Below are positions 1 through 47,116 of a stretch of 47,116 nt of DNA, one piece after another. The notes under the pieces are model-generated. The model did no database searches. It saw nothing but the letters and a program-made list of their open reading frames with translations, and was not told the origin of the DNA. Every line of letters starts with the position of its first letter. The stretch's first letter is position 1. The stretch comes from a virus (Duplodnaviria > Caudoviricetes): positions 1 to 47,116 of the IMG/VR virus record IMGVR_UViG_3300010361_000017. The stretch is one strand, 5' to 3'. The translations under genes and the position numbers were made by a program.

Positions 1-1327
1 AGTCTCCTATCTCAAGTGGTTCCTGATCCCGCCAGTTAGGCCCAAAGCTGGGTTCTGCCGGGATCCAAAATCCGTCCATTTCAGGAATCGGTGCTTGCAT
101 GTAGGCTACAACCGTACGAGCCACTTCGGCACGGTACCGTTTAGGGCTGCTAACCTCGACGCTATCATGTACTCCAAGCATGACGCGAGCCGGATGTGGA
201 GGCGTGCAAGTACACGTAAACCGTTCCAGCACACTTGGCAGAGGAAGTAAAGCATGAGAAATGAGCAGGTCCAAAGCTGTGCTTTGAGGATGGAAGGCAA
301 GTGCCTCGTTACGCTCCGCAAAGCTAAAGCGACGTGTCCTGTGATAGTTCGTGAAGAGGACCCCTGTCCGCGACACCTCGGTCTCGATCCAGTGATGGAA
401 CTGTTTGATCTCCGGTTTATCTTCAAGGTACCTGTCAAGATACTTCCTTGCTTCGTCAAGCGTCCAGCCGTACTTCTCAGCCAGCGTTTTATATCCGAGT
501 CCATTGCTTACTCCGTGTGGGAAGTATTTTGCCTTCAGGAGGTCGGTTGCAATGATGTCTGGTCTACGGTACCGTTTATGGGGTGGACACCCATCCCTGA
601 AGAATGGTCGTTTGAAGAGGTCCTGGTATACGATACCATGAATATAATCACCTTGCTCCTTAATCTCCAATAGGCGCCTGCACTTAGAGTACCATGCCTC
701 CATCCACAACTCCACCTGAGAGTAGTCCACGTGAAGCCAGTCGTGTTCAGGGCAATCAGGAAGAAAGATATCTCGATCATCATCCGTGATGTTATAAAGA
801 CTAGGCTCCGCCTGTACCAACCTTCCGCTTTCTGAACGATGCACAAGGGTTTTGGGATGCGCATATCCGTCGGGTCCTACCCTTTCTAGGATTTGGAGTC
901 TCATCTTGCTGTTTCGCAGGTCGTAGAGGAGCTTTACCACTTCCGGGCAGTCTGGATTGGGTACTTTGTTGGGTACGTCTAGGTAGATGATACTATCCAG
1001 TGCGTCGCTATCGGTGGTCAGACTTTGGTTGATACTACCATCCGCCTTCTTTTTGCGGTTGTACTTTGGCGGAATGCCTAAGGGACCGTAAAGTAACTCG
1101 GCACATTGTTTCGGACTCGCCCAGTCCACGGTAGGGAACAGGCTGTTCCAGAGCTCGGTGTTATGATCAAGCGCCCGCCGGTGAAGCAGTTCCTTCTCCA
1201 TACAAAGTCTTTGATCGGTCCGGACCCCGTGGGTCTGCCACTTGAAGACCTCGTCGAGGAGCCGCATACCGTGATGATTGTACAGGTCCTCAAGGCTGTG
1301 AATCGGCACAATTCCGCTGGTTGTCAT
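1..1327 (-). CDS. polA: DNA polymerase family A, polymerase domain only (runs off the window end; absent from the ORF track)
   Basis: Hand translation from ATG 1327 (SD GAGGT; ATGA overlap with upstream stop) is open to base 1: MTTSGIVPIHSLED...WASPKQCAELLY...ESGRLVQAEPSLYNI...motif A HVDYSQVELW...motif B LLKAKYFPHGVSNG...PQSTALD...motif C MLGVHDSVEV...FGPNW. Confidence 0.93.
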   Translation of the reverse strand, partial: MTTSGIVPIHSLEDLYNHHGMRLLDEVFKWQTHGVRTDQRLCMEKELLHRRALDHNTELWNSLFPTVDWASPKQCAELLYGPLGIPPKYNRKKKADGSINQSLTTDSDALDSIIYLDVPNKVPNPDCPEVVKLLYDLRNSKMRLQILERVGPDGYAHPKTLVHRSESGRLVQAEPSLYNITDDDRDIFLPDCPEHDWLHVDYSQVELWMEAWYSKCRRLLEIKEQGDYIHGIVYQDLFKRPFFRDGCPPHKRYRRPDIIATDLLKAKYFPHGVSNGLGYKTLAEKYGWTLDEARKYLDRYLEDKPEIKQFHHWIETEVSRTGVLFTNYHRTRRFSFAERNEALAFHPQSTALDLLISHALLPLPSVLERFTCTCTPPHPARVMLGVHDSVEVSSPKRYRAEVARTVVAYMQAPIPEMDGFWIPAEPSFGPNWRDQEPLEIGD

Positions 1328-2421
1328 ACCGCACCTCTTATCATCCGAAGCATCGGAAGGTAACAATCATAGGTGTTATAGGTATCCCGGAGGTTATAGA
1401 TAGGTTCGGTCTGGCCTGGAGGGGCCCAGATAACCTGTCCCCTTTTCTTCTGGGGTTTCCATCGACGTCCAGCTGCGAACAAGGAGGCAGCGGTAGCCAG
1501 GTTCTTGGGTCTTGCCTGAGGAAACAGAAAGTACAGTGCGATCATCACATCAAAGATCTTGTTCCGGATAGGGAAGTGGGTTCCCAAGTGCCAGGCATCG
1601 AATTGTTTGTTAAACATCACGCAGGTCAGAGATGGATCACCAAAGAGCGGTGCGGTAAGCGGAAGATATTCCGGATGCACTACCAAGCCTTCATGACTGG
1701 CACAGCTCAGTCCGAGGAGTTTAATCTCCGTTTGAACCGTGGCGACCTGATAAACATCGGTTTCATCATCTACCACCTTATCCGGGGTTTCAATATCTGC
1801 TGCAAAGACCCCTCGTGACTTACACTTCAGGATGTAGTCCACCACCTCCTGTTCGGTTGGGTTCAGATTGAGCCGTTCGGTTGGGTTCCAATCCGCTTGT
1901 GCAAGCCTCCAGGCTTTCCGGAGGTCGCGTTCAAAGTACCACGAAAGGAAGCCTCCGCTACGTGCAACGCCAGCTGGATGGAAGGTGCTGATATACATCA
2001 GGCCGTTATGTCGCTCAACGTACCCCCTCCACTTCCCAATGCCTTGTTGACCCGTTAGCATACTCATTGAGAGGTCACCAAGCGGTTGGACAACCTTAAG
2101 TTGTGGCAGGGCAGCTAGCTCATCCTGTAGGAAATGATTGCAACAAGCGGCCTCCTGTTGAGTCGGATCCCGGTCAAGTGGTGTCCTGCACTTGACAATA
2201 TTTGTTACAAAGCACTCACGTCGCGGAATCCCAAGCGATTGTAAGGCTCGGTTCATATACCTGCCCGCATTCCCTGTAAATGGTGTCCCTTCTCGGATCT
2301 CCTCCGCTGCCGGGTTCATCCCAACGAGTGCAAGGCGGGAGGAGCCAGGTCCCACCCCAAAAATAGGTCCTGGCTCCTTGTACAACGGGCAGGCTTTACA
2401 GCTGTCTGGTTTCTCGTACAT
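1324..2421 (-). CDS. Family-4 uracil-DNA-glycosylase-like domain fused to PolA-type 3'-5' exonuclease
   Basis: CKACPL, GMNPAAEE, PFTGNAG, TNIVKCR, ACC, TFHPA (UDG-4/Fe-S pattern), then ExoI AADIET, ExoII FNKQFD, ExoIII YNLRD; SD AGGAG. Confidence 0.9.
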   Translation of the reverse strand: MYEKPDSCKACPLYKEPGPIFGVGPGSSRLALVGMNPAAEEIREGTPFTGNAGRYMNRALQSLGIPRRECFVTNIVKCRTPLDRDPTQQEAACCNHFLQDELAALPQLKVVQPLGDLSMSMLTGQQGIGKWRGYVERHNGLMYISTFHPAGVARSGGFLSWYFERDLRKAWRLAQADWNPTERLNLNPTEQEVVDYILKCKSRGVFAADIETPDKVVDDETDVYQVATVQTEIKLLGLSCASHEGLVVHPEYLPLTAPLFGDPSLTCVMFNKQFDAWHLGTHFPIRNKIFDVMIALYFLFPQARPKNLATAASLFAAGRRWKPQKKRGQVIWAPPGQTEPIYNLRDTYNTYDCYLPMLRMIRGAV

Positions 2422-2424
2422 GCG

Positions 2425-2970
2425 TCATCTCCTAAGTAGATCAAAGAACCTTGCCTGGAGCGCGGTGTCGGTTTCAAACTTGCCGGTTACAGCATAGGTT
2501 GCAAAATCACCTTCGGTCCTAACACCCCTGATTCTGGCGCACATGTGTCTTCCACGGACGTAACTAGCTGTAGGGCTTCCGCCAGTAAGATCGCTAAGGT
2601 CTTTTGCGATACGGTGAGTGAACTCTTCCTGAAGGAGGGGTCTGCCATTCGCGAAGTTGACAACCCTAGCAAGCTTGCTGAGTCCGAGTACCTTACCTCG
2701 AGTTGGAAGGTAGGCGATACTGCATGTGAGTTTAACAGGCAGAAGGTGATGTGGACATAGGCTCCAGAGACTGTGGTTCCTGAGAAGCACCATGTTGCAG
2801 TAGTACTCATCTGGGAAGACCTCCCAGTTCGGTTCCTCCCGTTGACCGAACATTTCCTGGTAGAACCGAGCCACTCGTTCCGGTGTCTCCAGGAAGTTCC
2901 GGTTCCCGAGGTCTACCCCTAGCCCACGAAGCAAGAGGGTCACCCCCTGTTCGATCAGTAAAGGGTTCAA
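2425..2970 (-). CDS. folE: GTP cyclohydrolase I
   Basis: ETPERVAR, SLCPHHLLP, GLSKLARVV, LQEEFT, HMCARIRGV. Start placed at TTG 2970 where FolE-like sequence begins (ORF track extends to 3138); start uncertain. Confidence 0.93.
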   Translation of the reverse strand: MNPLLIEQGVTLLLRGLGVDLGNRNFLETPERVARFYQEMFGQREEPNWEVFPDEYYCNMVLLRNHSLWSLCPHHLLPVKLTCSIAYLPTRGKVLGLSKLARVVNFANGRPLLQEEFTHRIAKDLSDLTGGSPTASYVRGRHMCARIRGVRTEGDFATYAVTGKFETDTALQARFFDLLRR

Positions 2971-3274
2971 GAGCGTCTGCTTCGATGAGCGAGAAGCATC
3001 CCCAGGCTGCCGCTGCAAGGTGATCCTCCGTCTGACAGCCTTCGTCGCGGGCACGGAGGAGATGATCGATGATGTGATCAAAGACTTGGGTGTTCCATTT
3101 TGGGGATCTGAGTCCCTTTTGCCAGTTCCAGGCTCCATAGTTTACCTCTCCGAGTTGGTATCTTGCAGCGAGTCGCCGCAATGCGTTGCTTGGGATTAGG
3201 TCGTAACGTGGTGCTTGACTGGAGCGTTTGGCACCTGAGGTGTCGATCCAGTCCTGTTGTAGTGCGTTGCTCAT
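2807..3274 (-). CDS. dATP/dGTP diphosphohydrolase-like protein (DUF5664 type)
   Basis: SGAKR..PRYDLIP..ALRRLA..YQLG..NYGAWNWQKG..DHIIDHL..EDHLAAAAWG pattern; SD AGGAG. Confidence 0.85.
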   Translation of the reverse strand: MSNALQQDWIDTSGAKRSSQAPRYDLIPSNALRRLAARYQLGEVNYGAWNWQKGLRSPKWNTQVFDHIIDHLLRARDEGCQTEDHLAAAAWGCFSLIEADALEPFTDRTGGDPLASWARGRPREPELPGDTGTSGSVLPGNVRSTGGTELGGLPR

Positions 3275-3552
3275 ACGTTAAGATCTCCTATGTCTGTGGT
3301 GTAGGTAGTGAGCTGGTCCCTGAGGCGTTCGAACTCCGTTTTTGCAAGTCTGGGGCTCAGGTAGTCCTTTGGGCCGATGACGGTTCCGTCTACCTTAACA
3401 GCGATAACGGACCACGTTTGGACGCCGGCGATGTAGCGTTCCTTTAGGAACACCTTCCAAACCGCCATTTTGGTCACGAAACTATCGAGGACTGGTGCAG
3501 CCAGCACCGCCTTGATATCCCGCTGATGTGCACTCCTTTTCCCGTTCTTCAT
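3271..3552 (-). CDS. hypothetical protein
   Basis: 93 aa ORF coupled by ATGA overlaps to both neighbours. Confidence 0.7.
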   Translation of the reverse strand: MKNGKRSAHQRDIKAVLAAPVLDSFVTKMAVWKVFLKERYIAGVQTWSVIAVKVDGTVIGPKDYLSPRLAKTEFERLRDQLTTYTTDIGDLNV

Positions 3553-4247
3553 CTTAGTCCCAGGAACTTGTGGAGCTGGACGCTTAGTCTCCAGTTAGGA
3601 TGGTCCCTCAGGAGACTGATCGCCCGCTCCAGATTATCCTGATTTACCTCCTTATCGAGATTGATCGGTTGGACCCAAACGTTCGGATGGTTCAGTACCT
3701 CCACCGGAAGATGTTTCGGGAAGTCTTGGTCTACAAGGAGTTTCAGTTCCTGTGCGGATGTGAGGACGCCCAGGAGGTAACCTCCTTTTGGGCTGACCGT
3801 GACCCAAACATGGTTGTAACGCATCAGATCGGTCCAAGGGATGGTCCCGCTGGTCTCAATATGGACCCATTTGTCAAGATCCAGGATCATCCGGATCAGT
3901 GGAAGGATACGGTTCAGTTGTGCAAGTGGCTCACCTCCCGTGAAACAAATATGGTCCTCACGGCACTGGCCGAGGAGTTCCTCGTAGGTCGCGTGTTCAT
4001 GTACGCTAAAATCCGTGTCGCAGTAGAAGGGTCGGCCGTCGTGGGTACGGCAGGTCCAGGCAGGTGCACCACCTGTAAGGAAGGTCCGGCCGTCTGCGCT
4101 TGCAGGTAGGGAGGGTAGTGCTGTGTCCTTAAGGCGACCTACGGTGCAACCTGCAAGCCGGATGAAATACATCGGAGTACCTGTCCAAGTACCCTCCCCC
4201 TGGATACTGTGGAAGGTCTCCGCGAGTGCGAGTTGGTTAGCCTTCAA
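3549..4247 (-). CDS. queE: 7-carboxy-7-deazaguanine synthase (radical SAM)
   Basis: ETFHSIQGEG..G.PMYFIRLAGC, CDTD, FTGGEP, IETSG, TVSPK, WRLSVQLHK; TTG start with GGAG SD. Confidence 0.93.
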   Translation of the reverse strand: MKANQLALAETFHSIQGEGTWTGTPMYFIRLAGCTVGRLKDTALPSLPASADGRTFLTGGAPAWTCRTHDGRPFYCDTDFSVHEHATYEELLGQCREDHICFTGGEPLAQLNRILPLIRMILDLDKWVHIETSGTIPWTDLMRYNHVWVTVSPKGGYLLGVLTSAQELKLLVDQDFPKHLPVEVLNHPNVWVQPINLDKEVNQDNLERAISLLRDHPNWRLSVQLHKFLGLR

Positions 4248-4437
4248 AGTTGTACTCTCCTTTCTTTACCTTTACCCACCTGCCCGCATCGTTAAGTTGC
4301 TGGAAGCTGTCGGAAACATACCGGAGAACGATGATGGTGTCGTCCTCGGAGAGCTGTTTGAGTTGGGTTTCGTTTACATTCAGGATGTATGGAATTCCGA
4401 GATCGTGTTCGCTAACCACAAGTACTTTTTGTTTCAT
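4237..4437 (-). CDS. hypothetical protein
   Basis: ATG 4437 (MKQKVLVV) preceded by AGGAG; fills the gap between queD and queE. Confidence 0.65.
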   Translation of the reverse strand: MKQKVLVVSEHDLGIPYILNVNETQLKQLSEDDTIIVLRYVSDSFQQLNDAGRWVKVKKGEYNFEG

Positions 4438-4837
4438 GGGACTCTCCTGAGGATGGGATGTAGGTGCAATGGACTGTTTCGGTTTCCTGAACGTCAACTG
4501 CGAGGAGGAGAGGGAACTGACCCTTCCACCTGTTATAGAGGTAGTGTGAGAGACATTCCGCTGTGGTGTTGATCAAGGCGCCGTTTTCAAGCTCCTCCCG
4601 GAAGACCTCGTTCAGGTCCTGATGATCGAGCTTCTGATCAATCCAGAAACGAATCGGGTGGAGGTCACCGTAGTCCTGGACCCAGCCAACACCATCTGGT
4701 GCAAGTTCGGTGCTGCTGAGGGTAAAGGCGACGGTGTAGTTATGTCCGTGTTGACGGCCACAGGGATGGTCTTCTGGGACCCTGAGGAGGTGGTGTGCTG
4801 CACTGAATCGGAACAGTTTACTAATTGCCCAGGCCAT
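4412..4837 (-). CDS. queD: 6-carboxy-5,6,7,8-tetrahydropterin synthase
   Basis: FRFSAAHHL, CGRQHGHNY, DYGDL, LDHQDLNE, TTAECL, ETE; start at 4837 or 4858. Confidence 0.93.
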   Translation of the reverse strand: MAWAISKLFRFSAAHHLLRVPEDHPCGRQHGHNYTVAFTLSSTELAPDGVGWVQDYGDLHPIRFWIDQKLDHQDLNEVFREELENGALINTTAECLSHYLYNRWKGQFPLLLAVDVQETETVHCTYIPSSGESHETKSTCG

Positions 4838-5028
4838 GATGTTAGGAAGTCCTCCCATAGTGAGATGAAGTCTGCGGTGCAGCCGATGCAGAGGTGCTCC
4901 CCGATTTCACGGTTGGTGTGGAGCATCGTGCTCGAAACGCCGTCGTGAAACAGCAAGGACAGCGTGGTGTGCAGGTCGTGCGTACAAGGTTCCTTACATC
5001 GCGCACATTTTTCGGTGTAGTGAATCAA
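4612..5028 (-). CDS. putative zinc-binding protein (CxxC...CxxC)
   Basis: TTG 5028 after AAGGGG; CARC...HLCIGC; 3' part overlaps queD in another frame. Confidence 0.5.
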   Translation of the reverse strand: MIHYTEKCARCKEPCTHDLHTTLSLLFHDGVSSTMLHTNREIGEHLCIGCTADFISLWEDFLTSWPGQLVNCSDSVQHTTSSGSQKTIPVAVNTDITTPSPLPSAAPNLHQMVLAGSRTTVTSTRFVSGLIRSSIIRT

Positions 5029-5045
5029 GGAGCACCCCTTTCGGT

Positions 5046-5558
5046 CTAGAGCGGAACGTCTTCGGACGGTCCGGTAAAGGAACCGACTGCGGCTGCAGTT
5101 GACCGGCTTGCAGGCAGAGGTTCGTTGATCGACTTGAAGTTCCACGGTGCAATCCTGCTCCTGAGTTGTTTGCCCTCCGGCGCTTCCTTCAGGCTGGCGG
5201 GCGCGGGAGTCCCACGGTTGGTTGTCGGATCAAACAGTTCCCAATCGACCAGTCCGTAGATCTCACAGTCGTTGATGGTCTCCGGGTCGTGACCTTCGCG
5301 TCCCGGACGGTAGTTACACGCTTTGTAGATTGCCTTGAGTCCTCCCAGGGCGTGCGGTTGAAGACTGCAGTACTGGATGTGCATTTGTCCCACCTCGGGT
5401 TCGTCCTGACACACGAAGTGGTAGACCCAACTCTTTGCTCCTGGGGTATTCTTACTGTCCTGCTCCCCTTGACTCTCAATACGGAAACGGTGCCAACCCC
5501 GGCTTACAGGCACTCCGAAGTCAGCAACCTGTTCCATATCGTGACTATAACGCGGCAT
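5046..5558 (-). CDS. single-stranded DNA-binding protein (DUF669-like)
   Basis: PVSRGWHRFRI N-terminal pattern, low-complexity linker and acidic-hydrophobic tip (SEDVPL); near an AAA_24 ATPase; SD AGGAGG. Confidence 0.65.
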   Translation of the reverse strand: MPRYSHDMEQVADFGVPVSRGWHRFRIESQGEQDSKNTPGAKSWVYHFVCQDEPEVGQMHIQYCSLQPHALGGLKAIYKACNYRPGREGHDPETINDCEIYGLVDWELFDPTTNRGTPAPASLKEAPEGKQLRSRIAPWNFKSINEPLPASRSTAAAVGSFTGPSEDVPL

Positions 5559-5574
5559 TGTGTGTTCCTCCTGT

Positions 5575-5766
5575 TTAAGTATGGCTTGCAGTGATAGTCT
5601 GCAAGGCAGATTGAAGCACGTTCTTTAGGCGTACCTCAAAATTCGGGAAGGCGACATCGTACTGTTGACGGTCCTGTACGATCAGTCGCGGGCCTTCGTA
5701 GACGAGTAGCTTAACATACGGCCAGTCGTCACGGATGGTGAACTGATACTGAAGTAGGGTTGGCAA
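5575..5766 (-). CDS. hypothetical protein
   Basis: TTG 5766 after AAGGAG; 63 aa. Confidence 0.55.
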   Translation of the reverse strand: MPTLLQYQFTIRDDWPYVKLLVYEGPRLIVQDRQQYDVAFPNFEVRLKNVLQSALQTITASHT

Positions 5767-6676
5767 CTTGAAGCTCCTTTCGTCGAGTTGTGATCTCCTG
5801 CCAGAGATACGGCCAGAAGGGTGGGCAGTATCCCGCACCGTAGTTCCAGGGCCTCCCTTGTCCGCCACCCCAGGTGGTTGGGGCTAGGGATTCTAGTGTA
5901 CCGGTTCGGTCCTTTACCTCCCAGTAAGCGCCGCCACCACCTACGGTTTCGCGGATGGCGACGAGAGTTGGGGCACCGTTCAGGACACGGCTCCTAAGGA
6001 TCACATCCGGCAGGCGCCCTGCACGGCGTGCCCATTTACCGGTTAGGTCAGGTAGTCCCTTTATGCTGGTCGGTTCTGCAGCTTGAAGCTTGCCGCCTGG
6101 TCCGGCTACGTAGGCACCCTTGGTGTACTCCCTGTCAAGTTCCTCGTGGGCAGTGACCAGGATCTGACAGCCAAAAGCGAGGCTGTACCACTGAAGGACC
6201 CGCATCAGCTTTCCGAAGCGTTCGCCTGCCGGGTTCCAATCACTCAGTTCCATCAGTTCGTGTCCGGAAACAGCTTTTGCTTTACTTGCACATGCACGTT
6301 CCAGGCCGCTGGCACTGTCGATAATCAGGCTCCTCCAGCGTGGATCAAAACTGAGGATACTCTTCTCTGCTGCCTCAAAGGTTTCAGGGTCCTCAGGATC
6401 GTAGTGTTGAACCTTACATCGGGGGCCTAGCTTGAGGATCTCCTGCTGGATGCTTAGGGTACCGAGGTCGAAGTCCTCGATCCTAAGGGGTGATGGGAAG
6501 GTACCTGCAAAGCGAGTTTTCCAGGTACCGTACTCACCGAACACAAGCCAGAATAGGCCGTCCCCTCCGAGGCCTACTCGGCGGAGGGGACGATGTTCCT
6601 CGTGTCCTTGGTTTGTTTCGAGATGTTTCCCACAGGCACCACACCACCAGTGGATGTTATCGGGCAGGGTCCTCAT
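5729..6676 (-). CDS. AAA_24 / Sak4-like P-loop ATPase (recombination)
   Basis: Walker A GEYGTWKT, DFDLG, Walker B LIIDSAS, VTAHE; N-terminal CxxC..H motif. Confidence 0.8.
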   Translation of the reverse strand: MRTLPDNIHWWCGACGKHLETNQGHEEHRPLRRVGLGGDGLFWLVFGEYGTWKTRFAGTFPSPLRIEDFDLGTLSIQQEILKLGPRCKVQHYDPEDPETFEAAEKSILSFDPRWRSLIIDSASGLERACASKAKAVSGHELMELSDWNPAGERFGKLMRVLQWYSLAFGCQILVTAHEELDREYTKGAYVAGPGGKLQAAEPTSIKGLPDLTGKWARRAGRLPDVILRSRVLNGAPTLVAIRETVGGGGAYWEVKDRTGTLESLAPTTWGGGQGRPWNYGAGYCPPFWPYLWQEITTRRKELQVANPTSVSVHHP

Positions 6677-7398
6677 GCTTCCTCCAGGAGAGGATCGTTC
6701 AGGTTTGCGTCCGCGAAGCCTTTTGCGCGGACGGTGCAGGCGCCGCAGGTTTGACAGGGCCTGCCGTCCTCGTCAGGGTTGTAACATGACCATGTGAGAT
6801 GCCAGGGTACTTCGAGGCTTTCACCGAGCAGGACAATTTCCTTTTTGCTTAGGTGAAGGAGAGGTGCCCAGAGCCGAAAGGTTGCTTTTTCGTGTGGCCG
6901 GCCAAGTGCGAACTGAAGCGCTGTTTGAAGGGCATCCACGAACTCTGGGGTGCAGTCGGGGTAACCACTCCAGTCCACTGCGTTCACCCCGGTGCCTACG
7001 GTGTTGATTCCGAGGGTGTAGGCAAGTCCGGCAAGTGCGCTCAGGAGGATTGCATTACGTGCAGGGAGCCAAGATGGGGCTACGCCAGGATCGGGTAGGA
7101 CAGGCGCCTCAGCATCGCTGTACCTGCCTGTAGGGTTCAGGAGTGCGCTTTGCGTGAAGTTCTTTAGGGGAAGTTCACGTACAGACCAGAAACGGATCTT
7201 GGTCAGCTTGGCAAGCGCCTGAGCACCGCTGAGTTCCTTGTGATGTGACTGTCCGTAGTCGATTGAACACGCGAAGATCTCCTCCGGTGGATGATTACTG
7301 AGTGCGTAGTAGAGGACTGTTGCGCTGTCCATCCCTCCGCTTAGGCTGATTAGGATCGGACCTTCAGGCGCCCGAGGGCACCGTACATCATTTGACAT
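6673..7398 (-). CDS. queC: 7-cyano-7-deazaguanine synthase
   Basis: SGGMDS PP-loop, YGQSH, PARNAILL, YPDCTPEF, TWSCY, CQTCGAC. Confidence 0.95.
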   Translation of the reverse strand: MSNDVRCPRAPEGPILISLSGGMDSATVLYYALSNHPPEEIFACSIDYGQSHHKELSGAQALAKLTKIRFWSVRELPLKNFTQSALLNPTGRYSDAEAPVLPDPGVAPSWLPARNAILLSALAGLAYTLGINTVGTGVNAVDWSGYPDCTPEFVDALQTALQFALGRPHEKATFRLWAPLLHLSKKEIVLLGESLEVPWHLTWSCYNPDEDGRPCQTCGACTVRAKGFADANLNDPLLEEA

Positions 7399-8479
7399 TG
7401 TGTAGTTCTCCTTTGTGGGTGGTTAGATTTTGCTTCAGTCCTTCTTCGATGACGTAGTCCTTAATCTCATCTGGCGTTTCGCTCCACCGAAGTCCTTGGC
7501 GCCAAAGTAGGTCGAAGTATCCGATGTCGTGGTAACGGAGCGGGTCTAGTGCAAAGTTACTGAATAGGCTCGGGTCGTCCCACTCCAGACAAAGACCTTG
7601 GTACCAACAGGTGCGGTTGTAGTCGGTGCAGGCACGTGGACTGACACGAAACGATAGGTTTGGGTCCCGACCGCTACTCAGCTTGGCTTCGATCTCCGTA
7701 CCGATATCAACCGCCCAGTGGAGCATCCTTTGATAGTCCTGATGGACACGTGGATAGGGTTCGCTTTCGATGGTGACGTTGTCTGCGCTTTGGTTCCTCC
7801 ACGGCATGTTCAGCTTGTTGATGATAAAGCCACGTGGGGTAATCCCGGTGCTTTCCTGAACTCCCCAGCAGTATAGGGTACCTTGCATGTCGAGAAGGTA
7901 CTGCTTGAAAAAGATGTCCTGTTTCAATCCGCTGAACTTGTGGTCTAGGAGCCAGATCGAACCGTGTGTCATCGAGATCACTGCATCGGTCACTCCGGCT
8001 AGGTAGTAGGGGACCTGGCAGCTGTAACCCTGAGGCCAGGCACCGGGACAGACGTGGTAGGCCGGACCTCCGCCAAGGCTACGGAGGAGCTGTTCGTGAA
8101 GGAACCAACAGTGATGTGTGGTACCCGGGATGGGTACAAGGAAGTTCACTTCCGTTCGGAGAACGGTGTAGTCCAATCGGCTGTACCGCTCAGCATACTG
8201 TCGGACACCTTCACGTGCTGAGATTATGGCACGTTCCCACTCCGGGACTTCTTCTGCGAGGAGGTCTGCGGCGTCCATCTCCTCACGGATTTCGTGTTCG
8301 GCGAGTTCCACGGCTTCGTGAACATTACCTGTTTTGTGAAAGTGTGCAATTCCACGGTGACCACCCGATCCCCGTTCGAGGGTCACCATCGGAGGCGGGC
8401 GAAGCCGACGGATGTGTCGGTTTAGATATTTGTGCTGGCACTGTTCGTACAGGTCCAGCGTGCTGAAGTTCATGATCAT
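7388..8479 (-). CDS. PD-(D/E)XK exonuclease (RecB/Cas4-like, Cys-containing)
   Basis: FSTL..YEQC, RGSGGH, TEVNF, GVTDAVI, LLDHKF, QGTLY, C-terminal C..C..C. Confidence 0.8.
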   Translation of the reverse strand: MIMNFSTLDLYEQCQHKYLNRHIRRLRPPPMVTLERGSGGHRGIAHFHKTGNVHEAVELAEHEIREEMDAADLLAEEVPEWERAIISAREGVRQYAERYSRLDYTVLRTEVNFLVPIPGTTHHCWFLHEQLLRSLGGGPAYHVCPGAWPQGYSCQVPYYLAGVTDAVISMTHGSIWLLDHKFSGLKQDIFFKQYLLDMQGTLYCWGVQESTGITPRGFIINKLNMPWRNQSADNVTIESEPYPRVHQDYQRMLHWAVDIGTEIEAKLSSGRDPNLSFRVSPRACTDYNRTCWYQGLCLEWDDPSLFSNFALDPLRYHDIGYFDLLWRQGLRWSETPDEIKDYVIEEGLKQNLTTHKGELHNVK

Positions 8480-8688
8480 GCGTCAAGGTCCTCCTTAAGG
8501 GTAACGTCTTGCATGCTGTGGTGGACGATACCACCGGCGGTGTTCTCGAGTAGTATCCGGTGGGTTGCTGCCTCAACCGAGCTGAGAAGGTCCCTGAGTG
8601 TGGATATGGCAGGTGTCTTGTCCTTCGGCCAGGAGATCCAGAACTTAACGGTTATGGTCACCTCGCGGTCATCCCAATACTTGCTCAT
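8476..8688 (-). CDS. hypothetical protein
   Basis: ATG 8688 (MSKYWDD) preceded by AAGGAG; ATGA overlap with the exonuclease gene. Confidence 0.6.
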   Translation of the reverse strand: MSKYWDDREVTITVKFWISWPKDKTPAISTLRDLLSSVEAATHRILLENTAGGIVHHSMQDVTLKEDLDA

Positions 8689-8726
8689 AAAGGTCTCCTT
8701 GAATTTCAAAGTCCTGTCTTGGTCAC

Positions 8727-8761
8727 AAAGGAAGGGGCCGTCACTGTGAGTTAACGGCCCC
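8727..8761 (-). terminator. putative intrinsic terminator/attenuator ahead of the replication operon
   Basis: 8-bp stem GGGGCCGT/ACGGCCCC followed by TTCCTTT on the minus strand; a second hairpin (TCAAGCG/CGCTTGA, ~8767-8793) lies just upstream. Confidence 0.5.
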
Positions 8762-8806
8762 ATCTGTCAAGCGACCTGATGCCCAGGAGCGCTTGAACAC
8801 CCACGG

Positions 8807-9094
8807 TTACTCGCTAGCTTCGGCTGCCTCCTTCAGCTGACCGATCAGCTTACCCTTGGCACGCTGTTTTGCTTCTGCGTCGATGGTCTCCCAGAGGCCC
8901 GCGGCAACCGCACGTTCCTTGAGGAGTTTGTAGCGTTCCCGCTGACGCTTCTGATACTCAGTGTTTCCCCCACGGAGCTTCTGCTTCATCTGTTGGGTGT
9001 GCTGACGCTCGCGGATCTTAAGGAGTTCCTTTTCGAGGTCCTCCTTTGTCATCTTGCTCATCTCTTCCTTAAGTTTTGCTTCGTCAACCGCCAT
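8807..9094 (-). CDS. hypothetical charged coiled-coil protein
   Basis: ATG 9094 after AAGGA; K/E/Q-rich helical sequence; first gene behind the 9170 promoter. Confidence 0.7.
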   Translation of the reverse strand: MAVDEAKLKEEMSKMTKEDLEKELLKIRERQHTQQMKQKLRGGNTEYQKRQRERYKLLKERAVAAGLWETIDAEAKQRAKGKLIGQLKEAAEASE

Positions 9095-9169
9095 GTTTGT
9101 CCTTTCCGACCCTGTAGGTCGCGAGAGGGAATATAGGGCACCTCTCACCCTGTTTTATGTTACCTGTAC

Positions 9170-9208
9170 ATTATATCACAACGAACTTCACAGAACAAGC
9201 CGGTACTG
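9170..9208 (-). promoter_or_regulatory. sigma70-type promoter with conserved upstream box
   Basis: TTGTTC-17 bp-TATAAT with extended TG; CAGTACCGGCTTGT shared with the 15496 promoter. Confidence 0.75.
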
Positions 9209-9243
9209 TGAGCTAAAGTACCGCCCAATTGTCCTCCTTTTGG

Positions 9244-9495
9244 TCAGACCCATTGGATGACAACCTGGATGTGATGCGGCCACGCTTCTGATTGGCCCTG
9301 CATCGGGGCGCTGGTCCGCTGGTCGCGGAGCGCGTGTTTCCTGATGTAGAGGTTATCGACTGGAAGGCCGTCTGGTTTCTCAGGGTCGTTCCAGTCCCAG
9401 CCGTACCGGATCATCTGTTTAGTCTCCCCGAAAAACGGTAAGCGAACAGTGACCGATTTTTGAGTGGCTGCAGCTCTTTGTGTTTCATCTGACAT
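9244..9495 (-). CDS. hypothetical protein
   Basis: 83 aa; AAGGAG SD. Confidence 0.7.
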   Translation of the reverse strand: MSDETQRAAATQKSVTVRLPFFGETKQMIRYGWDWNDPEKPDGLPVDNLYIRKHALRDQRTSAPMQGQSEAWPHHIQVVIQWV

Positions 9496-9922
9496 AGGTT
9501 ACTCCTTTTGGATTTAGATTAACTTCGAACTCGCCAACTTTCCTGTAACGTTTTCGTGACCATCTCTCCCATAACGTTCGGAGTTCTAGATCACGTGGTG
9601 TTTCAGGAGAGAAGCTTAGCAGTAGTTTAGGGTTAAAGTTACGGGTTGTCCCAACCTTCCCCTTCCTAAGAAAGTGGGAGTTGCGAATAGTGTAGACCCA
9701 CCATGCATCGGGAACGGACCCTGTGAGTTTGGTGGGACAAGGTTCAAGTCTTGCGGTTTTGCCGGTTAAACGGCTCCAACTCTGAACTGCATCCTCGATT
9801 TCAGATGAGACGAAAACCGCGTCGAAAAGCGGATGTCTGCTAACATACCACCAGCCACCCAGTCCCTCCCGACGAAGTATCCATCCGTGATAATCAACAC
9901 GTTCGATGATCGGTGTCTGCAT
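9485..9922 (-). CDS. hypothetical protein
   Basis: 145 aa; AGGAGGAGG SD. Confidence 0.7.
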   Translation of the reverse strand: MQTPIIERVDYHGWILRREGLGGWWYVSRHPLFDAVFVSSEIEDAVQSWSRLTGKTARLEPCPTKLTGSVPDAWWVYTIRNSHFLRKGKVGTTRNFNPKLLLSFSPETPRDLELRTLWERWSRKRYRKVGEFEVNLNPKGVTYVR

Positions 9923-9929
9923 CCTCCTC

Positions 9930-10190
9930 CTTATAAAAACGGAACTTGTGATTCACAAAACATCGTGTCTAGTCCGTTTTGCTTTTCGCGGACGTTGTCT
10001 AACACTTTTAGAATCAACGAGTTAGCGTGTTTTATGCCCTTCTTCCCGAATTTCAATCGATCTAATAGAAAAAGCAAATACATAGAAAAGAGAACAAGAA
10101 GGAACAAAACTATATCTCTCTATATTCTAAAACTGAATATAAGATATCATAGAACAAGTAAAATAGAGGGCACAACGTTCACTCCAAGAC
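9930..10190. other. AT-rich non-coding region, candidate replication origin, with IHF-like site
   Basis: Most AT-rich tract in the window, A-rich on the plus strand (10060-10170); AATCAACGAGTTA (10012-10024) fits WATCAAN4TTR; inverted repeat AAAACGGA/TCCGTTTT around palindrome TTGTGATTCACAA. Confidence 0.5.
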
Positions 10191-10193
10191 TTT

Positions 10194-10218
10194 GGAGGGG
10201 TCCTGTCACAACCCCTCC
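10194..10218. repeat. conserved-loop hairpin, copy 1
   Basis: GGAGGGGT-CCTGTCACA-ACCCCTCC; same loop at 14613-14635. Confidence 0.75.
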
Positions 10219-10229
10219 GGCGGTTTGGG

Positions 10230-10403
10230 TTACCTGCCGTTGCTGTAGTCGTCATCATCTGGGTCTGTCGGACCTGCAGGGACAAGTGCAGGCTCCCTTT
10301 CGGGTGCGTAGGCTGGTTCCGGCAGCGGAACAGGAATAGGCACCGGTACCGGGCTGAACACAGGCTCCGAGGTTCCGATCTTAGTCGTCCTTCCAGGGTT
10401 CAT
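10230..10403 (-). CDS. 57-aa proline-rich small protein (below ORF-track cutoff)
   Basis: MNPGRTTKIGTSEPVFSPVPVPIPVPLPEPAYAPEREPALVPAGPTDPDDDDYSNGR; ATGA overlap, AAGGAG upstream. Confidence 0.65.
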   Translation of the reverse strand: MNPGRTTKIGTSEPVFSPVPVPIPVPLPEPAYAPEREPALVPAGPTDPDDDDYSNGR

Positions 10404-11191
10404 ATCTTAAGGTCTCCTTCTTCAGGTGATGTATCGCCTTCGAATCCCCACCCGTCCTCAGCCGGGTCGTAGATCCGTAAGGGCTCGTAAACATAGATCG
10501 GTACCCTCCACTGCTTCAGGAAGTCAACATACCTGAAGTTAACACTGTGGAGGTAGAAGTTCCGTGGGTAACCATACTGTGCACGGACTGCCAGCTCACC
10601 TTGGACAAACCGTCCCCAGAGATTGACCTGACCGTACACGGCACCCTTCACGTGGGCGTACTGCGCCTTAGGTTCGTACTCTGCATAGATCCCACTACTG
10701 TTGTCTTGTTCAGGGGTCCTGTCCGCCTCTAACGGTTGAAGCGGCGTCCAGATCGCTCGTTGCTGCACTGCGCTAACGAGTCGGAGGTAATCTGGCGCAC
10801 TTGGACCTACCACGTCTTCCGCGACAATCCATGTACGCCACCCTACCAGGTACTCTGTCTCCGGTGTGGTGCAGGGTGTCACAGGCACCGGTACCGGTGC
10901 TACCGAAAAGGGCCTAACCGGCGGCGGATTATGTCTCCACCTCATGTTGTACATCTGACGGTAGAGCACCGCTCGGTTATACCCCAGTCGTGGTGCCTCC
11001 GACGGGAAGAGTCGTGCAAGTCCTGCAAGATACTTTTCCGCTGTGTTATACAACGGCTTACTTTGGAGGGGTGGATCCCCACGTTTCCAGACCTCCAACG
11101 GTGGGAGATCAGCCCGTCCGGCAATCTCAAGCTGAATCCCACTTTTCGGGTGCCGTTGACTTACCAATCGTACCGTAAACATCTGCATCAT
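10400..11191 (-). CDS. hypothetical protein with a GWRxW...GIYA...LWG...RA domain
   Basis: 263 aa; ATGA-coupled on both sides; motif pattern recurs in phage/bacterial hypotheticals (from memory). Confidence 0.75.
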   Translation of the reverse strand: MMQMFTVRLVSQRHPKSGIQLEIAGRADLPPLEVWKRGDPPLQSKPLYNTAEKYLAGLARLFPSEAPRLGYNRAVLYRQMYNMRWRHNPPPVRPFSVAPVPVPVTPCTTPETEYLVGWRTWIVAEDVVGPSAPDYLRLVSAVQQRAIWTPLQPLEADRTPEQDNSSGIYAEYEPKAQYAHVKGAVYGQVNLWGRFVQGELAVRAQYGYPRNFYLHSVNFRYVDFLKQWRVPIYVYEPLRIYDPAEDGWGFEGDTSPEEGDLKI

Positions 11192-11499
11192 TCACCCTCC
11201 CCCTTTCTGGCAAGTTCCACGAGCGCCTCGGCAATCTCCTTTTCGGTACAGCGTGCCTGTGTACGTCCATACCGTTCCCTGAGGTGCTGATTAAGGCGTT
11301 TGGTCAACTCGAGCCTCTTCTTCCAGCTCTTCCGGTGATAATCCTGCTGATATCCAGCCCCATAGAGCCACCGATTAACGATCTCGGTGACCTCCTCTGG
11401 TGTGAATACCCTGAGTACCGCTGGTAGGTCTGGGAACGCAGGATCCCCTGCAGGATCCTTCGGTATCACCCGGCCTTGCAATCGTATCTCAACCTTCAT
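11188..11499 (-). CDS. hypothetical protein
   Basis: 103 aa; GGGAGG SD. Confidence 0.75.
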   Translation of the reverse strand: MKVEIRLQGRVIPKDPAGDPAFPDLPAVLRVFTPEEVTEIVNRWLYGAGYQQDYHRKSWKKRLELTKRLNQHLRERYGRTQARCTEKEIAEALVELARKGEGE

Positions 11500-11529
11500 T
11501 GCGTTGCCTCCCTTTATATGTGATGTATC

Positions 11530-11712
11530 CTACCGTCCGATCGGTCTGATCTTAATCCTGACATCCGTTGCATGACCCGTTTCGGCGGTATGTGCCACCG
11601 CCTCGAGGACCTCCACTCCGCGCCAGCCACACCCACATGCCGCAGAGATCTGGACCCCGGGTGTACTGTCAATGGTGCGTACCTGCTCCCTAATCGTTAC
11701 CACTGTTGCCAT
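11530..11712 (-). CDS. small putative zinc-binding protein (CxC...HxxxxxH)
   Basis: ATG 11712 after GAGGAGG; ACGCGW...AHTAETGH. Confidence 0.65.
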   Translation of the reverse strand: MATVVTIREQVRTIDSTPGVQISAACGCGWRGVEVLEAVAHTAETGHATDVRIKIRPIGR

Positions 11713-11842
11713 CGTCCGTTTCCTCCTCAATGATTTCGTGGCATTCGCATGCGCACGTCCGTTCCGTTCCCTGGCAATCCGGGCACCTCCCTTCCGCACA
11801 TTCTGTCTGGATGATAGGCACCTCACTGTTCCAGTTCATCAT
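11690..11842 (-). CDS. 50-aa Cys-rich mini-protein (below ORF-track cutoff)
   Basis: MMNWNSEVPIIQTECAEGRCPDCQGTERTCACECHEIIEEETDDGNSGND; GAGG SD. Confidence 0.6.
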   Translation of the reverse strand: MMNWNSEVPIIQTECAEGRCPDCQGTERTCACECHEIIEEETDDGNSGND

Positions 11843-12116
11843 GGCACCTCTCCCAGTCCTGATCTATATCGAACTCCCACTCCGGGTGAACGGTACCAAT
11901 CGCTTGGTACACTACCCTCAGGACCTTCTCTACCTCCTCGCAGTACTCCTCAGCACAATAAACCGCACACCAGACCCTCTGTTGTGGTCGCGTCGGTATT
12001 CTTGTCTCCACCTCAAATCTCCCACTGTGTTGATTTCTCAGTAGGTCATTGAGCTCGTCTGCTGTCAACTGTTTTGGAGGCCCATTTGGCGGTGTGACAA
12101 AGTACATCCCTTTCAT
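11823..12116 (-). CDS. hypothetical protein
   Basis: 97 aa; GAGGTG SD. Confidence 0.6.
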   Translation of the reverse strand: MKGMYFVTPPNGPPKQLTADELNDLLRNQHSGRFEVETRIPTRPQQRVWCAVYCAEEYCEEVEKVLRVVYQAIGTVHPEWEFDIDQDWERCHDELEQ

Positions 12117-12205
12117 TACACATCACCTCTCTCTCCTGTGTTCCCTTAAGGTTGGGTATACAGGCGGGAGAACGTCTGGCAGCCGCTCTCACCGTCCAAA
12201 CACCA

Positions 12206-12580
12206 CTACGTACTGGCAGTTGGATCGAGTTCACCACCTGGATGGAACCTATCTAGCTTTCGGTCCTCCAGCAGGCTCCCTCTACCAACCAGTCCTGTCA
12301 ATCTCTTCTCTCCCTCCTGCTCATCCGCAGCTCCCCTCTCCGGCTGTCCAAAGACGCGGTCCTGACAAGCCTGACAGAGCCCACTGATCGCATACTCCCT
12401 CCTGCTGAGCAGGTCCCTAAAGGCCACCGCTGGCTGTCCACACCCAATTGGTGGCTGGATACATCTGTCCGACTCCACTGCCTCCACCCGTGGCGGCTTG
12501 TCACCCTCCTTATGCCCAGGATTGAGTATGTGCCCTATCACACTCTCAACCCTCGGATGTTTCACGCTTGCTTGTGCCAT
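12206..12580 (-). CDS. hypothetical protein with C..C...ISGLCQxCQD zinc-binding motif
   Basis: CIQPPIGC...FRDLLSRREYAISGLCQACQDRVFG; GGAGG SD. Confidence 0.7.
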   Translation of the reverse strand: MAQASVKHPRVESVIGHILNPGHKEGDKPPRVEAVESDRCIQPPIGCGQPAVAFRDLLSRREYAISGLCQACQDRVFGQPERGAADEQEGEKRLTGLVGRGSLLEDRKLDRFHPGGELDPTAST

Positions 12581-12673
12581 GTTACATCCTCCATCATCGC
12601 CGGACTTCCGCGTGCCGGTTACGTCCCACTAAGCTTCTTCTCTTCCCTCATCGCCTTAATCCCTTCAAAGGCA

Positions 12674-12934
12674 TCAAATATTCTTCATCCCGCGAAACGC
12701 CTCATCAACCCGTTGTTGCCACTCAGATTGAGGGAAACTGCGAGCGTAGAGAAGAGCGATAAGCTCACCGACCCCAAAACCACCGCGGCAGTTACCACTA
12801 ATCATGGCTTCCTGTGGCCGAAATACCTTGGAGTACACTTCGTAGGCTCGGAGCGTTACCACCTGTGGGCACACGGCAGCTTCCCACTGAGGACCCTTGT
12901 GCCTTTGCACGGGATGAACTGGAATTTCACTCAT
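12674..12934 (-). CDS. hypothetical phage protein
   Basis: ATG 12934 after GGAGG; AYEVY...RGGFGVGEL motif. Confidence 0.7.
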   Translation of the reverse strand: MSEIPVHPVQRHKGPQWEAAVCPQVVTLRAYEVYSKVFRPQEAMISGNCRGGFGVGELIALLYARSFPQSEWQQRVDEAFRGMKNI

Positions 12935-13202
12935 AAATTCTAACCTCCGCCGCCGCTTTTCCCTGTGGGTTCCACCATACCAGTGGTGCCTCACCATGAA
13001 CTACCTCCACCGCTACCCTCCCGCCTGCTTGGTCCCTCCTCCACCTGACCTCCACATGTGTCTGCCGGAACCCTACTAGCTCCCTCACTTGCTCCCTCGT
13101 CAGGTCCCTCACCTCACCGTTACCAACCTGAACGCGGCATACCGGCCCCGGCGGGGTCGTCCACACTCTGATCATCTCGCCTCCTTGTTGTTCCCTTAAC
13201 AT
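12927..13202 (-). CDS. hypothetical protein (two in-frame starts, each with AAGGAGG)
   Basis: Duplicated ACAAGGAGGCGAG before MLREQ and MIRVW. Confidence 0.65.
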   Translation of the reverse strand: MLREQQGGEMIRVWTTPPGPVCRVQVGNGEVRDLTREQVRELVGFRQTHVEVRWRRDQAGGRVAVEVVHGEAPLVWWNPQGKAAAEVRIYE

Positions 13203-13227
13203 ATACCGCTCGCCTCCTTGTGTTCAA

Positions 13228-13249
13228 ATTATACCACACACCTTGTCAA
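13228..13249 (-). promoter_or_regulatory. extended -10 promoter
   Basis: TGGTATAAT shortly upstream of the SD; a TTGACA lies only 10 bp upstream of the -10 (non-canonical spacing). Confidence 0.55.
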
Positions 13250-13300
13250 AGCGCCAGCGGGAAGTGGGACCCTTACCGGCATCCCACCCTCTCTCGGCCT

Positions 13301-13564
13301 CTACTCCTCAGCCGCCTCATCCGTCGCCAGCGCAGCCGCCTCATGCTCCTTCAAGAGCTGCATTGCAAGCTTGATCGTCTCCTGCCGCTTCACCTGGGAC
13401 CGGAGATGAGACTGATTCGAAGCGACGGCCCGGCGGACGAGCTCCACGACCTGCACATCGCCGATCGCCTTACGAAGCCCCTCAAGCGTGATGCCACCGT
13501 TTGCGAAGGCCGCGCTCAGCTGGGTGTAGGTGCGCTTCTCAACAACAACCTTAGGTGTTTCCAT
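13301..13564 (-). CDS. hypothetical protein
   Basis: ATG 13564 (METPKV) after GAGGA. Confidence 0.7.
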   Translation of the reverse strand: METPKVVVEKRTYTQLSAAFANGGITLEGLRKAIGDVQVVELVRRAVASNQSHLRSQVKRQETIKLAMQLLKEHEAAALATDEAAEE

Positions 13565-13619
13565 GTTATCCTCTACCTGCACAACGGTAAGCCGTAGCGT
13601 GTTCACCAACGTGACATGT

Positions 13620-13890
13620 GCTTTCGGTCGTCCCGCTGTGCGTGTCGTCTACTAAACTGCTTCTAATATATATTTAGCAGCATCTCGCGCATCACCCTGC
13701 GAGCGAGACGGGTGGCTCGGCTGGCGGCGCTTTGCTGTCCGCGGGACTTAGACGGTGCCCCAGTGAGTCGAGTTGTCGCGTGATACTTCGAGGTGAGGTC
13801 GTCGCCGAGAGAGCGTGACAGTGCGAGGCCAACTCAGCCCACTGTGTTGCTCTCCGAGACTCACGCCTCGGGCTCTTCACCTTGTTTTCT
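13620..13890 (-). ncRNA. candidate structured non-coding RNA
   Basis: Multiple stems: CCGAGGC-GTGA-GTCTCGG (GNRA loop), GAGAGC/GCTCTC enclosing ACAGTG/CACTGT, TCTCGC/GCGAGA with possible pseudoknot, CTGCT/AGCAG; no convincing ORF. Confidence 0.45.
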
Positions 13891-13933
13891 CACGCTCGGT
13901 CATAGTGTCAAAGGCATCACCTCCTCTGGTTGT

Positions 13934-13960
13934 GGGCAGTTTAACGTCGTGCCCAGGACG
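13934..13960 (-). repeat. 27-nt H-type pseudoknot element, copy A
   Basis: CGTC CT GGGC AC GACG TTAAACT GCCC, 16 nt before an ATG with GAGGAGGTG SD. Confidence 0.8.
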
Positions 13961-13965
13961 CGGAT

Positions 13966-14169
13966 CTATTCGATCCTGTCGTGAATCCAGGTTTCTGCTT
14001 CGTCCGTACTATGGAACGTCCTCAGGACCTGAGTGGTGTCAGGTACATCCTCGAAGGCTAACTTGTATCCGTTACCTTCGATGGTTACCTCACGGACGTA
14101 TGCAAGGACCTCGTACACCTTCCTCGGCATACTCTTTCCACTGACAAACAACCTTTTACCTTTACTCAT
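13966..14169 (-). CDS. hypothetical early protein
   Basis: 67 aa; GAGGTG SD. Confidence 0.7.
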   Translation of the reverse strand: MSKGKRLFVSGKSMPRKVYEVLAYVREVTIEGNGYKLAFEDVPDTTQVLRTFHSTDEAETWIHDRIE

Positions 14170-14191
14170 CTACACACCTCATTGTGAATTA

Positions 14192-14218
14192 GAGCCTTTT
14201 AACGACTTGCTCAGGTCG
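14192..14218 (-). repeat. 27-nt H-type pseudoknot element, copy B
   Basis: CGAC CT GAGC AA GTCG TTAAAAG GCTC. Confidence 0.8.
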
Positions 14219-14226
14219 TGAGTCAT

Positions 14227-14538
14227 CTAGCTGTTCTCGAGCACCTTGTTCATCTCTACCCGAGTAGCCCAACCGAGCTTCTCAGCGAACTCAGGATCGA
14301 CCTGAGCACGACGAAGGAGCATCATTGCATCCTTCATCTCAGCCTTCGCCTTAGTATGGTGCATCTTGCTATGGCGAATGGTGTAGCCACCCTTGAACAT
14401 CAGGTAGCACACCTGGAAGTCGCTGAGCTTAGCAGCTTCGCGGAGCTTCTGGAGACTGAAGACGTTGGCGTTCTTCTGCCGCTGCCACTCAGTCTCAAGC
14501 GCCACGATCTGACTCAAATTGACATAAGGTTCCTGCAT
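14227..14538 (-). CDS. hypothetical early protein
   Basis: ATG 14538 (MQEPYV) after AGGAG. Confidence 0.7.
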   Translation of the reverse strand: MQEPYVNLSQIVALETEWQRQKNANVFSLQKLREAAKLSDFQVCYLMFKGGYTIRHSKMHHTKAKAEMKDAMMLLRRAQVDPEFAEKLGWATRVEMNKVLENS

Positions 14539-14612
14539 TGTATCATCTCCTGTGCGGTGCACCCCTTGGCTGGGCATGCGTTGCACGGTTCGGTCTGTAG
14601 AAGCACCGACGT

Positions 14613-14635
14613 AAGGGCTCCTGTCACAAGCCCTT
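14613..14635. repeat. conserved-loop hairpin, copy 2
   Basis: AAGGGCT-CCTGTCACA-AGCCCTT. Confidence 0.75.
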
Positions 14636-14645
14636 CGTGTCGAGG

Positions 14646-15080
14646 CTACCTGACCTCTTCTATCTCATCGTTAGTCAACTCGACTTTGTGTCCGTCTTCG
14701 TACACACGGAAGCACTTACGTTCCGTGACCTCCTCGCACTTAACGGTCCAGTTGCAAGGATAGTTTCTGATTTCCACACGAATGCGGTTTGAGTAACCCC
14801 ACTCAATGAGGAACCAGACTGTAGTGGGAAAGTTAGGATCCCTAGTTACCTTTGCACCACATGCAGCCACCATAGTCCAGTGACGATATATCGGATCGTT
14901 CTCTGGTGATCCTGCTCTGCCGTGGTAGGGTAGCTCTAGGTCTATCCTAACGTAAGGGCTGTCTGTGATCTGCATAGTAACTATGTTGAGACTTAAGGGA
15001 CTGTCCTCAAGTTTCTTCATTAGTTTATTGACAGCCTCAGAGACCTTACCCACTATGTTGTTGTACATCATGATGTTCAT
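14646..15080 (-). CDS. hypothetical early protein
   Basis: 144 aa; AGGTG SD. Confidence 0.7.
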   Translation of the reverse strand: MNIMMYNNIVGKVSEAVNKLMKKLEDSPLSLNIVTMQITDSPYVRIDLELPYHGRAGSPENDPIYRHWTMVAACGAKVTRDPNFPTTVWFLIEWGYSNRIRVEIRNYPCNWTVKCEEVTERKCFRVYEDGHKVELTNDEIEEVR

Positions 15081-15103
15081 GTTATCACCTATGTGTTGAA
15101 ATA

Positions 15104-15130
15104 GAGCCTTTTACTGTCATGCTCAGGACG
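15104..15130 (-). repeat. 27-nt H-type pseudoknot element, copy C
   Basis: CGTC CT GAGC AT GACA GTAAAAG GCTC. Confidence 0.8.
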
Positions 15131-15139
15131 CGAGTTGTG

Positions 15140-15319
15140 TTACTTTATTACGTGAGGCCTGAGACACTCTAGCTCAGGCCAGGAGGCGAGTAGCTTACGC
15201 CACTCGTCATTAGCATACCTCTTCGTAAGACGCTTGATCTTCTTCTGCATCTTACGATAGAGTACAGCTTGACGCCGATCGATAATCTCTTCGATCTGAC
15301 GTTTCTTGCGGTTAGTCAT
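15140..15319 (-). CDS. small basic hypothetical protein (first early gene)
   Basis: ATG 15319 (MTNRKKRQ) after AAGGTGG; the ORF-track extension to 15853 overlaps terS antisense and is not supported. Confidence 0.65.
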   Translation of the reverse strand: MTNRKKRQIEEIIDRRQAVLYRKMQKKIKRLTKRYANDEWRKLLASWPELECLRPHVIK

Positions 15320-15340
15320 AACGACCACCTTATTGAGATA

Positions 15341-15367
15341 GAGCAGTTTAATGACATGCTCAGGTCG
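15341..15367 (-). repeat. 27-nt H-type pseudoknot element, copy D
   Basis: CGAC CT GAGC AT GTCA TTAAACT GCTC. Confidence 0.8.
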
Positions 15368-15495
15368 CGTCATGGGTCGTGCGCGTCGTTCACAAAACGA
15401 GTCAGGCATCCCACGATAAAAATGACTCCCTAAAAAACCGTCACCTATCTCACGGGACCTTGAAAGACAACGGGCGGACCTGCACATACGGTGCC

Positions 15496-15534
15496 CAGTA
15501 CCGGCTTGTCCGCGTGTTTGTAATGGGGTATAAT
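15496..15534 (+). promoter_or_regulatory. late-operon sigma70-type promoter with conserved upstream box
   Basis: TTGTCC-17 bp-TATAAT upstream of terS; CAGTACCGGCTTGT box identical to the 9195-9208 copy. Confidence 0.75.
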
Positions 15535-15571
15535 CGGCTTTAGGCATAGGAACGCAGCTGGCGCTCAGGAC

Positions 15572-16216
15572 ATGGATATCAGACCTCCAGGACCGGGACT
15601 CGAACGACAAGCATTGCAGGCTGAGATAAGTCACCTTCGACTGCAAAGTGAAGGGAAACACGGAGGGCTCGGCAAACTGACACCAACAAACCGTCCAACT
15701 GGTGAGTGGGAGCGAATTGCAGAGATGGCCGTGGCCGGATTCACATACGGTGAGATGGCGATAGCTCTTACAAGATCTTATGCTTGGGTCCGCAGGCAGT
15801 TTCGGTCGGCTGAGCTTATGGAGAGGATCCGGACCTTGGATGCGGCTACACATAAACGGATCATGGAGCAGTACCAGCTCAGTACCGAATACTTCCAGAG
15901 GCGGCTGGATGAGATGGCGGATGAAGGGCTAAATGAGCTGGAGGAGCTTATTCAGAGTAAGAATGAACGGGTCCGCTTGGCTGCGGTACAGGATATCCTG
16001 GATAGGAATCCGCATACCAGCTCACGTGTCCAAGGCCAAACCGCCCAGGGGCAAGGTCCGAGTAACATTCAGTTCGGTGTCTTTCTACAGAACGTCGCAC
16101 AGGTTGTCAAGGAGAGTGAAACCAGCCTAAATGGCCAGCAACGATATATTAACCCTAGCCGCCAGCGGTCAGGCGACGGAGTTGAGGACCGAGGTCAGAC
16201 AACGGGCACTGAGTAG
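15572..16216 (+). CDS. putative terminase small subunit (HTH)
   Basis: HTH-like GFTYGEMAIALTRSYAWV, NERVRLAAVQDILDR; immediately precedes terL. Confidence 0.65.
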   Translation: MDIRPPGPGLERQALQAEISHLRLQSEGKHGGLGKLTPTNRPTGEWERIAEMAVAGFTYGEMAIALTRSYAWVRRQFRSAELMERIRTLDAATHKRIMEQYQLSTEYFQRRLDEMADEGLNELEELIQSKNERVRLAAVQDILDRNPHTSSRVQGQTAQGQGPSNIQFGVFLQNVAQVVKESETSLNGQQRYINPSRQRSGDGVEDRGQTTGTE

Positions 16217-17735
16217 CTTTTACTTTTTTGTGAAGGCCGTCCTGGGATACACCGATCTGACTGTTGAGTTCCATAAAGGGGTTTGTGATTTTCTGCAGTT
16301 TAGTAAAACTCACCGTCAGGTCCTCCTGCTTCAACGCGGTGCCTTCAAAACAACCATTGTCAAGAGTTATGCTATCTGGAGGCACGCAAAGGAAAAGATT
16401 GAAAACGGACGGGATATCAGCATGGTCATTGGCCGGGAAACGGATGACGGTGCCAAACAGACACTGAGAGAGATCAAAGGGCATTATAGGACTAATCAGA
16501 TACTTCAGTGGATTTTCCCTGAGGTCATCCCGCCCCAGGGTAAAGTGACCAGTCCTGACAGCCAGGAGGGTAAATGGGACGAGCATGAGATTATCCTGCC
16601 AAGGCTCCGTCCCCGTGCTGAACCCAGCGTAAGCTGTGTGGGGGTAGGCGTGGCGGTGACGGGCGAGCATTATGAGATGCAGATCAAGGATGACTTGATA
16701 GGTTTCAGCGCCAGTCGGTCAGAGACCGAGATGAACCGAGCGATAGACTGGCATCGGTATAGTGAAGGTCTGTTTGTGAAACCAGAACTTGGGAGTTCGG
16801 AGGATATCGTACTGGGAACCTACTGGACCGATAGCGATTATTATCATTGGATTGAGGAGAACGAGGCGGAATACGATTTCTACATCCGATCTGCAGTTGA
16901 GGATGGCCGACCGACTTTCCCCGAGCGTTTTTCGATGGAGACACTTGAACGGATCCGGAGGAAGCAAGGTGACTACATCTTCAGCTGCCAGTATCTGAAC
17001 GATCCGATACCGAGGGAAGGTGGAGACTTCAAACCTGACTGGATTGGGTCCTATGAGGTCGTGGACGACCGTGCCGTTAAGGTACCTAAGGAACCCTATC
17101 CGATTAGTGTACAGTATCTGGATAGGGTGGGGTACTTCGACCCAAGCCATAAAGGACTGATCGGTGGGGCTGAACACGCAGCCGTCGTGTTGGGGATGGA
17201 TAGCAGCTGGAACCGTTACCTCCTTGACTTTCGGGCGGTCCTAGGTGGGATCCGGAACGGACTGCATCAGGTACAGGAACTGAACGACCGGTGGATCTGC
17301 AGGTGGTTTTATGAGGCTGTGGGTGCCCAGACCTGGCTTGCGGATTTTCTGGTTGAGGTTAGGCAGTCACCCCGCTGTACCTTCAGGCTCAAGGAAGGAG
17401 ATCAGCCGTGTGGTAAAATGCACAGGAATTTATGGATGCAACCGAACCTGAAGCAAAGCACGAAGATGCATAAGGATGAAAGGATTCGACAGAATCTGCA
17501 ACCGGTCGTGGAGGAAAGGCGGATGTTCCTGAGGGCTGGTCAGGAGAAAGCAAGGAATCAGCTTCTGAGGTTCCCTACCGGAAAGCTCAAGGATGTTATC
17601 GATGCGATGGCGGGCGGGGTCACCTACCTGATCAGGCCGAGGGATGTACAGGTCCCAGAGGCGAGCGATCAGGTCCCGGAAGCACTTTTGCAGGAGATGA
17701 CCTCACGAACACAAACGGAGTTCTTCTGTGGGTAA
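16131..17735 (+). CDS. terL: terminase large subunit
   Basis: Walker A QRGAFKTT, Walker B IKDDL, GTYW, FSCQYLNDP, nuclease YFDPS...KDVIDAMA. Confidence 0.92.
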   Translation: MASNDILTLAASGQATELRTEVRQRALSSFYFFVKAVLGYTDLTVEFHKGVCDFLQFSKTHRQVLLLQRGAFKTTIVKSYAIWRHAKEKIENGRDISMVIGRETDDGAKQTLREIKGHYRTNQILQWIFPEVIPPQGKVTSPDSQEGKWDEHEIILPRLRPRAEPSVSCVGVGVAVTGEHYEMQIKDDLIGFSASRSETEMNRAIDWHRYSEGLFVKPELGSSEDIVLGTYWTDSDYYHWIEENEAEYDFYIRSAVEDGRPTFPERFSMETLERIRRKQGDYIFSCQYLNDPIPREGGDFKPDWIGSYEVVDDRAVKVPKEPYPISVQYLDRVGYFDPSHKGLIGGAEHAAVVLGMDSSWNRYLLDFRAVLGGIRNGLHQVQELNDRWICRWFYEAVGAQTWLADFLVEVRQSPRCTFRLKEGDQPCGKMHRNLWMQPNLKQSTKMHKDERIRQNLQPVVEERRMFLRAGQEKARNQLLRFPTGKLKDVIDAMAGGVTYLIRPRDVQVPEASDQVPEALLQEMTSRTQTEFFCG

Positions 17736-19446
17736 CCTGTTGATTTGGACGGGACCCAAGGGACCTTTCAATCCGGGCGGTTTGGACATGGATACACCTG
17801 ATCAAACTTCAAACGCGTGCCGGGAACATAAGGGGTTTCCGGAACCCAACCGGTCCCGACACGCTCAATCGGACAGGGTGGACAACAGACCTAGGATACG
17901 TCTCGCCATGACAAAGGACGATCCGAACTCCCTGGTGACTACAGAGTCGACACAACCGTCGGTCGCGAGTCATGCGCAGCACTCTGTAGGGTGTGTAGTG
18001 TATGTTGACTATGCTTCATGTCAGCCTAGTCTTCAACATACATCAAACACACAGCTCAAGCGCCAAACATTAGTGGGGCGAAGCTCGTCGGTCTACCGCT
18101 TCGGTAGGCGTCCGCGTGGAGAGTCGAAGTCCTCCGGGAACTCTAGGTTCCTTAAGGGGGTTCTCAGGCTCCGCCCCTTCACTAAACTCCTTTTAGGCTG
18201 TCTCCTTCTCATGAGTTGCCGTCCCTCCAAACAGTCAAACCCACCTGCCATCCCAGCCGCCTTCTTCGGGATCAGTCACGGTCCCACCTGGCCTTCCGTC
18301 ACGACCGGCGCCCTGGGTCATCCCGCCACGCTCGCGTGGGGCTTCATCGAGAAACTTCCCGGAATCTACGACTTCACAAGTTACGATCACTTCATCCTCG
18401 AAGCCCGCGACAAAGGCCTGGTGGACAGCTCAGGTACCGTCTCGGCGACCATCACTTTCGGTTACACACCTCAATTTCACGCACGTGACACCAGCCGCTG
18501 CATCCTAATCGGTGACCGGCGTGTCTGTCCCTCACCTCCCTCGGACCTGACCAGCTGGACCAATCTCCTTCACGCAGTCATCAACCACTACAACGGCGTC
18601 ACAGCCCCACACGTCAAATTCTACGAACTCTGGAACGAATTCAGCAGCCCAAACTTCTGGACCGGTACCAACAGCGAAATGATCGCCATGGCTTCCGCCG
18701 CCTATCCTATCATCCACCAGGACCCTCACAGCCTGCTCCTAACTCCCTCCGTCTCCGGTCCTGCAGGTGCCTCCGGTACCCTCCCAGATGGCCTAACGTG
18801 GATGCAAGACTACCTTCGTGCAGGTGGTGCCAGCTACGCAGACGGTGGTACCTTTCACGGTTACATCGCAGCATATGGCGGTCAAGGTGTCAGTCTATTT
18901 CCCATGCCTGAACAGGACTCAACCACCGGGTGTGCATACGGCCCTGCGTGTTTCGGCTCTATCGTGACCAAAACCCAAGGTTTCCGTCAAGTATTCGACA
19001 GCAGCGGTCTCCGGAACAAACCGATGCTAGACACCGAAGGTTCGTGGGGTAAGGACCGTAACCTTACCGACCCCGCTACCCAAAGCATGTGGGTCTCTCG
19101 CTGGACCATCCTTCAAGCAAGTTACTACCCTTCTCTCGCCCAAATCGCTTGGTTCGGGTGGGACCTTGACGGCGGTACCCTTTCCGAAGCGGCTCAGATC
19201 TCCTATAACCAAACCGCCCAGTGGCTTATCGGAAGCTCCTTTTCAACTGGCTGTAGCGTCTCCGTTGACGTCTGGAGCTGCCCTTTAAGCGGCCCCTCAG
19301 GTCCAGGCCTTCTAGTGTGGTCTACTTCCGGTAGCAGTCTGTTCTCCCGAGGTTCCTGGACTAAACAATACGATCTGCGCGGTACCCTAACCCGTCTGAC
19401 CGGAAGCACCGTACCAATCAGCGGCTCCCCAACTCTCTTAAAATAG
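17728..19446 (+). CDS. clan GH-A (GH39-like) glycoside hydrolase with lipoprotein-like signal; start uncertain
   Basis: WGFIEKLPGIYDF, acid/base YELWNE, TFHGY, nucleophile DTEGSWG; KLLLGCLLLMSC lipobox-like segment ending near residue 164. Confidence 0.75.
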   Translation: MGNLLIWTGPKGPFNPGGLDMDTPDQTSNACREHKGFPEPNRSRHAQSDRVDNRPRIRLAMTKDDPNSLVTTESTQPSVASHAQHSVGCVVYVDYASCQPSLQHTSNTQLKRQTLVGRSSSVYRFGRRPRGESKSSGNSRFLKGVLRLRPFTKLLLGCLLLMSCRPSKQSNPPAIPAAFFGISHGPTWPSVTTGALGHPATLAWGFIEKLPGIYDFTSYDHFILEARDKGLVDSSGTVSATITFGYTPQFHARDTSRCILIGDRRVCPSPPSDLTSWTNLLHAVINHYNGVTAPHVKFYELWNEFSSPNFWTGTNSEMIAMASAAYPIIHQDPHSLLLTPSVSGPAGASGTLPDGLTWMQDYLRAGGASYADGGTFHGYIAAYGGQGVSLFPMPEQDSTTGCAYGPACFGSIVTKTQGFRQVFDSSGLRNKPMLDTEGSWGKDRNLTDPATQSMWVSRWTILQASYYPSLAQIAWFGWDLDGGTLSEAAQISYNQTAQWLIGSSFSTGCSVSVDVWSCPLSGPSGPGLLVWSTSGSSLFSRGSWTKQYDLRGTLTRLTGSTVPISGSPTLLK

Positions 19447-19454
19447 GAGGCACC

Positions 19455-19637
19455 ATGGAATGGGAAGACATCGTGAAAAAGTGGCAGGAAAGCGAACCTC
19501 ACAGCCCGGCCGAAGAAGCCCTTTTTAGCCTGGCCGTCAGCCTTAAGGAGTCTCTCGAAGAGCTCCAAGAGGACGTTGAGGACCTCACCTCCAAGGTCGA
19601 ATCCGACGAAAGCGAAGTGGAAAGTGAAAACACCTAG
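19455..19637 (+). CDS. small acidic hypothetical protein
   Basis: 60 aa; AGGAGG SD. Confidence 0.7.
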   Translation: MEWEDIVKKWQESEPHSPAEEALFSLAVSLKESLEELQEDVEDLTSKVESDESEVESENT

Positions 19638-21615
19638 CCTCCAGATCGAGCTCGGGCTTCCGATCGACCGTCAAACAGAACTGGTCGGCTACCTATGCGA
19701 AAAATACCGAACCGCCACCGACGGTCGCAGCCAACAAGTCGAAGGTGACTACGATCGGTGGATCAACAACTACGAAGCAAAACCGAGTCAAACCCGCCGT
19801 AACTTCCCATTTCCTAACTCCTCTAACCTTATCATTCCTCTCGGGATGATCCACACAGACATCACCGAAGCACGCATCCTGGGTTTCTGGTACGCCGTGC
19901 GCCCATTCTTTCAAGTACGTCACTGGCCTCCAGGTCAATACGCCTGGACCAGTGCCATCAGCCAATTTCTCGACTTCAAGATGAATTACGTCTGGCGGTG
20001 GTACCCTCAATTTCGTAGCATCCTGGGCCGTACCCTTCGCGGAGGTACCTGCACTGCAAAACTCACCCTTCAAGTGGACGAATACATCTCGGTAACTACC
20101 GGTGAAGGTAGCACAAGCGCCTCGACAAAATACGTCCAAACCCAAATCCAACGCCCCATGATGTGTCTGGACCCAATCCCCTTTCGTGACTTCGTCCCCT
20201 ACCCTTTCCGTTCCAACAGCCTGAAGGACGCAAAAATCAAATTTCATACCCTCCGCCTAACCAAGGAGGACGTGGAATGGCGGCGTGACCGTAGCATCTG
20301 GGACCGTACCGCATGCACCGCTCTCCTAAAAGGCCCGACCGTAGAACGTAAAGCCGACCAGAGCCAGATTGAAACCTCCGCGGGTACCGTACCGTTACAA
20401 CCCGAAACTCCCTTTGAAGTGGTGGAGGCTGAGCTGGACTATGCCCTAACAGCTGGCAGTCCTAGCCGGAACAGCATCCGAATTACCTTCAACCCAGCCC
20501 AACGTCTCTATCTCCGCGGATGTTTCAACACCAATCCGCGTAACCTCTCGGACTTTATCGATTTCCGTCTCTTTCCACGTGATGACTCCTACTACGGCTA
20601 CAGCATGATGCAACGCCTCGAAGCCTTTCAGGAGGAAGCCTCTAGCATCCATAACGACCGCCGAAACGCCCAAATCGTTGCCAGGGCGCCAGGTTGGAAG
20701 AAAAAGCGTTACGTCGACAACCCAAACGTGGGCAACCAGTGGTTCCCTGGAAAGGTCTGGGAGCTCGACGACCCGGCAAACGACCTACTCACCGTCGAAT
20801 TCTCTTCGAACTACAACGACCTAGTGGAAGAAGAACGCCAATGCCTCGAGCTCGCTGAACGTGTCTCGGGTGTCTCCCCTCCTATGCAAGGTTTCGGTTC
20901 GGGTGTGATGAGCGGACGTCGTGGGATCTACACCGCTGCAGGTACCCTCGGCCTCCTTCAAGAAGGTAACCGGCGTGTAAACGTGTACCTAACCCACTTT
21001 CGTGACCCAATGGACTCCGTTGCAAAGGGCGCCTTCCTGCGGATGCAACAACACGGAATCGAACCCTCCGATACCGATAACTACCCTGAACTCCAGGAGG
21101 CCATCACCAAAGTGACTCCTGAGTCCTCCGACAGCGTATTCTTCGAGACCACCGCCTCAACCGGTGTAAGCAACCGTGAAGCGGACCGAACGTCCTACCT
21201 GATGATGACCCAAGTACTCGAAAAATACTACACTAGTATCCTTCAGGCAGCTCAGGCCACCACCCAACTTATCGGCCAAGGTGCCATGCAAAACCCGGTT
21301 GCTTCCGGTCTTGTCAAGCTCTACATCGCAATCCTTTCCGGTGCTCACGACGTTGCCAATCACCTCCTGGACTCATTCGATTACGGGGACAAACGCACCG
21401 CTCTCCCTGACGCATCAAAAATCCTACTCGAGGGACTACAAAATGGACAACCTTCAGGACCCGCAGGGCCAGGGGGGCCTCCTAACGCTCTCGGACCTCC
21501 AACAGCTCAGGACGGTATGGGTACAAATCCAGACTTTAGCACCCTGGCACAAACTCTTAGCGCTATTGCGTCAGCAAGTGGACCACCAACTTCGGGAGGT
21601 GAATTTACCGATTGA
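19624..21615 (+). CDS. portal protein
   Basis: ~660 aa after terminase; RRNFPFPNSSNL, YYGYSM..LE.FQEE.S.IHN, PGKVW, ERVSGVS, TAAG pattern of podovirus-type portals; start GTG 19624 or TTG 19576. Confidence 0.85.
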   Translation: MKTPSLQIELGLPIDRQTELVGYLCEKYRTATDGRSQQVEGDYDRWINNYEAKPSQTRRNFPFPNSSNLIIPLGMIHTDITEARILGFWYAVRPFFQVRHWPPGQYAWTSAISQFLDFKMNYVWRWYPQFRSILGRTLRGGTCTAKLTLQVDEYISVTTGEGSTSASTKYVQTQIQRPMMCLDPIPFRDFVPYPFRSNSLKDAKIKFHTLRLTKEDVEWRRDRSIWDRTACTALLKGPTVERKADQSQIETSAGTVPLQPETPFEVVEAELDYALTAGSPSRNSIRITFNPAQRLYLRGCFNTNPRNLSDFIDFRLFPRDDSYYGYSMMQRLEAFQEEASSIHNDRRNAQIVARAPGWKKKRYVDNPNVGNQWFPGKVWELDDPANDLLTVEFSSNYNDLVEEERQCLELAERVSGVSPPMQGFGSGVMSGRRGIYTAAGTLGLLQEGNRRVNVYLTHFRDPMDSVAKGAFLRMQQHGIEPSDTDNYPELQEAITKVTPESSDSVFFETTASTGVSNREADRTSYLMMTQVLEKYYTSILQAAQATTQLIGQGAMQNPVASGLVKLYIAILSGAHDVANHLLDSFDYGDKRTALPDASKILLEGLQNGQPSGPAGPGGPPNALGPPTAQDGMGTNPDFSTLAQTLSAIASASGPPTSGGEFTD

Positions 21616-21832
21616 AACCCTTCGGGTCTGGCAAGGCCGTTCCCTGACCCTAGGCTACTTTAGCAATCTCGGCGCAATCCTAGACAGTCAAATCTCACTT
21701 ATGCAGGAGGAAAAGGATGGGAGTAAGCCCGTTCACAGCAACGGAAAGCGCACCAACGGTAACGCCGACAACTACTACACCTGGGTCGACACCGGTACCG
21801 TCCCTCGAGGAACTTCAGCAACAAAACCGTGA
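21443..21832 (+). CDS. small portal-adjacent protein
   Basis: ATG 21443 after GAGGGA; helical W..L....LR..QG pattern; overlaps the portal 3' end and the next gene. Confidence 0.6.
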   Translation: MDNLQDPQGQGGLLTLSDLQQLRTVWVQIQTLAPWHKLLALLRQQVDHQLREVNLPIETLRVWQGRSLTLGYFSNLGAILDSQISLMQEEKDGSKPVHSNGKRTNGNADNYYTWVDTGTVPRGTSATKP

Positions 21833-22388
21833 CCTGCAGGCGGAGAACACCCGTCTCCTGAACACCGTTTTAGGTTTGGAGCCGACAGTACCGAAGGCAC
21901 CGGTTGCGACGGCGTCCTCCTCACCGCCGCCAGCTCCGTCGGCTCCTCAAGCTCTCAAACCGGAAGAAGTGACCCTCATCCAAGGCGCCCGCCTGATCTG
22001 TGCGTCCGCTCACCCCGACTTCACGCAATTCGTTCAGGAAATCGATGGTATCATGGCCAACATGCCGATTTCCGAACGAAAGAGCAGTGCGGTTTGGGAA
22101 ACTGTGTATTTCAACGTAAAGGGCCGTCACACGGACGAACTTGTCAGTCGAGCTCGCACAACTCCGGTTCCCGGTCCTCCAAGCGGTGAACGTCCAACAA
22201 TCCCTGCGGTTCCGGCAGCGGGTCCGGACAAGACAATGTCCGCTCTCGAAGAGGAAATGTTCAGTAAACTATCCGACGCACGGGGTAGCAACGAACGCGG
22301 TCAGCGTGTCCTTACTCGTGAAAAATGGATCGAACGCCGGAACCAAATGAATGAAGGAGGCCAGCCTTGGATTCTGCACATGACCTAA
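21717..22388 (+). CDS. putative capsid scaffolding protein
   Basis: P/T-rich N-terminus, coiled coil, HPDF motif; position between portal and capsid genes. Confidence 0.6.
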   Translation: MGVSPFTATESAPTVTPTTTTPGSTPVPSLEELQQQNRDLQAENTRLLNTVLGLEPTVPKAPVATASSSPPPAPSAPQALKPEEVTLIQGARLICASAHPDFTQFVQEIDGIMANMPISERKSSAVWETVYFNVKGRHTDELVSRARTTPVPGPPSGERPTIPAVPAAGPDKTMSALEEEMFSKLSDARGSNERGQRVLTREKWIERRNQMNEGGQPWILHMT

Positions 22389-22819
22389 AGAAGGAAGCTG
22401 CAGCCTTAACAGCTGCTCGCGAAAAGGAAATCATCGATGAGCGTCGCAAACGTCTCAAGACGATCTACCTAACGGTTCACGAGCGTATGCGTCGCAGTCG
22501 CGTAGCCCTCGAAAACAAAAACCCAGCTTACTCGTACTACTTTGGTAACATCAACCCGGATGAAATGGCGATCTATCACAGTCTCGGATTTGAGATAGAC
22601 AAGGATCCAACCGTCAAAGGCAGCCTAGACCGCCAAGCAGACGGTTCCCTTCGTGTCGGTGACGTTATCCTCCTCAGGATGCCCGCCGAAGAATACGAAG
22701 CCATCCAGAACCTGAACGCCCTCAAATCCGAAACGAACCTAGACGCCGCAATCGAACGTCTAACCGAAGAGATGGCACGCTCACAAGTCCCGACCTTTGG
22801 GGTCGAAAAGGAGACATAA
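22367..22819 (+). CDS. head-module hypothetical protein
   Basis: 150 aa; AAGGAGG SD; RVGDVILLRMP motif. Confidence 0.7.
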   Translation: MDSAHDLKKEAAALTAAREKEIIDERRKRLKTIYLTVHERMRRSRVALENKNPAYSYYFGNINPDEMAIYHSLGFEIDKDPTVKGSLDRQADGSLRVGDVILLRMPAEEYEAIQNLNALKSETNLDAAIERLTEEMARSQVPTFGVEKET

Positions 22820-22822
22820 AGG

Positions 22823-23437
22823 ATGGCTGGAGTAACCCCACTCAATCTCGTACCTATCACGAGCATCCAGTCGCTGAGCGGCAACCAACCGAACATGCGC
22901 CGCTTGGCGGAAAAGGCTACTCAAACATTTCAGCTGGGTGCTGCAGTCCAAATCGATGCAACCGGTTTCGTGATCGAAAGCCCGGCGGTCGCCGCTGACA
23001 CGGCTAAAATCGCAGGGTTCGCAACGGAACCTGCCCACAACCTCACCACCTCAGGGGTCGGTACCCCAGGAGGTATCACCACCGGTCAAAAGGTACCTAA
23101 CCAACCGGGCGCAGTCGTAATCGCAATCGGCGGCCCCATTATCGACGGTATGGTCGGTACCGACATCGCCGTGGACGACACGATGTTCCTCGGCGCTCTC
23201 GACAACGCTCACGTCCTCGCTCAAGCTGACGTCACGAGCAAAGTGGGCCTGACCAAGGACACCACCGGACCCGGAGGCTCTGGCACTCCCACGGGCATCT
23301 GGTTCCTGGACAGTACCGCAGGCGTGGGCAGCGGTCAAGTAGCCGAAATCGTGGAACTATACGACCCTATTGGTACCACCAACGGCGGCCGAGTCATCTT
23401 CAAAGTTGACAAAGCCAATCAACAACTCAGCGCGTAA
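22823..23437 (+). CDS. putative capsid cement/decoration protein
   Basis: G/A/T-rich beta protein (QTFQLGAAVQID, IAGFA) just upstream of the MCP. Confidence 0.6.
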   Translation: MAGVTPLNLVPITSIQSLSGNQPNMRRLAEKATQTFQLGAAVQIDATGFVIESPAVAADTAKIAGFATEPAHNLTTSGVGTPGGITTGQKVPNQPGAVVIAIGGPIIDGMVGTDIAVDDTMFLGALDNAHVLAQADVTSKVGLTKDTTGPGGSGTPTGIWFLDSTAGVGSGQVAEIVELYDPIGTTNGGRVIFKVDKANQQLSA

Positions 23438-23446
23438 GGAGGCACT

Positions 23447-23857
23447 ATGGAACCTACCGAAACCGACCGTGCCTACCTCGCTGGGTTAATCGATGGGGAA
23501 GGCTCCCTTCAGATTAACACGGATGCTTACGGATGGCGCGTTAAGGTTTCAATCGCTAACTCTGGTATGCCAATTCATCACTGGCTTCAGGCTCGTTGGG
23601 GTGGCAGCTTCACTCAACAAGGCAGGAAGCAGTGTTGGAGTACCTACTGGACTGGCAAGGAACGTGTGACACATATCCTCGACGCCGCCTATCCCTACCT
23701 TGTCCTAAAGAAAGGTCAAGCAGACATCCTGCGTGTCTTTATCCGGACAATTGGCGAGCGAGGTCACGACAACCCAGGAATGCACGAAGGTCGGCTAACC
23801 CTCATGGAACAGCTCGACCTCGAACGCGAAATCTGCCTCGGAAAGGAGAACGCATGA
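23447..23857 (+). mobile_element. free-standing single-motif LAGLIDADG homing endonuclease
   Basis: AYLAGLIDGEGS, WGG, PYLVLKKGQA. Confidence 0.88.
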
Positions 23858-24747
23858 CAACCACACGCGGGGCGTTCAGTCAACTACTAGCTCCAGGTTT
23901 AATGGAGATTATGTATAATTGGCTTGCAATGCACCCGGAGGAATATTCCTTGTACATGAACGTCAAGGACACCAGCCGTGCGTATGAAGAGGATCAGCTC
24001 ATCAGCACAATCGGCAAGATGCCAACCAAACCGGAAGGAACCCCGATCAAATATCTCGACCCTCTCCAGGGCGGCTCCATTCGGTACACCCCCAACGGCT
24101 TCGGAATGGGCTGGCGGGTCACCCGTGAAATGATGCAGGATGACCAATACAACACGATCAGCCAAACTCCCCAGACGTTCACAATGTCCCTTCGTGAACT
24201 CGTGGAGGCAACCGCCGCAGCAGTCCTTAACGGTGCGTTTACGAGCACAGTCACCATCGATGGAGTATCCCTCTGTAACACGGCCCATCCTCTCCTGGGT
24301 GGTGGCACCTATAGCAACCGTTCCGCAACCGACGGTGCGATCAGCACCACTATCCTCCAGGAACTGATCATCCTCTACGAGAAGATGGTCAACGATGTCG
24401 GCATCCACGTCCGCAGCGTACCCCGTTACCTGTGGCACAGTCCCGACAAGCAGTTCATCGCCGGTGAGATCCTGAACAGTCAGTTCAAGCCCTACACCGG
24501 AAACAACGAGGTGAACGTAATGCAGGGACGCTTGGAACCCGCCGTCCTCCATTATCTCACCGCAGCCGGTCCCTTCTTTGTCGGTGCCGCAAAAGAAGAG
24601 ACCCGTCTGAAGTTTTACTGGCGCCAACGTCCCGAAACCGAAAGCCAGGACGACTTCGACACAAAGAGCGCAAAGTACAGTATCTTCTCGCGTTTTGTGG
24701 CCGGAGCAACTCACTGGACTGGTTTCGCGGGCAGCAATGGACCTTGA
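23854..24747 (+). CDS. major capsid protein (Mu gpT-like HK97 fold)
   Basis: ATG 23854 after AAGGAG; LLAPGL, SRAYEED, KPEG..I.Y, VTREMMQDDQY, DGVSLCNTAHPL, DFDT. Confidence 0.88.
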   Translation: MTTTRGAFSQLLAPGLMEIMYNWLAMHPEEYSLYMNVKDTSRAYEEDQLISTIGKMPTKPEGTPIKYLDPLQGGSIRYTPNGFGMGWRVTREMMQDDQYNTISQTPQTFTMSLRELVEATAAAVLNGAFTSTVTIDGVSLCNTAHPLLGGGTYSNRSATDGAISTTILQELIILYEKMVNDVGIHVRSVPRYLWHSPDKQFIAGEILNSQFKPYTGNNEVNVMQGRLEPAVLHYLTAAGPFFVGAAKEETRLKFYWRQRPETESQDDFDTKSAKYSIFSRFVAGATHWTGFAGSNGP

Positions 24748-24783
24748 CCTGAACCCTTAACCGCAGCCTGAAAGGAGGCCATA

Positions 24784-25164
24784 ATGCCAACAACAACGTA
24801 CGGCGGAGGGGTCCAAGGCATCGTCAACCACTACAAGGGTGCAGCGGACGCCCTCTCTGATTCCGGAGTCGCCGTGATCGATAGCACCCAGATCAACGCG
24901 GCGACTCTCGTCACTCCCGATCCCGGACTTTCCGACCCTACAATGCCGGGTCAGCCTGAAGGCGACGACGCAAAAGAGCTGTGGGTTGTCTCAACCACTG
25001 CCTTCGCACACACCGTCAAAACGCCCGCAGGTAAACTATTATGGGGCGGAACCAGTGCGGGAAATACCCTAACCTTTGCAGCAAAGGCGGGTGCAAACTG
25101 CCTGCTTCGCAGCATGAGCGGTTTCTGGATGGTGGTAGCAACACAGAACGTAACTCCGTCCTAG
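24784..25164 (+). CDS. virion structural protein (putative)
   Basis: 126 aa beta-rich; AAGGAGG SD. Confidence 0.65.
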   Translation: MPTTTYGGGVQGIVNHYKGAADALSDSGVAVIDSTQINAATLVTPDPGLSDPTMPGQPEGDDAKELWVVSTTAFAHTVKTPAGKLLWGGTSAGNTLTFAAKAGANCLLRSMSGFWMVVATQNVTPS

Positions 25165-25172
25165 GAGGTAAC

Positions 25173-25445
25173 ATGAACATCCTAAACGGGCGCCAATGGT
25201 CCCTGGATACCCCGGGGACCGTCTGGACGCGTGAAGTAAAGATCCTTCAGGTTTTCTTCACTGGTTACGGTCAAGCGACGGACGTAGCCACCCTCCAGAA
25301 CCTCGAAGGTACTATGGTGATCAACCTCAAAGGTACTGCTGACCTCCAGGAGGTTCGTACCGGTGCCTTTGGCTGGGTCCACGGGCTGATCCTAGCCTCT
25401 CTGACCCCAGCGACCACCGGAAAGGTAATCGTCGACGTCCTCTAA
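25173..25445 (+). CDS. virion structural protein (putative)
   Basis: ATG 25173 after AGGAGG; 90 aa beta-rich. Confidence 0.65.
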   Translation: MNILNGRQWSLDTPGTVWTREVKILQVFFTGYGQATDVATLQNLEGTMVINLKGTADLQEVRTGAFGWVHGLILASLTPATTGKVIVDVL

Positions 25446-27427
25446 TGCAAGCGAGTCACCGACACGACTTCACCGGTATCGAAGAAGATGTAGCGATCAA
25501 CACTTCAGGTAGCGGACTTCAATGGCACCAGCTTAGCTGGGTGATCCTTCAAGGATCTCTCCAGGATTGTCAGGTAGGACTTCAAAAGTCTGTAGACGGC
25601 GTTAACTGGACTGACCTAATCCCAGCTCAGGTGGTCACGGGCAGTGGCCAAAGCGCCGTCTTTCAGTGGTCGATCACCTACGTCCGCTTACGTACCACGC
25701 GTTTCGGTCCTCAAGGCGGTACACCCACCCTCTCGGTGAGCTGGACCGGGTGGGATTACGATCCAACCACAGGTTCCCTCCCTCCACCACCCGCACCCGA
25801 ACCAGCCGGAACCGTCTACGCAGGACCGGTTAGCGGAGGGAATGCAACCCCAACCTTTCGCGCACTTAACCGAACGGACATCCCGAACATCTCTGAAAGT
25901 CAGGTTGACAATCTGGTCACCGACCTCTCGACTCGTGCACCACTTGCCAACCCAGCTTTTAGCGGAATTCCAACTGCCCCGACACCTCCTGTCACCGATA
26001 ACGGAACCCGTCTAGCCACCACATCCTTCGTCCAATCTGCAATCGCGGTAGGTGCACCACCATCACCTCAGTCACCGAGCACCTTCTACGCCGGACCTGT
26101 CAGCGGCGCTTTCGCAACCCCAACCTTTCGCGGAATCGTCTCCACGGACGTCCCACCCATCCCCGAAAGCGGTGTGATCGGTCTAACAGCGGATCTTGCT
26201 GCAAAGGCACCCCTTGCCAGCCCGTCCTTTACCGGAACCCCTTCGGGGACCACAGCAACCCTAGGTGATAACACCACCCGGCTTGCCACCACCGCCTTCG
26301 TCCAGGCAGCCCTGACCGGAAGCGGTCTCGGTACTGTTACCTCCGTGGGCCTTGCAGCTCCTGCGGAGTTCAACGTCACCGGATCACCTGTCACGGGTTC
26401 AGGTACCCTGACCTTGACCAAAGCTGTCGAAGCGGCGAACAGTGTCTGGGCAGCACCTAACGGAGCGACAGGTCTACCTACCTTCCGTCTTCTCGTGGCC
26501 TCTGACATCCCTAACATCGCTGAAAGTCAAGTGACCGGACTGGTAGGTGACCTCGCAGCAAAGGCACCACTTGCAAGTCCAGCACTGACCGGGACACCAA
26601 CGTCTCCGACTCCATCCACAGCTGACAACAGTACAACGGTCGCAACCACAGCCTATGTAAAAAGCAACCTATCTTCCTACGCACCCTTGGCAAGTCCAGC
26701 CCTTACCGGCACTCCCACGGCTCCCACAGCAGCCGTAACCGACAACAGTACAACCCTTGCCACCACGGCTTTCGTAAAAGGTGGTTACCGTCTCAAACGT
26801 ATCTTTACACTCACCTCGAGTCAAACCTACACTCTCACCAGCGATATCCGTGCACTCTACGTCGAAGCGATCGGTGGTGGCGGCGGCTCAGGTGCTCTTC
26901 CTGCAACAAGTTCTAACGCCTCGGTATCCGGCGGAGGTGGCTCTGGCGGCTACAGCGCGAGCTGGTTAAGCTCCCCCGCTGCAAGCTACACGGTAACAAT
27001 CGGAGGTGGTGGCGCAGCCGGAACTAGCGGTGGTGCAGGTGGCAACGGTGGTGCAACCTCCTTTGGTTCCAACCCAATTGCTAACGGTGGAGGTGGTGGT
27101 GCGGCAGGAACCGCTGCAGGCACCACAGCCGCATCCTCAAACGGCGGTGCAGCCGCAACCGCAGGTACCGGTGACATCTCTCTAGGCGGCATGGCTGGTC
27201 ACGACGGTGTGGTTGTTAGCGGAACCCTGGCCGCAAGCGGCGGTGGAGCTCCAGGACCGTGGGGTGGCGGTACCCCAATCTTCTGGCGGGCTTCAAGCGT
27301 CGCAGGGGCGGTTACCGGTGCCGGGTTTGGTTCCGGAGGTGGCGGTCTCGTTTTCAGCACTACCCACGCGGCACTGAGCGGCTCCTTAGGTGCCGGCGGA
27401 GCCGTTCGCATCTGGGAATTCATCTGA
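25445..27427 (+). CDS. tail/head fibre protein with internal repeats and Gly-rich C-terminal domain
   Basis: Four APLAxPxxxGxPxxxT..DNxTxxATTx(F/Y)V repeats, three PTFR...DxPxIxES repeats, polyglycine C-terminal domain. Confidence 0.8.
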   Translation: MQASHRHDFTGIEEDVAINTSGSGLQWHQLSWVILQGSLQDCQVGLQKSVDGVNWTDLIPAQVVTGSGQSAVFQWSITYVRLRTTRFGPQGGTPTLSVSWTGWDYDPTTGSLPPPPAPEPAGTVYAGPVSGGNATPTFRALNRTDIPNISESQVDNLVTDLSTRAPLANPAFSGIPTAPTPPVTDNGTRLATTSFVQSAIAVGAPPSPQSPSTFYAGPVSGAFATPTFRGIVSTDVPPIPESGVIGLTADLAAKAPLASPSFTGTPSGTTATLGDNTTRLATTAFVQAALTGSGLGTVTSVGLAAPAEFNVTGSPVTGSGTLTLTKAVEAANSVWAAPNGATGLPTFRLLVASDIPNIAESQVTGLVGDLAAKAPLASPALTGTPTSPTPSTADNSTTVATTAYVKSNLSSYAPLASPALTGTPTAPTAAVTDNSTTLATTAFVKGGYRLKRIFTLTSSQTYTLTSDIRALYVEAIGGGGGSGALPATSSNASVSGGGGSGGYSASWLSSPAASYTVTIGGGGAAGTSGGAGGNGGATSFGSNPIANGGGGGAAGTAAGTTAASSNGGAAATAGTGDISLGGMAGHDGVVVSGTLAASGGGAPGPWGGGTPIFWRASSVAGAVTGAGFGSGGGGLVFSTTHAALSGSLGAGGAVRIWEFI

Positions 27428-27439
27428 AGGGAGACAAGG

Positions 27440-28708
27440 ATGTCGTACATCACAAGTGATGAAATCGTACCCTATCCGGCCCACGCACCTGATCTCGGCG
27501 TGGCTAACTCCTGGATCTCCGACCCCTTTTGTGGTAACCGAATCTTACGGGTGACTGATCAGGGCAGCTTCATCAATCCAGGTGCAAGCACACTCTCTGC
27601 GAGTGAAGCCGAGGCATGGAGCCTGGACGGTGAGTTCTTCACGCTTATCAACCGTTCGAGTGGAGGTACCGTCCTTTATAGTTTCAATCCTGTAGACTTC
27701 ACGACTCAAAGTCTCGGTCCCTTAAACCTCGGCAGCCCTGAATTCAGCCAGCACAGCCCACGTGTGGTATACGGAACAAAAGACCTTCAGGTTCGTCGCC
27801 TGGACCTCGAGAGCGGAACCAACAAACTCATCATCGACTTCCGTGACTTCACCGAGGAACTCCAAATACCGGTCAGCCCGCGTTGGTACCTTAACAGTCT
27901 GACGGTGGACTACTGGGAGCATCGTGTAGCATGCAACATGGGCCCGGGCCAGGATCAAAACGCCCTACTGTTAGTCTGGGATACCATTGAAGGTCTCACC
28001 TGGCTGAACACCCAAACAGGTCAGTTCAGTGAGTTTGGCGGACGTGGTTCCGGCCAAGTGCCTAACTGGCTCCCTTTTGGTATTCACAACTGTCGGATCA
28101 GCCGGAACGGTGACACCCTTCGTAGCAGCGGTGCAGGAAATAACGCTCGAGCCTTCTGGCGGCCTGGTACCAATCTATTCCAGAACGTGACCCCCAGCCC
28201 GGATGTTCCGATCTCGGGGCACACGGCCCTTGGTTTCGACACCTACTTCGGTGCTCGCCTGACCCAGACACCTTTTGAATTTATCCTGGCACCTTTGTGG
28301 AACATCCCACTCTATCTCGACCTGATGAACCCAATCCCGCCTAACGTCCCAGGTTGGTGGAGTGACTACCATATCAGCACCCGCGCCCTGGCAGGTGATG
28401 TGACTCCACTGTACATCTCCAGTTACAACCTTCAAGGGAACCCAAAAGGGCCGGGACCTCCTACTTCCACCGTGCCTGGTGACAACGAAATCTTTACTGT
28501 GTCAACTCACGTCACCGGCCAAGTCCGGCGGTACGGCCACCACTACAGCACCGGTACCGGTAACTTCTACAACAGTCCACGTGGGAACATCTCCCCCAAC
28601 GGCCGTTTCTTTGTGTTTACCTCTGACTGGTATCAGTCCCTTGGAGGCAGCTACCCCAACCAACGGAGTGATGTCTTCATCCTAGAGCTCGAGGAGGTCT
28701 CAGTATGA
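27440..28708 (+). CDS. beta-propeller-like putative receptor-binding/lyase-like protein
   Basis: GNRILRVTD, AWSLDG, PRGNISPNGRFFVFTSDW (TolB/oligogalacturonate-lyase-like blades). Confidence 0.55.
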   Translation: MSYITSDEIVPYPAHAPDLGVANSWISDPFCGNRILRVTDQGSFINPGASTLSASEAEAWSLDGEFFTLINRSSGGTVLYSFNPVDFTTQSLGPLNLGSPEFSQHSPRVVYGTKDLQVRRLDLESGTNKLIIDFRDFTEELQIPVSPRWYLNSLTVDYWEHRVACNMGPGQDQNALLLVWDTIEGLTWLNTQTGQFSEFGGRGSGQVPNWLPFGIHNCRISRNGDTLRSSGAGNNARAFWRPGTNLFQNVTPSPDVPISGHTALGFDTYFGARLTQTPFEFILAPLWNIPLYLDLMNPIPPNVPGWWSDYHISTRALAGDVTPLYISSYNLQGNPKGPGPPTSTVPGDNEIFTVSTHVTGQVRRYGHHYSTGTGNFYNSPRGNISPNGRFFVFTSDWYQSLGGSYPNQRSDVFILELEEVSV

Positions 28709-30684
28709 AACGACGAATCCTAGCCTTTCTCATCTGTCTAATAAGTCTCACACCTGTTCGGTTCATCGCAGACCCCTCGAAATGTAACGTGACCGGTATC
28801 ATCGGCGACGCTGGAGGTAACCAAGCCCTTAAAGGTACTGTTGTATTCAACATCATCCCACAGAGCACCTCCAATATGTACCGCGTAGTCGGCACAAGTG
28901 TCATTGCCCCGACCACAGTAACGTGTCCAATCCTACCGAGCAGCCCAGGGACACCTAACGTGAACTGCACGGTTTGGGGCAACGATAATATCACTCCCGC
29001 GGGTACCGTCTACCAAGTCGTCTTTAAGCCAAACGGGGTCCAAACCCAAGTGTGGCAAGGTATCTACATCTTCGGACCTACCTATGACCTCTCGCACCCC
29101 ACCACGGGTGCACCTAACGTCCAGCAACCTCAATTCGTAATCCCTTCGGGTTCAGTCCCCAACAACCTCTTTCCGGCTGCGGATAACGCTTTCAATCTTG
29201 GCACGGACACCTCCAAGTGGGCAACCATTCATGCATATAGCCTGGACATCGCAAACTTCCAAACGCCCTTGTTGACCACTAACAATGTTACGGTTAACGG
29301 ACCTCTCACAGCAAGTAGCGCTACGGTTAACGGACCTCTAGTTGCAAGTTCAGTCAAAGGTTCCATACAAGACACCGGCGGCCAAGTCTACAACGTCAAG
29401 GCTTACGGTGCCGTTGGTAACGGATCGACCAACGATCTTACCTCCATTAACAACGCCCAAAGCGCAGCTTGCTCTGCTGGTGGAGGTGTCATCCGTTTTC
29501 CTCACGGCACCTATCCGGTAGGTACGGGAATCACGGTGTCCTGCAACAACTTAACCTTTGAAGGCGAAGGTAAATCATCCTCGCACCTAATCTGTAACAC
29601 AGGTGCAAGTTCGGTTTGTTTTAACGTACTTAATGTTTCCAACATCAACATTCGGGGACTGGACATCGACGGTCAGAGCAACACCATTGGACCAGGTAAC
29701 TGTCCGGTAACCATCAGCAACTCAAGCTACGTTCGTGTCGAGAACGACTACGTTCACGACGGCGCTAACTGTAACATCTTAGTTGAAACCACCTCGTCTT
29801 ATGTGTCCGTCCTAAACAACTGGATAGGTAATGTTTGGGGTTCAACTCCCGGTGCTGGAATCGAAATCGGAAACAACGTTACCAGTTCGGTCGTTAGCGG
29901 TAACATGCTAACCCAAAACAACGCTAACACGGGCGAAATCATGATTGATGTAAACTGGGCTTCCGGAATCATACTTAACGAAAACATACTCAACATGAAT
30001 GCCAGTACCTACGCCGGACTTGAAGTTGAGGCAAGCTCGGGCAACGTGTCCGATATCTCAGCCGTTGGTAACACTGTAATCTCTTCTACTCAACACGGTA
30101 TCGGGATCTACCTGGCCGTCGGTGGCGGTACCGCTCACGTGCTCTCTAACGTATCAGTTACCGGCGGTACCTTAAACGGTGCTTACCTATACATAAACGA
30201 TGCAAACTCAACAAATCCGGTGATGCACGGGCTTTCGATCAGTGGGGTAACCCTTACAAACTATGCAGGCAACGGTTGTATGCAGCTTGTAGGCAGCGGA
30301 TCAGGTGCAGTCTGGCAGGGACTCTCCATCTCAGGTAACACATTCTACACTTGTGGCAGTAGCGGAAGCGGAGCTGTCTACACACTAAACGCAGGAGCGA
30401 ATCGTTCATTCTCCTTTTTCGGTAATACCATACGTAACTCACCCGCAGGAACCTACGGTCTGTTTCAAACCGGCGGTTTGGCAGGTTTGATCAACTGGGG
30501 GGATAACGACACCTCTGGTGCTCCAGCCGGACCTATCAACACAGCCTCGAATATTTTAGGCACGATTCTCCTTAGTGGGGCGCCTGGAGCTGCCTGTCAG
30601 TCAGGTGCTCTCGCAACTAGTTCAGCTGGCGGTGCTACGACAACCCTGTATGTTTGTGCAGCAGGCGCTTGGGTGAGTAAATAG
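28705..30684 (+). CDS. tailspike-like right-handed beta-helix (pectate_lyase_3-type) protein
   Basis: VYNVKAYGAVGNGSTND...GGGVIRFPHGTY, N-rich repeats; N-terminal MKRRILAFLICLISL hydrophobic segment. Confidence 0.8.
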   Translation: MKRRILAFLICLISLTPVRFIADPSKCNVTGIIGDAGGNQALKGTVVFNIIPQSTSNMYRVVGTSVIAPTTVTCPILPSSPGTPNVNCTVWGNDNITPAGTVYQVVFKPNGVQTQVWQGIYIFGPTYDLSHPTTGAPNVQQPQFVIPSGSVPNNLFPAADNAFNLGTDTSKWATIHAYSLDIANFQTPLLTTNNVTVNGPLTASSATVNGPLVASSVKGSIQDTGGQVYNVKAYGAVGNGSTNDLTSINNAQSAACSAGGGVIRFPHGTYPVGTGITVSCNNLTFEGEGKSSSHLICNTGASSVCFNVLNVSNINIRGLDIDGQSNTIGPGNCPVTISNSSYVRVENDYVHDGANCNILVETTSSYVSVLNNWIGNVWGSTPGAGIEIGNNVTSSVVSGNMLTQNNANTGEIMIDVNWASGIILNENILNMNASTYAGLEVEASSGNVSDISAVGNTVISSTQHGIGIYLAVGGGTAHVLSNVSVTGGTLNGAYLYINDANSTNPVMHGLSISGVTLTNYAGNGCMQLVGSGSGAVWQGLSISGNTFYTCGSSGSGAVYTLNAGANRSFSFFGNTIRNSPAGTYGLFQTGGLAGLINWGDNDTSGAPAGPINTASNILGTILLSGAPGAACQSGALATSSAGGATTTLYVCAAGAWVSK

Positions 30685-30924
30685 ATGCCACGCCACCTTG
30701 GAATCCGTGGAGTTGCTTGGGGGAGATGTGATGTATGTGGACGTGAGTATCCACTTCATCAGCTCAGAATCCAACTGGGCATCTTAAAGTGCCCACGGGA
30801 TGTTGACAACCTCGATGTGATGAGACGGGCGAACACAATCGCACAGATTCTCCAAACGCCAGAGGACCAGCCCGAACTGGGTGTCGAAAACGCACTTCAG
30901 CAGAGTGAAGACATCTTCTTCTAA
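30685..30924 (+). CDS. small zinc-ribbon-like protein
   Basis: WGRCDVCG...LKCPRD. Confidence 0.65.
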   Translation: MPRHLGIRGVAWGRCDVCGREYPLHQLRIQLGILKCPRDVDNLDVMRRANTIAQILQTPEDQPELGVENALQQSEDIFF

Positions 30925-30933
30925 AGGAGGCGG

Positions 30934-31680
30934 ATGTACACCATAAGCGATCGACGTGGAATCGTTCAGGTTTACCTAAGTAACCGTGCGGACCTGGCGG
31001 TTAAGTCAAGCACCCTGCCGTCACCTTTCAACAACCGGCCGATGATCGATCATTGGTTGATGGAGTCCTACCTCGACCTTGGAAACAACTACGACTTTGA
31101 AGACATGGAGGTAGGTCCCTTCTTTACCGCTTGTGCTGGTGACAACATCACACAATACATCCCGTTTCCAGGTGACGTGCGTGCGATCAAACAAGTCATG
31201 ATCAGCCCGACATTCGACAACCGGTGGTACCCCCTCCTGGGACCTAAGAACATCAAGGTGATTACTCGTACCACGATTGTCAGTCCAGGGCGCCCGAGTC
31301 AATGGGCACGGTTTGGTTACAACCTTTGGTTCGATCGGATCCCAGACCGATCCTACCCCATCATGCTCTTTTACTGGCAGAAACCTCAAATCGTCTATGA
31401 TAGCTCGCTGACAAGCCAAAGCGATGTGGACACAACCCCGCTTCTGATGCCAGATGACTGGCTTGAGATCCTGGACCGTGAAGCGGAGCTCCGAGGTTGG
31501 ATCTACCTTCAGAACAACGACAAAATCAACCGTGCACGTACCCTGATCTACGGTGACCCAAAGGATCCTACCAATCCCGGACTAATCAAGGAGAAGCAGA
31601 TGTGCCGTACAGCCGAACGTATCGATCAGGACTATGCGTTCGACCCCGTAAGGATACAATGTACCTATGGCGCAAGGTGA
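30934..31680 (+). CDS. putative head-tail adaptor / tail tubular protein A
   Basis: GRPSQW..FG..LWFD.IPDRSY, LLMPDDW pattern; position. Confidence 0.6.
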   Translation: MYTISDRRGIVQVYLSNRADLAVKSSTLPSPFNNRPMIDHWLMESYLDLGNNYDFEDMEVGPFFTACAGDNITQYIPFPGDVRAIKQVMISPTFDNRWYPLLGPKNIKVITRTTIVSPGRPSQWARFGYNLWFDRIPDRSYPIMLFYWQKPQIVYDSSLTSQSDVDTTPLLMPDDWLEILDREAELRGWIYLQNNDKINRARTLIYGDPKDPTNPGLIKEKQMCRTAERIDQDYAFDPVRIQCTYGAR

Positions 31681-32740
31681 TCGGCACCGTCCGTTGATGC
31701 AAGGTCCTTGGCCTGGACTCACCGCTCAGGCTTTTACCGGTGTCCCAGCTAACGCTATGCAGGCATGCTCGAACTGGCTCGAAATCGACGGATACCTCCA
31801 GAGCAGAAACCGTTTCCTGAGCATGGGTCAGGCTGACGGCAGTTACCCCCTCCTTGTAGGTAACTTCCAGGATATTAACAACAACTGGCATTCGTACTAT
31901 ATCTCAGGGACTAACCTGTACTACCTGACCTTTAACACAAGCAGCCTTCCTGTCACCGTAACCTTCAACCTAATCAGTACTCTTGCACCGATCAACTTCC
32001 CTGCAAGCGCCGTCGGGATGTATCGTAAGGTGCACTTTAGCGGTGACGGAGGTCAACAAATCCTGGTTACCGATGGTTCCAGCACCCTGGGTGTGGACAC
32101 CAACGTCTTCGGCGCCAGATACCTCGGGAGCCTCGATAGTCACCTAATCGGATGCTACACCAACGAAAGTGGAACCATCTACCCTTACCGTGTCCGTTGG
32201 AGTGGAAGCGGTGACCCTACCGACTACACCAGCTTTAGCTCAGGGCTTTCGGACCTGGTTGACTGCTGGGATGGCATCAATGGATACGCAACCCTGAACT
32301 ACTACGGTTACGTGTTCCGTGAGAACGGTATGACAATCATGGCGCCCACCGGGAACGGTCAGTCACCGTTCAGTTTCGAACCGCTCAGTAACGCACCTCA
32401 GGGAGTTGGGGTCCGGTACATCGGCACTCTTGCAGTGTTCGGATCCACATGTGCCTTTGTAAGCTCGGATGACGTCTACCTCTTCGACGGAACACGTTTC
32501 AGTGGTATCGGCGGAATTGCGAACAGTGCACTCTCCCAAGCGCTTGAAGGTCGCGGGATCGTTTACTTCTCCTCCCTGGTACCCTTTTTCAGTGAAGGCG
32601 GTGAGGTGAAACGCCTCTTCTACGTCCTCGTCATCGGAAGCCAGATCTGGGTCTGTAACGTCAAAACAAGCAGTTGGGTCACCTGGCAGGTAGGTAGCAG
32701 TACCTTTACCCCAACCTGCCTCGGGATGGTAACCACATGA
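31667..32740 (+). CDS. putative tail nozzle / DNA stabilization protein, N-terminal part
   Basis: RVRWSGSGDPTDY, YVFREN, FVSSDDVYLFDG..IG propeller pattern. Confidence 0.65.
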   Translation: MAQGDRHRPLMQGPWPGLTAQAFTGVPANAMQACSNWLEIDGYLQSRNRFLSMGQADGSYPLLVGNFQDINNNWHSYYISGTNLYYLTFNTSSLPVTVTFNLISTLAPINFPASAVGMYRKVHFSGDGGQQILVTDGSSTLGVDTNVFGARYLGSLDSHLIGCYTNESGTIYPYRVRWSGSGDPTDYTSFSSGLSDLVDCWDGINGYATLNYYGYVFRENGMTIMAPTGNGQSPFSFEPLSNAPQGVGVRYIGTLAVFGSTCAFVSSDDVYLFDGTRFSGIGGIANSALSQALEGRGIVYFSSLVPFFSEGGEVKRLFYVLVIGSQIWVCNVKTSSWVTWQVGSSTFTPTCLGMVTT

Positions 32741-33207
32741 CATCGGTCTTCAACGTCCAAGGGAACCAGGGCCTTTTTGTGATCGCGGGGGCTGACGGTA
32801 CAAACCGCCCAAGCTTTCTGTGTGATCCTTCAGGTGACCTAATGTGTGAACAGGTTGCGACCTTCACTACAATCTGGCACTGGCAGGATCTGGGAGGCAC
32901 GCGTAAAACTCCAAACCGCCTGGGTATCGTCTATGTATACAATCCAACGAATCAGGTCAATCAGGTTACTGCAATGGTGACCGTGAGCGCTTTTATCAAG
33001 GGGCAGCTAGTATCAAGCACGAAACAGATCACCCTGAACGGTTTCGGTACAAGTTCTCAAGAAGGTCCTGCTCGCGAATGGTCTGACTTCGATACCCTGG
33101 AAGGTGAGTTCATCCAAGTCTCTGTTAGCATTCCAACCGGTCCGCTTCAAATCATCGCCCTGGACCTCGACGAAGCTGAAGGTGGAGAAGCGTTTGAAAA
33201 TACCTAA
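32737..33207 (+). CDS. putative tail protein (possible C-terminal part of nozzle)
   Basis: 156 aa beta-rich; ATGA overlap with the preceding gene. Confidence 0.55.
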   Translation: MTSVFNVQGNQGLFVIAGADGTNRPSFLCDPSGDLMCEQVATFTTIWHWQDLGGTRKTPNRLGIVYVYNPTNQVNQVTAMVTVSAFIKGQLVSSTKQITLNGFGTSSQEGPAREWSDFDTLEGEFIQVSVSIPTGPLQIIALDLDEAEGGEAFENT

Positions 33208-33547
33208 CCTAGAACCCGTTATCGAGGACGTACCGAAGTGGCTTCAGCGTTTCCTTGTAACCTGGCGACTTGTCCGTCGAGTCGTCAACGGTGGGCTTGA
33301 ATTCGGTAGCCCAACAATCGGAACCGTCAACATGAAGGGCGCTTGGGCAACTGGCACGACCCCAAGCGGTGGTGCTGAATTCGCAGTAACTCACAACCTT
33401 GGGTATATCCCCACCGGATTTCTCGTTTGGTCCCTTGGAGGTTCTGCAACCATATACAGTAGCACAGGAGGTACACCTTGGAACAAATCACAGATATTTC
33501 TGAAGTGCGCGGGCGGGAGCGTAACCTACACCCTGTTCATCTCCTAA
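33194..33547 (+). CDS. putative tail protein
   Basis: TTG 33194 after GGAG; VTHNLGYIPTGF motif. Confidence 0.6.
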   Translation: MKIPNLEPVIEDVPKWLQRFLVTWRLVRRVVNGGLEFGSPTIGTVNMKGAWATGTTPSGGAEFAVTHNLGYIPTGFLVWSLGGSATIYSSTGGTPWNKSQIFLKCAGGSVTYTLFIS

Positions 33548-33558
33548 AGGAGGTGGAT

Positions 33559-34029
33559 GTGACCGACCAGATGGAGATGGAGGACATCTGGAATCACATC
33601 AAGGACTTGGACTATACCTGGGATGATCTAACAAAGGATCGGGTTGACATGTGGATCCTCGCGCTCCAAATGCCCACGACAAAGGTTTTCCGGATCAGTA
33701 CCGTTGGCATTGTGGTCTTTGCAAACATACGTTACCCCGTAGAAGCTGCGGTACACCACGCCATCTGGGCGCCCATGCGTGAAGTGGCACCTCTAAAACG
33801 CCAGGCAATGCACGAAATCTTCTCTCTTGCCTTTGACCAGTGGAAACTAAACCGTCTCAGTACCTTTGTCCCAGACACCAACAAGGGTGCGGCTGCCTTC
33901 GCCCTCTCAGCAGGTTACCGTTTCGAAGGCTGCTGTCGTAAAGCATGGCTCAAGGATGGACACTACCATGACGTGAGCCTGTTTGGTATTCTGCGGTATG
34001 AGTGGGAACGCCGCAAGAAAGTGAACTAA
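33559..34029 (+). CDS. GNAT acetyltransferase (RimJ/RimL-like)
   Basis: LNRLSTFVPDTNKGA...GYRFEG..RKA...G.YHD...FGIL; GTG 33559 after AAGGAGG. Confidence 0.8.
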   Translation: MTDQMEMEDIWNHIKDLDYTWDDLTKDRVDMWILALQMPTTKVFRISTVGIVVFANIRYPVEAAVHHAIWAPMREVAPLKRQAMHEIFSLAFDQWKLNRLSTFVPDTNKGAAAFALSAGYRFEGCCRKAWLKDGHYHDVSLFGILRYEWERRKKVN

Positions 34030-34030
34030 C

Positions 34031-34906
34031 ATGCCCTTAGCAGCGATTGCAATTGCAGGAGCGGTGACTGCAGGTACCGGACTTTACGAAGCGGTAAAGG
34101 GTCCGACAAAGACACCTCCACCTCAGTTCATCTATGGGAACCCTAACGTTCCCATGGGTCCTTTGCAAAACGCTTTCCTGTACGGTAACCCAGGCGGACC
34201 TAACAGTCCCTCTATTGGTCAGCCTCCAGGTGCGGGTGCATACCGTGGAGGTGGTGGTCTTGCTGGTCTGACCGCCCTAAGCAACCTGAACAAAGGCGGG
34301 ATCTCTCCTGGAGGAGGCATCGTAGGCGGCGGTATCACAGGTCTCAACACCCTTCAAGGAATCGCACAAGGGACTGCAGGCCCACAGTTCCAGAACGTCT
34401 GGTCTGCTATCCAAGCCGCCCAACAACGTTATATCAGCGAGGGTCAGGCCAACCTCACCGAGCAATTCGGCGCGATGGGTCTTCGTTACAGCACCCCTCT
34501 TGCAAACGCACTGATCGATTATAAGAGTCAGGTGGCTGCCCAAGGAACCGAACTTCTTGGTAAACTCGGTATGCAACAAGAGGAGCTCTCGATGAGCGCA
34601 GGTAGCAGCCTGGCCGGCCTTCTCGCCCAGGCCTCTGGCGCTTTCTATCAACCAGGTTATGCACCTTCAAGTGCACCGGGTCTCCTATCAGCAGGTGCTG
34701 GTCTCCTTAGTACTGCAGGTATGATGTCGATGGGTGGCGATAGCGGAACACCAAGTGTGATTCCTCCCGGCAGCAGTCCGATGCCTAACCCAACTGGTTT
34801 CAACCCACTTACGGGTAACGTAATGCCGATTTGGCAGTACCCCGCTGCTCTCCCAATTCCCACCAACCCTTATCTTAACGCGCCATCAGCTTACGGAGGT
34901 GTCTAA
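34031..34906 (+). CDS. putative internal virion (ejection) protein
   Basis: G/A/Q-rich with hydrophobic N-terminus; position after the GNAT. Confidence 0.6.
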   Translation: MPLAAIAIAGAVTAGTGLYEAVKGPTKTPPPQFIYGNPNVPMGPLQNAFLYGNPGGPNSPSIGQPPGAGAYRGGGGLAGLTALSNLNKGGISPGGGIVGGGITGLNTLQGIAQGTAGPQFQNVWSAIQAAQQRYISEGQANLTEQFGAMGLRYSTPLANALIDYKSQVAAQGTELLGKLGMQQEELSMSAGSSLAGLLAQASGAFYQPGYAPSSAPGLLSAGAGLLSTAGMMSMGGDSGTPSVIPPGSSPMPNPTGFNPLTGNVMPIWQYPAALPIPTNPYLNAPSAYGGV

Positions 34907-36198
34907 TGGGTGTAAACATCAGTCCGGTACCTGCAGGTGCCCTACCCTACAAGGAGGGATTTGGTCAAGCGATGGGTGACGCAATGCAAAGCGTCGCCAC
35001 CACGATCTCGAACTACTACCTCCAGAAGAAGCAGATGGCACAGCAGAGTGCCGACACCCAGATCAAACTGATGCAGATGGGGCTTGGAGGAGATCCAAAA
35101 ACCCTGATCAAGTCCCTCAAACAGGGCTACAACATCCCGGTGACCGAGGACAGCGTCCGTGCAATGCAAGCACAGCAACAGGCAACGATCCAAGCCCAAC
35201 AGCAGCAGGCACAGGCTCAGCTTCAAGAGTCCCAGGCAAAGATCAAGGAGATCCAGGACCAGCAGGCTTGGAGGAAACAAGTCGGTGAGGCCTTCGCCTC
35301 TAAGGACCCTTACAAGATCATGCAAACCGTTAGGCAGGGTCAGGTGGAGGGCTTCGCAGATCCGCGCTTGGACATCATGCAGCACCTTGCAGAGCAAGAC
35401 TTGACGCCTGACCAACTAAAGGGCGTCCTGAAAATGAAGGAGCTTCAGGAAAGCGGACAAATGGACTGGGCCAAGATGACGATGAACATTCTGGCTGACC
35501 CCGAAGCTGTGAAGCAATACGGCGGTCCGCAGAACGTCGCGAAGATTGTGGAGGGGGTTAAACAATCAGCACTTACAGGTGCGCCCCTACCTGACATCAA
35601 GATGGGATATGGTCGTCAGGACCTCCAGACTGCGATTGAGTACAGTCGGGAATACGGCACGGACCTTTCAACGGCCCTACTTGAAACTCAGCACCCCGAC
35701 CTCGCTGTCAAAAACCGCAAGCCGCTCAGCGCGGAGCTCGAAAGGCAACGTACTCAGGCTGAGCTTGCGACTCAAGCAGCCGAGTTGAAACAGATCAACG
35801 AGAACATTAAACGTATGCCAACTGTTGAGCAGGCACAGGCTCAACACAAGGCAGCAACTGAACATATGGAGGCCCTTACCACGGAGGAAAAGGCACAGAC
35901 TGACTATCTGAATGCAATCAAGACACCTAGTGTTCAGGAAAAGCTCAAGGACAAGACCACACAGGAGCGTCTGGCGTTTTACAAGATGGCACTGTCAAGC
36001 ACAAAGAACGCGGACGAAAAGGTTAAGGTTGTTAAAGCGGCAGCGGACGAACTTAAGATTCCAGTCGAGGTCGTCAGTCACTTCCTCGGGCTTGGGACAC
36101 CAACCCTAGACTTCCCGGGTGGAGTGAGCATTCCTTCTCAAACCGGTCCACCTGAAGGGGTTGACCCCGAAACCTGGAAGCACATTCAAGGACAGTAA
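34906..36198 (+). CDS. putative internal virion (ejection) protein
   Basis: Q/A/K-rich coiled coil, 430 aa. Confidence 0.6.
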   Translation: MGVNISPVPAGALPYKEGFGQAMGDAMQSVATTISNYYLQKKQMAQQSADTQIKLMQMGLGGDPKTLIKSLKQGYNIPVTEDSVRAMQAQQQATIQAQQQQAQAQLQESQAKIKEIQDQQAWRKQVGEAFASKDPYKIMQTVRQGQVEGFADPRLDIMQHLAEQDLTPDQLKGVLKMKELQESGQMDWAKMTMNILADPEAVKQYGGPQNVAKIVEGVKQSALTGAPLPDIKMGYGRQDLQTAIEYSREYGTDLSTALLETQHPDLAVKNRKPLSAELERQRTQAELATQAAELKQINENIKRMPTVEQAQAQHKAATEHMEALTTEEKAQTDYLNAIKTPSVQEKLKDKTTQERLAFYKMALSSTKNADEKVKVVKAAADELKIPVEVVSHFLGLGTPTLDFPGGVSIPSQTGPPEGVDPETWKHIQGQ

Positions 36199-36201
36199 AC
36201 C

Positions 36202-39200
36202 ATGGGCGCTTGGTCACAAATCGCAGCTGGGCTTCAGGACGTTGATCTTGATACCTACAACCAGAAGCGTAGCGAGTACTTCGACAGCGTCGTTAAACCT
36301 CGGTTGAGGCCACAGGACGTAGGTAAGTACCGCGGCGTTTTCATGGCGAATACAACACGTACAGCCCACCTTGACGGTCAATCCATTCGCCATCTCGAGG
36401 CAGCTCATGCAGGTGCCTCTGTCCTTCAAGGTATGCTGGAGCAGACCATCAACGGGCTTAAGTTAATCGGTGAACCTACCAGTGAACGCGGTGCTCGAAC
36501 CCTCGACTGGCTAACGGGTCATGTTAACAACCTCCAGCGGTACCGTGACAAGCTAGGTAACATCTACTCACGTGAAAAGGGAACGGAGTACTTCCCCTTA
36601 CCTGCTGTAGGTGGACTTCCCTTCAAAGTCTTATCCTTGAGTCCACGTGAACGCCTTGGGGTGTCGGACACCGTTGCAAACCAGGTACCTCAACTAGCAC
36701 TCTGGGAGCTGACTGGTGGACCTGCACTGAAGATCCTTGAGGAAACAAAGGATTTCGGTACCGTCGGTAACATCATCCGGAACACCCTGGGTGTGGGTGC
36801 CCTCCAAGGTGCCATGAGTGCAGCAGGTGCGGATCCCGGACAGCGTTGGCATGAAGGGATAAAAGGTGCAACCTGGGGAGCCGGACTGACAGCCGGTACA
36901 AGTCTTGCAGGGTACGGTATCCTCCGCTCACTCCAAAACCGCCTGCTTCGAGCTGGAGTCGACACCCCAGCCGATGAACTAATGCAGCACCTTGCACTCG
37001 GTAACAAGATCGACCCGCGTGCCGAGAAGGAGATCTCCACCGAGATGGCACAAGGGATGGAGGGCGCGAAGCGTGAGGCCCGCCCAATCAGTGTGGTATC
37101 AAACAAGAACATCAAGGGCGTTTGGGTACGTAGCATAATGCCGGATGGAAACATTCGTCACCAACAGATCGTTCCGGGTAACGAACGTGTGGCTGCACTT
37201 GACCTCCTCGAAAAGTCTGCCTTCCAAGGACTTAACGTCCAGGAGATTCAACACAGCCCAAGGTCGCTTAAGGACGCACTTCGGTTTCAAGGAATCTTAG
37301 GTGAGGAGATTGCCCGGAAGTCAAGGATCAAGACCCTCATTCGTGTCACTCCCGGCAGCGCACAGAAGGTTGCAGACGATCTGACCGCCAGCGGAGTCCC
37401 TGCAGAACCTCACGGTGCGGATAAAGTCCAGGTACATGTAGTCGCAGAACCTGCACCACCCTCACTCCCAAAACTGGAGGAACGTCCACCCCTCACCCCT
37501 GAAAGCGAACCTGGTGCGTTTGGTGAAGCCCTCTGGCCCTTCACAACCCCTAAAAGCGTGGTTCGGGACACCTTCGAAAAGCTCCAGCGGCCCTGGCCGG
37601 GTGTCCCTCAAGGCCGTAACACAACTCCTCAGTACCTGATCAAGCATCTCCAGCAACTCACAGATGCAGATAACACCGAGCTCCCTACCGTGATCAACAT
37701 GATCAAGCAGATCCCAGACATGGAGTTCAGATCGGTTGGAGGTGAAGGGACCGCTGTTTTTAACCAGACGGACCGCGACATCCTGATGCAGTTTGCAAGC
37801 GATATCCGTAACAGCACACGTCCTGCAGGTATTTCCAAACCGGCGTATGAACGAAGCGGACTCCTCGGTTACATCGCAGATGCTACGGGAGCAAGGGGTA
37901 ACCCACCAGGTGAGCCAGCGAGTAAGAACATCTGGGATGTTGTGGTCCGAGGGATCTACAAGGAGAGTATTCAGGGTCCGGCAACCCCTGAGGAGGCCGA
38001 AAGCAGGCAGCGTTGGCGAAACGCCGCAGGTCTAAAGCACGAAGAGGAGATGGAGTTCATCGAAACCACACAGTACCTTTCGGGTACGGGTGTCCCCGGT
38101 TTGATGACTCGTGATCGTGCGCTCAGGAACCTGATTGAAAAGTATCCGAGTGCAATCGAAAGCGTACTTCGTGCTCCCGAAGTACCCGAGGACCTAAAGT
38201 CTCAGCTCAGACCACTTGCAGTAGCAAAATCCGAGGAGATCAGCAGGATTAAGCGACGTGGAAGTCCTGCACAGCCGCCCAATCCGGCCGAACAGATTCG
38301 GTTCAGCGTTGCAGAGGGAGGTACCACAGGGCAGTTTGTCGCCACCAACCAAAAGGGTAAGGTTCTTGGAAGTAGCGATAACATGCAGGAACTCCTTAAT
38401 CGACACGGACATGTGACCTTCCCGGTCTACCCTGCAGGTGAAACTCCGGTTGCAGATCAGCTCCACAAGGTACCTGATGCACCGAAGGGTCTGATCACCA
38501 AACTGTTCGGCGGCGGCAAACTGTTCGGTAGCATCGAAGACATCAAGAACCCTGCAGAAGCTCGGATGGCAGTTGGTTCACTTGCGCGAAAAGGTTACAG
38601 CGTTAAGGCGCTTCCGGGTTGGGAACCTGGTCGAGCCGAGCTCCTCTACTTCAAGGAAGGGATGGACCAAAGTGCTGTAGACCGCGTCGCAAAGCTGTAC
38701 GAACGGGATATCCTAAGTCAGCGTGAACCCTGGAAGTATCAACCGCTCAACCCGGATGAACACAGAGTCCTGGGTCGTGCGTTCGGTATCGATCCAAAGG
38801 AGATCGATAGTTTCCTTGACTACAGCGCAAAGTATCCCAGGGTACGTGGATCCGCAGCCGTCGCCGAAGCGCAGATGCGACGGGGTAGGCCCGCCTACCT
38901 GAACATGTCAAAGGGTGACATCGGAAAGCGAAGTGGTGGCACCTCCGCGTTCTACATGCAACCAGGCAGCCAGAAGAGTTTCTGGGGATATGAGGTCCCT
39001 GGACTTCCAAAGGACTACCCCTTGATTGTCACAACGGAGCTTGCAAGTCCTGGGAGTGTCTTTCACGAGCTTGTCCATGACAACCTGTTCAACTTCCAAA
39101 CCTACCACCGCCTGATGAGCGATCCCAATCTAAAGGTGATCAACGAAATCGCAGACAGTAAGTACATCGGTAACCGGTACCATAACTACCCCCGTACCCT

Positions 39201-42021
39201 TAGGGCAGAGGAGGCAGTTGCCCACGCCTTCGAAGCCATCCATACCGGTGACATGGACATGCTCACCAAACTTGCAGAAGCGGATACCGACATGCGTTCG
39301 GTTCTCGATATGGCAAACGAGGTGGCTGCTCAGATGCGTGAGCGTTCCGGGAGGATGCCTGACAGCGCTATTGGGCGTTCGATGAAAGGCATGGGGTTTG
39401 ACATCGGTGTCAGGACTGACCGTGGACGTGAGGGCGCTTTCCGCCGGGCAGCCGCTCGCCAAGGGGAGACGTTCGACGCGATCGATATCAACCCGGATGG
39501 TTCGGTAACGGTGCACAACCAAGGCAGGGTCCAAACGTTTTCCGACATGCACGAAGCCTTCAATCACTACCTTAAGTATGACCCTTACATCGCCGGGCCT
39601 AACATGGGAGGAATCTTCGAGACGGTTACCCGCGGTTCAATCAACCCTATCGTCCCGGATGGCCACGAACCGTTCACCACCGATCCAAGCGACCTCCCCA
39701 GCCCTGAGGCCCTCCCTGAAGGTGGACTGGACGCTCTGGCACATTTTGTAGTCTCTGATTGGGTTCGTCCACCCTTTCAGTGGTTAAACGATCTCCATAT
39801 CAGCCTGAACAAACGTTATGTTGGTGAGGGGAAGTACATCCCGCTGTACGAAACATTCTCCAAGATCTTCGACAAACAGCGTGACTACGAGACCCAAAGC
39901 CACCAGATGGGGACTAAACTATTCGAGTTCTACAAGAATTTCGAGCCTAAACAAGGACATGAGATTACCCGTTGGCTTGCACACAGCAGTGGGTTCGACC
40001 GCCAGAAGCTCGAGCAGCTGTATCAGTTCACTCCCGAGCAGGTGGGTCACCTTAAAGGTCTTGAGAGCTGGCTAAACACCGAAGCGAAGGAGATGACGGG
40101 TGGTCGTGTCGATCTCGTGCAGTATCTCCAGAACGAAGGCGAGCGCCTCCGCGGTCACGGTTTCGATGCAGACAAAGTATGGGGAGTCCGTAAAAAGGGA
40201 GATACCTCTCAAGCCGGGTTCTTCGAGAAACACATCCGAGTGGACGAGGACCTCCGTCCTGAAGAGGGTCATATCGGGCGTTTTGCCTACCGTGCACTGC
40301 AACTCGGTATCCGCGACAAACTAATGGAAAAAGACCTGTTCGATGCTAGGGAGATGCTCAAGCTACGGGACAAAGACAAAAAGAGCCTCCTAGGTCCTCC
40401 TGTACGTTCACTCAGGAACTACCTTGACTACATGGACCGGAAACCCGACATTACCCGAACCTTAATGAACCAACTTGCAAGCGGGCTGTTTCAACACATG
40501 AACGACAAGATCGAAAGCATCAACAAAGTGATGCCTGAAGGTTGGAAGATCCCGAAGATCGACACCCCAGGTTACAACTTCTGGAATTATTACATCATGC
40601 TACACTACAGCGCCGGCCTGGCCTTTCGACCGGTAGTCTGGGTGCGTGATGCATCTCAGGGTTTCCTGACTAACTTCCCGACCTTGGGTCCGGAGTACTT
40701 CGCAAAAGGGATCCGTGCGTTTGCAGATGCAGACCTACGAAAGCTCCCGGGTCAACACGGTGTCCTCCTAAACCGCGGTAACATCGGTGATATGTTCGGG
40801 GATGTCTCTGATGAGATCCCTCCGCAACGTGTCAAACCTTTCCTTGAACGTCTCCTATCAATGAACAGTGGTGCACACAACATCGATAGGTCTGTGGCCT
40901 TCCTTGGTCAGCGTCAACGCGCCCTCGATGCCTTCACAAAGTGGTTTGGGGGAGGTTACGGTGGAGCCGTGGGTCACGGAGGTGGCGATCTCGACAAGGC
41001 GATCATCGACAGCGGACTGTGGTTCTTCGATGAGATGAGGATCGCACAGTACAAGCGGGAACTTCTAAAGCCCTGGCTCAGTGAGGACCTTGCGGCTTAT
41101 GATCGCACCCTTACGAAGTTTCGGGCGGAACAGGAGGGTGGACGTAACACCCTGGCAGGAAAAGCCGAACAGCTCAGGTTAAGGATGGAAAAGGCAGGCA
41201 CTCAAAGCGAGAGGAACGCTTACCGGACCGAACTAGAAGACGCAGAGAAACAACTTAAACGACACGACGCCGTGGTCAAACGTATGGAGGATCAGCGATC
41301 TAAGGTCGAAGCAACCGCCAAGCTTGACTTTAAGGATCGGCTCGAGGAACTGGTCCATAAGACCGCACGTGACTACGTGGACCTGACCCAATGGCCCTAC
41401 CGTACCGGTACCCAACCAGGACTTCTCAGGACCGGTGCAGGTAGGCTGTTCGGGATGTACGGCGTCTGGTCAGCCCACTACCGCGAATTCCTTTGGAGGA
41501 TGGGTAAGCGTTTTGCTTGGGACAGCGTCCCTTCAGTCGAACAGGGTGCCGAGTACGGTAAAAGGGAGGTGAGGAATCCCTACCGTATGGCTGCACTTAA
41601 AACAGCCGCCTATTGGGCTGCTGCGAGTTACACGCTTCAAGACCAGGTCTTCAAACGCCTTGGTGTGGACACCCACAAGTGGTTCTGGCATCATGGAGCT
41701 GCAGGTATAGGTGCCCTGCCACTCAGCGAAACCGCAAAGACGATCATCGATGCGGGCGCTCACGCACTTGAAGGTGATACACCTGAAGGGCGTAAGGCAC
41801 GTAGGGGACTTTATGAGTACCCGTTTAACTTCCTACCGGGGAGTGCTGCCATTCGGTGGACCGCAAAAGTCACGAAGAAGGTCCTGGATGGTGAGGAAGT
41901 GAACCCACTTGAATGGCTCGGATTTCAACCCTTAAAGGACCTTAATGCCGACCAGGACCTCATCGATAGCCTAGAGGAGGAGTTCGGAACATCACCACCT
42001 AAGAAAGGAGGAACACAATGA
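36202..42021 (+). CDS. large internal virion / polyvalent protein with zincin-like HExxH motif
   Basis: 1939 aa; VFHELVH followed by EEAVAHAFE. Confidence 0.7.
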   Translation: MGAWSQIAAGLQDVDLDTYNQKRSEYFDSVVKPRLRPQDVGKYRGVFMANTTRTAHLDGQSIRHLEAAHAGASVLQGMLEQTINGLKLIGEPTSERGARTLDWLTGHVNNLQRYRDKLGNIYSREKGTEYFPLPAVGGLPFKVLSLSPRERLGVSDTVANQVPQLALWELTGGPALKILEETKDFGTVGNIIRNTLGVGALQGAMSAAGADPGQRWHEGIKGATWGAGLTAGTSLAGYGILRSLQNRLLRAGVDTPADELMQHLALGNKIDPRAEKEISTEMAQGMEGAKREARPISVVSNKNIKGVWVRSIMPDGNIRHQQIVPGNERVAALDLLEKSAFQGLNVQEIQHSPRSLKDALRFQGILGEEIARKSRIKTLIRVTPGSAQKVADDLTASGVPAEPHGADKVQVHVVAEPAPPSLPKLEERPPLTPESEPGAFGEALWPFTTPKSVVRDTFEKLQRPWPGVPQGRNTTPQYLIKHLQQLTDADNTELPTVINMIKQIPDMEFRSVGGEGTAVFNQTDRDILMQFASDIRNSTRPAGISKPAYERSGLLGYIADATGARGNPPGEPASKNIWDVVVRGIYKESIQGPATPEEAESRQRWRNAAGLKHEEEMEFIETTQYLSGTGVPGLMTRDRALRNLIEKYPSAIESVLRAPEVPEDLKSQLRPLAVAKSEEISRIKRRGSPAQPPNPAEQIRFSVAEGGTTGQFVATNQKGKVLGSSDNMQELLNRHGHVTFPVYPAGETPVADQLHKVPDAPKGLITKLFGGGKLFGSIEDIKNPAEARMAVGSLARKGYSVKALPGWEPGRAELLYFKEGMDQSAVDRVAKLYERDILSQREPWKYQPLNPDEHRVLGRAFGIDPKEIDSFLDYSAKYPRVRGSAAVAEAQMRRGRPAYLNMSKGDIGKRSGGTSAFYMQPGSQKSFWGYEVPGLPKDYPLIVTTELASPGSVFHELVHDNLFNFQTYHRLMSDPNLKVINEIADSKYIGNRYHNYPRTLRAEEAVAHAFEAIHTGDMDMLTKLAEADTDMRSVLDMANEVAAQMRERSGRMPDSAIGRSMKGMGFDIGVRTDRGREGAFRRAAARQGETFDAIDINPDGSVTVHNQGRVQTFSDMHEAFNHYLKYDPYIAGPNMGGIFETVTRGSINPIVPDGHEPFTTDPSDLPSPEALPEGGLDALAHFVVSDWVRPPFQWLNDLHISLNKRYVGEGKYIPLYETFSKIFDKQRDYETQSHQMGTKLFEFYKNFEPKQGHEITRWLAHSSGFDRQKLEQLYQFTPEQVGHLKGLESWLNTEAKEMTGGRVDLVQYLQNEGERLRGHGFDADKVWGVRKKGDTSQAGFFEKHIRVDEDLRPEEGHIGRFAYRALQLGIRDKLMEKDLFDAREMLKLRDKDKKSLLGPPVRSLRNYLDYMDRKPDITRTLMNQLASGLFQHMNDKIESINKVMPEGWKIPKIDTPGYNFWNYYIMLHYSAGLAFRPVVWVRDASQGFLTNFPTLGPEYFAKGIRAFADADLRKLPGQHGVLLNRGNIGDMFGDVSDEIPPQRVKPFLERLLSMNSGAHNIDRSVAFLGQRQRALDAFTKWFGGGYGGAVGHGGGDLDKAIIDSGLWFFDEMRIAQYKRELLKPWLSEDLAAYDRTLTKFRAEQEGGRNTLAGKAEQLRLRMEKAGTQSERNAYRTELEDAEKQLKRHDAVVKRMEDQRSKVEATAKLDFKDRLEELVHKTARDYVDLTQWPYRTGTQPGLLRTGAGRLFGMYGVWSAHYREFLWRMGKRFAWDSVPSVEQGAEYGKREVRNPYRMAALKTAAYWAAASYTLQDQVFKRLGVDTHKWFWHHGAAGIGALPLSETAKTIIDAGAHALEGDTPEGRKARRGLYEYPFNFLPGSAAIRWTAKVTKKVLDGEEVNPLEWLGFQPLKDLNADQDLIDSLEEEFGTSPPKKGGTQ

Positions 42022-42215
42022 GTAGGTCGTTAACAGAGGTGAAGCAAAGCGGAAGCAGTGATCTCGCAAAACCAATCAAGGGTGCGGTAAACGACCCGCA
42101 TCCCGGACCTAACAAAACGTGGACGATTAAGAACGCTGTAACTAACGCATCGGATAGTTCCGGGAATCACGCACAAAAGATCCCTGGAACAGTCAGCTGC
42201 CCGCAAGACTACTGA
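42018..42215 (+). CDS. 65-aa hydrophilic peptide
   Basis: AAGGAGG SD; ATGA overlap. Confidence 0.7.
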   Translation: MSRSLTEVKQSGSSDLAKPIKGAVNDPHPGPNKTWTIKNAVTNASDSSGNHAQKIPGTVSCPQDY

Positions 42216-42226
42216 AAGGAGACACT

Positions 42227-42619
42227 TTGAAGATCCTAATCGAAACAATCCCACATCGTGAACAGCGGTACGAAACCATCGGCGACTGGCAATGGGAAGG
42301 ACCTGATGCACTTAGGATCCGGGTCAGTGACCTAGGTGACTGGCGAATGAACCTCCTGGTTGCACGTCACGAACTCGACGAGGCGATGCTTTGCAAGCTC
42401 GAGGGAGTAACCCAAGAGGCCGTGGACCAGTATGATTTCACTCACCCTGAAGCCGGCGGCGACTGTTTCTCAGACGATCTTGACGCCCCTTACAGCGGGG
42501 CACACAACGCAGCACTTGCAGCAGAATACACACTGTCCAGGCTTCTCGGCGTGGACTGGAAGGAGTACGACCGGTGCGTTTCCTCTTTATTAGCTCCTAT
42601 GGCGACGGCGCAGGAGTAG
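42227..42619 (+). CDS. small zincin-like metalloprotein (HExxE)
   Basis: QRYETIGDW, ARHELDE, APYSGAH; TTG start after AAGGAG. Confidence 0.65.
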   Translation: MKILIETIPHREQRYETIGDWQWEGPDALRIRVSDLGDWRMNLLVARHELDEAMLCKLEGVTQEAVDQYDFTHPEAGGDCFSDDLDAPYSGAHNAALAAEYTLSRLLGVDWKEYDRCVSSLLAPMATAQE

Positions 42620-43863
42620 CCTATCGGGTACAAGAGGAAGGGAATGAAGTCGCCCTTTGGATCAAACGGGAAACCCACCTTCCCAAGAAGCTCATGTACA
42701 ACGGGATCGTGCCTCGTGTGGACAAATGGGAGAACTTCCTCACGCGCCCAGGGGAAACCGTGGTGGTCTTCGATAGCACTGGCGGGGGCAAAACGGCTGA
42801 ACGCCTCCGCCAGCAGGGCCATCCGGTGTTTAACGGATCCTTTTGGGCTGACCAGATGGAGGAGAACAGGGAGTATGGGATTGAAGTGATGACCGAGTGT
42901 GGAATCAGGGTGCCGGAATATCGGACCTTTACCAGCCTGGAGGAAGGTCAGGCTTGGTGTCGGAGTCACAAGGATAAGATCTGGTGTTTTAAGCCTAGCG
43001 GTCACATTCCATCTTACCTGACCTACATCCCAACTGACGTCGAAGACATGATCCAATACTTTGACTACCTGAAACTAGCCCTCAAAGGTGAGCCCATCAC
43101 CTTCGAGCTTCAGGAGTACAAGGAGGGGCTTGCGGTGTCCACGGAGGCTTGGTGTGACGGGCGTCGCTTTGTACCCCCCTTTAATCACACCCTCGAGAAG
43201 AAGCGGTACTCAGACAGCGATCTTGGAGTCAGCACCGGTTGTGCAGGTAACGTAGTCTGGATGGAAACGAAACAGTGTGAAACGGTTCAGCGCGGTATCG
43301 GCCTGGCTGAACGTGTCTGTGTCGAGAACGGTTACATCGGTGCCATCGACCTGAATATGATTGTCAACCGAGAGGGTCACTGGGGACTTGAGTGGACTAT
43401 CGGGCGGTTTGGTTACGATGCAATCAGCGCTTTCCTGCGGCTCTACAAGGGTAACTTCAGCAAGGTCCTGAGCGACTTCGCACGTGGTCAATGGCCTGAA
43501 GGTGAGGGTCTGGACATCATCGAGAACCGTTTCGCAGGCGCCCTCCGTCTTAGTATACCTCCCAGTCCGGATGAGGAACATCCCAGCGGACCGGGTGTTC
43601 CCCTCCGTGGCTTTAAGCGTGAGGACCTCCCCTCATGTTACTTCTACGAGGTGATGGAAGACCCTGTGACCAAACACTTCGTGAGCTCGGGAGGTTACGG
43701 TGCTATTGTTTCGGCTTCAGGGATTGCACTAAGCCCACGTGAGTCGATGGAAAACGGCTACCGAATCTGTGAGGGTGCCATGGTACCGAACAAGCACTAC
43801 CGAACGGACCTCCGTGAGGAGTTCGAAAAGGCCTATGGTGAGTTCGCCTCGTTGGGGCTTTGA
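42574..43863 (+). CDS. PurD-like ATP-grasp ligase
   Basis: GIRVPEYRTF, FKPSG, LQEYKEG, EKKR...TGCAG, IDLNMI, LEWTIGRFGY, C-terminal YRTDL; lacks the PurD GxGGREH motif. Confidence 0.8.
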   Translation: MRFLFISSYGDGAGVAYRVQEEGNEVALWIKRETHLPKKLMYNGIVPRVDKWENFLTRPGETVVVFDSTGGGKTAERLRQQGHPVFNGSFWADQMEENREYGIEVMTECGIRVPEYRTFTSLEEGQAWCRSHKDKIWCFKPSGHIPSYLTYIPTDVEDMIQYFDYLKLALKGEPITFELQEYKEGLAVSTEAWCDGRRFVPPFNHTLEKKRYSDSDLGVSTGCAGNVVWMETKQCETVQRGIGLAERVCVENGYIGAIDLNMIVNREGHWGLEWTIGRFGYDAISAFLRLYKGNFSKVLSDFARGQWPEGEGLDIIENRFAGALRLSIPPSPDEEHPSGPGVPLRGFKREDLPSCYFYEVMEDPVTKHFVSSGGYGAIVSASGIALSPRESMENGYRICEGAMVPNKHYRTDLREEFEKAYGEFASLGL

Positions 43864-44156
43864 ATCTCCACGAGGGTACCCAAGACCTCCTTGTCTTCTA
43901 GGATCAGAAGCGCCCGGCCTTGGACGGTGATCAAAGTGCCAGCATGTCGGCTAAAAAGCACAATATCCCCGATGTCGAAGTCAACCTCACCAATAGCAAC
44001 CACAAGTCCGGTGGTTGGGGGTAGTGCCGTGTACTTCTCTCGGTAGGCATCCGGAATTTCAAGGTCGACCTCCCGCATCCTGCGTTCCTCAATCGTTTCT
44101 GCTTCATGTGGTTCTACTGCAAGCCGCGGGCCATTCGGAATGAATTTAAGTTCCAT
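43833..44156 (-). CDS. groES: co-chaperonin GroES-like protein
   Basis: FIPNGPRLAVE, TGLVVAIG, IGDIVLFSRHAGT, LILEDKEVLG. Confidence 0.85.
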   Translation of the reverse strand: MELKFIPNGPRLAVEPHEAETIEERRMREVDLEIPDAYREKYTALPPTTGLVVAIGEVDFDIGDIVLFSRHAGTLITVQGRALLILEDKEVLGTLVEIQSPNEANSP

Positions 44157-44400
44157 GATCCTCCTTTATGGTGAATGCCGTCACATCAGTGACCCCTTCT
44201 GGGTTGACAAAGTCCTGAACCGAAACCTCCGTTAGTACAAAGGTAACCCGACCTGTCCGGCAATTCTTGAGCTCGTGAACGGTCTCCTCCTGGGTGTACA
44301 GCTCCTCGGTTCCAGGGTACCTTCGGAGGCTGATCTGCCTACATATCCGCACACACCTATGTGGTGCGCCTTGACTCTCTACAATGTCACCTAGGTTCAA
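44146..44400 (-). CDS. hypothetical protein
   Basis: TTG 44400 after GGAGGTGG. Confidence 0.55.
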   Translation of the reverse strand: MNLGDIVESQGAPHRCVRICRQISLRRYPGTEELYTQEETVHELKNCRTGRVTFVLTEVSVQDFVNPEGVTDVTAFTIKEDHGT

Positions 44401-45121
44401 GTCCCACCTCCAGTAGGTTAGCAAGGATTTGTGTGTCCGCACCCGGGTCAGGTGGGGGTGCGGAGAAGTCTACAGGGTGTCCGATCTCCTTCCACTTCTC
44501 CCGACTTGCAGGGCCCAGTCCGAGTCCGTGCCAGCCCCGCCAGACAGGCGCCGAACTATCGATACTGTTCACTCCTGCGTGACGAAGCCCCCAGAATTCA
44601 CCCAGGTCACCTGCCGACATTCCAAGCGCGTGCAGGTAGATGTCAGGGAACATTAAGCGAATTCTGTATGCTCGAAGTGTCCGCTCAAGCGGGTGGGTTT
44701 TCATCAAGGATCGGGGCAGTCCAAAAGCACGAAAACCGCCGTCCTTAAAGTCAAGGATGTCCTGCCAGTCCATGTTTGGTTGAATGACCGCCATCCAAAT
44801 TGTATCCGTGATGCTACGCCACCGCTCACGGAACACAAACGCACTGCTGATGTTGGTCTCCCTGTCCCCTCCTATCACATCGGGACAGATCACGTATTGT
44901 GGCCGCCAGGTTTTCATCGCTTCGCTCATCAGTGACTGGTCAAACGGGAAACCTTCATATGCACCGTTGTCAAGAATGAGGGTATCACCCGCAGCCCTCC
45001 TGTCCTCATAGAACTTCCGATAGACCAGATCGTTGAAGTTCTGTACCAGTGGGAATTGATGCCTGCTTAAGGTCGCATATCTTTCAAGTCCCGCCGTTGG
45101 ACTAATCACACAGAATTTCAT
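44387..45121 (-). CDS. divergent tRNA-guanine-transglycosylase-fold (DpdA-like) protein
   Basis: LILDNGAYE, CPDVIG, MAVIQ, LHALG, SIDSSAP match the TGT/DpdA motif order; ATG 45121, ATGA overlap. Confidence 0.72.
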   Translation of the reverse strand: MKFCVISPTAGLERYATLSRHQFPLVQNFNDLVYRKFYEDRRAAGDTLILDNGAYEGFPFDQSLMSEAMKTWRPQYVICPDVIGGDRETNISSAFVFRERWRSITDTIWMAVIQPNMDWQDILDFKDGGFRAFGLPRSLMKTHPLERTLRAYRIRLMFPDIYLHALGMSAGDLGEFWGLRHAGVNSIDSSAPVWRGWHGLGLGPASREKWKEIGHPVDFSAPPPDPGADTQILANLLEVGLEPR

Positions 45122-45462
45122 TTTTCGTACATCTCCTTTCCGAGTTTGTGGTACCACAGTCTGAAGTGATAAACCGTTGCACTATTAAGGTTTGCCTGGA
45201 CCGCTGCATCACGGCTGGGTCCGTAAACGGCCACACGTGGATCCATCATGAGCAGCTTCCTTTGGGCTTCTGCACGGAGTCGGGCACCTCCCCTTGGGCG
45301 CCGGTCAATATCCGAGAGGACAAGCCGACGCCGGATGGTTGCGGCACCAAACCCCAGGAAGTCGTGCAGTTTCGAGATACTGTAGCGTGGGTAAAGTTTG
45401 GTCCACATATCTTTTTCATCGGCGAAGTTTAACGAGCGTGCGATACTATCCCAGTCTTCCAT
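45118..45462 (-). CDS. putative HTH DNA-binding protein
   Basis: YSISKLHDFLGFGAATIRRRL helix-turn-helix-like segment. Confidence 0.55.
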   Translation of the reverse strand: MEDWDSIARSLNFADEKDMWTKLYPRYSISKLHDFLGFGAATIRRRLVLSDIDRRPRGGARLRAEAQRKLLMMDPRVAVYGPSRDAAVQANLNSATVYHFRLWYHKLGKEMYEK

Positions 45463-45464
45463 GT

Positions 45465-45728
45465 TTAGGCTCCAAGTCCAAACGCTTTCCTTGCCTCCTT
45501 CCAGTTGAGTTTGGTTCCGTGAACACACGTGAACATCTTCTGCGCTTGTTCAACGTTTGCAGGTGAACGATCCTCAGGTACAAGCGCCTGCAGGGCTTCG
45601 GTGTGTGTCAGCGGCCTGCCAGAAGCAACCGCATACTTTAAGGGACAGGTAATAAGTGTTTCACCTGGCTTCCTTCTTGCACCTAGTACCTCAAGTACCT
45701 CACGTTCCTCCCTACTGATCTCAGTCAT
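45465..45728 (-). CDS. hypothetical protein
   Basis: ATG 45728 after GGAGG; 87 aa. Confidence 0.65.
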   Translation of the reverse strand: MTEISREEREVLEVLGARRKPGETLITCPLKYAVASGRPLTHTEALQALVPEDRSPANVEQAQKMFTCVHGTKLNWKEARKAFGLGA

Positions 45729-45730
45729 CC

Positions 45731-47113
45731 TTACCTCCCTGTTGTAAGATAACAATGTACCGTTGCATCGTGTTGTTCCCTAATTCTACCTCCCTCCTTC
45801 AGACTATTAAGCACGTTCCTTAAGGTGGCTGCATTCATCTTGTACTCTACGGCACGAACCAGGACACTATGATCGATTATGCCTCCGTGCTTTCCAACCA
45901 TCTTCAGGACGAACTCCGCTTGGACTCCGGCTTCAGCCTGGAACATACGTCGCACGGTGTCCGGCAGGAACCCTTCGGTCCACTGCACCAGATCAATTGC
46001 TCCGCGGGTACAGCGTTCACACACAACGCCGTTACGACATCCCGCCATATGGATGAGCATCGCCAGTTTGATACATCGATCAGGTCGCCGCTGCGCGTAG
46101 TTCGTAAGAACTTCTTCAGGTGCTCTCTTAAAGACCTCGCGCTGACTGTGATACCACTCGTCCCAGTACTGTCTCGCCGACGGATGGAACGACATCTGTC
46201 CTGAAAACTCTTTGAAGTTTGCAAGTCTAACGAGGAGCTTGGAACGAACCTCCGGATCAGGAACCGTGGGGATAGATTCCTCTCTGGCAGTATCTTCTTG
46301 TACGACCAGCATGAGTCGGTTGATGAAGCCACCGCCAAATGTATCTTCAGGAGTTGCCCGCACAAACCAGTCAAGTGTGCTCCCGCCAAGCATTGACAGG
46401 GCAACGTCACGGAGACCGGCCTTCCCCCTGCTAATAGTGCTCGAATCCCAGATATCCGGATTGTCCAGGAGCCGTGTGAGCAAGGGAACAAGGCCTTCAT
46501 TGTATCGTTGTTTGTTAAGGAACACTGCCAGTTCTGGGACATAGATTACCCCCGAGGCGCTGTCGCGCATTGCATCGATAAGTGCTTCTGGTGTCATCTT
46601 TTCGCTGTATATCTTAACGATACCCAGCTCCTGTAGCATTGTGATGCCGAGGTTCGTTCCAGTCGTCTTACGACAAATACCACTAGGAGCAATAAGGACC
46701 ACACTAAGATTAGGAAAAAGTTTGTAGACACCCATATCGAACCAAACACGACGCCCAACCACACTACCGACGCAACACAGAGACGTAAAGAGGTGAAACG
46801 CCAGGGGTGTTTCGCTATGGATGGTGTACTCACAATAGTCGTAGAAGAAACCGCGGGGGATAAGCCTCCACAGTTCGTGTTCGAGTTCGCTTGGGTCCCG
46901 GCCGTTTTGTACCGGTCGGATTTCCTCCTTGATCTTAGGTGAGACATGCTTGAGAAGTTCCTCCTGTGAGATGTTAAAGGTCCTGCAGACTGCATCGCGT
47001 AAAACGTCCTTTTGGGTTGCCTTTAGCTCTGTTGGAAAGTCCCTAAGCCATTGTATACTTCGGGTGAAGACCACGCTGTCGGTGTTTCGTTCCTCAGCAG
47101 GGATGGTCTCCAA
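45731..47113 (-). CDS. DUF3987-like P-loop NTPase (putative replicative helicase)
   Basis: SETPLAFH, FPNLSVVLIAPSGICRKTT, TPEAL, PELAVFL, GGFINR, C-terminal winged-helix-like region. Confidence 0.8.
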   Translation of the reverse strand: METIPAEERNTDSVVFTRSIQWLRDFPTELKATQKDVLRDAVCRTFNISQEELLKHVSPKIKEEIRPVQNGRDPSELEHELWRLIPRGFFYDYCEYTIHSETPLAFHLFTSLCCVGSVVGRRVWFDMGVYKLFPNLSVVLIAPSGICRKTTGTNLGITMLQELGIVKIYSEKMTPEALIDAMRDSASGVIYVPELAVFLNKQRYNEGLVPLLTRLLDNPDIWDSSTISRGKAGLRDVALSMLGGSTLDWFVRATPEDTFGGGFINRLMLVVQEDTAREESIPTVPDPEVRSKLLVRLANFKEFSGQMSFHPSARQYWDEWYHSQREVFKRAPEEVLTNYAQRRPDRCIKLAMLIHMAGCRNGVVCERCTRGAIDLVQWTEGFLPDTVRRMFQAEAGVQAEFVLKMVGKHGGIIDHSVLVRAVEYKMNAATLRNVLNSLKEGGRIREQHDATVHCYLTTGR

Positions 47114-47116
47114 CAG

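Follow-up and report, generated by a model that had tools for sequence, protein, structure and literature searches.

A soil phage gene cluster linking preQ0 synthesis, a DpdA3-type transglycosylase and a remodelled DNA polymerase: a candidate guanine-replacement system

The window analyzed here, a stretch of 47,116 nucleotides, comes from an uncultured soil phage with a podovirus-like genome of ~47 kb. Its minus strand carries a run comprising queC, queD, queE, a PF18909 hydrolase gene, folE, a split UDG-exo/PolA, a primase gene, and a 244-aa TGT-fold gene. A preliminary description had reported the four que/fol genes as interleaved with replication genes, and all of the named genes were recovered at the coordinates given below by Pfam, PHROG, and NCBIfam profiles. 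The TGT-like gene had been placed in the same run on condition that the ends are joined, and this join is present in contig L001 and in 25 relatives. L001, which probably comes from the same sample, joins position 1 to position 47116 (identity 100%/99.98%) through 311 extra bases that contain one ~87-aa ORF without a Pfam match. The order polA-primase-dpdA3 is kept in 25/25 related loci (L002-L026). The primase/helicase-like DUF3987 protein (45731..47116, minus strand; PF13148, phrog_14296) starts just past the window end, and its full ORF is found in L001. Upstream of dpdA3, and translationally coupled to it, lies a conserved 136-aa gene of no assigned function (45118..45528, minus strand), homologues of which occupy the same place in most loci of the clade. 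Replication/recombination genes within the cluster (5046..6676, minus strand) encode a conserved 170-aa protein, probably an SSB as judged from its position and acidic tail, a 97-aa protein, and a Sak4-like AAA protein (5729-6676, minus strand, by profile match); a PD-(D/E)XK gene was also matched by profile (7388-8479, minus strand). A PurD-like ATP-grasp gene was considered as a pathway member and rejected, as it lies on the opposite strand, is absent in several clade loci, and is a member of a family widespread among phages. At the level of the whole window, GATC, GGCC, CTAG, CGCG, CATG, and CCGG occur slightly less often than expected (z -2.6 to -4.4); full protection of DNA would not require such avoidance.

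It has been reported that FolE, QueD, QueE, and QueC give preQ0 (Cui et al. 2023, PMC10516641). The folE gene (GTP cyclohydrolase I; 2425..3138, minus strand) matches PF01227 with 138 bits from residue 62 onward; its true start is probably near 2970, the FolE proteins of relatives being about 183 aa. The queD gene (CPH4 synthase; 4412..4858, minus strand) matches PF01242, and the CxxxHGH motif is intact in the translation. The product of queE (CDG synthase; 3549..4247, minus strand) matches phrog_2076 (E 1e-26) and lacks the canonical CxxxCxxC, its cluster motif reading C-x(31)-C-x(9)-C, which is atypical; NCBIfam QueE models match it below cut-off, the best being queE_Cx14CxxC with 98 bits. 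Of the 21 QueEs of the clade in which a motif could be parsed, 20 have the pattern C-x(24-44)-C-x9-C; CxxxCxxC occurs in 72/77 QueEs of DpdA1 loci. The queC gene (preQ0 synthase; 6673..7398, minus strand) matches TIGR00364 with 158 bits (cut-off 150.3) and PF06508, with no Gat fusion. The 60 ORFs scanned gave no match to QueF, ArcS, Gat-QueC, PurZ, or a kinase, in agreement with the earlier statement that no queF, queF-like, or gat-queC gene and no nucleotide kinase is recognizable. No match to QueF, Gat, ArcS, or DpdL was obtained in these ORFs plus the gap ORF, the absence of DpdL being less firm as it has no Pfam model. Because QueC is present and DpdL, QueF, and DpdN are absent, preQ0 (or ADG) is predicted; the earlier view of preQ0 as the simplest product stands.

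With regard to the slot before folE, the window carries a gene for a 155-aa dATP/dGTP diphosphohydrolase (PF18909, DUF5664; 2807..3274, minus strand; 54.5 bits, cut-off 27). The overlap with folE noticed earlier exists between the ORFs (332 nt) but not between the Pfam domains, which merely abut near 2955-2965, the overlap being tail. The gene had also been taken as an argument for dGTP depletion, the weight of which is reduced: PF18909 fills the slot in only 7/24 clade loci, a characterized homologue prefers dATP (tenfold in kcat, in one kinetic study), and the hydrolase is also present in canonical-DNA phages. A kinase-annotated DUF3310 gene is found there instead in 11 clade loci, and in 21/24 the slot holds a named small nucleotide-handling domain. 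Since hydrolase and kinase run in opposite directions, the slot may be a mere hotspot for small pool genes. Between queE and this slot, a ~120-aa family is found in 20 clade loci, for which an Atlas search gave no named family (top score 0.80); the 93-aa gene of the window (3271..3552, minus strand; function not assigned) matches it weakly (HMM E 0.002 in a single-sequence test).

As previously described, folE adjoins the polymerase genes: the gene for a family-4 UDG-like domain and 3'-5' exonuclease (PF03167, PF01612) spans 1324..2421 and folE 2425..3138, both on the minus strand. The polymerase half of PolA (442 aa; 1..1327, minus strand; PF00476) has a remodelled motif B/O helix; its ORF spans 2-1366, and the gene most likely starts at 1327, in a start/stop overlap with the exo gene. 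In most relatives UDG-exo is fused to PolA in a single ORF of 800-870 aa. An assembly error was rejected as the cause of the split in the window phage, in view of the start/stop overlap and of a second strain, ~94% identical, that retains the split despite a net change of -6 nt where the halves meet; the L159 polymerase is also split. The polymerase had been called altered, and this is borne out at the sequence level by motif changes common to 23 aligned clade members. In the alignment, the usual phosphate-binding Arg and His of the nucleotide pocket appear to be lost. Loss of the gamma-phosphate Arg may be only apparent, as DpoZ retains this Arg in its structure although an insertion masks it; here, 12/23 have an Arg 12 residues before the catalytic Lys, and the insertion that precedes helix O contains an invariant Lys. 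As to the suggested co-occurrence of this polymerase clade with que genes, a search seeded with the polymerase gave 23 polymerases with this motif B, all of them located with folE and/or dpdA3, but the L168 polymerase combines Arg loss with His762 and no que genes. A remodelled polymerase is peculiar to this clade and is not a general need of DpdA3 systems, as motif B is canonical in 11/11 DpdA3-linked PolAs outside the clade.

The TGT-fold gene (44387..45121, minus strand) belongs to the DpdA3 subfamily, as judged from HHalign, phrog_20335, a structure model, and invariant residues, and its product is a predicted 7-deazaguanine transglycosylase. HHalign gave 98.7% (E 2.2e-16, 215 columns) against phiST CGPG_00065, the founding DpdA3 member, whose identity was checked, and 2.9% (E 0.016) against the DpdA of 9g. 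In the tree, the protein groups with that of phiST and is separated from DpdA1 by a 100/100 split, so that the placement among DpdA and TGT families called for earlier yields DpdA3 and not DpdA1. Within its family, 92/120 members match phrog_20335 and only 8/120 match phrog_887, weakly; no Pfam match to DUF6610 (HVTV-1 DpdA4-type) was obtained. The TGT fold is upheld by an AF2 model (pLDDT 96.5; TM 0.80 to the phiST protein), whose top Foldseek matches are 7ui4 (a DNA insertase) and TGT, with a VIA Z of 15.0 to 7ui4 (rmsd 4.2, 224 aligned). In a viral fold search, an nt-1 protein ranks 22nd with TM 0.50, versus 0.80 for the phiST protein. Residues D51, N52, D81, R147, H164, G167, and D188 are invariant across 13 diverse DpdA3 sequences; the catalytic Asp, His, and Gly of transglycosylases are thereby kept (D51, D81, H164, G167, and D188), and we take the catalytic residues to correspond to TGT D102/D156/D280. 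The gene had been described as short, stand-alone, and divergent; it is stand-alone only in being unfused, and its length is normal for DpdA3. The best 150 of 4373 representatives are almost all 230-320 aa or fragments, the four longest ones checked have no NCBIfam match, and no fused or longer form (512-2000 aa) was seen among 8000 scored candidates, which is weak evidence. The protein belongs to a subgroup ~20% identical to the DpdA3s of measured phages; tblastn against cultured phages and a PDB sequence search with its profile gave no match, a search seeded with StAshley gave no result, and no pattern of use emerged from a broad alignment of DpdA3. As DpdA3 is a published subfamily tied to complete guanine replacement, the kind of system is a known one.

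Cap10-CdnD (9ntn) ties as the top structural match (Z 15.0), and Cap10 of type IV CBASS is reported to conjugate deazaguanine. A role in attaching deazaguanine to protein or tRNA rather than in DNA modification is nevertheless very improbable, given that the protein is clearly homologous to the DpdA3s of phages in which full replacement of dG was measured, that its gene lies within a replication operon, and that it has 244 aa versus ~370 aa for tRNA TGTs.

In the three measured DpdA3 phages, 100% of G is replaced and there is no dG; the modification was termed post-replicative, although reconstitution was not achieved (Cui et al. 2023, PMC10516641). According to this published model, DpdA3 swaps G on new DNA very efficiently and perhaps coupled to the replisome, hydrolase and kinases tune pools, and the polymerase changes help to copy a modified template or reflect lineage drift. 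Every biochemically tested DpdA acts on DNA, and the same was proposed for DpdA3 (PMC10516641); in addition, the DNA insertase 7ui4 is among the best PDB folds, dpdA3 often lies directly ahead of a polymerase gene, and the window genome has no kinase and a variable slot gene. We regard this model as possible, though short of probable, because 100% replacement in duplex would require the flipping of every G, and DpdA3 failed in an E. coli plasmid test in which DpdA1/2 members worked. A clamp-type C-terminal L[FW] tail occurs in 77/83 DpdA1 versus 3/54 DpdA3 proteins and is absent from that of the window, in which a profile search recognized no clamp gene. Net charge per 100 aa (-3.0 for DpdA3, -2.5 for DpdA1) showed no useful difference as a proxy of DNA binding.

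The recurring kinases and the DpdL-kinase fusion likewise have no clear use if only the free base is consumed. In 8/8 cultured phages examined, Pfam calls a kinase-like gene close to dpdA3 (weakly for BSP7/Youna2): a P-loop/DNMK gene adjoins dpdA3 in six, is third downstream in immuto_2-6A, and lies beside folE in StAshley. In all three phages with LC-MS-verified 100% replacement, a kinase gene lies no more than three genes away from dpdA3, as does a gene of the MazG-like, PRA-PH, or HD type, and in four contigs (L144-L147) DpdL and an AAA_18 kinase form one fusion protein. Within 6 kb, kinase-type genes were found in 25/54 DpdA3 loci (13 DUF3310, 12 P-loop) versus 0/71 DpdA1 loci, and hydrolases in 17 versus 4, counts that are not independent, since a single 9g-like lineage makes up most of the DpdA1 control set and just 3 changes on the tree of DpdA3 account for the P-loop kinase label, for which one origin is possible. 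Neither gene type lies within 6 kb in 18/54 DpdA3 loci, no P-loop kinase was found in the clade of the window phage, and an NDT-family enzyme occurs in seven DpdA1 loci. The nucleotide-level exchange first proposed from this DNA runs counter to the published proposal but is favored by family-wide context (kinases and hydrolases near dpdA3, the DpdL-kinase fusion, the lack of a clamp-type tail); the arguments from the genome itself are weaker than presented.

Guanine replacement is likely because preQ0 genes, a DpdA3-family enzyme, and a polymerase with a reshaped pocket occur together. We give about an even chance to the reading that 7-cyano-7-deazaguanine or its amide takes the place of most or all G in this phage, via free dGMP before replication. 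The PF18909 enzyme would turn dGTP into dGMP, both removing dGTP and feeding DpdA3, which would swap guanine for preQ0 on dGMP; a known case of base transfer on a dNMP, one supplied by DUF5664, is that of DmtZ. The triphosphate might then be made by the guanylate and diphosphate kinases of the host, just as dZMP is handled by host enzymes; other DpdA3 phages may supply a kinase of their own. The reshaped O helix could tune the polymerase to the modified pool, which is the weakest step. It is rather unlikely that DpdA3, as a dGMP:7-deazaguanine transglycosylase, would be the first enzyme of the TGT fold to act on a free nucleotide, with a clade polymerase rebuilt, on losing its phosphate-binding Arg/His, to prefer a 7-deaza-dG nucleotide, as the G counterpart of PurZ/DpoZ.

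Replacement of G might also proceed at the nucleotide level by another route (a phosphoribosyltransferase of host or phage could carry out salvage, with reduction to follow, or exchange could take place on dGTP/GMP), or modification in the clade might be merely partial. Phosphoribosyltransferase genes near folE in L009, L034, L144, L145, immuto, and StAshley, ribonucleotide reductase genes near the cluster in StAshley, BSP7, and MA9V-3, and the mild avoidance of G-containing palindromes are compatible with such schemes. They appear unlikely, as profile search of the window gave no match to either gene type, and dpdA3 retains its catalytic residues and position.

The post-replicative model published for the 100% guanine replacement of DpdA3 phages was never reconstituted. 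A nucleotide-level route, if true, would represent a new TGT-fold activity, account for the failure of the E. coli tests, and provide an enzymatic way to 7-deaza-dGTP analogues and fully substituted DNA. The system is suited to in vitro work because one compact run holds the four preQ0 enzymes, DpdA3, the hydrolase, and the polymerase halves. The clade PolA is of interest whatever DpdA3 does, as its changes sit at positions described as non-mutable in Taq.

The closest known systems each share parts of this arrangement. The UDG-PolA fusions of SPO1 and N4-like phages (PMC10201439) also have a family-4 UDG-like domain ahead of exo and pol domains, but the window protein is split after the exo domain, its motif B is remodelled, and no 5hmU genes were seen. 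Z-genome systems (PurZ/PurZ0, DUF5664/MazZ/DatZ, DmtZ, DpoZ; PMC12884076, PMC8599892) resemble the window in a PF18909 hydrolase adjoining the base-making pathway and in a PolA with an insertion near helix O and, in most relatives, Leu at 762. They differ in their base and in PurZ, the window having no adenylosuccinate synthetase match; in addition, its transglycosylase is TGT-fold and not NDT, and its polymerase, with putative modified-nucleotide selectivity, scores 34 bits against the DpoZ model NF038380 (cut-off 500). The DpdA1 systems of Escherichia phage CAjan, 9g, and Rosebush, in which 0.1-30% of G is modified after replication (Hutinet 2019, PMC6884629), have the four preQ0 genes beside a polymerase and likely the same base, but the window enzyme is not DpdA1 and has no clamp-type tail, and no clamp gene was recognized beside it. 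DpdA3 systems are those of the Cellulophaga, Campylobacter, and Flavobacterium phages phiST (dDG), CP220 (dADG), and immuto_2-6A (fdPreQ1) (PMC10516641). Unlike these, the window phage has QueC, no DpdL/QueF/DpdN, no P-loop kinase, a remodelled split UDG-exo/PolA, an atypical QueE motif, and a podovirus-like ~47 kb genome; it shares with them FolE/QueD/QueE, a DpdA3 homologue whose catalytic residues agree with theirs, an all-alpha dNTP hydrolase near folE, and a phage-encoded polymerase nearby.

The window, whose sequence derives from soil metagenome runs, represents nearly the entire genome of a podovirus-like phage, with terminase, an SU10-like portal and adaptor, capsid and tail fibres. 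The gene run claimed in the preliminary description is real: the minus strand carries queC (6673-7398), a Sak4-like gene listed between queC and queD, queD (4412-4858), queE (3549-4247), a PF18909 dATP/dGTP diphosphohydrolase (2807-3274), folE (2425-3138), a gene for a UDG-exonuclease (1324-2421) and, running off position 1, a PolA gene. An identical contig (L001) connects position 1 to 47116 via 311 bases, and all 25 related loci (L002-L026) keep polA, primase and dpdA3 in this order, so the TGT-like gene shares this operon, as had been proposed if the ends were joined. The claimed absence of queF, gat-queC and a kinase also stands, as the scan of 60 ORFs and the gap ORF gave no match to QueF, ArcS, a Gat domain, PurZ or a kinase. 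The late operon closes, after a gene for a 1939-aa virion-type protein, with a PurD-like ATP-grasp ligase of a widespread phage family (42574-43863, plus strand) and a conserved 130-aa gene (42227-42619, plus). Other genes encode a GroES-like protein without GroEL (43833-44156, minus), an acetyltransferase-like protein amid virion genes (33478-34029, plus) and, 3′ of the terminase, a 572-aa product lacking any family match (17728-19446, plus).

The TGT-like protein (44387-45121) has no Pfam or NCBIfam match, and 180 relatives of similar length were recovered. Their profile matched the founding DpdA3 member, phiST CGPG_00065, at 98.7% (E 2e-16) vs 2.9% for 9g DpdA1, and the phiST family phrog_20335 was matched by 92 of 120 members of the window-protein family. 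The predicted structure is a TGT barrel (pLDDT 96.5), and the model gives TM 0.80 against the phiST protein and Z 15.0 against both the DNA insertase 7ui4 and Cap10; that this TGT-fold protein has a non-DNA target is very improbable. Across 13 diverse DpdA3 members, seven residues, three of them Asp, do not vary, and in a 34-row tree DpdA1 and DpdA3 are separated at 100/100, with the window protein in a subgroup separate from the measured phages. The placement suggested earlier for this gene thus falls in DpdA3, the class to which the protein is assigned by sequence. At residues 22-27, in the first strand region, the window DpdA3 and a 95% relative (P0001) carry Gln-Phe-Pro instead of a nearly invariant His-Leu.

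It was reported by Cui et al. 2023 (PMC10516641) that G is completely replaced in phiST, CP220 and immuto_2-6A. The window phage has a DpdA3-type 7-deazaguanine system, by which most or all G is probably replaced. PreQ0 or its amide is still the simplest product, as first described, because QueC is present while QueF and DpdL were not seen. Among cultured DpdA3 phages, BSP7, Youna2 and StAshley also have QueC with no QueF seen, and are predicted to replace G fully with dPreQ0 or dADG. In four other loci, a DpdL decarboxylase fused to an AAA_18 kinase lies next to or near dpdA3 (5082-5996 in L144; 3489-4457 in L145-L147) and is a candidate CDG decarboxylase. In the clade of related loci to which the window belongs, 20 of 21 QueE proteins carry a radical-SAM motif of the form C-x(24-44)-C-x9-C, longer than that of the best-matching variant model (Cx14CxxC).

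The polymerase is altered at the sequence level, as the preliminary description held. Most relatives encode a single UDG-exo-PolA of 800-870 aa; the window, a strain of ~94% identity and L159 have it split. At the junction in the window, there is a start/stop overlap together with a stretch resembling a ribosome-binding site. The catalytic residues Asp, Lys and Gln are retained, as are all three exo motifs. In 23 clade polymerases aligned with the Bacillus fragment, and with E. coli PolA numbering as we assign it, R754 is replaced by Leu, Ile or Met and N761 by Pro in all 23, F762 by Leu in 22 and by His in the window, H734 by Tyr in 21 (the window keeps His) and R712 by an aromatic residue in 20; Y766 is Asn in the window only, and an insertion before helix O contains an invariant Lys. 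The DpoZ paper reports that the motif B Arg can stay in space through an insertion and that Leu762 is also found where no base is changed. The literature describes both split PolAs and PolAs fused to a UDG. UDG motif A in the window (1324-2421, minus) and most relatives deviates from the family-4 pattern, so the domain may be inactive.

The proposed co-occurrence of this polymerase clade with que genes was examined by a polymerase-seeded scan (80 of 89 loci retained; 74 new ids): the remodelled motif B was present in 23 of the 74, all alongside folE and/or dpdA3, five on newly found contigs. Since all carriers belong to one clade, this association is linkage, not cause. All 11 DpdA3-linked PolAs outside the clade are canonical, and in further DpdA3 phages the polymerase is PolB or Pol III alpha. 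L168 (8633-11140) encodes a UDG-exo-PolA with His762 and without the motif B Arg near a dNMP-kinase-like gene, with no que genes within the 21 kb covered. Four loci (L039 10743-15481, L040, L043, L044) have two full UDG-exo-PolA paralogues in tandem directly after dpdA3, the first altered in motif B and the His region, the second canonical. Five loci of a separate virus group (L027, L030, L037, L038, L042) share a dpdA3-polB-dimeric dUTPase (dUTPase_2) run; que genes are few or absent in the sequence covered.

With regard to timing, a post-replicative origin is proposed for all such modifications by Cui et al. 2023, who also report that E. coli tests of DpdA3 were unsuccessful. That DpdA3 acts on DNA after replication is a serious but less probable reading; base exchange on dGMP before replication has, in our estimate, an even chance. 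An L[FW] C-terminal tail, which we take to resemble a sliding-clamp motif, occurs in 77 of 83 DpdA1 vs 3 of 54 DpdA3 proteins. DpdA1 genes in L064-L143 adjoin a clamp gene, and folE in these loci is often fused to a PRTase.

Eight cultured DpdA3 genomes were gathered by chained tblastn from phiST, five of them assigned here, some of which the phage table of Cui et al. may already include. A kinase-like gene adjoins dpdA3 in phiST, MA9V-3, BSP7, Youna2, CP220 and Ahp1 (for BSP7 and Youna2 called from a P-loop, a weak dNK match and a sister record's label), lies third downstream in immuto and is next to folE in StAshley. At most three genes away from dpdA3, the three measured phages also have MazG, PRA-PH or HD genes; in CP220 the HD protein has a fused P-loop domain and could serve another role. 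In immuto_2-6A (L053 10879-11933), the gene for DpdN, a PurN-like formyltransferase, is flanked by dpdA3 and the kinase; because PurN acts on a ribonucleotide, this position fits formylation at the nucleotide level.

The count within 6 kb was confined to loci reaching 4.5 kb or more upstream (54 of 58 DpdA3, 71 of 87 DpdA1). It gave kinase-type genes in 25 DpdA3 vs 0 DpdA1 loci, hydrolases in 17 vs 4 and either in 36 vs 4; that the DpdA1 set is mostly one lineage weighs against dGMP exchange. Seed bias was limited by running 202 representatives of DpdA1-neighbour clusters against Pfam; genes 4.5-6 kb away were checked with our own profiles only. Also against dGMP exchange, 18 of the 54 DpdA3 loci have neither gene type within 6 kb, the P-loop kinase may have a single origin, and an NDT-family enzyme gene is present in seven DpdA1 loci. 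Furthermore, DUF3310, to which T7 gp1.7 presumably belongs, accounts for 13 of the 25 'kinases', which are nucleotide kinases by PHROGs label. This naming follows gp1.7, a dTMP/dGMP kinase according to a secondary source.

The gene before folE, examined in the 24 of 27 clade loci holding folE, is DUF3310 in 11, PF18909 in 7, DUF1599 in 2 and DUF6378 in 1 (the last two both weak assignments) and unassigned in 3; two such genes never occur together. The hydrolase is therefore not a fixed part of the system. The nucleotide-level swap advanced earlier is partly upheld: kinases and hydrolases near dpdA3, the DpdL-kinase fusion and the rarity of the tail speak for it, whereas a slot hydrolase in only 7 of 24 loci and canonical PolAs outside the clade speak against it. 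Other nucleotide-level routes, or partial modification, are unlikely.

Full-text searches of an open-access collection on DpdA3 and phage deazaguanine found no proposal of a nucleotide-level DpdA3 route. The window contributes a clade that lacks a P-loop kinase and has a swappable nucleotide-handling slot, the long-spaced QueE motif and a rebuilt polymerase pocket. In PMC12884076, DUF5664 of phage Wayne yields dNMP from dATP, dUTP and dGTP, its kcat being tenfold higher for dATP, and homologues also occur in phages with canonical DNA; DmtZ transfers deoxyribose-phosphate from dAMP to the new base, and host enzymes finish dZTP synthesis. This work warns about hydrolase specificity and also offers a precedent for the proposed chemistry.

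Follow-up and report, generated by a model that had tools for sequence, protein, structure and literature searches.

A widespread 27-nt RNA pseudoknot with a coremin-like core at gene borders in phages and bacteria

Coremin and related compact RNA folds

Coremin (xrRNA-C), an element of beny- and cucumoviruses, is built from a 4-bp hairpin whose loop follows YGAD or YGNNAD, a spacer, AAACUA, that is essential (A16-A20), and a second hairpin that is required (PMC6546385, PMC10520033). It stalls Xrn1 one base ahead of its first stem and also stalls ribosomes, and the coremin papers give the structure of the fold as unsolved (PMC6546385, PMC10520033, PMC10321173). Canonical frameshift pseudoknots do not stall Xrn1 (PMC10321173). 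Flaviviral xrRNAs withstand RNase J1 (PMC7603331). Structures between genes can likewise stabilise a processed transcript at both of its ends (PMC10311766).

We compared these systems with a 27-nt RNA element, hereafter the knot, which is present in four copies in a 47-kb phage record that occurs in soil metagenomes (the window, i.e., the whole stretch of DNA analyzed). The knot runs from stem 1 (3-4 bp, with a closing C-G pair) through C-U, the 5′ strand of stem 2 (4 nt), A-N, the 3′ strand of stem 1 and a 7-nt loop to the 3′ strand of stem 2; the 7-nt loop has UAAA followed by CU in 250 of 366 homologues or by AG in 81. It resembles coremin in size and in its siting just past stops and between genes, and the two share a 4-bp first stem closed by C-G, a C as first loop base, an A near the end of the loop and, in some copies, the spacer UUAAACU. 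In copy 4 the likeness extends to 16 positions (stem 1, the first loop C and UUAAACU). What coremin asks of its first stem is found here too: 3-4 bp, a loop-closing C-G (kept in 111/122 homologues) and a dispensable fourth pair, which is Watson-Crick in 77/122. The last loop base, just before the 3′ strand of stem 1, is likewise rarely C (U 193, A 123, C 29 and G 21 of 366 homologues). Of the coremin spacer AAACUA, copies 1 and 4 and the 250 homologues with CU hold AAACU; copies 2 and 3 have AAAAG. Position 20 is G rather than A. Unlike coremin, the knot has an 8-nt loop that starts with C-U instead of following YGAD or YGNNAD (U stands at position 2 in all four copies and is fixed in the patterns used to find homologues), this loop pairs as a 4-bp Watson-Crick stem with the bases right past the spacer, AG can take the place of CU, and the hosts are mainly bacteria and their phages. 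A second hairpin follows 21/232 phage-type and 18/124 genome copies, against 24/39 coremin loci. Judged by its sequence, the knot is thus not a member of coremin, given that the core matches but the loop G and the second hairpin do not; it may nevertheless work like coremin, with stem 2 standing in for the second hairpin. We infer that C-U forms major-groove triples with stem 2 and that UAAA makes A-minor contacts in the minor groove of stem 1.

Luteoviral (BWYV-type) frameshift knots and the preQ1-I riboswitch are similarly compact H-type folds with an A-rich last loop, and lie 5-9 nt from the decoding site; the knot differs from them in following real stops without a fusion frame and in having no ligand-pairing C, expression platform or link to que genes. 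In preQ1-I, a small H-type fold with an A-rich last loop, an invariant ligand-pairing C precedes the 3′ strand of stem 1. Selective RNA processing and stabilization is known from cggR-gapA and from the early RNase III sites of T7. The intergenic stem-loops of the cip-cel operon also resemble the knot, as repeated intercistronic structures proposed to set unequal cistron levels, but they are simple hairpins with mapped cuts, whereas the knot is a conserved pseudoknot with no mapped end (PMC10311766). The xrRNA-WCC elements, the Watson-Crick variant of coremin, share with it a canonical pseudoknot between the loop and the end of the spacer, with A-minor contacts proposed on stem 1; they differ in that their loop has 4 nt, position 5 must be G, the second stem is 3 bp long and Xrn1 resistance depends on the second hairpin (PMC10321173). 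With an 8-nt loop that starts with C and a 4-bp second stem, the knot does not belong to xrRNA-WCC.

Short contigs that encode coat, RdRP or PLA2 domains of eukaryotic-virus type also contain the same 8-nt-loop knot (loci L012, L392, L396/L410, L429 and L437), and in L012 and L392 it lies past a stop and ahead of the coat gene. In this setting it is probably a coremin variant beyond those of the coremin papers cited. A hairpin follows the knot in 7/10 short contigs of this type, a biased figure in that several were picked after the hairpin had been seen and half carry a Pfam label. The named-family check called for by the preliminary description gave no relevant match in Rfam: searches against Rfam 15 returned nothing for the 47-kb window at the gathering score and nothing relevant at E up to 10, and no match to the motif in 20 viral, 20 genome and 20 mostly scaffold-context loci. 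No description of the knot was found in the open full-text literature searched or in six supplement files of PMC10690425, though the motif could be listed elsewhere under another name. Nor did this literature mention xrRNA-type elements from bacteria or phages. On this sequence evidence, the knot is real and widespread, with a core like that of coremin, and absent from Rfam.

Four copies in the early arm and their distribution

The four repeats are 27-nt H-type pseudoknots in the early arm of the phage, all on the minus strand. The preliminary description had placed them at 13934, 14192, 15104 and 15341, which holds when these numbers are taken as the low ends. Copy 1 (15341..15367) has no gene upstream, and early gene 1 (15140..15319, 59 aa) starts 21 nt further on. 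Copy 2 (15104..15130) lies 9 nt past the stop of gene 1 and 23 nt ahead of gene 2 (14646..15080, 144 aa), and copy 3 (14192..14218) lies 8 nt past the stop of gene 3 (14227..14586, an ORF of 119 aa with a probable start at ATG 14538 after AGGAG) and 22 nt ahead of gene 4 (13966..14169, 67 aa, its first third replaced in relatives). Copy 4 (13934..13960) lies 5 nt past the stop of gene 4 and is followed by a Shine-Dalgarno (SD) sequence and a 5-codon frame (13900..13917) that is probably no gene. All these genes are on the minus strand, and none of the four has a family match. At the junction of genes 2 and 3, an ordinary stem-loop (14602..14645, minus strand) occupies the spot where the other junctions have the knot. 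The terminase small and large subunit genes (15572..17735, plus strand) open the divergent late arm, which puts the knots at the start of the opposite, early arm; virion genes lie on the plus strand from 15572 on, and replication and preQ0-synthesis genes on the minus strand.

Chance accounts poorly for this number of copies, since 0.02 were expected per shuffle and four were reached in 0/100 shuffles, and a structural descriptor gave no match in 200 Markov resamples of the genome. A fifth copy is absent from the whole 47-kb window at up to 3 mismatches. The compensatory swaps proposed earlier are present in both stems: stem 1 (P1) reads GAC/GTC in copies 1 and 3 and GTC/GAC in copies 2 and 4, and stem 2 (P2) reads GAGC/GCTC in copies 1-3 and GGGC/GCCC in copy 4. 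The claimed distance of three copies from the previous stop (5-9 nt) was correct as well. That each copy stands 16-23 nt before a start codon stood as to distance (21, 23, 22 and 16 nt), but only three copies precede a credible gene, because the ATG 16 nt past copy 4 directly abuts its SD and opens just 5 codons. After the four knots, the next predicted hairpins begin at distances of 13, 8, 5 and 5 nt and take in the SD, and none of the four copies is followed by a U-run. Frames extended through the knot from the three upstream stops run for 16, 15 and 21 codons, and none of these stops fuses to a gene.

Contigs of related phages from other soil runs keep copies 2-4, while in two of these phages 15144-15372 (copy 1 and gene 1) is swapped for 172 other letters. 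In two single 67-nt contigs of relatives, with depths of 2.9 and 2.5, gene 4 is deleted between copies 3 and 4; in one of them copy 3 runs into the tail of copy 4, and in the other the two SDs are fused. These replacements and deletions weakly suggest that a gene and its knot may form a module.

Outside this phage, we estimate that the four-copy pattern matches 1,400 IMG/VR stretches (123 loci returned from 6/64 parts) and 500 GTDB stretches (122 loci returned from 16/64 parts), with carriers that range over Firmicutes, Actinobacteria, cyanobacteria, Proteobacteria and crAss-like phages. In the viral matches, the variable pair of stem 1 is complementary in 128/128 and that of stem 2 in 127/128. 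As a control on covariation, each stem was left unspecified in a search of its own, so that pairing was not built in. With stem 1 free (~2,400 IMG/VR stretches), its pairs were Watson-Crick in 118, 119 and 117 of 122 copies and the fourth in 77/122, against shuffle maxima of 109, 72 and 66, and 53 for the fourth pair. With stem 2 mostly free (~2,100 stretches), Watson-Crick pairs were found in 110, 113 and 90 of 120, with G-U in 5, 0 and 12 more, and the outer P2 pair favored G-U over A-C (12 vs 4). In an alignment of 70 copies, hand-picked for variety and with relatives that are not independent, 93.5% of cells pair and compensatory changes occur at 7/8 pairs, against 31-42% pairing in slid controls. 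The knot is thus defined by two stems of 4 + 4 pairs, an invariant C-U, A and UAAA, an intercistronic placement on the sense strand and a wide spread. Tandem knots, with two copies or variants directly consecutive, occur at L250 (cr7_1), L175, L237 and L438.

Gene neighborhoods in phages and bacterial chromosomes

The preliminary description had tied the knot to the ribosome-binding site, and this link is not a general one: in phages as a whole it is the distance to the upstream stop that is tightly set, no more than 128/369 contexts have a strong SD within 60 nt, and the knot also stands before tRNAs. Among 243 viral contexts, the distance from the upstream stop to the core is 5 nt in 7 cases, 6 nt in 38, 7 nt in 16, 8 nt in 13, 9 nt in 9 and 10 nt in 9 (distances that run one larger than those of the preliminary description), or 92 in all, compared with one context at 0-4 nt and three at 5-10 nt on the opposite strand. 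The edge at 5-6 nt fits a knot that sits just outside the terminating ribosome. These stops are TAA in 80/133, with an extension of at least 50 codons in 9/133; stop-codon readthrough is excluded by these figures together with the three phage stops, none of which fuses to a gene. Downstream of the knot the sequence is AU-rich and G-poor; 87/369 homologues have 5 or more T among the 8 nt that follow, and 282/369 have no U-run. By crude ORF calling, and with contexts of less than 550 nt flank dropped, the neighbors on the two sides are on the same strand in 115 and 117 of 131 viral contexts.

Where both flanks carry a gene (76 contexts), Hsp20 lies upstream in 10 and ribonucleotide reductase in 3, both followed by varied genes, and the downstream gene encodes a head scaffold in 4; most neighbors have no family, and no que gene flanks the knot (0/76 downstream, 0/76 upstream). 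tRNAs start 3-12 nt downstream of the knot in 7/203 contexts, and in E. coli phage Rtp a tRNA follows at ~55 nt. In 5/13 cultured-phage regions (LL-H, KC5a, phiIPLA7, SA13 and D6E), the knot lies between the portal/minor-head genes and the scaffold and major capsid genes, and phage Page has a degenerate knot at this position (the BLAST matches in Page and Mangalitsa were missed by the relaxed descriptor and are counted as degenerate). Scaffold and capsid products are needed in far greater number than portal and minor-head products. In SIO1, the knot follows ribonucleotide reductase. The knot was not found in SPP1 (whole record) or in 80alpha (17-26 kb), so the published maps of these two phages cannot test it; 80alpha has a hairpin and U-run at its usual spot, ahead of the scaffold leader. 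In D6E and at L037, L040, L171 and L406, the knot is preceded by a U-run rather than a stop.

In 42/124 distinct contexts of bacterial genomes, the knot overlaps the end of a gene for a conserved ~20-residue (~20-25) His-Cys-x-x-Gly-Cys peptide or comes immediately after it (L128, L132, L145, L162 and 38 more; further loci are L554-L573), found in Desulfobacterota, Omnitrophota, Peptococcaceae and others. This gene is preceded by an SD and often by a promoter-like site. A pattern combining the peptide codons with six knot bases matched 20 places in 18/301 genomes of one phylum, of which 18 hold both the peptide and a full knot and the other two are chance matches. The genes that follow include those for Rrf2 regulators, CopZ, a Cu/Zn exporter and NrdJ, often with CopA or permease genes nearby, and 4 of the 26 loci that have long flanks are followed by a convergent gene. 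The peptide matched no NCBIfam family in 14/14 tries, apart from one chance match at E 0.05, and no radical SAM gene was present among 45 neighbors scanned; from its sequence, it is a candidate metal-binding microprotein or leader peptide. Many other genome matches were identified by eye as prophage scaffold leaders or small-gene clusters. Among 50 carrier genomes, chosen for diversity and mostly incomplete MAGs, RNase J exceeded the cut-off in 29 and RNase Y in 43, counts that have no baseline; RNase J was found in 0/8 Omnitrophota, Planctomycetales and Margulisbacteria MAGs with chromosomal knots, these MAGs being incomplete.

Possible functions at cistron borders

The preliminary description had proposed a cis-acting RNA module of one of several kinds. 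A pseudoknot outside Rfam agrees with this, and of the roles then listed a nuclease block or processing boundary fits best, though a general tie to the ribosome-binding site does not. We favor, with a probability of roughly 0.4, a reading in which the knot would be an RNA-decay barrier at cistron borders that mainly shields the RNA downstream. Like the coremin core, it would fold into a compact shape that is hard to unwind; a host endonuclease would cut the early transcript upstream and leave the knot at the new 5′ end, where it would slow 5′-end-dependent decay (by RNase J, or by 5′-monophosphate-dependent RNase Y/E), so that each small early gene downstream keeps a stable message. The knot may additionally slow 3′-5′ trimming of the upstream piece, and the gap of 5-6 nt past stops would keep it just outside the terminating ribosome. 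What favors a decay barrier is the unbiased covariation of both stems, the likeness of the core to that of coremin (16 positions in copy 4, with matching tolerance), the same knot in eukaryotic-virus contigs, ahead of coat genes in L012 and L392, and, for a site at cistron borders, the same-strand neighbors on both sides. Shielding of the downstream side in particular is suggested by knots ahead of scaffold and capsid genes, whose products are needed in greater number, and by copy 1, which has no upstream gene to protect. A decay barrier is weakened in that the second hairpin required by coremin is mostly missing and the loop starts with C-U rather than Y-G, in that canonical frameshift pseudoknots do not stall Xrn1 (PMC10321173), and in that some carriers have no detectable RNase J and an E. 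coli phage, Rtp, carries the knot. Against downstream shielding, the knot often tracks the upstream gene (Hsp20 in 10/76; the Cys peptide with a convergent neighbor in 4/26), and copy 4 has no credible gene downstream.

The main rival, which we consider doubtful, holds that the knot is a 3′-end cap that guards the upstream message from PNPase, RNase II or RNase R after termination or a downstream cut (e.g., by RNase P at a tRNA). 3′-5′ exonucleases are, to our knowledge, universal, and a cap would suit the spacing to upstream stops, the recurrence of Hsp20 and ribonucleotide reductase upstream of varied genes, the tRNAs that begin 3-12 nt downstream, the knot that ends the Cys peptide gene even where the next gene is convergent, and copies 2-4, which follow stops. 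It would, however, give copy 1 nothing to protect and would stabilize portal/minor-head over scaffold/capsid RNA, which is the wrong direction; the five knots preceded by a U-run rather than a stop also speak against it, as does the coremin core, which blocks from the 5′ side (PMC6546385, PMC10520033, PMC10321173). An unlikely alternative is a role directed at the ribosome, with the knot abutting the mRNA entry tunnel at termination and blocking sliding or reinitiation, or serving as a standby or S1 landing site that tunes the next gene. The ribosomal helicase is positioned at about +11 from the P site, which the 5-6 nt edge fits, and three phage copies stand 21-23 nt ahead of starts, with AU-rich, G-poor sequence downstream of the knot. 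According to PMC10321173, moreover, coremin stalls scanning ribosomes and promotes frameshifting, which the Watson-Crick variant does without a second hairpin. Knots ahead of tRNAs would be left unexplained, and predicted SD accessibility shows no consistent change when the knot is formed (0.21/0.28, 0.32/0.41, 0.77/0.34 and 0.04/0.03 for the four copies), which equally gives no support to an SD-sequestering switch.

We give a still lower rating to action on RNA polymerase, with the knot as a leaky terminator, a pause site or an antiterminator of the put type and the bacterial Cys peptide as an attenuator leader. The hairpin and U-run of knot-less 80alpha, the T-rich stretch after 87/369 copies, the clustering of four copies where the early arm starts, and the peptide gene, which has a promoter-like site before it, shares sequence with the knot and is often followed by Rrf2, CopZ or efflux genes, would agree with it. 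Yet 282/369 copies and all four in the phage have no U-run, which also speaks against an intrinsic terminator for the latter; separate hairpins lie past the knot at several peptide loci; and with four terminators inside 1.4 kb the distal early genes would be starved of transcription, internal promoters not having been found. It is very unlikely that the knot acts as a DNA-level site (an operator, promoter part or recombination site) or as a self-cleaving RNA. The gene 4 deletions between copies 3 and 4 could reflect the former, but they are single low-depth contigs, in one of which the crossover falls at the shared SD. The strand-specific motif also conserves pairing rather than sequence, G-U being preferred to A-C at the outer P2 pair. 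A self-cleaving knot would leave both new ends protected, in keeping with tRNA and gene borders, although the triple-helix model may already account for all invariant bases and leaves no obvious catalytic core. The least probable reading, to which we give almost no credence, is the preQ0/preQ1 or other metabolite switch raised in the preliminary description. The fold is small, H-type and A-rich in its last loop like preQ1-I, and the phage encodes preQ0 synthesis (FolE, QueE, QueD and QueC, 2425..7398, minus strand), but these genes lie 6.5-11.5 kb downstream of copy 4 and adjoin no copy, que genes make up 0/152 of the genes flanking the motif elsewhere, the base at the site of the ligand-pairing C varies, U and A being the commonest, no expression platform is present, and no Rfam riboswitch matched at E up to 10 or 5. 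Riboswitches are, in addition, described as rare in phages (PMC5473149).

If the favored decay barrier is real, a 27-nt element in thousands of phage contigs would be a common, unannotated layer of post-transcriptional control that explains how capsid and scaffold RNA exceed portal RNA from a single transcript, and the knot would be a small portable mRNA stabilizer. With its canonical second stem, the knot could also serve as a more tractable model for the structure of the coremin fold. More tentatively, the knot may be the bacterial-world form of coremin, a 27-nt exoribonuclease-resistant RNA common to DNA phages, bacterial chromosomes and eukaryotic viruses, with stem 2 in place of the second hairpin. 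Phages would use it to set polycistronic stoichiometry, and bacteria would couple it to the Cys peptide gene, whose translation would unfold the knot as a ribosome-switched control of stability; this wider picture we regard as possible, but on the doubtful side.

The FolE, QueE, QueD and QueC genes point to 7-deazaguanine modification of the phage DNA, although no transglycosylase was identified among the phage ORFs scanned. Searches with the phage terminase returned no related loci, the closest cultured terminases having only 22-24% identity. A second repeated element on the minus strand (14614-14637 and 10196-10219) is a hairpin with an identical 7-nt loop and one compensatory stem change; both copies lie directly past a stop codon, and it has no exact match in viral contigs. 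The ~320 nt past copy 4 (13612-13933, minus strand) hold no credible gene, fold no better than shuffles (z 0.11) and have no Rfam match; 13736-13961 differs from one relative at 3/226 letters, against 34/847 for the neighboring genes. Between the two arms, 15454-15586 forms an assembly bubble in which an alternative contig swaps 15484-15556 for 101 other letters, possibly a variable segment or the genome end. A long AT-rich, pyrimidine-skewed intergenic stretch at 9930-10190 (minus strand; the genome has 54% GC) is a candidate replication origin or promoter region. At 1324-2421, a uracil-DNA-glycosylase-like domain is fused to a family A 3′-5′ exonuclease, with no polymerase domain detected in the ORF, and a primase with DUF3987 lies at the far end of the record (45731-47113). 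An extended -10 promoter-like site (TG-N-TATAAT) at 13222-13254 (minus strand), past a GC-rich hairpin and ahead of the gene at 12927-13202, suggests a bacterial host with sigma-A-type promoters.
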